Assembly (NCBI GenBank): GCA_964016885.1
Contig: OZ024742.1
Coordinates: forward strand, 205,530,001-205,594,000
From: Eledone cirrhosa
Lineage: Eukaryota
Direction of reading: 5' to 3'
DNA: 64,000 nt
A program made the translations under genes and the position numbers. Shown here one piece after another: positions 1-64,000 of the stretch (the stretch's first letter is position 1; each line of letters begins with the position of its first letter). The notes below the pieces were generated by a model. The model did not search any database. It was not told the origin of the DNA and saw only the letters and a program-made list of their open reading frames with translations.

Positions 1-381
1 ATAACCGGCCTTTCGTACCCAGGAAAAAACTCCTCTTCGTCAGCAGCGGAAGCAGCTCCCTAAACTTCTTCCAACCTGTCCGTATTCTAGATACTATGGC
101 CTCAGAACACCCCCCTCCCATGCTAATCTGATCTCCTAGGTACCGGAAGCTATCCACCACTTCTATAGCACCCGCTTGCATTTGAAAAATGTGTCTATCA
201 ATGCGACGTCTACTGTCTAATTTCCCTGTACATCTACTGCATACGCATTTCTCCCTACCTGTTAGTTTACCTGCTATCCCACTACATCTCTTGTGTACCC
301 AGGATCTGCATTGTGTGCATTTTATAGAATTTATGCCAGTTCCTTTTCTGCATATCGAACATGGCCATTTCCCTGACGGAA
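1..381 (-). mobile_element. RTE-clade LINE fragment (family B; PHD-like finger/RT C-terminal region)
   Basis: Reverse complement closely matches 39210-39580; encodes GKWPCSICRKGTG..CTQCRSWVHKRCSG and DSFRYLGDQISMG. Confidence 0.85.
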
Positions 382-1916
382 TCACACTCAATTTTTTACA
401 CAGCTTTCGTCTTTTATGCACATCACTTGACCATACCAATGTAATCTTCTCTCAAGTAAACAGCAGCTGATCCCTCTTATTTCTAATTTCTCACTTAGTT
501 CATTTATGTTTAGCTGTTCGCGTATGTTACTATTACACATCCAACGGAGCATGCATGCTTTGTTCCTTTCCAGTCTGTGCAGGTCCTCTGCACACAATGC
601 CCATGTCTCACTGCCATGTATCATTGCCGTTTGTATACAGGTATCATACAATCTGACTTTCATTTTTAGAGAAACCTTTTGTGGCCAACATTGGTATATG
701 CTCTCTGAACTTTTTCCATCCTGTTCTAACACTGGCTACTGTACTTTCAGAGCACCCTCCACCACTGCTGATTTTGTCGCCCAGGTAACGGAAGGTGTCT
801 ACTATTTCTATAGATCCATCTGGGTAGTTGAAGGAGATATAGTGGGTCCTTGCTACTTACTGCACCTGAGCATTGGCCACATATAAAATCTACATTCTTA
901 GATAGCTTACCTGTGATCCCACTACATCTTTTATGAACCCATAGTTTGCATTTGGGACATAAAATGGAATTTCTACCTACACCTTTCCTACACACTAAGC
1001 ATGGCCATTTCCCAGAGGACACCTATACCCTATTTTCCTTTCTACATACTAGAACTTTAGTCTTAGACAAGTTAACTTTAAGGCCTTTTGATTTTAGGCC
1101 ATGCTTCCATGTTTGGAATTTCTTCTCTAGTTCAGCCATTGATTCAGCTATGAGAGTTAGATCATCTGTGTATAGAAGTTCCCATGGACAGCCTGCAGGG
1201 CAAAAATAAACAGGAGGGGGTTAAGGACAGGGCCTTGATGATCACCAACTTTTTCGCTATATTCATTGTTAATTCTAACCTTGCTGACTGTTTCTTTATA
1301 CATGGCTTGTATAGCTCTCACAAGCCATTCATCTACACCTAGTTTTCTAAGGCTCCACCAGATAATGGAGCGGGGGACTGTCAAAGGCTTTCTCCAAGTC
1401 AACAAAAGCTAAGTAGAGGGGTTTACTTTTAGCTAGGTACTTCTGTAGTTGTCGTACAAGGAAAAGAGCGCATGTGGTACTATTACCTGACACAAACCCA
1501 AACTGCATTTCATCTAGATCAATTCGCTCTCTGATTAGTTGCGCTATAACTCCTTCTGTGACCCTCATGACCTGGTCAACTAAATGCCTCTATAGTTTCC
1601 CCTATCTAGAGCATCTCTTTTACCCTTGTAGCAGTTAATGATGATGCTGCTACGCCAGTCATTTGGTATGACCCCATTCTGTATTACTGGGTTTACTATC
1701 CGGATGACCATAGTATGCCACACCATTCCAGATGCTTTCAACATCTTAGCAACTATCTCCGAAGGCCCAGCTGCCTTGCCTGTCTTCATATATTTGATTG
1801 CCTTACTTATTATACTACCATTAACTTGCACCGCTGGTTCCTCTATTGGATCGATTTGGGGCAGACTATCTTTTTCCCATTTATTCTCCTCATTTAGTAG
1901 TCTCTCGTAGTGACAC
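382..1916 (-). mobile_element. Decayed RTE-clade LINE (family A) RT region with frameshifts/deletions
   Basis: Minus ORFs 1580-1918, 1347-1568, 1157-1405, 747-1022, 388-732 are colinear with the 793-aa RT ORF at 22843-25224. Confidence 0.9.
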
Positions 1917-1923
1917 ATTTAAG

Positions 1924-1968
<45 letters not shown>

Positions 1969-1986
1969 AATATGTATATATATATA

Positions 1987-2178
1987 TGTATCAAGGAAAA
2001 CCGTGATATTGTTGGGGAGAAGTGTGTCCGTAATGATGGTGTACTTGCCCTCACTGATACTGATAAGAAGATAGCTTGGAAGTGTCACTAAATGAGGAGA
2101 ATAAATAGGAAAAAGATAGTCTGCCCCAAATTGATCCAATAGAGGGACCAGTGGTGCAAGTTAATGGTAGTATAATAG
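1987..2178 (+). mobile_element. RTE family A fragment, inverted relative to 1810-1916 across a (TA)n spacer
   Basis: Encodes CIKENRDIVGEKCVRNDGVLALTDTDKKIAWKCH; ORFs 1846+ and 2139- share FGADYLFPIYSPHLV. Confidence 0.85.
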
Positions 2179-2179
2179 A

Positions 2180-2716
2180 CATACTATAAAATTAACTTAC
2201 TCTTCCACCAAAAATTTAGCGCAAAATATTAATAGAATTAATAATAGAAATTTAAAACCTAACCAAAATACCAATAATAACCCAAGCAATATTCAATCGA
2301 ATAAATGTAACTGTAGAAATAAATCCAACTGTCCATTAAATAACAATTGCTTAGCTAAAAATGTAGTTTATAATTGTAATGTAAAAACTAATTTAAATTC
2401 TTTTAATTATGTCGGATCTACCTCCACAGAGTTTAAATCCCGCTTCAATAATCATAAAAATTCTTTTACAGATCCAAACAAAAAATCTTCAACTTCTCTA
2501 TCTAGCCTATTATGGGACCTAAAACGAGAAAATGTTGAATATTCGCTGATTTGGAATATTATTTCAAAAGCTACTCCTTTTAACTCCTCTTCAGAAAATT
2601 GCGATCTTTGTATAGAGGAAATATTCTTTATATTAAAGACCAAAAATTCCCTGAATTTAAGGAATAATTTATTCAGTTGCTGCAGACATAGATTGAACTC
2701 AACGTTTAAATATTAA
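2180..2716 (+). mobile_element. Penelope-like element (Naiad/Chlamys-type) GIY-YIG endonuclease fragment
   Basis: Manual translation, open frame without ATG: HTIKLTYSSTKN..CNCRNKSNCPLNNNCLAKNVVYNC..YVGSTSTEFKSRFNNHKNSF..CDLCIEE..LNLRNNLFSCCRHR..stop 2714-2716. Confidence 0.85.
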
Positions 2717-4153
2717 TATAAATTTAAAATGTAGTATATAATTAATTAATTAATTTGGTTAATATATGAAACCTGTCGATAAATCATTAGATTCCTTCAT
2801 CTTTTTCATTTTCTTTGGTTAAATACTCAAGTATAAATAAATTTTATTCCTAAATATAAATATAAATATAATAAACTATTCTAGAGAAATATATTGAGAG
2901 CTCTTGAAAGGAGAAAATATTTCCTATTTCTTATATTTTTTTATATTTTTTATTTATTTTTTATTATGATTATTTTTATTCTGAGAGCTTCTCATAATTT
3001 TCGAAAGTTTATCCTTTCAATATCTTCAGTAAAATATACGTAAGATAAATTTCTATACTAAATCTATTAAACATATTATTTTAACTTAAAATATTCTATA
3101 ATATTTTTAAATTGTTTTGTTTTTAAAGTTATATTGATATAATTATATTTCCAAATTGTAATATAATCCTTTTGTATTTTATGTACTCAATTATACTATG
3201 TACTATATTGATGTATACTTATCTCTATACGTGAGTATATATGTATATGTGTATATTGACATACATATACATGTGTTATATGCATTTTTATGAATATGTC
3301 TGTCTGTATGTGTGCATGCATGACGCGTGTCTACCAATTGGCTGAGGATGCACACACATGTATATGTATATATATGTATATGTAAGAATTGTGTGTGTGC
3401 ATGTGCATGTATATCCATACAATTTGATTGCAGATAGACATAACTAACAACCATAAATGTATAGCAGCTAATCTTATATATTTATATATATATATATAAA
3501 AAAATTTTATTTAATAACACAAAGGATGTATAACATTAAATAAAAAAAAATCATTTATGCTTTGTATGTATATATTATATACGGGGGTAGATATGGTGTG
3601 TATTTTGTGAGTGTGTGTATATATATATTTGTGTATTTTTGCTCGTGTGTACGTGTTATATGATATGTAGTTCTCTAGCAATATATAGATTTCTTAATGT
3701 TTAAATTCCAATTTTTAATATATTGATCTCAATTTTTAAACTAAATATCTAATCATAGTTAAACAATGATTAATTTCTCATATTATATATGTATATTCCA
3801 TTCATGAATATTAATATTTTTCATTTTATTTATTCATTTCATCTCAATTGTTAACTTAACTTAATATGACATGACTTAAGGTTTTCGTTATCTCCCCCTC
3901 TCTCTATCTCTATATTTTTCTCTCTCTTTTTTTCTCTCTGTCTGGTGTTTTGATATCTCTCATTTTTCTCTTTTTTTCTTTTTTCTTGTTTTCTTTCTTT
4001 CTCCCTTTTCTCTCTCTCCATCTGTTTCCTTCTCTGTAACACAACGACTTACTAATATAAGTAAACAACTCCACTATCCCGGAGTGTTCCAAAAGTAATA
4101 GTTGCATTTTGTAAGGGTATGTCAATATTTATTTATAAAACTGGTATATATTG

Positions 4154-4218
4154 TATTTTGTCTGATGAAAGCATACCATAATTTAACATGGTATCCTTGA
4201 AATATGTATAGTAAAATA
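4154..4218 (+). ncRNA. Degenerate minimal type I hammerhead ribozyme (PLE pLTR family also at 54.7-54.9 kb)
   Basis: tattttgt-CTGATGA-aagcatacca..tggtatcctt-GAAA-tatgta-TA-gtaaaata; downstream flank matches reverse complement of 54590-54690. Confidence 0.7.
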
Positions 4219-4349
4219 GATATGGTTTTATAAATATAGTTTCCATTTGTTAATATCGTATGTTTACTCCAAATACTTGTTCAGTGCTTTATATCAGTTA
4301 TAAAAATATTTGCTTGTTGTATCCCAACAATTTAAATAGAACTTTTGCA

Positions 4350-4370
4350 TATAAATATATATATATATAA

Positions 4371-4427
<57 letters not shown>

Positions 4428-4592
4428 AATATATAAATATATATATATATATAAATATATATATATATAAATATATATATATAAATATATATATATAAAT
4501 ATATATAAATATATATATATAAATATATAAATATATATATATATAAATATATATATATAAATATAAATAAATATATATATATATAAATATAT

Positions 4593-4637
<45 letters not shown>

Positions 4638-4644
4638 TATATAT
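4350..4644. repeat. (TA)n microsatellite with TAAA interruptions
   Basis: Direct reading. Confidence 0.95.
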
Positions 4645-5550
4645 ATATTGTTATACTTTGGGAGGGTCATGTTGCCAATAAGAAACACACGCACCAGTTG
4701 TTTCACTTCAATTTAATTTAATATATATTTATAAATTTACAAATTTATAAATTTCTGGTTGGTTGGTTGGTTCCACAACCAGATAGTTGTTTATATATAT
4801 ATAGTCATAGTTCTTTCGTCACACACTCTGTGACCTCTTCAGTGACTGGGGATTTCTTTCTTCGTTTCTGTGCCTTTCCTTTCTTCTATCCTACGCCATT
4901 TTGTTTGTGTGTGGGTTGCGTGCTCAGTTTGCGCATGCGCCACATCCGGGTGTCTGTGTGTGTTTGTGTTCATTTTTCTATTTTTCTATTTATATTTGTT
5001 TGTTTATTTATTTATTTATTGTTGGTTGGTTGTTTGTTCTATGTGTGTGTGTGTTTTCATTTTGTCTTGTGTGTGTTTTCATTTTGTGTGTGTTTTCAAA
5101 ACACACACAAAATGAAAACACACACAAGACAAAATGAAAACACACACACACATAGAACAAACAACCAACCAACAATAAATAAATAAATAAACAAACAAAT
5201 ATAAATAGAAAAATAGAAAAATGAACACAAACACACACAGACACCCGGATGTGGCGCATGCGCAAACTGAGCACGCAACCCACACACAAACAAAATGGCG
5301 TAGGATAGAAGAAAGGAAAGGCACAGAAACGAAGAAAGAAATCCCCAGTCACTGAAGAGGTCACAGAGTGTGTGACGAAAGAACTATGACTATATATATA
5401 TAAACAACTATCTGGTTGTGGAACCAACCAACCAACCAGAAATTTATAAATTTGTAAATTTATAAATATATATTAAATTAAATTGAAGTGAAAGCAACTG
5501 GTGCGTGTGTTTCTTATTGGCAACATGACCCTCCCAAAGTATAACAATAT
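4645..5550. repeat. ~452-bp-arm near-perfect palindrome, 1-nt spacer at 5097
   Basis: Mirror ORFs 4767-5186(+) and 5008-5427(-); one 1-bp indel seen between arms; arm homologous to 54947-55305. Confidence 0.95.
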
Positions 5551-5604
5551 CGGTTTCAACACACGATTTCAGATAAAGAATCTTGCTAAACAAATTCAGA
5601 AACG

Positions 5605-5703
5605 ATATATATATATAAATATATATATAAATATATATATATAAATATATATATATAAATATATATATATATAAATATATATATATAAATATATATATAT
5701 ATA

Positions 5704-5739
<36 letters not shown>

Positions 5740-5771
5740 AATATATATATATATAAATATAAATATATATA

Positions 5772-5803
<32 letters not shown>

Positions 5804-5820
5804 AATATATATATATATAA

Positions 5821-5895
<75 letters not shown>

Positions 5896-5918
5896 GATAT
5901 AAATATATATATATTTAT

Positions 5919-5967
<49 letters not shown>

Positions 5968-5974
5968 AATATAA

Positions 5975-6004
<30 letters not shown>
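5605..6004. repeat. (TA)n microsatellite
   Basis: Direct reading. Confidence 0.95.
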
Positions 6005-6005
<1 letters not shown>

Positions 6006-6583
6006 CGTTGGTATGGACACGTGATGCGCATGAAAGTCGATAGCTGTATAACAAAGTGCAGGGCAATAAAGATAGACGGTAGCTACGGAATAGGCAGACC
6101 TAGAAAAACCTGGGACGAGCTGATAAACTCCGACCTCACACACTTACACCTCTCCAAGACAATGTCACTGGACCGAGACCTTTGGCGGTACTCAGTGACA
6201 GAGAAGACCAGCCTTGCCAGTAGGCATCTCTAACAAAATACACCCCGTCCCGCCACCACCCCCACCCCATCCACACCACCCCGTTCTATGTAAAGTTATG
6301 TTGGTGCCGCGCCATCCAGGCCGAAACAAATGAGATCGTGTAGGTGTCACGACAAAAAAACACACAGTCCACGCTGTAATGTGGCCGTGTAGGCAACACG
6401 GTAAAAACCTCCCAGACCCACACTGTAAATGCGGTTGGTGTTAGGAAGGGCATCCAACTGTAGAAAACCTGCCACACAGTCCTATGCGAGCAAGACAATC
6501 ACTCTTGCCTCAAGTGGGAATACCCCCGTCCAAACCCATGCAAGCGTGGAACACGGACGTTAAACGTTGATGATGATGATGAT
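6005..6583 (+). mobile_element. 5'-truncated RTE family A 3' end with (GAT)n tail, inside (TA)n
   Basis: ORF 6021-6233 ([10 protein letters not shown]...); near-identical to 51605-52193. Confidence 0.92.
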
Positions 6584-6697
6584 ATATATATAAATATATA
6601 AAGATATATATAAATAGCGAAGGAAAAGTGGTAAGGAACCAGGTGGACCATAACGCACCAAAGTACTCAATACTTAGGGTAGTAGAGTGGGTAATAG

Positions 6698-6880
6698 GAG
6701 TAAGTAAGACCCCGACTGCTGAGCTCAGGCCGTTTCGACGGCTAATTCTGTACTGAATGAGTAAGTAAGACCCCGACGGCTGAGCTCAAGCCGTTTCGAC
6801 GGCTAATTCTGTACTGAAATTCAGTACAGAATTAGCCGTCGAAACGGCTTGAGCTCAGCCGTCGGGGTCTTACTTACTCC
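6698..6880. repeat. 60-bp unit: two direct copies plus one inverted copy; contains the 3' half of a hammerhead
   Basis: 6760-6880 is a palindrome; unit reads agccgtc-GAAA-cggct-tgagctc-agccg-TC-ggggtc but lacks CTGANGA. Confidence 0.75.
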
Positions 6881-8847
<1,967 letters not shown>

Positions 8848-11800
8848 TAAACAATTAAGTTAAAAATGTACATCCACATATGTATACTGAAATACTAGTA
8901 TGCATATGAATACACACACGTGTACATATGTAGATGTACCGAGTTTTCACTGGTCACTTTACTGTGAGTGTCCAGCTATTCCGCATGTAGACACACAGAC
9001 AAACCGGTTCTTAGAGTCATACTGGTTTTTGAGGAAACACCTTTCCTCTATTCTCCAGAAAGCCAGACAAGGAATATTGGACTAGTTTCGATGTTGTTAC
9101 ATCTCATCAGCAATATTTACCTATCTTCCGGCTTCTCTAGAGAATCGTGAAAGCACATATCGTTATATGCTTTTTCTATGAAAATTAGTAGTGGGCAGAC
9201 CAATTTGCATAGAGCGTGAGTACGTACCGGTTCAACGGAGACGATAAAAACAAATAACGAAACGAAATTAAATTTCGTTTCGTTTGTAACTCACTTTTGT
9301 ATGACTGACGCTTAAACAATTAAGTTAAAAATGTACATCCACATATGTATACTGAAATACTAGTATGCATATGAATACACACACGTGTACATATGTAGAT
9401 GTACCGAGTTTTCACTGGTCACTTTACTGTGAGTGTCCAGCTATTCCGCATGTAGACACACAGACAAACCGGTTCTTAGAGTCATACTGGTTTTTGAGGA
9501 AACACCTTTCCTCTATTCTCCAGAAAGCCAGACAAGGAATATTGGACTAGTTTCGATGTTGTTACATCTCATCAGCAATATTTACCTATCTTCCGGCTTC
9601 TCTAGAGAATCGTGAAAGCACATATCGTTATATGCTTTTTCTATGAAAATTAGTAGTGGGCAGACCAATTTGCATAGAGCGTGAGTACGTACCGGTTCAA
9701 CGGAGACGATAAAAACAAATAACGAAACGAAATTAAATTTCGTTTCGTTTGTAACTCACTTTTGTATGACTGACGCTTAAACAATTAAGTTAAAAATGTA
9801 CATCCACATATGTATACTGAAATACTAGTATGCATATGAATACACACACGTGTACATATGTAGATGTACCGAGTTTTCACTGGTCACTTTACTGTGAGTG
9901 TCCAGCTATTCCGCATGTAGACACACAGACAAACCGGTTCTTAGAGTCATACTGGTTTTTGAGGAAACACCTTTCCTCTATTCTCCAGAAAGCCAGACAA
10001 GGAATATTGGACTAGTTTCGATGTTGTTACATCTCATCAGCAATATTTACCTATCTTCCGGCTTCTCTAGAGAATCGTGAAAGCACATATCGTTATATGC
10101 TTTTTCTATGAAAATTAGTAGTGGGCAGACCAATTTGCATAGAGCGTGAGTACGTACCGGTTCAACGGAGACGATAAAAACAAATAACGAAACGAAATTA
10201 AATTTCGTTTCGTTTGTAACTCACTTTTGTATGACTGACGCTTAAACAATTAAGTTAAAAATGTACATCCACATATGTATACTGAAATACTAGTATGCAT
10301 ATGAATACACACACGTGTACATATGTAGATGTACCGAGTTTTCACTGGTCACTTTACTGTGAGTGTCCAGCTATTCCGCATGTAGACACACAGACAAACC
10401 GGTTCTTAGAGTCATACTGGTTTTTGAGGAAACACCTTTCCTCTATTCTCCAGAAAGCCAGACAAGGAATATTGGACTAGTTTCGATGTTGTTACATCTC
10501 ATCAGCAATATTTACCTATCTTCCGGCTTCTCTAGAGAATCGTGAAAGCACATATCGTTATATGCTTTTTCTATGAAAATTAGTAGTGGGCAGACCAATT
10601 TGCATAGAGCGTGAGTACGTACCGGTTCAACGGAGACGATAAAAACAAATAACGAAACGAAATTAAATTTCGTTTCGTTTGTAACTCACTTTTGTATGAC
10701 TGACGCTTAAACAATTAAGTTAAAAATGTACATCCACATATGTATACTGAAATACTAGTATGCATATGAATACACACACGTGTACATATGTAGATGTACC
10801 GAGTTTTCACTGGTCACTTTACTGTGAGTGTCCAGCTATTCCGCATGTAGACACACAGACAAACCGGTTCTTAGAGTCATACTGGTTTTTGAGGAAACAC
10901 CTTTCCTCTATTCTCCAGAAAGCCAGACAAGGAATATTGGACTAGTTTCGATGTTGTTACATCTCATCAGCAATATTTACCTATCTTCCGGCTTCTCTAG
11001 AGAATCGTGAAAGCACATATCGTTATATGCTTTTTCTATGAAAATTAGTAGTGGGCAGACCAATTTGCATAGAGCGTGAGTACGTACCGGTTCAACGGAG
11101 ACGATAAAAACAAATAACGAAACGAAATTAAATTTCGTTTCGTTTGTAACTCACTTTTGTATGACTGACGCTTAAACAATTAAGTTAAAAATGTACATCC
11201 ACATATGTATACTGAAATACTAGTATGCATATGAATACACACACGTGTACATATGTAGATGTACCGAGTTTTCACTGGTCACTTTACTGTGAGTGTCCAG
11301 CTATTCCGCATGTAGACACACAGACAAACCGGTTCTTAGAGTCATACTGGTTTTTGAGGAAACACCTTTCCTCTATTCTCCAGAAAGCCAGACAAGGAAT
11401 ATTGGACTAGTTTCGATGTTGTTACATCTCATCAGCAATATTTACCTATCTTCCGGCTTCTCTAGAGAATCGTGAAAGCACATATCGTTATATGCTTTTT
11501 CTATGAAAATTAGTAGTGGGCAGACCAATTTGCATAGAGCGTGAGTACGTACCGGTTCAACGGAGACGATAAAAACAAATAACGAAACGAAATTAAATTT
11601 CGTTTCGTTTGTAACTCACTTTTGTATGACTGACGCTTAAACAATTAAGTTAAAAATGTACATCCACATATGTATACTGAAATACTAGTATGCATATGAA
11701 TACACACACGTGTACATATGTAGATGTACCGAGTTTTCACTGGTCACTTTACTGTGAGTGTCCAGCTATTCCGCATGTAGACACACAGACAAACCGGTTC

Positions 11801-13278
11801 TTAGAGTCATACTGGTTTTTGAGGAAACACCTTTCCTCTATTCTCCAGAAAGCCAGACAAGGAATATTGGACTAGTTTCGATGTTGTTACATCTCATCAG
11901 CAATATTTACCTATCTTCCGGCTTCTCTAGAGAATCGTGAAAGCACATATCGTTATATGCTTTTTCTATGAAAATTAGTAGTGGGCAGACCAATTTGCAT
12001 AGAGCGTGAGTACGTACCGGTTCAACGGAGACGATAAAAACAAATAACGAAACGAAATTAAATTTCGTTTCGTTTGTAACTCACTTTTGTATGACTGACG
12101 CTTAAACAATTAAGTTAAAAATGTACATCCACATATGTATACTGAAATACTAGTATGCATATGAATACACACACGTGTACATATGTAGATGTACCGAGTT
12201 TTCACTGGTCACTTTACTGTGAGTGTCCAGCTATTCCGCATGTAGACACACAGACAAACCGGTTCTTAGAGTCATACTGGTTTTTGAGGAAACACCTTTC
12301 CTCTATTCTCCAGAAAGCCAGACAAGGAATATTGGACTAGTTTCGATGTTGTTACATCTCATCAGCAATATTTACCTATCTTCCGGCTTCTCTAGAGAAT
12401 CGTGAAAGCACATATCGTTATATGCTTTTTCTATGAAAATTAGTAGTGGGCAGACCAATTTGCATAGAGCGTGAGTACGTACCGGTTCAACGGAGACGAT
12501 AAAAACAAATAACGAAACGAAATTAAATTTCGTTTCGTTTGTAACTCACTTTTGTATGACTGACGCTTAAACAATTAAGTTAAAAATGTACATCCACATA
12601 TGTATACTGAAATACTAGTATGCATATGAATACACACACGTGTACATATGTAGATGTACCGAGTTTTCACTGGTCACTTTACTGTGAGTGTCCAGCTATT
12701 CCGCATGTAGACACACAGACAAACCGGTTCTTAGAGTCATACTGGTTTTTGAGGAAACACCTTTCCTCTATTCTCCAGAAAGCCAGACAAGGAATATTGG
12801 ACTAGTTTCGATGTTGTTACATCTCATCAGCAATATTTACCTATCTTCCGGCTTCTCTAGAGAATCGTGAAAGCACATATCGTTATATGCTTTTTCTATG
12901 AAAATTAGTAGTGGGCAGACCAATTTGCATAGAGCGTGAGTACGTACCGGTTCAACGGAGACGATAAAAACAAATAACGAAACGAAATTAAATTTCGTTT
13001 CGTTTGTAACTCACTTTTGTATGACTGACGCTTAAACAATTAAGTTAAAAATGTACATCCACATATGTATACTGAAATACTAGTATGCATATGAATACAC
13101 ACACGTGTACATATGTAGATGTACCGAGTTTTCACTGGTCACTTTACTGTGAGTGTCCAGCTATTCCGCATGTAGACACACAGACAAACCGGTTCTTAGA
13201 GTCATACTGGTTTTTGAGGAAACACCTTTCCTCTATTCTCCAGAAAGCCAGACAAGGAATATTGGACTAGTTTCGATG
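8848..13278 (-). repeat. Left arm of 465-bp hammerhead-containing tandem array (~9.5 units; ribozymes on minus strand)
   Basis: Exact 465-bp period (ORF starts 8900, 9365 ... 13085); reverse-complement HHR at 9073-9117 +465k (9 complete, 1 truncated at junction). Confidence 0.97.
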
Positions 13279-16200
13279 CTTTCACGATTCTCTAGAGAAG
13301 CCGGAAGATAGGTAAATATTGCTGATGAGATGTAACAACATCGAAACTAGTCCAATATTCCTTGTCTGGCTTTCTGGAGAATAGAGGAAAGGTGTTTCCT
13401 CAAAAACCAGTATGACTCTAAGAACCGGTTTGTCTGTGTGTCTACATGCGGAATAGCTGGACACTCACAGTAAAGTGACCAGTGAAAACTCGGTACATCT
13501 ACATATGTACACGTGTGTGTATTCATATGCATACTAGTATTTCAGTATACATATGTGGATGTACATTTTTAACTTAATTGTTTAAGCGTCAGTCATACAA
13601 AAGTGAGTTACAAACGAAACGAAATTTAATTTCGTTTCGTTATTTGTTTTTATCGTCTCCGTTGAACCGGTACGTACTCACGCTCTATGCAAATTGGTCT
13701 GCCCACTACTAATTTTCATAGAAAAAGCATATAACGATATGTGCTTTCACGATTCTCTAGAGAAGCCGGAAGATAGGTAAATATTGCTGATGAGATGTAA
13801 CAACATCGAAACTAGTCCAATATTCCTTGTCTGGCTTTCTGGAGAATAGAGGAAAGGTGTTTCCTCAAAAACCAGTATGACTCTAAGAACCGGTTTGTCT
13901 GTGTGTCTACATGCGGAATAGCTGGACACTCACAGTAAAGTGACCAGTGAAAACTCGGTACATCTACATATGTACACGTGTGTGTATTCATATGCATACT
14001 AGTATTTCAGTATACATATGTGGATGTACATTTTTAACTTAATTGTTTAAGCGTCAGTCATACAAAAGTGAGTTACAAACGAAACGAAATTTAATTTCGT
14101 TTCGTTATTTGTTTTTATCGTCTCCGTTGAACCGGTACGTACTCACGCTCTATGCAAATTGGTCTGCCCACTACTAATTTTCATAGAAAAAGCATATAAC
14201 GATATGTGCTTTCACGATTCTCTAGAGAAGCCGGAAGATAGGTAAATATTGCTGATGAGATGTAACAACATCGAAACTAGTCCAATATTCCTTGTCTGGC
14301 TTTCTGGAGAATAGAGGAAAGGTGTTTCCTCAAAAACCAGTATGACTCTAAGAACCGGTTTGTCTGTGTGTCTACATGCGGAATAGCTGGACACTCACAG
14401 TAAAGTGACCAGTGAAAACTCGGTACATCTACATATGTACACGTGTGTGTATTCATATGCATACTAGTATTTCAGTATACATATGTGGATGTACATTTTT
14501 AACTTAATTGTTTAAGCGTCAGTCATACAAAAGTGAGTTACAAACGAAACGAAATTTAATTTCGTTTCGTTATTTGTTTTTATCGTCTCCGTTGAACCGG
14601 TACGTACTCACGCTCTATGCAAATTGGTCTGCCCACTACTAATTTTCATAGAAAAAGCATATAACGATATGTGCTTTCACGATTCTCTAGAGAAGCCGGA
14701 AGATAGGTAAATATTGCTGATGAGATGTAACAACATCGAAACTAGTCCAATATTCCTTGTCTGGCTTTCTGGAGAATAGAGGAAAGGTGTTTCCTCAAAA
14801 ACCAGTATGACTCTAAGAACCGGTTTGTCTGTGTGTCTACATGCGGAATAGCTGGACACTCACAGTAAAGTGACCAGTGAAAACTCGGTACATCTACATA
14901 TGTACACGTGTGTGTATTCATATGCATACTAGTATTTCAGTATACATATGTGGATGTACATTTTTAACTTAATTGTTTAAGCGTCAGTCATACAAAAGTG
15001 AGTTACAAACGAAACGAAATTTAATTTCGTTTCGTTATTTGTTTTTATCGTCTCCGTTGAACCGGTACGTACTCACGCTCTATGCAAATTGGTCTGCCCA
15101 CTACTAATTTTCATAGAAAAAGCATATAACGATATGTGCTTTCACGATTCTCTAGAGAAGCCGGAAGATAGGTAAATATTGCTGATGAGATGTAACAACA
15201 TCGAAACTAGTCCAATATTCCTTGTCTGGCTTTCTGGAGAATAGAGGAAAGGTGTTTCCTCAAAAACCAGTATGACTCTAAGAACCGGTTTGTCTGTGTG
15301 TCTACATGCGGAATAGCTGGACACTCACAGTAAAGTGACCAGTGAAAACTCGGTACACCTACATATGTACACGTGTGTGTATTCATATGCATACTAGTAT
15401 TTCAGTATACATATGTGGATGTACATTTTTAACTTAATTGTTTAAGCGTCAGTCATACAAAAGTGAGTTACAAACGAAACGAAATTTAATTTCGTTTCGT
15501 TATTTGTTTTTATCGTCTCCGTTGAACCGGTACGTACTCACGCTCTATGCAAATTGGTCTGCCCACTACTAATTTTCATAGAAAAAGCATATAACGATAT
15601 GTGCTTTCACGATTCTCTAGAGAAGCCGGAAGATAGGTAAATATTGCTGATGAGATGTAACAACATCGAAACTAGTCCAATATTCCTTGTCTGGCTTTCT
15701 GGAGAATAGAGGAAAGGTGTTTCCTCAAAAACCAGTATGACTCTAAGAACCGGTTTGTCTGTGTGTCTACATGCGGAATAGCTGGACACTCACAGTAAAG
15801 TGACCAGTGAAAACTCGGTACATCTACATATGTACACGTGTGTGTATTCATATGCATACTAGTATTTCAGTATACATATGTGGATGTACATTTTTAACTT
15901 AATTGTTTAAGCGTCAGTCATACAAAAGTGAGTTACAAACGAAACGAAATTTAATTTCGTTTCGTTATTTGTTTTTATCGTCTCCGTTGAACCGGTACGT
16001 ACTCACGCTCTATGCAAATTGGTCTGCCCACTACTAATTTTCATAGAAAAAGCATATAACGATATGTGCTTTCACGATTCTCTAGAGAAGCCGGAAGATA
16101 GGTAAATATTGCTGATGAGATGTAACAACATCGAAACTAGTCCAATATTCCTTGTCTGGCTTTCTGGAGAATAGAGGAAAGGTGTTTCCTCAAAAACCAG

Positions 16201-18303
16201 TATGACTCTAAGAACCGGTTTGTCTGTGTGTCTACATGCGGAATAGCTGGACACTCACAGTAAAGTGACCAGTGAAAACTCGGTACATCTACATATGTAC
16301 ACGTGTGTGTATTCATATGCATACTAGTATTTCAGTATACATATGTGGATGTACATTTTTAACTTAATTGTTTAAGCGTCAGTCATACAAAAGTGAGTTA
16401 CAAACGAAACGAAATTTAATTTCGTTTCGTTATTTGTTTTTATCGTCTCCGTTGAACCGGTACGTACTCACGCTCTATGCAAATTGGTCTGCCCACTACT
16501 AATTTTCATAGAAAAAGCATATAACGATATGTGCTTTCACGATTCTCTAGAGAAGCCGGAAGATAGGTAAATATTGCTGATGAGATGTAACAACATCGAA
16601 ACTAGTCCAATATTCCTTGTCTGGCTTTCTGGAGAATAGAGGAAAGGTGTTTCCTCAAAAACCAGTATGACTCTAAGAACCGGTTTGTCTGTGTGTCTAC
16701 ATGCGGAATAGCTGGACACTCACAGTAAAGTGACCAGTGAAAACTCGGTACATCTACATATGTACACGTGTGTGTATTCATATGCATACTAGTATTTCAG
16801 TATACATATGTGGATGTACATTTTTAACTTAATTGTTTAAGCGTCAGTCATACAAAAGTGAGTTACAAACGAAACGAAATTTAATTTCGTTTCGTTATTT
16901 GTTTTTATCGTCTCCGTTGAACCGGTACGTACTCACGCTCTATGCAAATTGGTCTGCCCACTACTAATTTTCATAGAAAAAGCATATAACGATATGTGCT
17001 TTCACGATTCTCTAGAGAAGCCGGAAGATAGGTAAATATTGCTGATGAGATGTAACAACATCGAAACTAGTCCAATATTCCTTGTCTGGCTTTCTGGAGA
17101 ATAGAGGAAAGGTGTTTCCTCAAAAACCAGTATGACTCTAAGAACCGGTTTGTCTGTGTGTCTACATGCGGAATAGCTGGACACTCACAGTAAAGTGACC
17201 AGTGAAAACTCGGTACATCTACATATGTACACGTGTGTGTATTCATATGCATACTAGTATTTCAGTATACATATGTGGATGTACATTTTTAACTTAATTG
17301 TTTAAGCGTCAGTCATACAAAAGTGAGTTACAAACGAAACGAAATTTAATTTCGTTTCGTTATTTGTTTTTATCGTCTCCGTTGAACCGGTACGTACTCA
17401 CGCTCTATGCAAATTGGTCTGCCCACTACTAATTTTCATAGAAAAAGCATATAACGATATGTGCTTTCACGATTCTCTAGAGAAGCCGGAAGATAGGTAA
17501 ATATTGCTGATGAGATGTAACAACATCGAAACTAGTCCAATATTCCTTGTCTGGCTTTCTGGAGAATAGAGGAAAGGTGTTTCCTCAAAAACCAGTATGA
17601 CTCTAAGAACCGGTTTGTCTGTGTGTCTACATGCGGAATAGCTGGACACTCACAGTAAAGTGACCAGTGAAAACTCGGTACATCTACATATGTACACGTG
17701 TGTGTATTCATATGCATACTAGTATTTCAGTATACATATGTGGATGTACATTTTTAACTTAATTGTTTAAGCGTCAGTCATACAAAAGTGAGTTACAAAC
17801 GAAACGAAATTTAATTTCGTTTCGTTATTTGTTTTTATCGTCTCCGTTGAACCGGTACGTACTCACGCTCTATGCAAATTGGTCTGCCCACTACTAATTT
17901 TCATAGAAAAAGCATATAACGATATGTGCTTTCACGATTCTCTAGAGAAGCCGGAAGATAGGTAAATATTGCTGATGAGATGTAACAACATCGAAACTAG
18001 TCCAATATTCCTTGTCTGGCTTTCTGGAGAATAGAGGAAAGGTGTTTCCTCAAAAACCAGTATGACTCTAAGAACCGGTTTGTCTGTGTGTCTACATGCG
18101 GAATAGCTGGACACTCACAGTAAAGTGACCAGTGAAAACTCGGTACATCTACATATGTACACGTGTGTGTATTCATATGCATACTAGTATTTCAGTATAC
18201 ATATGTGGATGTACATTTTTAACTTAATTGTTTAAGCGTCAGTCATACAAAAGTGAGTTACAAACGAAACGAAATTTAATTTCGTTTCGTTATTTGTTTT
18301 TAT
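13279..18303 (+). repeat. Right arm of 465-bp hammerhead-containing tandem array (~10.8 units; ribozymes on plus strand)
   Basis: Reverse complement of left arm; HHR at 13315-13359 +465k up to 17965 (11 copies); only one variant base noticed (15358). Confidence 0.97.
13315..13359 (+). ncRNA. Minimal type I hammerhead ribozyme (representative of 20 complete copies)
   Basis: Helix I aatattg/caatatt; core CTGATGA (13322-28); helix II gatgt-aaca-acatc; GAAA (13343-46); palindromic helix III ACTAGT; GUC site, predicted cut after 13352. Confidence 0.92.
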
Positions 18304-18870
<567 letters not shown>

Positions 18871-19019
18871 TCTATGAAAAGGATATAAAATTAATTAAAT
18901 TGATGGGTATATTTATATTGATAAAATTATACTAATACATATAGATATGATAAATAAGAGTTAGATGCAGTTGAAAAGTGCTGTTAAGGATGAGGGGAGA
19001 TTAAAAGAATATAAGAATG

Positions 19020-19175
19020 ATATATATATATATACACATATATATACCTACATATATATACATACATACACACACACACATACATACATACATATATATA
19101 CACAAACACACACAAATATATACCCATATATATATATATATACACACATACACATGTACATATACATACACACAG

Positions 19176-19220
<45 letters not shown>

Positions 19221-19292
19221 TGTGTATGTATGTATGTGTGTATGTATGTGAATGTAAAAATATATATATATGTATATATATGTGTATATGTC

Positions 19293-19370
<78 letters not shown>

Positions 19371-19480
19371 GACATATACACATATATATACATATATATA
19401 TATTTTTACATTCACATACATACACACATACATACATACACACTTATATACACACACATCCACACATGTACATATATTTT
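19020..19480. repeat. Mixed (TA)/(CA)/(TACA) low-complexity tract containing an inverted repeat
   Basis: ~19214-19300 mirrors ~19362-19450 (gtgaatgtaaaaa / tttttacattcac). Confidence 0.85.
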
Positions 19481-19569
19481 TAGGGGGGGGGGGAATAAAT
19501 TTATTAGTGGGAAATATTAAATATATATGTTTCAAGGAACATAGAGTCATAACCTGAAGTTAAAGCATT

Positions 19570-20082
19570 ATATACGTTTACTTAATGGTATCAGTTTTAG
19601 GAAATGATATTTGTAAGAAGGAAAGCCAAATTATGTAGTTCATCATTAGTAGAATATTAATTATAGGTTAACTAAAATAAAAATAGTTTATATATTAATT
19701 TCTAAGGTGTATATTAATTAGGTTTATAATATTTAAACCAGAATTATGTAGTTCATCAGTAGTAGAATATTAATTATAGGTTAACTAAATTAAAAATAAT
19801 TACATATGTTTACTTAATGGTATCAGTTTTAGGAAATGATGTTTGTAAGAAGGAAAGCCAAATTATGTACTTCATCAGTAGTAGAATATTAATTATAGGT
19901 TAACTAAATTAAAAATAGTTTATATATTAATTTCTAAAGTGTATATTAATTAGGTTTTTAATATTTAAAGCAGAATTTTGTAATTCATCTGTAGTAGAAT
20001 ATTAATTATAGGTTAACTAAATTAAAATTAATTCATATATTAATTTCTAAAGTGTATATTAATTAGGTTTATAATATTTAAA
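19570..20082. repeat. Imperfect ~110/230-bp tandem repeats at the 3' end of a Naiad-type fragment
   Basis: gtagaatattaattataggttaactaaa recurs four times at ~110-120-bp spacing. Confidence 0.85.
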
Positions 20083-20630
20083 TGTTTTTCTCAGATTATG
20101 ATTACACGATATTATTAATTCCTGTCGCTTATTTAATAGGATATCTTTAGATTTCATTATTTCAAAAAGTTCTTGGGAACACAATCTACATTCATTTCTA
20201 CTATTTTGATAAGGGGTGGCCCTTTTGAGCACACTCCAGGTCAGGTCATATTCTATATTCCTCTTTCTATAACTATTAATTTTTTCAGCTAGAGATGTTG
20301 TATTAGCTAATGCGGCATTTTTAAAACTATGTTTGTGGGTATTAAATCTTACCTTAAAATTGTTAGAGGTAGCTCCTATATATGAATAAATAGAGTCCTT
20401 AGTGTTAACTTTACATTTATATATTATGTTATTAACAAGGCAATTTCCTTTTAATGGACAGTTTGGCTTGTTTCTACAGTTACAACTTTTCGTGAATCCT
20501 GTATCTGAGGAGATATTATGGTTAGTTTGATGTACTGGTGGTATACTTATGGTTTTTTTTTACATTTATATGCATTATAGGCACTTATATTTTGTTTTAT
20601 GTTTCTGGTTGTTGAGTAGGAGAAATTAAC
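20059..20630 (-). mobile_element. Penelope-like (Naiad/Chlamys-type) GIY-YIG endonuclease fragment
   Basis: Manual translation 20490->20059: KSCNCRNKPNCPLKGNCLVNNIIYKCKV..YIGATSNNFKVRFNTHKHSF..CRLCSQE..LLNKRQELIISCNH; upstream VNFSYSTTRNIK. Confidence 0.88.
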
Positions 20631-20827
20631 TTTTTTTAATATAAGGAACTGTTTCTTTGTTTATTCAGTATTTTTTTTAATAATTTATCTTGACACTGTT
20701 TTCCGTTTATTTTTCACCGAAAATAGTTTTTGAATGCATCTTCTCTTTTCATGATATCCGGATTACATTGAGTTCTTCATACGGATTGGACACTACCGTA
20801 AACTTTTGGTAGATTTTTCTACATATT

Positions 20828-20864
<37 letters not shown>

Positions 20865-20874
20865 AAATATATAT

Positions 20875-21935
20875 AATTCTGTCATATTTTCATAACAAAA
20901 CAAATCACTATTATATATTCCTTTAAATATATTTTGTTAAACTTGCTAAGTTTTACGCAAAACTTTGAGTACCTATTTAAACTCTTAACCTCTGCTCCAT
21001 CCCATCTTCTACCCCCTACCCATACATCATGCTGGTTCCTGCCCCCCCCCCTCCCTCTCTATACATATAAGATAAACCCTACCAAAATTAATCAAAATCG
21101 CCAACTCGCTATTTCTGGGATGGCTGTTCCTTCGGTATAAAGTAACGTTCAAATATTTTTCTCGATTCTTCTCTCCATTCGAATCCATTCATTCAATCAC
21201 TATTCTATGTCCTAATTTCACACTATATCATATTTTCACCATTCTATATCATATTTTTTCTCTAAACATCATATTTTCCCTATCACCGCATTTTCTCTAT
21301 CGTATTTTCTTAAACAAAACAAATCTTGTATTTTCGTTTATTGTTAAATTATGCCCAAAATACGGCGATCTTATCTTAAACCTTACATTCTCGCTTAATT
21401 CTGTCATATTTTCATATTCTGTTGTATTTTCATAACAAAACAAATCACTATTATATATTCCTTTAAATATATTTTGTTAAACTTGCTAAGTTTTACGCAA
21501 AACTTCGAGTACCTATTTAAACTCTTAACCTCTGCTCCATCCCATCTTCTACCCCCTACCCATACATCATGCTGGTTCCTGCCCCCCCCCCCTCCCTCTC
21601 TATACATATAAGATAAACCCTACCAAAATTAATCAAAATCGCCAACTCGCTATTTTGGGATGGCTGTTCCTTCGGTATAAAGTAACGTTCAAATATTTTT
21701 CTCGATTCTTCTCTCCATTCGAATCCATTCATTCAATCACTATTCTATGTCCTAATTTCACACTATATCATATTTTCACCATTCTATATCATATTTTTTC
21801 TCTAAAAATCATATTTTCCCTATCACGGCATTTTCTCTATCGTATTTTCTTAAACAAAACAAATCTTGTATTTTCGTTTATTGTTAAATTATGCCCAAAA
21901 TACGGCGATCATATCTTAAACCTTACATTCTCGCT
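20875..21935. repeat. Two near-identical tandem copies of a ~530-540-bp unit
   Basis: 20875-21396 is repeated at 21397-21935. Confidence 0.93.
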
Positions 21936-22189
21936 AACAACCCATCATCCCTCCCACCCGCCCCCATGCACCACCATTATTACGTGGACCAATCATAAGT
22001 CAGAGGCCCATACTATCGCTTAACTAGTTGCTTTTCGATATGATGGATGGACTACGGAATTCTGGAGAGTTGAAGAGAGAAAAATGTGGACGCTCAGCGA
22101 CAAATTCACCTCGTGGACGAGAATGCAAGCACTCCTCCTTGTTTCGGCCCAGGATGGCTAACATAACCCCCCCCCCCCCGCTCCCACCC

Positions 22190-25100
22190 TCTAAACGCAA
22201 TCCAAAACTTCAGAGTTGGTACCATGAATGTAGGCACCTTAAAGGGTCGCTCTAACGAGGTTGTAGAAATGCTTGAACGTAAGGAGGTCGATGTTTGTTG
22301 TATTCAAGAGACCAGGTGGAGGGGAGGGTCGGCTAGATTCATCGTGGGTAAAGAACGATGCTATAAGCTTTTCTGGGTGGGAAATGACAATGGGTTGGGT
22401 GGGGTAGGAATCATGGTAGCAGAAAAGTGGGCAGATAAGATAATAGACGTAAATAGAGTGAACGACAGAATAATTAAAATAAGACTTGTCCTCAATAAAA
22501 CTATGGTGACAGTAATATCTGCGTACGCACCCCAATCCGGACTGCCCGGCGCTATAAAAGACAGATTCTACGAGACACTGATGCTCGCTACCTCCCAAAT
22601 AACCGACAGTGACTATATAGTTATTGCAGGCGACCTAAATGGTCACGGACAACATTGTCACGGCTATGACGGAATCCATGGAGGCTATGGGTTCGGTACT
22701 AGAAATGAGGAAGGCTCCAGAATCCTGGAATTCTGCGACGCAAATAACTTAACTATCTGTAACACTAACTTCAAAAAATTAGACAATCACTTGATCACCT
22801 ACAAGCCAGGTAGATTATATCCTTACCAGAAGACGTGACAGAGTGTCTGTTGTTAACACTAAATCCCTCCCCCATGAAGAATTCACCTCCCAACATAGAC
22901 TGATAATTAGCGACCTCATAGTCAGGACGAGACGTACTAGACAGCGGAAGAGGACTATCCTCAGGAGAAAAATATGGAAGCTAAAGGACCCCATAGCCAG
23001 AAATGAATTTCAAAGCATATTACTTGACGCTTTCGACAGTAAGGAAGAGCAATTAGAGTCGTATAATATAGAGGAACAGTGGGAATTCCTGAGAGCAAAC
23101 CTGCTGACGGCGGCAGACGAAGTCTGTGGCTGGAGCAGGCCTGTAGGTGGGAGGAGAGTAACATGGTGGTGGAACAGTAAGGTGGAGGAGTCAATTAAGG
23201 GCAAAAAGCAGGCTTGGAAAGTATGGCGGGATGGGGGAAGTAGAGAAGACTATCAAGTGGCCAGGAGGGAAGCTAGGAGACAAGTGTACTTCGCAAGAAG
23301 GGAAGCAGAGGAAAGAAAGTTCAAGCATGTTCTACAACGTGAGGACCAAAAACGTGAGGTGTTCAGGATTGCCAGGCAATGTGTCAAGGAAAACCGTGAT
23401 ATTGTCGGGGAGAAGTGTGTACTTAACGATGATGGCATACTTGCCATCACCGACGCTGATAAGAAGGTAGCTTGGAAGTGTCACTACGAAAGGCTTCTAA
23501 ATGAGGAGAACAAATGGGAGAAAGACAGTCTCCCCCACATCAACCCAATAGAGGGACCAGCAGTGTTAGTCCAGGGTAGTACAATAAGCAAGGCAATCAA
23601 AGATATGAAGACGGGTAAGGCGGCTGGTCCTTCGGAAATAGTTGCTGAGATGCTGAAGGCATCTGGTTCGGTGGGACACACCATGGTCACCAGGATAGTT
23701 AACCAAGTCGTACAGAATGGGGTTGTTCCGAAGGACTGGCGTAGCAGCATCATCGTTAACTGCTATAAGGGAAAAGGAGATGCCCTAGATAGGAGTAACT
23801 ATAGAGGCATTAAATTAATCGACCAGGTCATGAAGGTCACGGAAAAAGTAATAGCGCAACTAATCAGAGAGAGAATTGATCTAGATGAAAAGCAGTTCGG
23901 GTTTGTGTCAGGCAAAAGTACCACAGACGCTCTTTTCATTGTACGACAACTACAGGAGAAGTACCTAGCTAAAAGTAAACCCCTATACTTAGCTTTCGTC
24001 AACTTGGAGAAAGCCTTCGACAGAGTCCCCCGTTCCATTATCTGGTGGACTCTTAGAAAACTAGGTGTTGACGAATGGCTTCTGAGAGCTATACAAGCCA
24101 TGTATAAAGAAACAGTCAGTAAGGTTAGAATTAACAACGAATATAGTGAAGAGTTTAGCGTAAAAGTTGGTGTCCATCAGGGCTCTGTTCTTAGCCCCCT
24201 ACTATTTATTATTGCCCTTCAGGCTATAACAGAGGAGTTCAAGACCGGCTGCCCATGGGAACTCCTATACGCAGATGATCTAAGGCTCATAGCTGAATCA
24301 ATGACCGAACTAGAGAAGAAATTCCAAACATGGAAGCACGGCCTAGAATCAAAAGGCCTTAAAATTAACCTGGCTAAGACTAAAGTTCTAGTTTGTAGGA
24401 AAGAAAATAAGGCGGCGGTCCCATCTGGGAAATGGCCATGCTCAGTGTGTAGGAAAGGCGTAGGTAGAAACTCCATTTTATGTCCCAAATGCAAAGTATG
24501 GGTGCATAAAAGATGTAGTGGGATCACAGGTAAGCTAACTAAGAACATAGATTTTACATGTGGCCGGTGCTCTGGTGCAATAAGTAGCAGCAAGTGCACA
24601 CAAAATACTAGCTCCTTCAACTGCGCAGAGGGTTCTATAGAAACAGTGGACAGCTTCCGTTACCTGGGTGACAAAATCAGCAGTGGGGGAGGGTGCTCTG
24701 AAAGTACAGTAGCTAGAGTCAGAACTGGATGGAAAAAGTTCAGAGAGCTTATACCACTATTAGCCGCTAGAGGGTTCTCCCTAAAAATGAAAGGCAGGTT
24801 ATACGATGACTGCATACGAACAGCAATGCTGCATGGCAGTGAGACCTGGGCATTGTGTGCAGAGGATATACGCAGACTAGAGAGGAACGAAGCTTGCATG
24901 CTCCGCTGGATGTGCAATAGTAATATACGTGAACGGCAAAGCATAAACGAACTAAGGAAAAAATTAGAAATAAGAGGGATCAGATGTTGTTTACTCGAGA
25001 GAAGGCTACGTTGGTACGGTCACGTGATGCGCATGAAAGACGACAGCTGTATAACAAAGTGCAGGGCAATAAAGATAGACGGTAGCCACGGAGTAGGCAG

Positions 25101-25800
25101 ACCCAGAAAAACATGGGACGAGCTGATAAATTCCGACCTCACACGCTTACACCTCTCCAAGACAATGTCACTGGACCGAGACCTTTGGCGGTACTCAGTA
25201 ATAGAGAAGACCCGCCTTACCTAAATACAAAGTAAAAACCTACTACAGTCAGTAGGCATCTCTATCAAAACACACCCCCGTCCCACCACCTCCACCCCAT
25301 CCACACCGCCCCTTTCAATGTAAAGTTATGTTGGTCCCACAACATCCAGGCCAAAACAATTGAGATCGTGTAGGTGTCACGATAAAAAAACACACAGTCC
25401 AAAAGTTATGTTGGTCCCACAACATCCAGGCCGAAACAAATGAGATCGTGTAGGTGTCACGACAAAAAAACACACAGTCCACGCTGTAAATGTGGCCGTG
25501 TAGGCAACACGGAAAAAACCTCCCAGCCCCACACTGTAAATGTGGTTGGTGTTAGGAAGGGCATCCAGCTGTAGAAAACCCGCCAGACAGTCCACGCTGT
25601 AATGTGGCCGTGTAGGCAACACGGTAAAAACCTCCCAGCCCCACACTGTAAATGTGGTTGGTGTTAGGAAGGGGATCCAACTGTAGAAAACCCGCCAGAC
25701 AGTCCTATGCGAGCAAGACAACCACTCTTGCCTCAAGTGGGAAAACCCCGTCCAAACCCATGCAAGCGTGGAACACGGACGCTAAACATGATGATGATGA
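22190..25800 (+). mobile_element. Near full-length RTE-clade LINE (family A): APE + RT + embedded PHD-like finger, long 3' UTR, (GAT)n tail
   Basis: ORFs 22224-22838 and 22843-25224; tail gatgatgatgat at ~25790-25800. Confidence 0.95.
22224..25224 (+). pseudogene. RTE APE-RT polyprotein broken by one frameshifting 17-bp deletion near 22805
   Basis: APE motifs MNVGTL, CIQETR, ISAYAPQ, AGDLN; RT motifs NYRGIKL, QFGF, KAFD, GVHQGSVLSP, YADD, FRYLG; deletion evident versus 32281-32312. Confidence 0.92.
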
Positions 25801-25818
25801 TATATATATATATAAATA

Positions 25819-27250
25819 TATTGATATTTTTTATCTGAGTGTCCCGAATCTTCCGTTATCGTAAATTTTCGATCGTGCGGTTGATTATAGACTTGTTCTA
25901 TGTGTGACGGTATTTTAACGATAGTTATAGCTCTGATTTATCTAAATCAGCGAGCACTCTGCCGCTCATATCGAATTTTGTTTATCGTGAACTCGTACGC
26001 CGATTTTTCGATACTCGATCATTCTAATATATTTAGCTCTAGACATAGCTATTGACCAGTTAATTTTATTGTTCATTTTTTGTCGATTCTATTGAGTGAT
26101 GAATAGCTCCTGTTTATTTTAACATGTCTATTGAGCACTTTTATTCGATATGTGTATTTCCACATTTTCTCGAATAGTTTTCGCGGATGTAGAGGTTATC
26201 TCCCTTGCCGAATTCCATGTGCGTATTTAGCCTGGGTTATGCCATTTTATCCGTTTGGACGAAGCTCGTTGAAGAAGTAAATTTCCTGTCCACTGAATTC
26301 TAAAAGTCTTATATATTTATGTGAGCTGATAGAGAACAGTTTAAGGATTTACAGAAACCCAAGAAGCTAGATTTAACATCTTCCTAGCGGGTCCGGGTAT
26401 GCATTTTACATTCATTTAATTTATTGAATTATTGATATTTTTTATCTGAGTGTCCCGAATCTTCCGTTATCGTAAATTTTCGATCGTGCGGTTGATTATA
26501 GACTTGTTCTATGTGACGGTATTTTAACGATAGTTATAGCTCTGATTTATCTAAATCAGTGAGCACTCTGCCGCTCATATCGAATTTTGTTTATCGTGAA
26601 CTCGTACGCCGATTTTTCGATACTCGATCATTCTAATATATTTAGCTCTAGACATAGCTATTGACCAGTTAATTTTATTGTTCATTTTTTGTCGATTCTA
26701 TTGAGTGATGAATAGCTCCTGTTTATTTTAACATGTATATTGAGCACTTTTATTCGATATGTGTATTTCCACATTTTCTCGAATAGTTTTCGCGGATGTA
26801 GAGGTTATCTCCCTTGCCGAATTCCATGTGCATATTTAGCCTGGGTTATGCCATTTTATCCGTTTGGACGAAGCTCGTTGAAGAAGTAAATTTCCTGTCC
26901 GCTGAATTCTAAAAGTCTTATATATTTATATGCGAGCTGATAGAGAACAGTTTAAGGATTTACAGAAACCCAAGAAGCTAGATTTAACATCTTCCTAGCG
27001 GGTCCGGGTATGCATTTTACATTCATTTAATTTATTGAATTATTGATATTTTTTATCTGAGTGTCCCGAATCTTCCGTTATCGTAAATTTTCGATCGTGC
27101 GGTTGATTATAGACTTGTTCTATGTGTGACGGTATTTTAACGATAGTTATAGCTCTGATTTATCTAAATCAGCGAGCACTCTGCCGCTCATATCGAATTT
27201 TGTTTATCGTGAACTCGTACGCCGATTTTTCGATACTCGATCATTCTAAT
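25819..27250. repeat. ~611-bp tandem repeat, ~2.3 near-identical copies, between (TA)n tracts
   Basis: tattgatattttttatctgagtgtcccg recurs at ~25819, ~26431, ~27041. Confidence 0.93.
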
Positions 27251-27402
27251 ATATATAAATATATATATATAAATATATATATATATAAATATAGATATAT
27301 ATAAATATATATATATATAAATATATATATATATAAATATATATATATATAAATATATATATATATAAATATATATATATATAAATATATATATATATAA
27401 AT

Positions 27403-27433
<31 letters not shown>

Positions 27434-27468
27434 AATATATATATATATAAATATATATATATATAAAT

Positions 27469-27521
<53 letters not shown>

Positions 27522-27678
27522 AATATATATATATATAAATATATATATATATAAATATATATATATATAAATATATATATATAAATATATATATATAAAT
27601 ATATATATATAAATATATATATATAAATATATATATATAAATATATATATATAAATATATATATATAAATATATATAT
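27251..27678. repeat. (TA)nAA microsatellite
   Basis: Direct reading. Confidence 0.95.
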
Positions 27679-27685
27679 CAGATTT

Positions 27686-28037
27686 GGAGGCACATGGCTT
27701 AGTGGTTAGAGCATTGGCCTTGCAATCGAAAGGCTGTGAGTTCAATTCTCAGACCGAGTGATGTGTTGTTTCCTTGAGCAAGACACTTTATTTCACATTG
27801 CTCCAGTTTACTCAGCTGTAGAAATGAGATGATAGGGACTGGAGTCCCTATCATTCCACTGCAAAGTGGTCGTGGAGGTGCCACGGCAAAAACGCACCCA
27901 GCACTCACTGTAAATGAAGTTGGTGTTAGGAAGGGCATCCAGCTGTAGAAATCAAGCCAGCATCAGTTCCCGTCCCACCCTTGCAAGCAGGGAAAAAGCG
28001 GACGTAAAATGAAATGATGATGATGATGAATGATGAT
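27686..28037 (+). mobile_element. tRNA-derived SINE (family 1) with CORE-like middle and RTE-derived 3' tail
   Basis: A box tggcttagtgg, B box gagttcaattc; ccttgagcaagacacttt..cagctgtagaaatg; 3' end matches RTE B 39990-40040; (GAT)n tail. Confidence 0.88.
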
Positions 28038-28240
28038 ATATAAATATATATATATAAATATATATATATAAATATATATAAATATATATATATATAAATA
28101 TATATAAATATAAATATATATATATAAAAATATATATATATATATATATATATAAATATATATATATAAATATATATATATAAAAATATATATATATAAA
28201 TATATATATATAAATATATATATATAAATATATATATATA

Positions 28241-28312
<72 letters not shown>

Positions 28313-28370
28313 TATATAAATATAAATAAATATATATATATATAAATATATATATATAAATATATATATA

Positions 28371-28444
<74 letters not shown>

Positions 28445-28589
28445 AATATATATATAAATATATATATAAATATATATATAAATATATATATAAATATATA
28501 TATAAATATATATATAAATATATATATAAATATATATATATAAATATATATAAATATATATATATAAATATAAATATATATAAATATAT

Positions 28590-28660
<71 letters not shown>

Positions 28661-28699
28661 TATAAATATATATATATATATAAATATATAAATATATAT

Positions 28700-28732
<33 letters not shown>

Positions 28733-28833
28733 AATATATATATATAAATATATATATATAAATATATATATATATAAATATATATATATAAATATATATA
28801 AATATATAAATATATATATATATATAAATATAT

Positions 28834-28866
<33 letters not shown>

Positions 28867-28904
28867 AATAAATATATATATATAAATATATAAATATATA
28901 TATA

Positions 28905-28940
<36 letters not shown>

Positions 28941-29148
28941 AATATATATATATAAATATATATTTATATATAAATATATATATATATAAATATAAATATA
29001 TATATATAAATATATATATATAAATATATATATATTAATATATATATATAAATATATATATATAAATATAAATATATATATAAATGTATATATATATAAA
29101 TATATATATATATAAATATATATATAAATGTATATATATATAAATATA
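28038..29148. repeat. (TA)n microsatellite
   Basis: Direct reading. Confidence 0.96.
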
Positions 29149-29420
29149 TGTAGATAAATCTACCAAGAGTTTACGGTAGTGTCCAATCCGTATGAAGAAC
29201 TCAATGTAGTCCGGATATCAGACGGCATATATGTCTGTTTGGTATGTATATTTAATCTTGATAGTTTGTATAATTTTGTATAATTTTGTACATAGATCTG
29301 TTGAATATGCATGCCAATTCTAACACATATATATCCTAGAAACGATCGTTAAATAATGAACTTTTTTTGTTTAATATAAGGAACTGTTTCATTGTTTTAT
29401 TCATTATTTTTTTAATATTT
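29149..29420. mobile_element. Rearranged fragments of the element at 20.6-20.8 kb
   Basis: 29149-29220 is the reverse complement of ~20753-20825; 29360-29420 matches ~20628-20685 directly. Confidence 0.7.
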
Positions 29421-29636
29421 TATATAAATATATATATATTTAAATATATATATATTTAAATATATATATATATAAATATATATATATATAAATATAAATA
29501 TATATATATAAATATATATAAATATATATATATATATATAAATATATATAAATATAATAATAATTTGAAGACTACAATCCAAAGAGGGCTCGATAAGGAT
29601 AAATATATATCAAATATATAAGAACCGTAGAGCAAA

Positions 29637-29772
29637 TATTTATTAAAATAACAGATTAAAGTTTAAGCAAAGAATTGCTGCTTTCACCCTTAACGGGATC
29701 TTGAGAAGATCCCGTTAAGGGTGAAAGCAGCGATTCTTTTCTTAAACTTTAATCTGTTATTTTAATAAATAT
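29637..29772. repeat. ~65-bp-arm palindrome of a short dispersed repeat also at 52194-52315
   Basis: tgctttcacccttaacgggatctt-gag-aagatcccgttaagggtgaaagca. Confidence 0.88.
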
Positions 29773-29823
29773 ATATATATATAAATATATATATATAAAT
29801 ATATAAATATATATATATAAATA

Positions 29824-30556
29824 TATGTGCAGAGGATATACGCAGACTGGAGAGGAACGAAGCGTGCATGCTCCGCTGGATGTATAATAGTAATATACGT
29901 GAACGGCAAAGCCTAAACGAACTTAGGGAAAAATTAGAGAGAAGACTACGTTGGTACGGTCACGTGAAGCGCATGAAAGACAGCTGTATAAAAAAGTGCA
30001 GGGCAATAAAAATAGACGGTAGCCACGGAGTAGGCAGACCCAGAAAAACCTAGGACGAGCTGATAAATTCCGACCTCACACACTTACACCTCTCCAAGAC
30101 AATGTCACTGGACCGAGATCTTTGGTGCTACACAGTAATACAGAAGACCCGCCTTACCTAAACATAAAGTGAAACCTACTACAGTCAGTAGGCACCTCTA
30201 ACAAAAATACACCCCCGTCTCACTACCCACACCCCATCCACATCACCCCTTTCAATGTAAAGTTATGTTGGTACCACAACATCCAGTCCGAAACAAATGA
30301 GGTCGTGTAGGTGTCACGACAAAAAAACACACAGTCCACGCTGTAATGTGGCCGTGTAGGTAACACGGTAAAAACCTCCCAGTCCAGACTGTAAACGTGG
30401 TTGGTGTTAGGAAGGGCATCCAGCCGTACAAAACCCGCCAGACAGTCCTATGTGAGCAAGACAACCACTCTTGCCTCAAGTGGAAAACTCCCGTCCAAAC
30501 CCATGCAAGCGTGGAAGATGGATGTTAAACGATGATGATGATGATGATGATGATGA
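29824..30556 (+). mobile_element. 5'-truncated RTE family A with (GAT)n tail
   Basis: ORF 29868-30053, 3' UTR, long gat tail. Confidence 0.92.
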
Positions 30557-30559
30557 TAT

Positions 30560-32010
30560 GTTACCTACACGGCCACATTACAGCGTGGAATGAGTTTTTT
30601 TCTCGTGTCACCTATACGAACTCGATCTCATTATCTCATTTATTTGGACTGTATGTTGTGGTACCAACTTTATAGAGAGAGGGTGGTGTTGGTGGGAGTG
30701 GGAGGATAGGGTAGGGGTAGTGGATTGGGGTGTATATTTGGTTAAGACGTGCCTACTAATTGTGGGTTTCGCTTTGTACATAGGCAAGGTGGGTCTTCTG
30801 TATTACTGTATTACTGTGTAGCTCCAAAGATCTCGGTCCAGTGACATTGTCTTAGAGAGGTGCAAGTGTGTAAGGTCGGAATTTATGAGATCATCCCAGG
30901 TTTTTCTGGGTCTACCTACTCCGTAACTACCATCAATTTTGATCGCCCTGCACTTTTTTATACAGCTGTCATCTTTCATGCGCATCACGTGGCCATACCA
31001 ATGTAGTCTTCTCTTTAGTAAACAGCATCTGATCCCTCTTATTCCTAATTTCTCACTTAGTTCATTTATGCTTTGCCGTTCACGTATATTACTATTACAC
31101 ATCCAACGGAGCATACAAGCTTCGTTCCTCTCCAGTCTACACAGATTCTCTGCACACAATGCCCATGTCTCACTGCCATGTAACATTGCTGTTCAAATGC
31201 AGGCATCATACTGTCTGCCTTTCATTTTTAGGGAGAAACCTTTAGCGGCCAATAGTGGTATAAGCTCTCTGAACTTTTTCCATCCCGTTCTGACTCTAGC
31301 TATTGTACTTTCAGAGCACCCACCACCACTGCTGATTTTGTCACCTAGGTAACGGAAGGTGTCTACTATTTCTATAGAACCATCTGGGCAATGGAAGGAG
31401 CTAGTATCCTGTGGGCACTTGCTACTACTTATTGCACCTGAGCACCGGCCACATATAACATCTATGTTCTTGGTTAGTTTACCTGTGATCTTTTATGCAC
31501 CCATACTTTGCATTTGGGACATAAAATGGAGTTTCTGACTACTCCTTTCCTACACACTGAGCATGGCCATTTCCCAGATGGGACCAGTGCCCTATTTTCC
31601 TTCCTACATACTAGACAAGTTAATTGTAAGGCCTTTTGATTCTAGGCCATGCTTCCAAGTTTGGAATTTCTTCTCTAGTTCAGCCATTGATTCAGCTATG
31701 AGCGTTAGATCATCTGCGTATAGAAATTCCCATGGGCAGCCGGTCTTGAACTCCTCGGTTATAGCCTGAAGGGCAATAATAAATAGGAGGGGGCTAAGGA
31801 CAGAGCCCTGATGAACACCGACTTTTATGCTGAACTCTTCACTATATTCCTTGTTAATTCTTGCCTTGCTGACCGTTTTTTTATACATCGTTTGTATAGC
31901 TCTCACGAGCCATTCATCAATACCTAGTTTTCTAAGAGCCCACCAGATAATGGAGTAGGGGACTGTGTCAAAAGCTTTCTCCAAGTCAACAAAAGCTAAG
32001 TATAGGGGTT
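30560..32010 (-). mobile_element. RTE family A-related copy, tail-to-tail with the previous one
   Basis: ORFs 31604-31984 (GVHQGSVLSP, YADD) and 30803-31186. Confidence 0.92.
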
Positions 32011-32113
32011 TATATATTTATATATACAAAAAGGAATTTGTGTTTGTACAAAATGTAGAAGAGACAATAAGGTGATGTTAAACATGTTAAGGTAATGGGA
32101 AAGAGAGAATAAA

Positions 32114-34441
32114 TAAATGGCCACGTTGGACAACATTGTGACGGCTATGACGGAATCCACGGAGGCTATGGGTTTGGTACTAGAAACGAGGAAGGCTCCA
32201 GAATCCTGGAATTCTGTGATGCAAATAACCTAACTATCTGTAACACTAACTTCAAAAAACGAGACAATCACTTGATCACCTACAGATCAGGGGACCATAC
32301 CAGCCAAGTAGATTATATCTTTACCAGAAGACGTGACAGAGTGTCTGTTGTAAACAATAAATCCCTCCCCCATGAAGAATGCACCTCCCAACATACTCAT
32401 AGTTAGTGACCTCATAGTCAGGACGAGACGTACTTGACAGCAGAAGAGGATTATCCTCAGGAGAAAAATATGGAAGCTAAAGGACCCCACAGCCAGAAAT
32501 AAATTTCAAAGCATATTACTTGATGCTTTCGACAGTAAGGAAGAGCAATTAGAGTCGTACAATGTAGAGGAACAGTGGGAATTCCTGAAAGCAAACCTGC
32601 TGATGGCGGCAGACGAAGTCTGTGGCTGGAGCAGGCCTGTAGGCAGGAGGAGAGTAACATGGTGGTGGAACAGTAAGGTGGAGGGGTCAATCAAGGCCAA
32701 AAAGCAGGCTTGGAAAGTATGGCGGGATGGGGGAAGTAGAGAAGACTATCAAGTGGCCAGGAGGGAAGCTAGGAGACAAGTGTACTTCGCAAGAAGGGAA
32801 GCAGAGGAAAGAAAGTTCAAGCATGTTCTACAACGCGAGGACCAAAAACGTGAGGTGTTCAGGATTGCTAGGCAATGTGTCAAGGAAAACTGTGATATTG
32901 TTGGGGAGAAGTGTGTACTTAACGATGATGGCGTACTTGCCATCACTGACCCTGATAAGAAGGTAGCTTGGAAGTGTCACTACGAAAGGCTACTAAATGA
33001 GGAGAATAAATGGGAGAAAGACAGTCTCCCCCACATCGACCCAATAGAGGGACCAGCAGTGTTAGTCGAAGGTAGTAAAATAAGTAAGGCAATCAAAGAT
33101 ATGAAGACAGGTAAGGCGGCTGGGCCTTCGGAAATAGTTGCTGAGATGCTGAAAGCCTCTGGAACGGTGGGACACACCATGGTCACCCGGATAGTAAACC
33201 AAGTCATACAGAATGGGGTTGTTCCGAAGGACTGGCGTAGCAGCATCATCGTTAACTGTTACAAGGGTAAAGGAGACGCCCTAGATAGGAGTAACTATAG
33301 AGGCATTAACTTAATCGACCAGGTCATGAAGGTCACGGAAAAAGTAATAGCGCAACTAATCAGAGAGAGAATTGATCTAGATGAAATGCAGTTCGGGTTT
33401 GTGTCAGGCAAAAGTACCACAGACGCTCTTTTCATTGTACGACAACTACAGGAGAAGTACCTAGCTAAAAGTAAACCCCTATACTTAGCTTTTGTCGACT
33501 TGGAGAAAGCCTTCGACAGAGTCCCCCGTTCCATTATCTGGTGGGCTCTTAGAAAACTAGGTGTTGACGAATGGCTTGTGAGAGCTATACAAGCCATGTA
33601 TAAAGAAACAGTCAGCAAGGTTAGAATTAACAGTCAGAACTGGATGGAAAAAGTTCAGACAGCTTATACCACTATTAGTCGCTAAAGGGTTCTCCCTAAA
33701 AATGAAAGGCAGGTTGTATGATGCCTGCATACGAACAGCAATGTTGCATGGCAGTGAGACCTGGGCATTGTGTGCAGAGGATATACGCAGACTAGAGAGG
33801 AACGAAGCTTGCATGCTCCGCTGGATGTGTAATAGTAATATACGTGAACGGCAAAGCATAAACGAACTAAGGAAAAAATTAGAAATAAGAGGGATCAGGT
33901 GTTGTTTACTTGAGAGAAGGCTACATTGGTATGGTCACGTGATGCGCATGAAAGACGACAGCTGTATAACAAAGTGCAGGGCAATAAAGATAGACGGTAG
34001 CCACGGAGTAGGCAGACCCAGAAAAACCTGGGACGAGCTGATAAATTCCGACCTCACACACTTACACCTCTCCAAGACAATGTCACTGGACCGAGACCTT
34101 TGGCGGTACTCAGTAATAGAGAGGACCCGCCTTACCTAAATACAAAGTAAAACCTACTACAGTCAGTAGACATCTCTAACAAAATAGACCCCCGTCCCAC
34201 CCCATCCACACCGCCCCTTTCAATGTAAAGTTATGTTGGTGCCACAACATCCAGGCCGAAACAAATGAGATCGTGTAGGTGTCACGACAAAAAAACACAC
34301 AGTCCACGCTGTAATGTGGCCGTGTAGAAAACCCGCCAGACAGTCCTATGCGAGCAATGACAACCACTCTTGCCTCAAGTGGGAAAACTCCCGTCCAAAC
34401 CCATGCAAGCGTGGAACATGGACGTTAAACGATGATGATGA
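32114..34441 (+). mobile_element. RTE family A copy, 5'-truncated, with ~580-bp internal deletion at ~33632 removing YADD and the finger
   Basis: ORFs 32603-33685 and 33702-34139; junction ttagaattaac|agtcagaactgg. Confidence 0.93.
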
Positions 34442-34528
34442 TATATATATATATATATATATACGTGCGTGGAGAGAGAATAAGAAAATGCAGGGTAGTT
34501 TCAGATGTTAAAGTACTTTATTGATAAG

Positions 34529-34600
34529 GCCGTGATACATATTTCAATAACAGTAACCACACGATTCCGCGTACCCAGTGCCATGATCTCATCAGACAGC
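34529..34600 (-). ncRNA. Type I hammerhead ribozyme with long helix II
   Basis: Reverse complement: gctgt-CTGATGA-gat..acgcg-gaat-cgtgt..att-GAAA-tatgta-TC-acggc. Confidence 0.75.
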
Positions 34601-36439
34601 TTCTTACATAAGGGTACATTTGCGAGGCAATCCAAATTAAAATAGGAGAACAGACACAAATGATGTTATTGAAGACAGAGAGATGGGGCGTAGGACATTA
34701 GTCACCTGCAAGTAGCTTAGTCCAAAAGATAAAATAAGAGCATAGAAAGAAATGTTTTGCTCAGAGAAACAATGATATGAACTTCCAAATGAAAATATAC
34801 ATTATCAAATGGAAGAAAAAGAGGGAGGAAGTATCAAGCTTTGGCTAACAACTTTCTATTAGAGCCAGTCTTAAGATAGCAAAACTTAAGGAAATGAATG
34901 ATATGGAAAATAAAAAATAAAATAAATCTTCTAGAAGTGGGTTTAGAAGAGAGCAATTTGGGTATCAAGCAATGGAAATGGAATTGAGAATCATGAAGAA
35001 TATTTATTCTAATTGCTTTGATAGCAAGAAAGTACTGCCTCTACCAAGCATAAAAGAAATTGCATGGTAGGTAGGCTAAAGTTTAGAGAAACTAACTAAA
35101 AAGGACACTGTAAATCCAATATTGCTGGAGTATGAATTTCTTGATAAATATTGATAAATTCCAAAGAATAAAGGTCTCAGAAGTGTGTGTGTATGTCTAC
35201 CTTTTCTAGTAGTTTATTACTATGTTTCCCTTGACTCTAATTAAATTCAGTGTAAAGATCTTTATCACCAGATAGGGTGCTTGGAGGTGAGTAGAGGGGA
35301 GGAGCGTGTCAGTCTGAAGATGTGGACCCCTACTTGCCAGAGTGCATCTAATAACTAAATTGGTAGAAGAAATCTTCAAAACAGTGTCTACATCTGCTAG
35401 TAAAGAAGAAAGTTTGAAAACTGATGGGATGGAATTGTTTATCACAATGAGGAAATTGTAAATCAAAAGAAAGAGGGGAGGCAAATTGACAGAAACTCAG
35501 AGGTACAAGAAAATGAAAGTAATAGGATATGTGAAGAATCCATTGATTCAGGTTAGCTGATTAGAATAAATGTGATGTAAATGTGGTAGATTTGAAATCC
35601 CAAACTATCTACATTAGTTCTTTGTACCTATTAAATTTCATTTAGAGTTTCTAACCCAATCTTTTATGTTACAAGGCATCAGATATACTTCCCTTTAAGA
35701 TTTAAGGGAAGTGTTAAATCAGAAGGGAAATGTAAGCTATGAAGTTCAGCCTTTATTGCCAGAATAAAATAATTTTTAAAAAGATTTACTTTGTTGAAAA
35801 TTCTGAAAGAGATAGTACAAGTATACAAAGATCATTTAAAAAATTTAATGAATAAAATTCTCTAATAAATTTAAAATACAATGGAAATAAGTTACAAAAT
35901 GTTCATGCTCTGTAGTATTTTTAGTGAATTTGGATAAACAACAAGTTTGGATTTTTAGCAGAGCTGTTGTGCCATGGGTGGCAGATAGCAATGCTAGCAA
36001 TGCGGCTACAAGACATGATAGTTAATTATGATATAAGCGGGCACCTGCTGGACAAATAAGCAACCCTGGACCAACAGTAGTAAACTACTAGGGAAGATAG
36101 AGCAATGAGTGATACCTACAGCTCCTCCAAAAATTCACACAACACAGCGATGTAGCTATGATGAGGCAAGTAAAGGCTGCCTCTAAAAAAGACTAGTCAT
36201 TAAAAGTAGCAGATTGGTGACTGGCATAAATAAAACCGCCAAAACTGCAATATGGTGAGAGATAGCAAAAAAGAATTATACTGCATCACCCTCCACGCAG
36301 GGTTACATGGGACATGCTCAAGCCTTAGATAGTGGCGCTTGTTAAATATATTGCAGTTTTCATTTCATGCTGTAAAACCTGGCGAATGGGGCTGCAAGCT
36401 GTCCTGGGAGGCATGGGATGGATACAAAAAGATTAATCT

Positions 36440-37700
36440 CGAGAGCCCAAAGCAGGTTTGGAAGGGAGCAAATCGTAACAACTGGAACTTGGAATATCAA
36501 AACCCTTATAGGTAAGGAGTAGGAACTAGTGGAGGAGGCTAGATGTTACCGGTTAGATATAGTCGAGGTTTTCTAAAAAAAGTTCCGTGGTTCTGGTACT
36601 GTAGTAGATTTGGGTAAAGGATGGAAACTCCACTGTTCAGGTGTGGTGCCAGGAATGACTGCACAGACAGGAGTAAGGATACTCACAAGCTCCCAACTGT
36701 AAGAATGTGTTATGGACTGGGTCCCATTAAGAGGGAAGATTTGCCTCTTGAAGGATAGGTTTCTGTGGGTGGTGTAAAGGGAATCAGAGACAGAGATCAA
36801 TAATTGATTTTGTTATTGTTTCTGATTTCTTTGATTCTGTTAATGTTAAGAGAGAGGATGAGCTATCAACTGATCATCTAGTTATTTGCAACTTGAGACT
36901 ATCTAAAGCAAAGAAAGTCCACAAAACTGACAGGTTCAACCTACAGGATAATGTGGGGGAGCGTTAGTGGAGAAGGAAGTCAGGATTAAGTATGCATTTG
37001 ATGTTGAATGCTACATGACTGGAATAAAAATCAGTTTTGCAATTGTTGAAATGAAAACCAGTAGTGCAAAGACCAAGACACTCATTTTCTCAAGGAAGCC
37101 TACATAGTGCACTTCACATGTAAATGGAGTTCCACTGAAGCAGATGAAGAAGTTGAAATGTCTTGGGGCAGTACTCACAAGTGATGGAGGGTTGAATTAA
37201 GTGCAAAAATTGCAGGAGCTAATGCAGTAATGAGCCAGCTTCAGGATTTTGTAATTAAAAGAAGGGAAGTAGATATTAAAACTAAACTCAATTCAGTATT
37301 CATGCCAATTCTTACTTATAGTCATGAATCCTGGGTAATGACAAAGAATATGATCGTGAATACAAGTGGCTGAAATGGGGTTCCTCTGTAGTGCAAAGCT
37401 TGGAGATCAGAGTCACTCAAGGTAGAGCCGCTGCTTCTCCAAATTGAGAGATTACAGCTTTCATATTAAGAGCATGTGGTTAGTATGTCTCAGGAAAGAA
37501 TCGCTGGACAGATTTTATAGGGTAAACCAACCAGGCATAGACTCCGAGCAAGATGGTTGGATAACATCCATGAGCTCAGCTGGTTTCAGTTGGGGATCCA
37601 GCTGAATCTATTGGAGACAGTTGCTTCTAACAGGACCTGCTGTTTGAGGACACTGCCTCACAACCCTCTCAGGAATAAGTGGACGAAGGAGAAGGAAATG
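36440..37700 (+). mobile_element. Highly decayed RTE-type LINE (different family)
   Basis: Remnant frames GTWNIKTL, RLDIVEV, MPILTYSHESWVMTK, IQVAEMGFL. Confidence 0.65.
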
Positions 37701-37781
37701 TTTGAAATGATATATAAATTTTTACAAAATCTTTTTCAATCATATGAGATTTTTCTATAAAAATGTTATATGATTTCTTTA

Positions 37782-37815
<34 letters not shown>

Positions 37816-38194
37816 ATATTCAATATTCTACTATTTTTCATCATTTCAAATATTTATCAAATGATAGATTAAAAAATAAAAACAAAACATAAAAACAGGT
37901 TTCTCAAACCCAGTTTAATAAACAGTCTTAATAAAAGTTTTATAATCATGAAAAGGGTTATTTCCCTGTGAGTTCCTTATTCTTATACTAGAATTAATGT
38001 TGATAAGTTTCTTAAAATCATATATTAATGAATCAATATCAGTTTTTCTACGAATTTCCAATGTATCTAAACATTTCCCCCCCATTATCACAAGAATTGT
38101 TGCGAAATAGCATTCTTTTGAACTAAACTTGTTATTTGAATTAAACATCAACATCTATATTTGATATATATATGATGCCGGTGTACTTAGTTTG

Positions 38195-40040
38195 AGATAA
38201 ATGTGTCCGGAATGATGCCGGTGTACTTAGTGTCATGAATGAGCAGAAAAAGGAGGCCTGAAAATGTCATTATGAGAGACAGATGAATGTGGAGAATGAA
38301 TGGGAGAGAGAGAAATTACACTCAGTAGATCCAACAGAGGGACCAGCTACTGAGATTGACGAATATAGGGTCCAAGAGGCGATTTAGGAAATGGAAAATC
38401 GTAAGGCTGCTGGACAGTCAGGGATAGTTGCTGAGATGCTGAAGGAGCCAGGGGACGTAGGCACTAAACTGGTTACACGCATCATCAATCAGGCTATATA
38501 TGGTGGTGTCATACCCAAAGACTGGTACAGCAGTATTCTCATAAATTGCTACAAAGGTAAAGGGGATGCTCTGGAGAGGAGCAATTATAGGGGTATAAAA
38601 CCAATGGATCAGGTTATGAAAGTGGCAGAAAGGATATTAGCACAACTAATTAGAGAAAGGGTCAAACTAGATGAGATGCAGTTTGGTTTTGTGCCTGGGA
38701 AAAGTACAACAGATGCCCTCTTCTTGGTGAGACAATTACAAGAGAGGTTCTTGGAGAAGAATAAGCCACTATACTTAGCCTTTGTTGACCTAGAGAAGGC
38801 CTTTGATAGGGTACCCCGATCTGTCATCTGGTGGTCCCTAAGGAAACTAGGCGTTGAGGAATGGCTTGTGAAGACAGTGCAAACGTTGTACAGAGGTGCT
38901 GTCAGTAAAGTCAGGGTAGGAATGGAGTTTAGTGAGGAATTCCAGAGACAAGTAGGAGTACATCAAGGTTTGGTCCTCAGCCCGCTCTTGTTCATTATAG
39001 TCCTCCAAGCCATAACAGAGGAGTTTAAGACTGGCTGTCCATGGGATCTTCTCTATGCTGACGATCTGGTTCTTATAGCAGAATCAGTAGAGGAGCTAGA
39101 GATTAAATTCTGGCTATGGAAACAGCAGTTGGAAGCAAGAGGACTGAGAGTGAACCTAGCTAAGACAAAAGTGTTGATGAATAGAAAAGAGGACAAAACT
39201 CTGATCCCGTCAGGGAAATGGCCATGTTCGATATGCAGAAAAGGAACTGGCATACATTCTATAAAATGCACACAATGCAGATCCTGGGTACACAAGAGAT
39301 GTAGTGGGATAGCAGGCAAACTAACAAGTAGGGAGAAATATGTATGCAGTAGATGTACAGGGAAATTAGACAGTAGAAGTCGCATTGATAGACACATTTT
39401 TCAAATGCAGGTGTTATAGAAGTGGATAGCTTCCGGTACCTAGGAGATCAAATTAGCATGAGGGGGGGGGGGGGTTCCGAGGCCATAGTATCTAGAATAA
39501 GGATGGGTTGGAAGAAGTTTAGGGAGCTGCTTCCTCTGCTGACGAAGAAGCGTTTCTCCCTGCGTACGAAAGGCTGGTTATATGATGCTTGTGCGAGGAG
39601 CGCGATGCTGCATGGTAGTGAGACATGGGCAGCAACTGCAGAGGATATGCGACGGCTGGAGAGAAATGAAGCAAGCATGCTCCGTTGGATGTGCAATGTC
39701 AATGTGCATGAACGACCCAGCATGAATGTGTTGAGAGAGAAACTGTGTCTGAGAAGGATAGAGTGTAGTGTGCGAGAGAGGAGACTGAGGTGGTATGTAC
39801 ATGTGATGCGCATGGGGGATGACCGATGGGTGAAGAAGTGCCAGCAAATGCCAGTTGAAGGAAGACCTGGTAGAGGTAGACCACGAAAAACATGGGCGGA
39901 GTTGGTGAGAACAGACCTCAGATCACTGAAGCTCACGGTGGAGATGACGAAGGACCGTGACAAGTGGAGAGATGCTGTGCTAAATAAGACCCGTCCCACC
40001 CTTGCAAGCAGGGAAAAGCGGACGTAAAATATGATGATGA
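38195..40040 (+). mobile_element. RTE family B, 5'-truncated; ORF runs almost into the (GAT)n tail
   Basis: ORFs 38391-39419 (YADD, Cys/His finger) and 39422-40027; tail at ~40031-40040. Confidence 0.93.
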
Positions 40041-41269
40041 TTATAGGTTAGATATTGATTTCTACCATTGGCATAAGACCTATTTTATTTTTTTTATTTT
40101 GTTTGGTATGAGATCAAATACCTTCTATGGAAGGAGTAGAGCCAATTAAATTGATTTCATTACTGGCACATATTTTGATCCACCAGTAAGGAAATGCAAA
40201 GTCAACCCTGCTGGGATGTAAAATGATAGTTTTTTTTTAACTAGTTAGCCTAAAAAATAGGTATTCGGGGTCAATACTGTCAAGTATTTAGTCCACTGAT
40301 TTACTTCAAAGTAACTAACACAAAGCCTAACTCACAAGTACAACCCTCTAAAGAAACCTACTTTATTGAACTAAAAGTCGAACACGCCTCGCACCATTTA
40401 TTTGAACAAACATGTATATAAAAAAAAATCTGACATGCTAAAATAAGACATATAAAAGATTGTGAAAGGAAATGAAAATTTTAATATAAAGTTCGGAACG
40501 TCTCTTCTTATTGTGTTCTTTAAAAAAAAAAACCTTAATACCACAAATTTCTATTTTTCTTCTTTCTGATTTTAAGTTTGAGGTCCAACTCAACTTAGTT
40601 TATTTTTGTTTTATATTCATCCTTTAAAGTTATTGAAATAGTTGTGGTTTATAGTTTGTTGACCTCACAACAAGTCACTTAAACCCTGAATCTAATAAAT
40701 GTAATCATATTGAAATTTGACAATGTACAATCAGCTAAAGTGTTCCCTAAAATTAATGTGATTATTTACAATTTCCTAGAAATGATTCATATTTTCAAAA
40801 CAATTTTCATAGGATTTTATTTATTTATTCATTTTTTACAATTTATTCAACTAACTGTACACAAAGCTAGTATTTTCCATATTGAATTAAATTTTCAATA
40901 GCTGTCATAACTGAATGCAGATTTAATTTTAATGTGTTTTTCTATCAATAATATAAAGTAGTAGTGTTAAAATGTTCCCATCTTTTATCAGATAGCCTGC
41001 TAGCTAATATATAAAACTTAACTCTTTGACATTCTGGTCAACAATATAATATTTCAGTACTTTGCACAATTACAATACAGTTCCTATGATTTGATATGCT
41101 AGTCATGAAATCAATTACATTTTTATAGATTAATTTTAGCTTTGAAGTTTTGGTGGTGTTTTTTTTTGTTTTGTTTTTTGGTTTTGCATAATGAGCCCAT
41201 AAGAAATATGTTCCATCTTCATTGAAAAATACATTATCAACATTAAATTATCATTATTAGTAATATAAT

Positions 41270-41456
41270 TGTTTCTACTTTTGGCACAAGGCCAGCATTT
41301 ATCCAGTGCATTACTGGTAATTTATTTTATCAACCCCGTAAGGATGAAAGGCAAAGTTAACCTCGGCGGGATTTGAACTCAGAATGGCAAGGGCCGTAAC
41401 TCTATGCGTCAAAGCATGGCGTCCGACCCTCTACCGATACTGCCAATCCACTGCCC
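41270..41456 (-). mobile_element. SINE family 2 (Meta-domain-like) with 15-bp TSD
   Basis: TSD tattagtaatataat at 41255-41269 and 41457-41471; B box gagttcaaatc; ccgaggttaactttgcctttcatcct. Confidence 0.85.
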
Positions 41457-42487
41457 TATTAGTAATATAATGAAAACTTGCCATTTCTAATCACCTAAGA
41501 ATTTACCCTTTGCGTAATCTTAATTCAGTTTTAGAGTATTTCTACACAACAAAGTCAGAAAGCAAGTAAAATAATATAAATATATATAATTTTTCAAAAA
41601 GTAAACGAGTTTATTTCTCCAACCAAATTTTTTTTCCCCTTAATCAAATTTAATATCTAGTTCAGAAATGCTCAAACCTCTATCTACTGCTATGGAAAAT
41701 CTTTGTCAATTTAATGTTATTACTTTCTCTTTGTCCAACTAAATTCCATGTGATAGAAAGAATATGATAGAAAGAAAGCAAACAAAAGTGACAAATGTAC
41801 AAAAAACCTTTTTTTCACATTTTTCTGAAAAGAAAGCCGATGGAATTCAACTGCATTCATCCTCGCTATTGATTAAATTGCTTACAATCCTTTCTTAATT
41901 AGGAGAAATATTGATTTTTTTTCACCTCTACCTTCCTCCATACATTAAAGATTTCATTAAAACTGTCATCTTTGTGTCTAACTGTTTACTGCCCACTAAT
42001 ACTAATAAGAACAAATATAATGGAAGAGAATGAAGGGACGACTTTGTATGTGTGGCTGTGTCGTCTTTCAATATAATGAAACATTAGCTGTGTTGAAAAA
42101 TAGAAAGAAAAAATCAATGTAATTGTATTCTAAGTATTAAAATATAATACATTTTTTAAAAACTTCTTTATTGTTATCTTTGGAATGTTAAATCAATTTC
42201 TTTAAATGGTTTAAATATATAGCTACCCTTTTCTCTTTGTTTTTATAACTTCTGAATACACAATACACTGTATATTTGAAATGGTTTTATTCAATATATC
42301 TGACTTGTCTCACTTATCGAACCCATGCTAGCATGGAAAATGGAAGTTAAATGGCAATGATCTAATTTATCAATGTTTCTAGTGAACATTTATCAAGATA
42401 TCTTTGGAATAAAATAAAGATTAATAAAACACAAAGGAATGCAATTCCTAACTCGTTTGATTCTGTTGGAGAATTTTAATTAACTAT

Positions 42488-42695
42488 TTCTAATTTAGGT
42501 ACAAGGCCAACAATTTGTGGAGAGGAGAAAGTTGATTACATCAACCCCAGTTCGTGACTGGCACTTTATTTTATCAACCTCGAAAGGATGAAAGTTAACC
42601 TCAGTAGGATTTGATCTCATAATGTAAAGGGCTGTAACTAAAATGTTTCTAAACATTTTGTTTGATGCGCTAATGATTCTGCCAACCCACTGCAC
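42488..42695 (-). mobile_element. Diverged SINE family 2 copy
   Basis: tttattttatcaacctcgaaaggatgaaagttaacctc matches the family core. Confidence 0.7.
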
Positions 42696-43099
42696 TATTC
42701 TAATTAGCAAAACCATTTTAGGTTTGCTAACAAAGATTTTATCATCTGGCATAAGAACCAGAGCATAGTCTGAAAAATTCAATTATATTTTCAATTGCCT
42801 ACAAACCCGAATCTCAGCAGGGAAGCCAAAATATTGCTTTAAAAGAAATGGAAGTTACAATCATGGCATAGGAAAGCTTGCATAGTTTAGATTTTATTAT
42901 ATCTGGCAAAGGCAATAATTTAATCTAACTGTTCAATACAAATTAATGAGTACATTGTAAAATGCCATAAATTTTCATCTTGATAATCTAATTAATATAA
43001 TTTTATACATGTACGTATGGGTGTATGTGAGTGTACACATGTATATATGTATATATGAATATGTGTGTGTTTATATATATATATATGAATAAAGATTAA

Positions 43100-44500
43100 C
43101 CCTTTAGTGTTCAAACTGCCCGAAATTATTTCCCCTTCATTTGTTCAAACTGCCCGAAAACACCCACACTAAAAAAATTGTTCTAAAAATAAACAAACCA
43201 CCATCAAAATCTCGTCAATTTGAGACTGCTGCGAGATTAGGCCCTTACTGCGAAAATAACACTTAATATAGTGGAACAACTTAAAACAACAAGTGTTTTT
43301 TTAACTTTGAAAGTGCAACACATTTTTTTTTTGTATCAACATGGCTTATGAAAGTAGCGATACCGACTTTGAAGGTTTTACACACGACAACATTCAGAAT
43401 AAACAAGAAACAAACGATAATATTAGTAATTTATCTTCAAATGAATCTGATGTTTATATTTCTGAAATTTCATCCGACGATGATTGTTGTTTTGAAAGTG
43501 AAAACGAAGGAGACTCCAGGGCGCCATTGAAAATATTACAGCAACGTGGTTGAAAAATACCACACCAATATATGTTACCAATTTTATTCAAATTACTGGT
43601 CCACAACACACATTAGCTCCCGATGCTAAAGCACTGGATTATTTCTTTTTGTTTTTACCACAAACTTCGAAGTTGTGGCAGAAGAGATTAATTGATATTC
43701 CCAACAACAGATTTCAAAACCCTATCTGTTTGGCGACCTACAGATGCTGCGGAAATGCAAGCATTTTTTACCGTAAATATTATGTTCGGTATAAAACAAT
43801 TTGCAAGACTGTGGAATTACTGGAACACCGATATAAGGTTTAGTGATTCTTATATATCAAGTATTATGCCGAAAACAACGTATTTAAAATTAAACCAGTT
43901 GCACCTGGTTGATACTTCAAATGCCCCTATTAATTAATTTCACCTGCCCATAAAAGTCAAATTTGACCAAAAAAAATCAGGTAATATTCTATAATTGTAA
44001 ATTATTGATATTTAAACATCTACTGACAAAATTTCTGCATAGAAAATTAAGAAAATTACAAACAAATAAAATTGATAACCCTCTTGAGTATGATTAACTG
44101 AAAATAATGAAGGCGCATGGCTTAGTGGTTAGAGCATTGCCCTTGCAATCGAAAGGTTGTGAGTTCAATTCTCAGACCGGGTGATGTGTTGTGTCCTTGA
44201 GCAAGACACTTTATTTCACATTGCTCCAGTTTACTCAGCTGTAGAAATGAGATGATAGTGACTGGGGTCCCTATCATTCCACTGCAAAGTGGACGTAGGC
44301 GCCACGGAAAAAAAGCACCCAGCACTCACTGTAAATGAGGTTGGTGTTAGGAAGGGCATCCAGCTGTAGAAATCAAGCCAGAATCAGTTCCCGTCCCACC
44401 CTTGCAAGCAGGGAAAAAGCGGACGTAAATGATGATGATGATGATGATGAATGCGAACAGATAAGCATGACGTTTGAAAATTAATGCAAATGCTAAAGGG
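43100..44500 (+). mobile_element. Internally deleted piggyBac transposon with a SINE inserted
   Basis: TTAA at 43096-99 and 44501-04; ccctttag..ctaaaggg termini; transposase N-terminal remnants (MAYESSDTDFEGF; ALDYFFLF; WRPTDAAEMQAF..NYW..MPK..LHLVD). Confidence 0.85.
44110..44450 (+). mobile_element. tRNA-derived SINE family 1, full-length
   Basis: Near-identical to 27686-28037; (GAT)n tail. Confidence 0.9.
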
Positions 44501-45824
44501 TTAAGAAACAATTCTGTGATACAGCTCAAGTATATTAGTAATACTTTGTTTTATTGATTCAAGAGAAATGAGATAAGCATAAATCCAACAGTGAAACACT
44601 AAACTAGATATTCTGAAATATACATATATGTAAAAAAGATGAGATTGATGTTTTGGTGAATGATCTTGCTTGGATTGTAAAGATCTCTCCATTTCTCCTC
44701 GCCCTAGCAAACTAATATATTTTCCTTTGTAAAGTTTTTGTACATACTATTTGTAGGCATAGATAGACCTCCCAGATGGGTTAAGGGCCTGCATTTCACT
44801 TACATATATTATCACACTCTACCAGGTGCTTAGGCAAAATGTTGCCATGTTCTACCAAGTGGATTTTATCAGAGCATCAGCACTAGAGAGGCTGTTGTTG
44901 AAACAACTGAAGAGTCTTCCCAACCTTATGTTTGGCAGGTTTTCTAAGCTAGATACTCTTCCTATCAAAAACACTAGGAAAGTTGTCATATCTTTAATAG
45001 TTAAAGAGTCCTCTTGAACCTTTGCTTAGCAAGCTTTCTACAGCTAGATACCCTTCCTATCACCAATGACTTTACAGAGTGTACTGAGAGTATTTGTGTA
45101 AATCACCAACACTAGGAAGATTGTCATGCCTCTTACACGGCTGAAAAGTCCTCCCAACCCTTTGTTGGCAAGTTTTCTATGTATACATTTCTACCTACAC
45201 ACACACACATGCAATCACTAACCCCTATAGCCTCTGCTATCTCACCATGTTTACTTTTTTTAGACAAGTACTGCAACACCAAAAGTAAATGTGGTGAGAA
45301 TGGAGACTACAGTGATTGGCAATCAAATAGACAATAAAGGGGGTTTAAGAAGACTCTTTTGTCTGAACAACCAAGTAATAACCTCATGATAAAATACATC
45401 CAGTACACTTTGTAATGTATTAGTATTGGTTCCACAATAAAATGCATCTAGTTCACTCTATAAAATGGTAGTGCTGGTGCTATGAAAAAACAAACCCAGT
45501 ACATTATTTAAGGTGAGTGTCATGGCGTTAGGAAGGGCATCCAGCATAGAGACCAAGCCAAAATGAAATCATTCCAACTTATGTCCCCATGGAGAGCGAA
45601 TGTAAAATAATGTCCCTTTCACACACATATACAATACACACTGACACATATATGGATATTCAGGCATAATTTTGCTATTGTACCGTCTCCTTTGCATCAC
45701 CCCCAGTGGCTTGTTACTCCTGATTCTGGAAAATGGTCGCAATTCTGTACTACATGTTGAAGTTCCAATAATCTATTCATGAACAGCTAATGAAGGAGCA
45801 TCTGCTTTGTTTCTATCCTGTTTC

Positions 45825-46475
45825 ATTTATCTCGATAGATACCAATCTTGTTGAAGTTGACAACAGATTGGCAAAGTCAAAGAGTGCATTTGGTAAGCTG
45901 TACAAAAAAAAAAAAAATCGAGAACAACAGACATCTATATACAAATTTGAGCGACTTCCGTTCGTCTTTCCGTCACACACTAGAGATGACCGAGGAAGGA
46001 AGAGATGATGATGTCACGAACTAGAGATGATTGAGGAAGGAAGAGGTGATGACAAACTACAGAAAACAGCATCAAACATTCACTGACGCAGGCTGCTACC
46101 AGTTGTTATGACTACCTTATACTATTCCTCTCTCTTTAGATGCAGGCTGCTACCACACATACACATACATGTCAGCATGTTGAAAAAAATCCTAGTCTGA
46201 GAAAAAGCAGGAAGATTAGCATGACCACCTTCTTGCATGGCTGTGAGTTGTGCGTTACTACCGCCATCTCTGATAACTTAAGCACTTCCACCAGTGCTGC
46301 CTTCGCACTATCTTCAACATCTGTTGGAACTATTTCTTTTACCAACATTAAAGTCCATGAACAGCAAGAGGTTACCAATATCAAGACCATGCTGTTAAAG
46401 ATGCAGCTGTGCTGGAGACAGCATATTTCCTGGATCGAGATTTGTTGCCTGTCCAAGACTGTACTATACGGGTGA
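45825..46475 (+). mobile_element. Decayed RTE/BovB-like C-terminal fragments
   Basis: EVDNRLAKSKSAFGKL; TTFLHGCE; TMLLKMQLCWRQHISW..SKTVLYG. Confidence 0.65.
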
Positions 46476-46614
46476 CTAAACATGTTATTTTTCTGTTTCT
46501 TCCTCTTCTTCCTCTTGTCAATCCAATCTTTCTATTTCTTCTTCTATCTCTCATTTTATCTTCCAATGAAAAACTAACATATGAAATGTTAAGACTGTTT
46601 CCTTACTATATTAA

Positions 46615-47062
46615 CCCTTTCATGATTGCATTTCTAATTAAATACACTATTTTAATTAATTAACCCTTTAGCATTCACATTATTTTATATATACTCTTAT
46701 ATTTTCATGGTAAAGGCTTTACCTCACATAATTATCTCACATAATATCGAATCTATGAGATTTTGAAAGTATTTATTTTGAGAACAATACTTTAACATCA
46801 GTTTGAGCAACCAGTTACAGCCAGTTTCAACAGAAAGTGGTAGAGAATTCTGGCCGGTTTGAACACTAAAGGGTTAATGAAGAATTTTGAGGGATTTACT
46901 AAAATTATTAATTACTACATTAGTAAGATAGTAACTTAATGTAAGGTTCTTATATAAAATTATGTTGGAAGATTTTAATTTAAATTGGAAACATTTAAAA
47001 TGGGTTGTTTTATTTCATAGAACCAGAGCCAGTTTGGGCTAAGTGTGTGTGTAACTAAAGGG
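46615..47062. mobile_element. Outer piggyBac-like MITE
   Basis: ttaa-cccttt at 46611-46620 and aaaggg-ttag at ~47057-47066. Confidence 0.55.
46664..46873 (-). mobile_element. piggyBac-type MITE sharing both termini with 43100-44500
   Basis: TTAA at 46660-63 and 46874-77; ends ccctttagcatt and gtttgaacactaaaggg. Confidence 0.8.
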
Positions 47063-47527
47063 TTAGGAATATATCACCGTTGTATTGTTCTTCCATGTTT
47101 TTTCCCTTGTTGACATTTCACATACATATGTACATCAACATATGCAAATATAAAAGCATACACACATACACACATATATACTTGCCAAAATTCTTTCATC
47201 AAAATTCATCATATTAATCTGTTTAACCTGTGATGTTTCTCATCTTTCTTTCTGATAATTAATTTTTATGGATTCAAATTATGTCAACATTATTATGTTT
47301 TTGTTTTTTCTTTCTTCCAATTTTAGAAATAGATAGATGTTGAAGTTAAGCATGACTAGGTTCTCCAGACATATTCTATTAAAATCTAACATATTTCAAA
47401 CAGTCTAACAGATTTTCTCAGTTGTGGTACAAGCTGAATTATAGCTTTTAAGATTCACATTACCTTTAATTTAAAAATACATCATGCAATCCTAATATCA
47501 ATATATAAGTTGTTAACTTCTACTTAC

Positions 47528-47633
47528 CGACCGTTTCTTGGCCCCACAGTTCCTTTATCATAGGAAGAACTGGCAACAATTGCAGAATCTGGTATTTCCA
47601 TTGTCTGCATACCTAATGCATCACGGCATTTTT
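47528..47633 (-). CDS. DDR: Internal exon encoding the start of a discoidin (F5/8 type C) domain, discoidin domain receptor-like
   Basis: Minus strand tttatttcAG|AA AAA TGC..GGT CG|GTAAGT; translates KCRDALGMQTMEIPDSAIVASSSYDKGTVGPRNGR, resembling the DDR N-terminal C..ALGM....IPD..I.ASS motif; other F5/8C proteins not excluded. Confidence 0.75.
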
Positions 47634-47789
47634 CTGAAATAAATGAATAAATAAATAAGTTGAAGAAATGAAAACTTTACAAAGTATATTTTTATATATG
47701 TAGAAACAATAAATATATGTGTAAACAAATGTTCAGTTAGGTTTTTTTGTTCATTTGGAAATAAACAAACAGGACCGAGACCTCTGGCA

Positions 47790-48131
47790 TTACGCAGTAA
47801 TACAGAAGACCTGACTTCCCATGGGTACAAGCCGAAGCATATAGAAAATATGCCCCACCCTCTTCCACTGCAAAGTGGTCGTGGGGGTGTCACGACAAAA
47901 AAGCACCCAGTCCACACTGTAAAGTGGTCGGGTAGGTGCAACGGTAAAAAAGCCCTCAGTACTCACTGTAAATGAGGTTGGGGTTAGGAAGGGCACCCAG
48001 CTGTAAAAATCACGCCAAAATCAGTTCCTGTATGAGCAAGACATGGTCACCAGACCTGGAATTGCCCATAACACAACAGGACAACCCGTCTAACCTGTTA
48101 GTGTGGAAGAATGGACGTAAAATGATGATGA
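47790..48131 (+). mobile_element. RTE 3' UTR fragment with (GAT)n tail
   Basis: gtgtcacgacaaaaaagcacccag..ttaggaagggca..ggacgtaaaatgatgatga. Confidence 0.75.
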
Positions 48132-48134
48132 CAG

Positions 48135-49990
48135 AGGACAAAAAGAAATCCACCACCACCTCATTCACCGCGGTTTCCGCCTCAAGTTTCACCCCACCTC
48201 TTACTCTGCTACCACCACTGAGCCCATCCTTACTCGCTCCTCTCACCAGCTCATGTGGGCAATCATTCGATCAACTTTCGCCCAAATCTGTTCTCTTGAC
48301 AGAGATCTCCCCAAAGCCTACCTCCATCTCTCCTCCACTTGCCACCCTTTCCTCGCCCAATCCCTTATCCAATTCATCCTTTACTTCAATCGCCTTCTTA
48401 AAAAAAAATCATAAACTCGACTCTCCGCCTGCCATCACCACCCATACTCATATCACCTCCAACCCAAACCCCTCTATCCTATCACCTACCACTGAATCTG
48501 CACACGCTTTGCCCTACCACCTTGACCCCTCTGCCTCTTTCATTCCATCACGTCCCTGCACTGTAGTCACCATACCCCAGGACCTACCACTCTCTGAAGC
48601 TGAGCGCTCCCTCCACGCCCGTGGTTTGCGTTTTATACCAACCGCATCTACCTACGACGAGTTCCACACACGTGCTGAGATTGAAGGGTTCTTCCGTCGA
48701 TTAAAGCTGAAAGCTTTTTTTCACGACACGCCATCATCAACACAGATGGATGATTTTACTCATCTCAATTGCCAGCAATCACATTGGACGCCGAGCTCTG
48801 GCCAGTTCAGCACCCTCGACTCCTTTGTCGATACTTGTCGGCTTACTGTGAATCGGTTCCATTTCCACCAGCATTCTCGTTGTTCTAACATCACGCGAAC
48901 TGAGCTCTTCGCAACCTTCAGTGCCGCGATGACATTGTCATCAAACCCGCCGACAAAGGTGGTGCTGTGGTGGTTTGGAGTGCTGACCTCTATAGGGCTG
49001 AGGCTCTCCGCCAGCTTCACAATACCCTTTTTTTACCGCCCTTTATCCTCCGAACCCACTCCTGGCTACCAATAACTCGTGTCCTTCACCATCCATGAGC
49101 TCATCTCCTCCTCTCACCTACCCCCCACAGCCAACAACCTTATTGTACACGCCCCTCGCACACCCACCATCTACTTCCTCCCCAAAATACACAAACAAAA
49201 TAATCCTGGCCATCCTATCGTTTCTGCGTGCAACTGGACAAACAGGACACCATATGGTGGACCATTTTGCCGAACATTTGAGGGACATTAGACTCGGTTT
49301 AGATACTCCTGTCACCCGTTATTTCTGCTCTCCTGGTCATTCTTCCCTACATATTTCAGTCCTGGGTGTCCTTTTGCATCATGGATCACAGGCCTTGCGC
49401 ACCAGGCCTGAACAAAGTCTGATTCACCGCCTTGTGCCCTATTCCCCTCTTGGACTCAACTCACCTCCCTAATTTCTCTAATACCCCATCCATTATCACA
49501 CCCCTAGATTCCTATTGGTTTCTCTTGATCATTAGCAACTTTTCTTACAGCTAATACATGCCGATACACACCCTTATATTTACATACTTTTGCTCATAGC
49601 TTCGTACTTACATGTACACACACTCTTTTACTCACATATACACACACATTTCTTCTTAGCTTCGTATGGATCTATAACACACACACAAACATGATTACGC
49701 ACGTACTCAAGTATAGCGCTTTTTACAAAACAGTTTTTTTCCATTCATCATCCATTTTTCTAAAAAACAAATCATACTCAAAACGCCAGCACCAACAGTT
49801 TCGCAAGAGATGTCAACATGAATGGACCTGTTATTTTTATCTAAAGACATTTTTTCCAATTCCATCCCCTCAATCTATTTTATTTCTCATTCTTTCTTCT
49901 GATGAAGGACTAGCGTCCGAAACGTTAAGACCCTCTTCCTGCTATATCAAACGTTAACCTAATATATACCTTCCATATACTGTACCGACC
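48135..49990 (+). mobile_element. Internally deleted Penelope-like element (Neptune-type) with 3' hammerhead
   Basis: LSEAERSL..RGLRFIPT, FFRRLKLKAFF, frameshifted IKPADKGGAVVV, YFLPKIHK..PGHPIVS; GIY-YIG tail TGQTG..FAEH..EQSLIHRL..PLGLN; most of RT deleted at ~49232. Confidence 0.88.
49895..49930 (+). ncRNA. Minimal PLE-type hammerhead ribozyme
   Basis: tctt-CTGATGA-a-ggac-tagc-gtcc-GAA-ACGT-T-aaga. Confidence 0.85.
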
Positions 49991-50046
49991 GTGTTGGTGG
50001 GAGGGGGGAGTAGGGGAGGGGGGAGGGGGTGTATATTGGTTAAGAG

Positions 50047-52193
50047 TACCGACACTGATAAGAAGGTAGCTTGGAAGTGTCACTATGAAAGGCTACTAAA
50101 TGAGGAGAATAAATGGGAGAAAGACAGTCTCCCCCATATCGACCCAATAGAGGGACCAGCAGTGTTAGTCGAGGGGAGTATAATAAGTAAGGCAATCAAG
50201 GATATGAAGACGGGTAAGGCGGCTGGGCCTTCGGAAATAGTTGCTGAGATGCTGAAGGCATCTGGCACGGTGGGACACACCATGGTCACCCGCATAGTTA
50301 ACCAAGTCGTACAGAATGGGGTTGTTCCGAAGGACTGGCATAGCAGCATCATCGTTAACTGTTATAAGGGTAAAGGAGACGCCCTAGATAGGAGTAACTA
50401 TAGAGGCATTAAATTAATCGACCAGATCATGAAGGTCACGGAAAAAGTAATAGCGCAACTAATCAGAGAGAGAATTGACCTAGATGAAATGCAGTTCGGG
50501 TTTGTGTCAGGCAAAAGCACCACAGACGCTCTTTTCATAGTACGACAACTACAGGAGAAGTACCTAGCTAAAGGTAAACCCCTCTACTTAGCTTTTGTCG
50601 ACCTGGAGAAAGCCTTCGACAGAGTCCCCCGCTCCATTATCTGGTGGGCTCTTAGAAAACTAGGCGTTGACGAATGGCTTGTGAGGGCTATACAAGCCAT
50701 GTATAAAGAAACAGTCAGCAAGGTTAGAATTAACAACGAATATAGTGAAGAGTTTAGCGTAAAAGTTGGCGTCCATCAGGGCTCTGTTCTCAGCCCCCTA
50801 CTATTTATTATTGCCCTTCAGGCTATAATAGAGGAGTTCAAGACAGGCTGCCCATGGGAACTCCTATACACAGACGACCTGACACTCATAGCGGAATCAA
50901 TGGCCGAGCTAGAGAAGAAATTCCAAACATGGAAGCACGGCCTAGAGTCAAAAGGACTTAAAATTAACCTGGCTAAGACCAAAGTTCTAGTTTGTAGGAA
51001 AGAAAACAAGGCGGCGGTCCCTTCTGGGAAATGGTCGTGCTCGGTGTGTAGGAAAGGCGTAGGTAGAAACTCCATTTTATGTCCTAAATGCAAAGTATGG
51101 GTGCATAAAAGATGTAGTGGGATCACAGGTAAGCTAACTAAGAATATAGATTTTACATGTGGCCGGTGTTCTGGTGCAATAAGTAGCAGCAAGTGCCCAC
51201 AAAATACTAGCTCTTTCAATTGCGCAGAGGGTTCTATAGAAATAGTGGACAGCTTCCGTTACCTGGGCGATAAAATCAGCAGTGGGGGAGGGTGCTCTGA
51301 AAGTACTGTAGCTAGAGTCAGAACTGGTTGGAAAAAGTTCAGAGAGCTTATACCACTATTAGCTGCTAAAGGGTTCTCCCTAAAAATGAAAGGCAGGTTG
51401 TACGATGCCTGCATATGAACAGCAATGTTGCATGGCAGTGAGACCTGGGCATTGTGTGCAGAGGATATACGCAGACTAGAGAGGAACGAAGCTTGCATGC
51501 TCCGCTGGATGTGTAACAGTAATATACGTGAACGGCAAAGCATAAACGAACTAAGGAAAAAATTAGAGATAAGAGGGATCAGATGTTGTTTACTCGAGAG
51601 AAGGCTACGTTGGTATGGACACGTGATGCGCATGAAAGTCGATAGCTGTATAACAAAGTGCAGGGCAATAAAGATAGACGGTAGCCACGGAATAGGCAGA
51701 CCTAGAAAAACCTGGGACGAGCTGATAAACTCCGACCTCACACACTTACACCTCTCCAAGACAATGTCACTGGACCGAGACCTTTGGCGGTACTCAGTAA
51801 CAGAGAAGACCCGCCTTGCCAGTAGGCATCTCTAACAAAATACACCCCGTCCCGCCACCACCCCCACCCCATCCACACCACCCCGTTCTATGCAAAGTTA
51901 TGTTGGTGCCGCGCTATCCAGGCCGAAACAAATGAGATCGTGTAGGTGTCACGACAAAAAAACACACAGTCCACGCTGTAATGTGGCCGTGTAGGCAACA
52001 CGGTAAAAACCTCCCAGACCCACACTGTAAATGTGGTTGGTGTTAGGAAGGGCATCCAACTGTAGAAAACCTGCCAGACAGTCCTATGCGAGCAAGACAA
52101 TCACTCTTGCCTCAAGTGGGACTACCCCCGTCCAAACCCATGCAAGCGTGGAACACGGACGTTAAACGTTGATGATGATGATGATGATGATGA
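50047..52193 (+). mobile_element. 5'-truncated RTE family A; YTDD and a CGA>TGA stop; (GAT)n tail
   Basis: ORFs 49991-51418 and 51425-51835. Confidence 0.94.
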
Positions 52194-52313
52194 TATTTAT
52201 TAAAATAACAAATTAAAGTTTAAGCAAAGAAACGCTGCTTTCACCCTTAACGGGGCTATGGTTTTTATATATATATCGAGCCCTCTTTCGATTTTAGTCT
52301 TCACATTTATTAT

Positions 52314-52357
<44 letters not shown>

Positions 52358-53794
52358 AAGTAAACGAGATATTGTTTAAGGTAATCCAAGTAGAGAGTAC
52401 GAGTAATCTGTACCGTGGAGGATTTTAATGTGCGGTGTTGATACAACAAGATGTTTACTTAGTTGTGGCGTTCGGATGGCTGATTTCAGACAGTTCCTGG
52501 AGTATTAATAACAAAGGAGCGAAGAATAACACGGATAAGCTATACAGTAGGGTTTATTCCTACTATTAACATGTGTTTCATTGACTAGTACGTGATTGAA
52601 TGCGTCTTAAAATCGCTATCTGCAATGATGTTGTGACACTCAATTTCAAATACTGCTTATACCAGTCAAATCATCAAAATACTGATTTTGGATCTGGCAA
52701 TAAGGTATTTATTTATACTGAGGTCTACAGGCATTAATATGAGAAAAACAACAAGATGAAATAAGAAGTAATAAAATGAAATAAAATAAAATTAAAATAT
52801 AAATATATAAATGTAGATATACAGACATTAAGATGAAATATAATAGGATGAGAAACAATACAATAAATAAAATACAGTAAAATAAAACAGAATATAAATG
52901 TAGGGATTTATATGTCTGATGGGTAATAAAGATGAAGGGGTAAGATAGTAGAAGTGTAGAATGAAAATAATAATAATAATGATTTCATTTATTGGCCACA
53001 AGGGCTGACGTGTTGGGTACAATACAAAGATAATAATAATAAATGATTGATATTATATGTGAGGGTAAGAGAATTGAAGAGGTGTTTGTATTGATAAAGA
53101 ATTTGTATTTATTGGAGGTGTGTCCTTAGAATGCCAGCTTCTCTTCAGTATGTTCCTTGCATTTGATTGGTTAGTAGTATGTCCTTTGAAATCTTTGGGC
53201 AGCGGATTTATGTTTTTAAGTATTTCGCTTATTTTTGGTTTATTGCTGTTAGCGATAGATAAATGGCTATGTTTGCAAGATAAGGTATGGTAGATTTGTG
53301 ATGTGGTGTCCTTTTATGGTGATAAGAGAGGTGTTTAAAGTTCTATAACACTTGGGAATTATAATGTTCATACAAACAGTTAGGTTATTGGATCGAATCC
53401 TGCTTATTTTGGTTTGTAGATTATGAATGTGTTGGTGAATTTATGCCTACAGTAAAATGTCCATTTAATTTTGTTATTTAGTAATTTGTTATTGTATTGT
53501 AAAATATGGAGTAATTCCATATCACATAATTTGCATTAGAACATCCTGTGTGTGTAAGCCCTGACATTAGATAATTTAGGCCAGCTTATTTTGTTTTCTT
53601 GTTTGTTGTCTGCAAGCTGCCAGATTTTATTAGCTAGCGTCGCCATGTTTCTGAGCTTGCAGTTTTTAATCGAATACCTACGCACATACCATCGTTTCTT
53701 GAATACTTTAGCTGTAGATTTTTTTTTTTTTTTAAATTCAGCCACACAGACTATAATGGAGAACCAACACACAGGAAGGCCACTAAGTATAACT

Positions 53795-53900
53795 GCCACC
53801 TACCAGATAAATGCCCACTGCAGAACAAATGCCTTGAAACCAATGTAGTGTATCGATGTATTATAAAATCAGGCAACCAGGAAGGGTATTACCGAAAATA
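53795..53900 (+). mobile_element. Naiad-type GIY-YIG N-terminal fragment
   Basis: KYNCHLPDKCPLQNKCLETNVVYRCIIK. Confidence 0.7.
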
Positions 53901-54213
53901 TAACCACAAATCAAACAGAGGGTGGGTGGGAGAGGGAGAAAGAGTCAAAGTGTGAGATGAGAAATGAGAGAGTTATAGAGAAAGAGAAGAGGAGAAAATG
54001 GGGATGAAAACATTGGAGCAGGACTTATGGAGAAAAACAGAGATGGATAGAAAGATGGAGAATAGACTAACAAGAAAAAGGAACTTAGCATTATTAGAAT
54101 CGTCATCTTCCCACAATACTGTAACAAGTTTCTCGTGTGAGGGATGGATTATGTCTAGAAATATTGACCGCACAACAGGAATCAAATCTGTTGTTCAAAT
54201 GCTAGAATAGAGG

Positions 54214-54216
<3 letters not shown>

Positions 54217-54286
<70 letters not shown>

Positions 54287-54303
54287 AAGAGAGAGAGAGA
54301 GAG
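54217..54303. repeat. (GA)n microsatellite
   Basis: Direct reading. Confidence 0.95.
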
Positions 54304-54692
54304 CAATGTGGTACATCTACATCAAACCATAATTGGTGAAAGAAAGGCTGTTTGCTATATGAGAGGGAGAGAGCAGCTGCAACAGTAGGCGAAAGTGACA
54401 GCAGCAGTAGTGGCAAAAATGAAGGGAGGCAATGGCAGGAGATACAAAGATAGAGTCTGTGTGCTATTTGAACGGGAACAGCAGCAGCAGCAGGCGGAAG
54501 TAATAGTGGTAAAAATAAAAACAAAAGGAGGCGAAAATGGGAGAAACAAAGATATATATAATATATATATGTAGAAGTTGTATTTAATTTGTTGGAAGTC
54601 CGACAAACATAAATGTTTATAACTGATTTAGAGCACTCAACAGTTTACTGGAGTAAATATTCCATGATATTAAATCAATGGAAACTATATTT

Positions 54693-54756
54693 ATTTTATT
54701 ATATATATTTCAAGGGCAACCAAGACACCATTGGTGCGCTTTCATCAGATAAAATA
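54693..54756 (-). ncRNA. Minimal type I hammerhead ribozyme (inverted partner of 54866-54930)
   Basis: Reverse complement: tattttat-CTGATGA-aagcgcaccaa..ttggttgccctt-GAAA-tatata-TA-ataaaata. Confidence 0.82.
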
Positions 54757-54865
54757 CAAAGTTTGTTTTATAAATAGAAACGTACCCATGAAAATCATAC
54801 CTTATCAGTTGGAATAGTGAATTTCCAACCGATAAGGTACGTCTCTATTTATAAAACAAACTTTG

Positions 54866-54930
54866 TATTTTATCTGATGAAAGCGCACCAATAGTGTCTT
54901 GGTTGCCCTTGAAATATATATAATAAAATA
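54866..54930 (+). ncRNA. Minimal type I hammerhead ribozyme
   Basis: tattttat-CTGATGA-aagcgcaccaa-tagtgtc-ttggttgccctt-GAAA-tatata-TA-ataaaata; palindromic helix III. Confidence 0.85.
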
Positions 54931-54946
54931 AATATGGTTTTATAAA

Positions 54947-55305
54947 TATATTGTTATACTTTGGGAGGGTCATGTTGCCAATAAGAAACACATGCACCAG
55001 TTGCTTTAGGAATATATAAATTTCCGGTTGGTTGGTTCCACAACCAGATGATTGTTTATATATTGTCAAAGTTCTTTCGTCACACATTCTGTGACCTCTT
55101 CAGTGACTGGGGATTCTTTTCTTTGTTTTTGTGCCTCTCTTTTGTTCTGTCCTACGCCATCTTGTTTTTGTGTGTGTTGTGTGCTTAGTTTGCGCATGTG
55201 TTACATCCGGGTGTCTGTATGTGTTTATATTTGTTTATTTATTTGTTTATTTACATGTTACTGGTTGGTTGTTTATTCTATGTGCGTGTGTGTTTTCATT
55301 TTGTC
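54947..55305 (+). repeat. Dispersed repeat homologous to the arm of the 4645-5550 palindrome; its start recurs inverted from ~55799
   Basis: atattgttatactttgggagggtcatgttgccaataagaaacac shared. Confidence 0.85.
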
Positions 55306-56077
55306 CTTAATTGTAAGTTGTGATGTTGCTGTTCCATTCATGTTTTCTATTTAATTTTGGTTGGAGTTCATTTATGTTTATTGCCTCTGTGATTTGTATA
55401 AACATTGCGTCTTTTCTGTGTGTAGATTCTATTTTTATTTCTATGTTCTCTAATTTACCCGTATGTTCTATTTTAGCATGTTGGTAGAGTACAGATGATT
55501 ATTTACTATCTTGAAGGTCTCGCCAGTGTTCATTTATCCATTCCCCTATACTACGAGCTGTCTCACCTATGTACACTATATTCTTATCTCTACATTGTCC
55601 TTCAGTACATCTTATGCTATATACTACATTTCTAGTTTTACAGTTAATATGGGGGCTTAATTTACAGATTATACATTTTGAAAAGGGTATGTATTGCTAA
55701 TAAGTGTTTTTATGGAGGTACCTGGTCTTTCTATAAAAACACTTATTAGCAATACATACCCTTTTCAAAGACCTCCCTGTATAGACAAGAAATGTATACT
55801 GGTGTGTGTGTTTCTTATTGGCAACATGACGCTCCCAAAGTATAACAATATCGGTTTTAACACACGTTTTCAGATAAGAATCTTGCTAAACAAATTCAGA
55901 AACGAAATTTATAAATATAGTTTCCATTTATTTAATATCATGGTATATATATATATATTTCCCACATCTTACGTTAACTATTTTCCCATTTTGACGCTAT
56001 AGTCACTTATATATTATGGAATACTGTTGGCTTCTTGCTACAATAATTTCTATACTTTTCATTTATATATATATATA

Positions 56078-56225
56078 GTGGAGGTGCCACGGCAAAAAAG
56101 CACCCAGCACTCACTGTAAATGAGGTTGGTGTTAGGAAGGGCATCCAGCTGTAGAAATCATGCCAGAATCAGTTCCCGTCCCACCCTTGCAAGCATGGAA
56201 AAGTGGACGTAAAATGAAATGATGA
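56078..56225 (+). mobile_element. 3' part of SINE family 1
   Basis: Matches 27870-28020. Confidence 0.85.
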
Positions 56226-56520
56226 AAAATGATAAATATGTAAAAAGTAAACAGAATTAATAACACATAATCGGTACAGTATAATGGTAAGAATATATTA
56301 TTTTAATGCTTGAAATAGCAAGAAGAGGGTCTTAACGTTTCGGAAGCTAGTCCTTATTTGCAATGTTTAGATATTCTCTCTAAAATGTTGCGCGCGCGTA
56401 CGTGTGGCTGGCTGGCTGGCTGAATACACACGTGCTTTTTTTCAAAAATATTCTTTCTTCCATTCCTTCCTCTTCTCATCATTCACTATCTTTCTATTTC
56501 ATCTTTTATTTCTCATTCTA

Positions 56521-56557
56521 TCTTCTGATGAAGGACTAGTGCCTGAAACATAAAGAC
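56521..56557 (+). ncRNA. Degenerate copy of the 49895 hammerhead; partial inverted copy at ~56322-56355
   Basis: tctt-CTGATGA-aggactagtgcct-GAAA-cataaaga. Confidence 0.55.
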
Positions 56558-56854
56558 TCCATACTTTTGCTCACAGCAACGGACCTACAAGCACACACAA
56601 ACTCTTTTACTTACTTATATACACACATATCCTCTTAGCTTTGTACAGATGTATAACACACACACATGCATGCACATAGCTCTATATACAATAAATTTCA
56701 AAATACAGACACACACACTGGCTAGCAAAGGATTAAATTCTTACTAGTGTTTTGGAAGTGTTAACATTTTTAGATGATAATAAATTGAGGATAGCCATGT
56801 GAACTGAATATCAATAACCACTCCAAGCAAAAAAGTGTGGCATCACAATAAAAC

Positions 56855-57325
56855 TGTGAGACTTTGAAAACAGGCGAGGATATACAGTTTTCTCGTCTGT
56901 GTAAATGAGGCGATTAATCTGATAGGAACCAGTTCAGTTCGAAATGCATCAATTATTGTCCCCCTTGATTCTGCTGGACACCGCCAGGTGGCAATAGCTG
57001 CCAGTATTTTTGCATAACTACGGCTTTCTAAATACAAAATTCCAATACATATCTGTATACAGCTATGCTCGAAGTTAAATTCTAATTCTATTCTATTATA
57101 AGTTGAGCCAATGTATACAGCTTCATATGCAAATAAGATTAATCACCTCATTTACACAGATGAGAAAACTATATATTCCTGCCCGTTTTCAAAGTCCAGC
57201 AGTTGCAATAGCAGGAGGGATCATCCTGATGAGAACCAGTTCAGTTCAAAATGCATCAACGGTTGTTCCCCTTGCTTCTGTTGGAAAATTCCAGGTGGCA
57301 ATAGCTGTCAGTGTTTTTGCATAGC
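56855..57325 (+). repeat. Partial tandem (~307-bp spacing) with two mutated hammerheads and an internal inversion
   Basis: ctgatag-gaac-cagttca-gttc-GAAA-tgca-TC (56919-56950) and CTGATGA-gaac-cagttca-gttc-aaaa-tgca-TC (57226-57257). Confidence 0.75.
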
Positions 57326-57327
57326 TA

Positions 57328-57545
57328 TGTTTACTCAGCTGTAGAAATGAGATGATAGGGACTGGAGTCCATATCATTCCACTGCAAAGTGGTCGTGGAG
57401 GTGCCACGGCAAAAAAGCACCCAGCACTCACTGTAAATGAGGTTGGTGTTAGGAAGGGCATCCAGCTGTAGAAATCAAGCCAGAATCAGTTCCCGTCCCA
57501 CCCTTGCAAGCAGGGAGAAGCGGACGTAAAATGAAATGACCATGA
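57328..57545 (+). mobile_element. 5'-truncated SINE family 1
   Basis: Matches 27806-28020. Confidence 0.87.
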
Positions 57546-57574
57546 TACCTCAATCTGTCGGTGGTAGACCTGTC

Positions 57575-57720
57575 TAAAACCTACGTTTTGCAGACGGCAT
57601 TGACCTCATAGCAGGCAGTAACAACAAGCTCCATGACTTGACAAACAAACTTGTTGAAAGAGCAGCAGCATATGGAATGGAGATCAGCTCCAAGAAATCC
57701 AAAGTAATGGTGAATAACAC
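57575..57720 (+). mobile_element. Short non-LTR RT fragment
   Basis: NLRFADGIDLIAGS..L..LT..L..AAAYGMEISSKKSKVM. Confidence 0.7.
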
Positions 57721-59057
57721 AAGTTATATATATAGTAGCTTGGTAAAGAATATCCAAAGTTACAAAATGATATCTTTTTCATATATGAAACAGCTTTTTC
57801 AGAGTTTCACTGAGACAGCCTTCAGTTCTTCAGCCATTTTGTAACTTTGGATATTCTTTACCAAGCTAATATATATGAAAAAGATATCGTTTGTTACAAA
57901 ATCCATATTAAAAAAATTAGAAACATAGGTGGAGAAGTTAAAAACAGCTCAAAATACAATAATTTATTATAATAAGCAGTACAAAAGGCTGTTTCATACT
58001 TCTTTGAAAGAATTTTTCAAACAAGCATGTATACAAAATCCTATTGTGCTAAAAATAATAATTACACATGAAGCAAATTATTCATTAAAATAGATACCAA
58101 ATACGTTTTTAACATTAAATGCTGATTTACAAAAGTTTCGTCCTCTTGTCAAAATCAGTTATTTAAGATTAAAAACCTCATAAAACCTCACCAAAACACT
58201 CAACAGCCAGAGAAATGGTTGACACTTAAAAATTCAAAACGACCCCATAATTCATGGAAAATCTAAACGCACACACATGGCCGAAAAAGAGCAAGAAAGA
58301 ATAGGTGAAAAACTATATAGCTTGTTTTGAGCAAAATTTACCTAATAGAAAAATCATTAGTTTAGTTGGTGTAAATAAATCATGGTAGAATAAAAATTGA
58401 TTTAATGAAGAAAAATATAATTAGCCCTTATTTGCATTAAGTGTATCATGTTCATTTCACTGGCATATAATCAATTGATTCCAGAAAACTTTAGTTTCCC
58501 AAATTAAAAGATCAATCAGAAGAAGCTCAGTATATGTTTATTTATGAACTTAAGAGTAGTTGTATTAATAAGCATTAAACTTCCAAAATACATATTTTAT
58601 TTCACAGACCAATCAATACAGATTTAAGTTAACCTGCAACTTACAACCACCTTAGAATATTAAAGTGGTTCAACTTGTTTTAAGTATGGTATTGCTAACA
58701 TTATATAACAACAAAGATTATTATAAAATATTAGCTATAGGAAAGAAAACTTTATCAGAATTTTGTTTGTGTGTTTTTGTGGCAGAGTTCCGGCATAAGA
58801 TAATGGGTCAAACTAACTAAGTAAGTAAAGTTTTTAAAAGATAGGCAGAATCATAACTGTGTGGTTAAAGAGACTGCTTTGCAACCATGTGGTTTTGAGT
58901 TTAGTATCACTGTGTGGCAACTAGGACAAGTTTTTTTTACTATAGCCTTGATTTGACCAATGTCTTATGAGTGAAATTTAATAAATGGAAACTGTGCAGA
59001 AATCTGCTGAGTATGTGTGTGTATCCATATTTACTTTTATTATTTACTTATGCCCCG

Positions 59058-59243
59058 GGCGGTGGATTGGCAGTATCGGTAGAGGGTCGGACGCCATGCT
59101 TTCCAGCATAGTTACGTCCCTTTACGATCTGAGTTCAAATCCTGCCGAGGTTAACTTTGCCTTTCATCCTTACGGGGGTCGATAAAATAAAGTACCAGTA
59201 ATGCACTGGGTAATTGCTGGCCTTGTGCCTAAAGTAGAAACAA
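59058..59243 (+). mobile_element. SINE family 2, full-length, 18-bp TSD
   Basis: TSD ttatttacttatgccccg at 59040-59057 and 59244-59261. Confidence 0.88.
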
Positions 59244-59566
59244 TTATTTACTTATGCCCCGTAAACTAATGGTTTAACAAACACATTGATTAATTAAGTA
59301 CCAGACTTGAAAAAAAGTAAGTATTGAGATCCATATGACTAAATCACCTGAAAGCAATGCCCTAGCAGAGCCCCAGAGACTAGTGACTGAAACCAGGAAA
59401 AAATAAAAGATTTTATCATCACATACTCCATTTAGAATTCAAAGATAGTTTTAATACATTGCTAAATATAAGATAAAGTTTTTATCTAAGATAAATTCAA
59501 TTCAGTTAAGTCTTGGAATTTTGTTAAAATAAATTTAAGTTGCATGATATATATGTTACATTATTA

Positions 59567-59746
59567 TTGGCAGTATCGGTAGAGGGTCGGACGCCATACT
59601 TTCCAGCATAGTTACGTCCCTTTACGATCTGAGTTCATATCCCGCCGAGGTTGACTTTGCCTTTCATCCTTACGGGGTCGATAGAATAAAGTACCAGTAA
59701 TGCACTGGGTAATTGCTGGCCTTGTGCCTAAAGTAGAAACAATTAT
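59567..59746 (+). mobile_element. SINE family 2 copy
   Basis: Near-identical to 59058-59243. Confidence 0.87.
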
Positions 59747-60629
59747 TTAGTAAATAAGAAGTTGTTCATAATTTTTTTCAGATGTGTGTGTGTGTCTGTG
59801 TATGTTTCTGTGTTGACTCAGTATATTGTTCAATATTCAACATAATCAAAAAAATTATACAGCTTATAATGGTGAATTAAAATTTGACATCCCACTAATA
59901 AAAGTATATCATAAATACCTTCATATGCCCCAAACAGCAAAGTATTTCCTTTTTTAAATTTGCATGTTAAAACAAAAATTGACTTTTGCACATTGAAAAT
60001 TAAACTTTAATAATATAAATTTAATTAAAATAATTATTAGTCCTGTTCTTTTTAAAAATGTTTCTAAATAAAACAAAATAAAATTTCATTTTGAACTAAC
60101 TGTAACAATAGCAAAAGAGAAAATTCTAGATACTAATAAATTTATCTTAAGATAATTGACAGAAAAATGTTAGTTTGTAAGCTGATTTTCTTTCTTAGAA
60201 AACTATAAGACAATTAATGCAATGTCTTGATTCTTAAAATATATTCAAATGAGCAATTTCTATAAAATATTGACACTGGAAAAATATTTTAAATATATAA
60301 CAACCTCATTTCAGTGCAGACATAGTTTCAGAGACCAGTAATCTGTCAGTCATTTTAGCTATTTAAGCAGAAGTCACACTATTTTCTCACCCTTCTCTTT
60401 TTTTACATAGCAGCAAACATAAGCTAGCATTGTTACTCCAGTTTCTCTATCTTAGCTTTTCATTAGCCATTATCTCTTAGTTTCACCTCAACAGAACAAA
60501 ATTCTCCATCTAATGCACAAGACACATTAACATGAATTACAAAACCACATTTGTAAATTGCCATTTCTACCAATTTAAAAACATACATTATCTGCTTTCT
60601 CTCTTTAATGCTGCCTTATTCTATATTAG

Positions 60630-62725
60630 GTGACCATGTCTTGCTCATACAGAACAGATTTTAGCTTGGTTTCTATGGCTGGATGTCCTTCCTACACCAA
60701 CCACATTTACAGTGTGGACTGGGTGTTTTTTGTCGTGACGCCTATATGATCACTTTACAGTGTGGGCTGAGTGTTTTTTTGTTCATTCACCAACACGACC
60801 ACTTTACAGTATGGACTGGGGTGGGAGAGGAGCATGGGGATTGGAGAGGTAGATCTAGTGGGAGGTGTGGCTCAATGGAGGGTTGTGAGGACGTGGGTGG
60901 AGAGTTAGGGCATGGGAGGTGTATGAAAGAGGGGGGGGTAAGGGAAAGTAGTGAATATTAGATGAATGCTTCAACCTGTGCACAGAGGATAGAATTTCTA
61001 CACACCCCTTTCCTACACACTGAGCAGGGCCATTTCCCAGAAGGGATTAAGGTTTTGTTTTCCTTACTCCTTACTAGAACTTTGGTCATTGCCAAGTTGA
61101 CTTTAAGACGTTTTGATTCTAGGTTATGCTTCCAGGTCAGGAATTTTTTTCTCTAGTTCTATCATTGATTCAGCTATGAGAGTTAGATCATCTGCATACA
61201 GGAGTTCCTATGGACATCCAGTTTTAAACTCTTCTGTTATAACCTGGAGGTCAATAATAAACAGGAGAGGTATAGGGCAGAGCCATGGTGAATCCCAACT
61301 TGCACACTAAACTCCTTGCTATAGTCATTATTACGGCCCTTTATGGTCTGAGTTCAAATCCTGCCGAGTTCAAATCCTTACGGGGTCGATAAAATAAAGT
61401 ACCAGTAATGCACTGGGTAATTGCTGGCCTTGTGCCAAAAATAGAAACAATTATTAACCTTGCTGACAGTACCTCTATACATGGCTTTTACCACCATCAC
61501 TAGTTACTTGTCTACTCCAAGTTTCCCAAGAGCATACCATATTACAGGATGGGGGACCCTGTCAAAAGCTTATTTTAGGTCAACAGATACTAAAGGAGGG
61601 TTTTGCTTTTAGTTAGATACTTCTCCTGCAGTTGCCTCACAAAGAGGAAGGTAGCCTTGGTACTTTCTCCTGGCACAAATCTGAACTGCATCTCATCTAG
61701 GTTAATTTGATCCATAATCAGTTGTACAATAACTCTTTCTGTAACTTTCACGACCTGGTCCATCAGTTTGATGCCACGATAGTTCCCTCTATCTAGCACA
61801 TCACCTTGCCCATGTAGCAGTTGACGATGCTGCTGCTATGCCAGTCATCAGGTATGGTGCTATTTTGTATTACTTGGTTAACAATATAGATAATAATGGT
61901 GTGTCCTACCAATCTAGATCGTTTCAGCAACTATTCCCGATGGCCCCGCTGCTTTGCCTCTTTTCATGTCCTTAATTGCCTTACTACACTGCTGCTGACT
62001 TCTACCACTAGTACCACTGTAGGGTCCACCTAGGGCAGGCTATCTTCCTCCCACACATTCTCCACATTCATCAGTCTCTCAGACACTTCCAGGCTGCCTT
62101 CTGTTCGGTTTCAGTGAGGGCAAGTGCACCATTGTAATCTCAGACACACTTCTCTCACACAACAACATTATTTTCCCTGACACACTGCCTTGTGATCCTG
62201 AACACCTCACATCTTTGGTCCTCATGCCGCATAACATGCATAAACTTTTTTACTTTCTTCTTCCTTCCTTGCAAAGTATACTTGTCACCTTGCCTCTCTC
62301 CTGGCCACTTGGTAAAGCTCTCTGCTATCCACATTTTGCTATTTCTTCCATGCCTGTCGCTTGGCCTTAATTGTTACCCTACTATTCCACGACCAAGTTA
62401 CTCTCCTACTCACCCAGATCGCTGCTCCATCCACATACCTCAGTTGTGGCCTTCAGTAGATTGTCGCTCAGGAACTCCCACTGCTCTTCTATATTGTTTG
62501 TCGATATTTCTTCTTTTGTATTGTCAAAAGCATCAAGATATCCTTAAATTTGTTACAGGCTGACGGCTCCTTTAATTTCCATATCTTCCTTCTCCATGTT
62601 GCCCTCTGTCTCTAAGTCACTGACTACTAGGTTATGTTGAGAGGTATATTCCTCACCTGGGAGGGACTTTGTGTTTACAACCATCACTATCTTGTTTTCT
62701 GGTGAGGATGAAATCTATTTGGATG
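60630..62725 (-). mobile_element. Old decayed RTE copy interrupted by a SINE family 2 fragment at ~61330-61452
   Basis: ORF 61590-61799 (NYRGIKLMDQ..LDEMQF); YADD at ~61187-61198 on minus strand; 3' UTR at 60630-60820. Confidence 0.85.
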
Positions 62726-64000
62726 GTTGTCAATTAGATTTAAGTAATGTTTGCAAATTTGGGAAGCTAATTTATACTTGCATCTGACCTTGAAACTCAA
62801 CTCCTGTATTTTTTCGCTAGTTATGCCAAATTTCAGAAAATTTGTAGTTTCATCATCATCATCGTTTAACGTCCATCTTCCATGCTAGCATGGGTTTGTA
62901 AACTACTTTAAGATTTGTATATTATGAATTATGGGCCACAGATAAAGTATCCTTAAAAGTTGCAATACTGTTAAATAAGTTATACATTAATCATCTTTTC
63001 TTTGATAACTTTGTAGCAGCAAATTATATTATCAAGTTGACATTTTTATTGTATGAAATTGCTATATGTAAGACTAGTGCTCTTAAATTAGTAGAGTAGT
63101 TGGATAGTTGGCACCATCCCTCTCTAGTATAAGAAGAGCTTGATGGTTAGTAATCTTATCTAAATTGGGTTTCAGCAACAGCTGGTTATAAACACCATAT
63201 TCAATAATGTCACTTAACAAAAAAATCCTTATGACCATTTTTGAGAAAGCATATAGAAATATTTACTGCAATCACTTTTCAAAGTTTAAAAAGAATAATA
63301 TTCAATATATATAAACTGAAAAATTAATCTTTCATATGATATTGTACACTTTAAATTCTTTAACTATCTTGTGGACTTTAAATTTAACTGGTGTTCAGAA
63401 ATGTGATAAAATTAATAAAATTTAGGTTCTTGCCTTCCTTATAATTTTAAGAATTTCTATATAAAAGATATTCTTGTATTCCTAGCTGATTCAGACATGG
63501 AATATTGACCACAGATATGTTTGCAGAACAGAAGAGTCTTGCTGAGAGACTTCCGCACTCTAAATACCATATCAGGATTTTGAAATTGATATGTTTTAGG
63601 GTATGTAATGAAATCTACCCATTAAACTTGAAGACATGCTGTGGTGGTAAAGAATGATGAATGGTTTCTGCATATTTTTTTTTCTTTTTGTGAATGTGAT
63701 CTAACATGAGCTGAATAAAGCTGCCGTAACGTTACATACTTTAACCAGAAAGTAAACTTAATTACTAAGAGGGAACACAAGAAAATGGTAGTTTGTTCAT
63801 ATAGACAATGCAATAAGCAGGAAACTTTTGTACTCAACTGAATGCTTTTGAATGCTAGCGACAAGTTATGCATGAATATTTTGTCACTACCCATGACCAT
63901 AACAATTTTTCTTACAGTGCCATAGAATAACAAACTATTTGCTTGAACATAATACATTTACATTCAACAAATTAGAATTGTAAAAAATTATATAAAAGAA

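What the first reader, a model, noticed from the sequence alone, without database searches (positions are those of the whole stretch)
8848..18303. ~20-mer concatemer of a 465-bp hammerhead-ribozyme unit: young retrozyme-like / circRNA-derived element
Seen: exact 465-bp period, ~20.3 units, only one variant base noticed (15358), no credible ORF, and one intact-core type I hammerhead per unit (20 complete copies, GUC site). Known: metazoan non-LTR retrozymes and newt/schistosome satellites are tandem non-coding units with type I hammerheads that self-cleave to monomers which can circularise. Inference: a multimeric transcript would yield 465-nt monomers/circles, and the extreme homogeneity fits a single recent rolling-circle reverse-transcription event rather than slow satellite expansion. 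I cannot tell whether this family has been described.
Basis: partly seen in the sequence, partly recalled or inferred. Interest (0 to 1): 0.93.

Follow-up and report, generated by a model that had tools for sequence, protein, structure and literature searches.

The report
Two-armed hammerhead retrozyme insertion
This 9.5-kb stretch is two back-to-back runs of about ten identical 465-base units, each unit carrying a predicted self-cutting RNA motif, and is one of over 2,000 such insertions in this animal genome; its fixed ends and a base change found in every copy here and nowhere else suggest that a Penelope-type enzyme likely copied one small RNA circle repeatedly from both sides of a DNA break.

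Summary
Period (465), total length (20.3 units), the single variant (15358) and 20 intact type I hammerheads are confirmed, but this is not one concatemer. It is a 9.5-unit minus-strand arm (8848-13278) and a 10.8-unit plus-strand arm (13277-18303) facing apart inside (TA)n. The family is large: 9,276 hammerhead cores and 2,058 insertion ends of one type. In 79 of 85 fully seen two-arm insertions, one arm ends at unit position ~301 and the other at ~227-232, the inverted-copy-plus-tail footprint described for Penelope-like elements. Both arms carry one haplotype; one A>G change sits in 21 of 21 copies here and nowhere else in the assembly. Best reading (0.6): both cut DNA ends primed reverse transcription on one RNA circle and went round about ten times each. 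An uncut linear multimer (0.25) or expansion after insertion (0.1) is not excluded. No RNA, cleavage or partner element was shown; an RNA-editing bias was not established. It is a non-LTR retrozyme whose two-armed insertion pattern I did not find in the retrozyme papers read. This scan noted the same layout before, in other families of this genome and in another genome.

The parts
6881..8847 (.). Left (TA)n target tract with TAAA interruptions
8848..13278 (-). Left arm, 9.53 units, no variant; runs from unit position 452 (inner end) to 232 (outer end, 'B' site, against TA). Unit position 1 = window 13353, the base after the predicted cut
13277..13278 (.). Head-to-head junction of the two arms with a 2-nt TG microhomology
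13277..18303 (+). Right arm, 10.81 units, one variant (15358); runs from unit position 390 (inner end) to 301 (outer end, 'A' site, against TA)
13304..13375 (+). First plus-strand type I hammerhead: extended stem I, 5-bp stem II, 2-bp stem III on a palindromic ACUAGU, GUC with predicted cut after 13352; repeated every 465 bp (11 on +, 9 on -)
13353..13817 (+). One monomer from cut site to cut site (predicted 465-nt linear or circular RNA)
13448..13448 (+). Unit position 96, G in all 21 copies of both arms; this variant occurs nowhere else in the assembly, and sister loci have A
18263..18291 (+). 13-bp hairpin lying just before the A end in every unit (last copy given); pairing kept across the family
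18304..18848 (.). Right (TA)n tract; 18314-18410 repeats 8615-8711 exactly (97 bp, direct), a possible imperfect long target-site duplication

Best explanation
The array is one recent insertion of a non-coding hammerhead retroelement (non-LTR retrozyme), likely made when a Penelope-like enzyme acting in trans cut both strands of a (TA)n tract and primed reverse transcription from both ends on what was probably one circular 465-nt RNA. Shown: two divergent arms; outer ends at two fixed unit positions about 70 nt apart; inner ends scattered; one haplotype in both arms; TA targets. Inferred: transcripts of tandem copies self-cleave (probably as ribozyme pairs, given the 2-bp palindromic stem III) and are ligated to circles; one DNA end primes at position 301 and the other at 227-232; each enzyme goes round about ten times; the two cDNAs are joined at their far ends by microhomology repair.
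For: Fixed ends: 79 of 85 two-arm insertions with both outer ends in view have one A end (295-303) and one B end (220-236), none has two A ends (one of the two ends was the selection criterion). 2,058 exact A-end+TA junctions genome-wide, control 0. Contigs of run X1 leave the unit into TA behind the same positions 227, 232, 301. An inverted 5'-truncated copy, a one-sided tail and microsatellite targets are described PLE marks (PMC8557442, passages); a purified PLE protein cuts and extends both strands at AT-rich DNA, starts at two internal RNA sites and is predicted to be a dimer (PMC11167929, parts 1-2 of 4). One template: in 66 of 72 two-arm loci the partner arm is among the closest tenth of all arms (median 0.6% against 4.7%); one arm-fixed difference in 30 testable loci; 96G in 21 of 21 copies and at no other place. 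Inner ends lie near the B site more often than chance (22 of 89, p 0.002; 16 of 54 for arms of a unit or more), as if both enzymes shared a molecule. Uncut template: inner ends are about uniform over the unit (n 176, KS p 0.15); 15 of 411 passes stop at the ribozyme cut. Born long: length does not track internal divergence; L218 has 19.9 units and no internal variant. Ribozyme under constraint: core unchanged in all but one called base among 127 locus haplotypes, one stem II pair swapped A-U/U-A (70/55). Short palindromic stem III is described as allowing cleavage in multimers and sparing monomeric circles (PMC4209133, passages).
Against: No RNA evidence of any kind was obtained. No autonomous partner sharing sequence with the unit was found in 1.8 Mb of fetched sequence. 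The tail is about 70 nt, not the 30-40 bp described for PLEs. For the purified PLE, ribozyme cleavage was not needed and unprocessed RNA was the main substrate, and 8 of 9 Xenopus retrozyme dimers did not cleave in vitro (bioRxiv 10.64898/2026.07.22.740005). Older long arrays carry variants shared at regular unit spacings (L184, L157, L196, L176, L235), so duplication after insertion happens. Stops at the cut site are slightly above chance (15 against 8.4, p 0.03), so some templates may be cut linear RNA. The assembly is one haplotype set, so a source locus with 96G could be missing from it; a second haplotype that looked private in my sample proved to be a 7-locus subfamily.
Confidence: 0.6

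Rival explanations
1. Same Penelope-type double priming, but on a long linear, uncut multimeric transcript read from an existing array.
For: Unprocessed RNA was the dominant substrate for the purified PLE (PMC11167929). Long source arrays exist in this subfamily (single arms of 18.0 and 16.9 units), and young subfamilies have longer arrays (mean 6.9 units in 14 loci, against 3.6 overall). The excess of inner ends near the B site also fits one continuous linear template.
Against: It needs at least 11 consecutive intact ribozymes to stay uncut, all with 96G, and no such source is in the assembly. Classical twin priming on one linear RNA predicts that the first arm stops where the second starts; 57 of 79 unbiased loci do not lie within 30 nt by the count's parent set (20 of 79 do).
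Confidence: 0.25
2. A short two-arm insertion that expanded afterwards by unequal exchange or slippage, as satellite DNA does (the local-amplification model of Li et al. 2026).
For: Block duplications are plain in older arrays, e.g. an 8-unit higher-order repeat in L184 and many shared variants in the 31-unit L235. The family median is only 2.1 units and 9 of 134 insertions reach 10.
Against: Both arms would have to grow about tenfold before more than one substitution arose in 9.4 kb. Length does not rise with internal divergence (rho 0.03, n 99). Young long arrays show almost only single-unit variants (window 1 and 0 shared; L218 0 and 0; L047 1 and 0).
Confidence: 0.1
3. The second arm is a fold-back copy of the first cDNA or of the inserted DNA, not a second priming on RNA.
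For: It would explain the shared haplotype, and short templated inserts occur at some junctions (L031, L033, L044).
Against: Both outer ends are fixed sites on the RNA 3' side; the A arm is the longer in 41 of 79 loci and arm lengths are uncorrelated; the variant at 15358 is not mirrored in the left arm.
Confidence: 0.03
4. An assembly or library artefact (fold-back read, collapsed repeat).
For: Perfect palindromes and homogeneous tandems are known assembly hazards (own knowledge); L035 looked noisy.
Against: The arms differ in phase, length and flank; the same two ends recur at many loci with locus-specific haplotypes and in an independent run's contigs. Unit counts may still be off by a few.
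Confidence: 0.02

Closest known systems
Metazoan non-LTR retrozymes (Cervera and de la Pena 2020, PMC7229834; passages and parts 3-4 of 6 read, supplement unreadable; Li, Clavereau and Pollet 2026, bioRxiv 10.64898/2026.07.22.740005, parts 1 and 3 of 5 and passages read)
   Same: Non-coding tandem unit with one type I hammerhead per unit, GC under 45% (37%), no LTR-type ends, thousands of copies, stable fold, long target duplications where visible; mobilisation by PLE enzymes from a circle is proposed there.
   Different: Unit of 465 nt is above the ~170-400 nt given for invertebrates. The text read describes no divergent two-arm insertions, fixed priming sites or TA targeting ('inverted', 'opposite' 0 hits in PMC7229834; 'tail' 0 and 'inverted' only in a reference title in the preprint). 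Circles and cleavage were shown there, not here.
Penelope-like elements with GIY-YIG endonuclease (Craig et al. 2021, PMC8557442, passages; Frangieh et al. 2024, PMC11167929, parts 1-2 of 4)
   Same: Inverted 5'-truncated copy, tail at one end, two internal start sites, microsatellite targets, hammerhead in the repeat.
   Different: No ORF; arms are multi-unit runs of a cut-to-cut monomer; tail about 70 nt; no sequence link to a coding PLE found.
Non-autonomous Chlamys elements such as MRC1 (PMC8557442, one passage)
   Same: Protein-less PLE passengers that often form multicopy head-to-tail insertions.
   Different: That clade is described as lacking canonical hammerheads, and its passengers resemble their autonomous partners at the 3' end.
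L1 twin priming (PMC2837659, search listing and start of abstract only; model otherwise recalled)
   Same: Two primers, one insertion, inverted arm, microhomology junction.
   Different: There the second primer anneals where the first cDNA stops; here both start sites are fixed and only about a quarter of loci show that continuity.

Membership tests
Non-LTR retrozyme | Tandem units, each with a type I hammerhead | tested here: met
   20 complete motifs in 20.3 units; HH9 model E 2e-8 but below gathering score
Non-LTR retrozyme | Non-coding, low GC, no LTR structure | tested here: met
   Longest open frame 64 codons; GC 0.37; ends abut TA directly. PBS and PPT were not searched for separately
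Non-LTR retrozyme | Dispersed multicopy family | tested here: met
   9,276 exact cores; 2,058 A ends
Non-LTR retrozyme | Highly self-paired monomer | tested here: met
   z -9.4; circular fold -151 kcal/mol, 66% paired; prediction only
Non-LTR retrozyme | Self-cleavage of the RNA | not testable with these tools
   Only conservation and one compensatory pair
Non-LTR retrozyme | Accumulation as circular RNA | not testable with these tools
   No run on record as RNA was available
Non-LTR retrozyme | Target-site duplication longer than 4 bp when present | tested here: inconclusive
   Clear 53-bp case at L154; 75 and 101 bp candidates; 97-bp offset match here. Over 145 loci direct matches (17) beat other-locus controls (2) but not reverse-complement controls (13)
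PLE-mobilised element | Inverted 5'-truncated copy next to the sense copy | tested here: met
   88 of 134 insertions; 8 of 42 single-arm calls show a short inverted stub
PLE-mobilised element | Tail at one end from two start sites | tested here: met
   79 of 85; length about 70 nt rather than 30-40
PLE-mobilised element | Sequence shared with the pseudo-LTR of an autonomous PLE | tested here: inconclusive
   None found in two families and 1.8 Mb of flanks; most PLE-like families of the genome were not examined
Autonomous PLE | ORF with RT and GIY-YIG endonuclease | tested here: not met
   No ORF in the unit; none of 30 A ends joined to non-unit element sequence within 1.5 kb by unit mapping

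The most novel reading that the evidence does not exclude
These arrays are genomic records of double target-primed rolling-circle reverse transcription: two Penelope-type enzymes, primed from the two ends of one DNA break, ran round the same single RNA circle about ten times each, so that a change made in that one RNA molecule (here A>G at position 96, possibly an A-to-I edit) was written into all 21 copies at once.
Probability: 0.5. Interest if true: 0.8.

Novelty: new variant of a known kind. Interest (0 to 1): 0.6.

Why it matters
The retrozyme papers read propose that PLE enzymes copy ribozyme circles into tandem DNA but give no insertion-site evidence, and a 2026 preprint instead invokes local amplification after insertion. 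Here the PLE footprint is on the retrozyme insertions themselves, with two start sites fixed to a few bases, a defined 465-nt template and a defined target. That turns the proposed route into a direct experiment and offers a natural account of the inverted repeats and tails of PLEs, which are described as unexplained. It also means satellite-like arrays of several kilobases may arise in one step.

Tried and rejected
RNA-editing bias: not established. Among variants seen in one locus only and in all its copies, A>G is 12 of 40 against 6 T>C (p 0.16); half come from one locus (L150, six clustered A>G), and without it the count is 6 against 6. Single-unit variants are strand-symmetric (G>A 69, C>T 66, T>C 56, A>G 47 of 478). 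L218's A>G cluster is shared by 7 places, 71 units, so private in my sample does not mean private in the genome; only 96G was tested genome-wide and held. Expression: no RNA holder listed. Cross-species spread: 20 of 24 listed runs from 16 studies and 17 organism labels hold part of the unit, but raw Hi-C reads of organism F (1.9 Gb, X23) gave 0 reads while its run X9 holds the unit (no control that the organism is in X23), so carry-over of a high-copy repeat is the simpler reading and I make no transfer claim. Closed 495/496-nt contigs in X4 and X5 fit a tandem as well as a circle. Partner search: the young family with frames up to 749 codons near window 2171-2716 (no Pfam hit; Atlas neighbours carry GIY-YIG in 26-50% of members; the PLE label also rests on recalled motifs) and the family at 49221-49469 share nothing convincing with the unit. 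Other CTGATGAG sites at 34588 and 57226 are not hammerheads of this kind. Rows dropped from counts: L035 (noisy), L142 (twin of L141), L268 (overlaps L196); early divergence values for L144, L150, L168 were inflated by misaligned edges and were redone with trimming. Literature searches for the two-armed pattern in retrozymes; none listed such a paper, but subscription journals, Dfam and Repbase were not searchable, and the supplement of PMC7229834 (its Figure S9 model) could not be read.
Full report
What is in the window. Tandem Repeats Finder splits the region into two 465-bp arrays, 8848-13278 and 13277-18303, and they are reverse complements. Against one unit the left arm has no difference and the right arm one, at 15358. 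The arms face apart and meet over a TG microhomology. Both outer ends run straight into (TA)n. Numbering the unit from the base after the predicted cut (window 13353), the left arm spans positions 452 to 232 and the right arm 390 to 301; neither end lies at the cut. The window is G000:C3:205530001-205594000 in a 3.0-Gb assembly.

The ribozyme. Each unit has a type I hammerhead with a 7-bp stem I that extends past an internal loop, a 5-bp stem II and a 2-bp stem III on a palindrome. No Rfam family reaches its gathering score; the best match is Hammerhead_HH9 at E 2e-8. Across 127 locus haplotypes the core positions differ in one called base, one stem II pair is A-U in 70 and U-A in 55, and the cut base is C in 62 and U in 65. 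PMC4209133 (passages) describes this short palindromic stem III as working in ribozyme pairs, cutting multimers and sparing monomeric circles. Cleavage itself is untested.

The family. An exact core pattern has 9,276 hits and the junction 'position 301 + TA' 2,058, with 0 for the reversed control. I mapped 19 near-identical loci plus the window from the BLAST search (that search scored 24 of 540 candidates and favours long arrays) and 134 insertions from the first 141 Mb of C1, picked by either end motif. Of the 134, 88 are divergent two-arm insertions, 44 show one orientation and 2 are more complex. Of 85 two-arm insertions with both outer ends in view, 79 have one end at 295-303 and one at 220-236, 2 have two ends of the second kind, 4 have another end and none has two of the first kind. 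One end was selected for; the other is the test. The second site clusters at 227 (38) and 232 (63) of 118. Contigs of run X1 leave the unit into TA at 227, 232 and 301 too.

Why Penelope. Craig et al. (PMC8557442, passages) list an inverted 5'-truncated copy, a 30-40 bp tail at one end and microsatellite targets as PLE marks. Frangieh et al. (PMC11167929, parts 1-2 of 4) show a purified PLE protein cutting and extending both strands at AT-rich DNA and starting at two internal RNA sites that bound the tail. The family studied here has the same geometry with a tail of about 70 nt. PLE-like coding families are abundant in the genome, one with near-identical copies and frames up to 749 codons, but I found none that shares sequence with the unit. 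The enzyme is therefore inferred from the footprint.

One template, uncut. In 66 of 72 two-arm loci the partner arm is among the closest tenth of all arms; arms differ by a median 0.6% within a locus and 4.7% between loci. Only one position was fixed differently between arms in 30 testable loci. In this array, position 96 is G in 21 of 21 copies of both arms, and a 23-base pattern over it hits those 21 places and nothing else in the assembly, while sister loci have A. Inner ends are about uniform along the unit (n 176, p 0.15); 15 of 411 passes stop at the cut site against 8.4 expected (p 0.03), so the template is mostly read through the cut. The first arm stops near the second start site in 22 of 89 loci (p 0.002), which points to a shared molecule but is far from the rule. 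A circle explains all this without further assumptions. A linear multimer needs 11 or more uncut ribozymes and a 96G source that the assembly lacks; one assembly cannot exclude such a source, and the PLE study found unprocessed RNA to be the main substrate.

Born long or grown. The family median is 2.1 units and 9 of 134 reach 10, so this array is in the long tail. Length does not track internal divergence (rho 0.03, n 99), and arrays below 0.15% divergence run from 1.1 to 19.9 units. Young long arrays have almost no shared variants, while older ones do, including an 8-unit higher-order repeat in L184 and heavy sharing in L235. Duplication after insertion is real but too slow, on this evidence, to make both arms here. 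The window's subfamily has 312 units, with 1 to 21 per locus in the 14 loci fully listed.

Editing and spread. I looked for an A>G bias on the RNA strand. Locus L150 carries a cluster of A>G changes repeated in each unit, and position 96 turns a predicted U-A pair into U-G, but the family-wide bias vanishes without L150 (6 against 6) and one apparent private cluster is a small subfamily. Editing stays a hint. Hits in runs of many organism labels are best read as carry-over.

Comparison and verdict. All genomic features of a non-LTR retrozyme are met; cleavage and circles could not be tested. Cervera and de la Pena (PMC7229834, parts 3-4 of 6) propose that PLE enzymes copy the circles into tandem cDNA; Li et al. 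(preprint, parts 1 and 3 of 5) favour local amplification and call the mechanism unresolved. Neither text as read describes two-armed insertions or fixed start sites, and searches listed no such paper; passages of PMC7761336 and PMC13282606 added nothing on this. Earlier notes of this scan report the same layout for 310-, 422- and 467-bp families here and a 490-bp family in another genome; they are unchecked and are not used as support. Verdict: a new variant of a known kind, interest 0.6; the value lies in making the proposed circle-plus-PLE route directly testable.

Noticed in passing
L074:2098-2450 (-); L194:4978-10000: Sister hammerhead repeat families, 65-70% like the unit, with units of about 430 and 480 bp; 3,514 candidates for the first. 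L194 has the same divergent layout (3.0 + 7.4 or more units) and ends after a matching hairpin.
   Followed up: partly
window 4650-5546: Short perfect-looking palindromic insertion between two (TA)n tracts; the same element lies at about 54950-55500. Another likely two-arm passenger.
   Followed up: no
window 4155-4220 and 54690-54930: Hammerhead-like motifs with a long stem II, the latter as a divergent pair.
   Followed up: no
window 6698-6880: Two direct 61-bp copies plus an inverted copy ending at the left TA tract of the array; resembles a PLE end by recall.
   Followed up: no
window 2171-2716, 20059-20559, 49002-49472: Fragments of PLE-like endonuclease regions; the first belongs to a young family with frames up to 749 codons and divergent pairs.
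   Followed up: partly
window 22167-25224, 32438-34139, 38388-40027, 49958-51418: Copies of a LINE-type reverse transcriptase ORF; the first has RVT_1 and PHD hits.
   Followed up: no
L040-L041 (C50), unit position 344; L145, position 111: One variant in 3 of 19 and 4 of 20 non-adjacent units with no linked changes; could be misreading of a modified base on repeated passes, conversion or duplication.
   Followed up: partly
L150: Cluster of A>G changes at unit positions 313-431, the same in each unit, like a hyper-edited monomer copied several times.
   Followed up: partly
L141 and L142 (C1:55.97 and 55.99 Mb): The same insertion twice, 17.7 kb apart: segmental duplication or assembly duplicate.
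   Followed up: no
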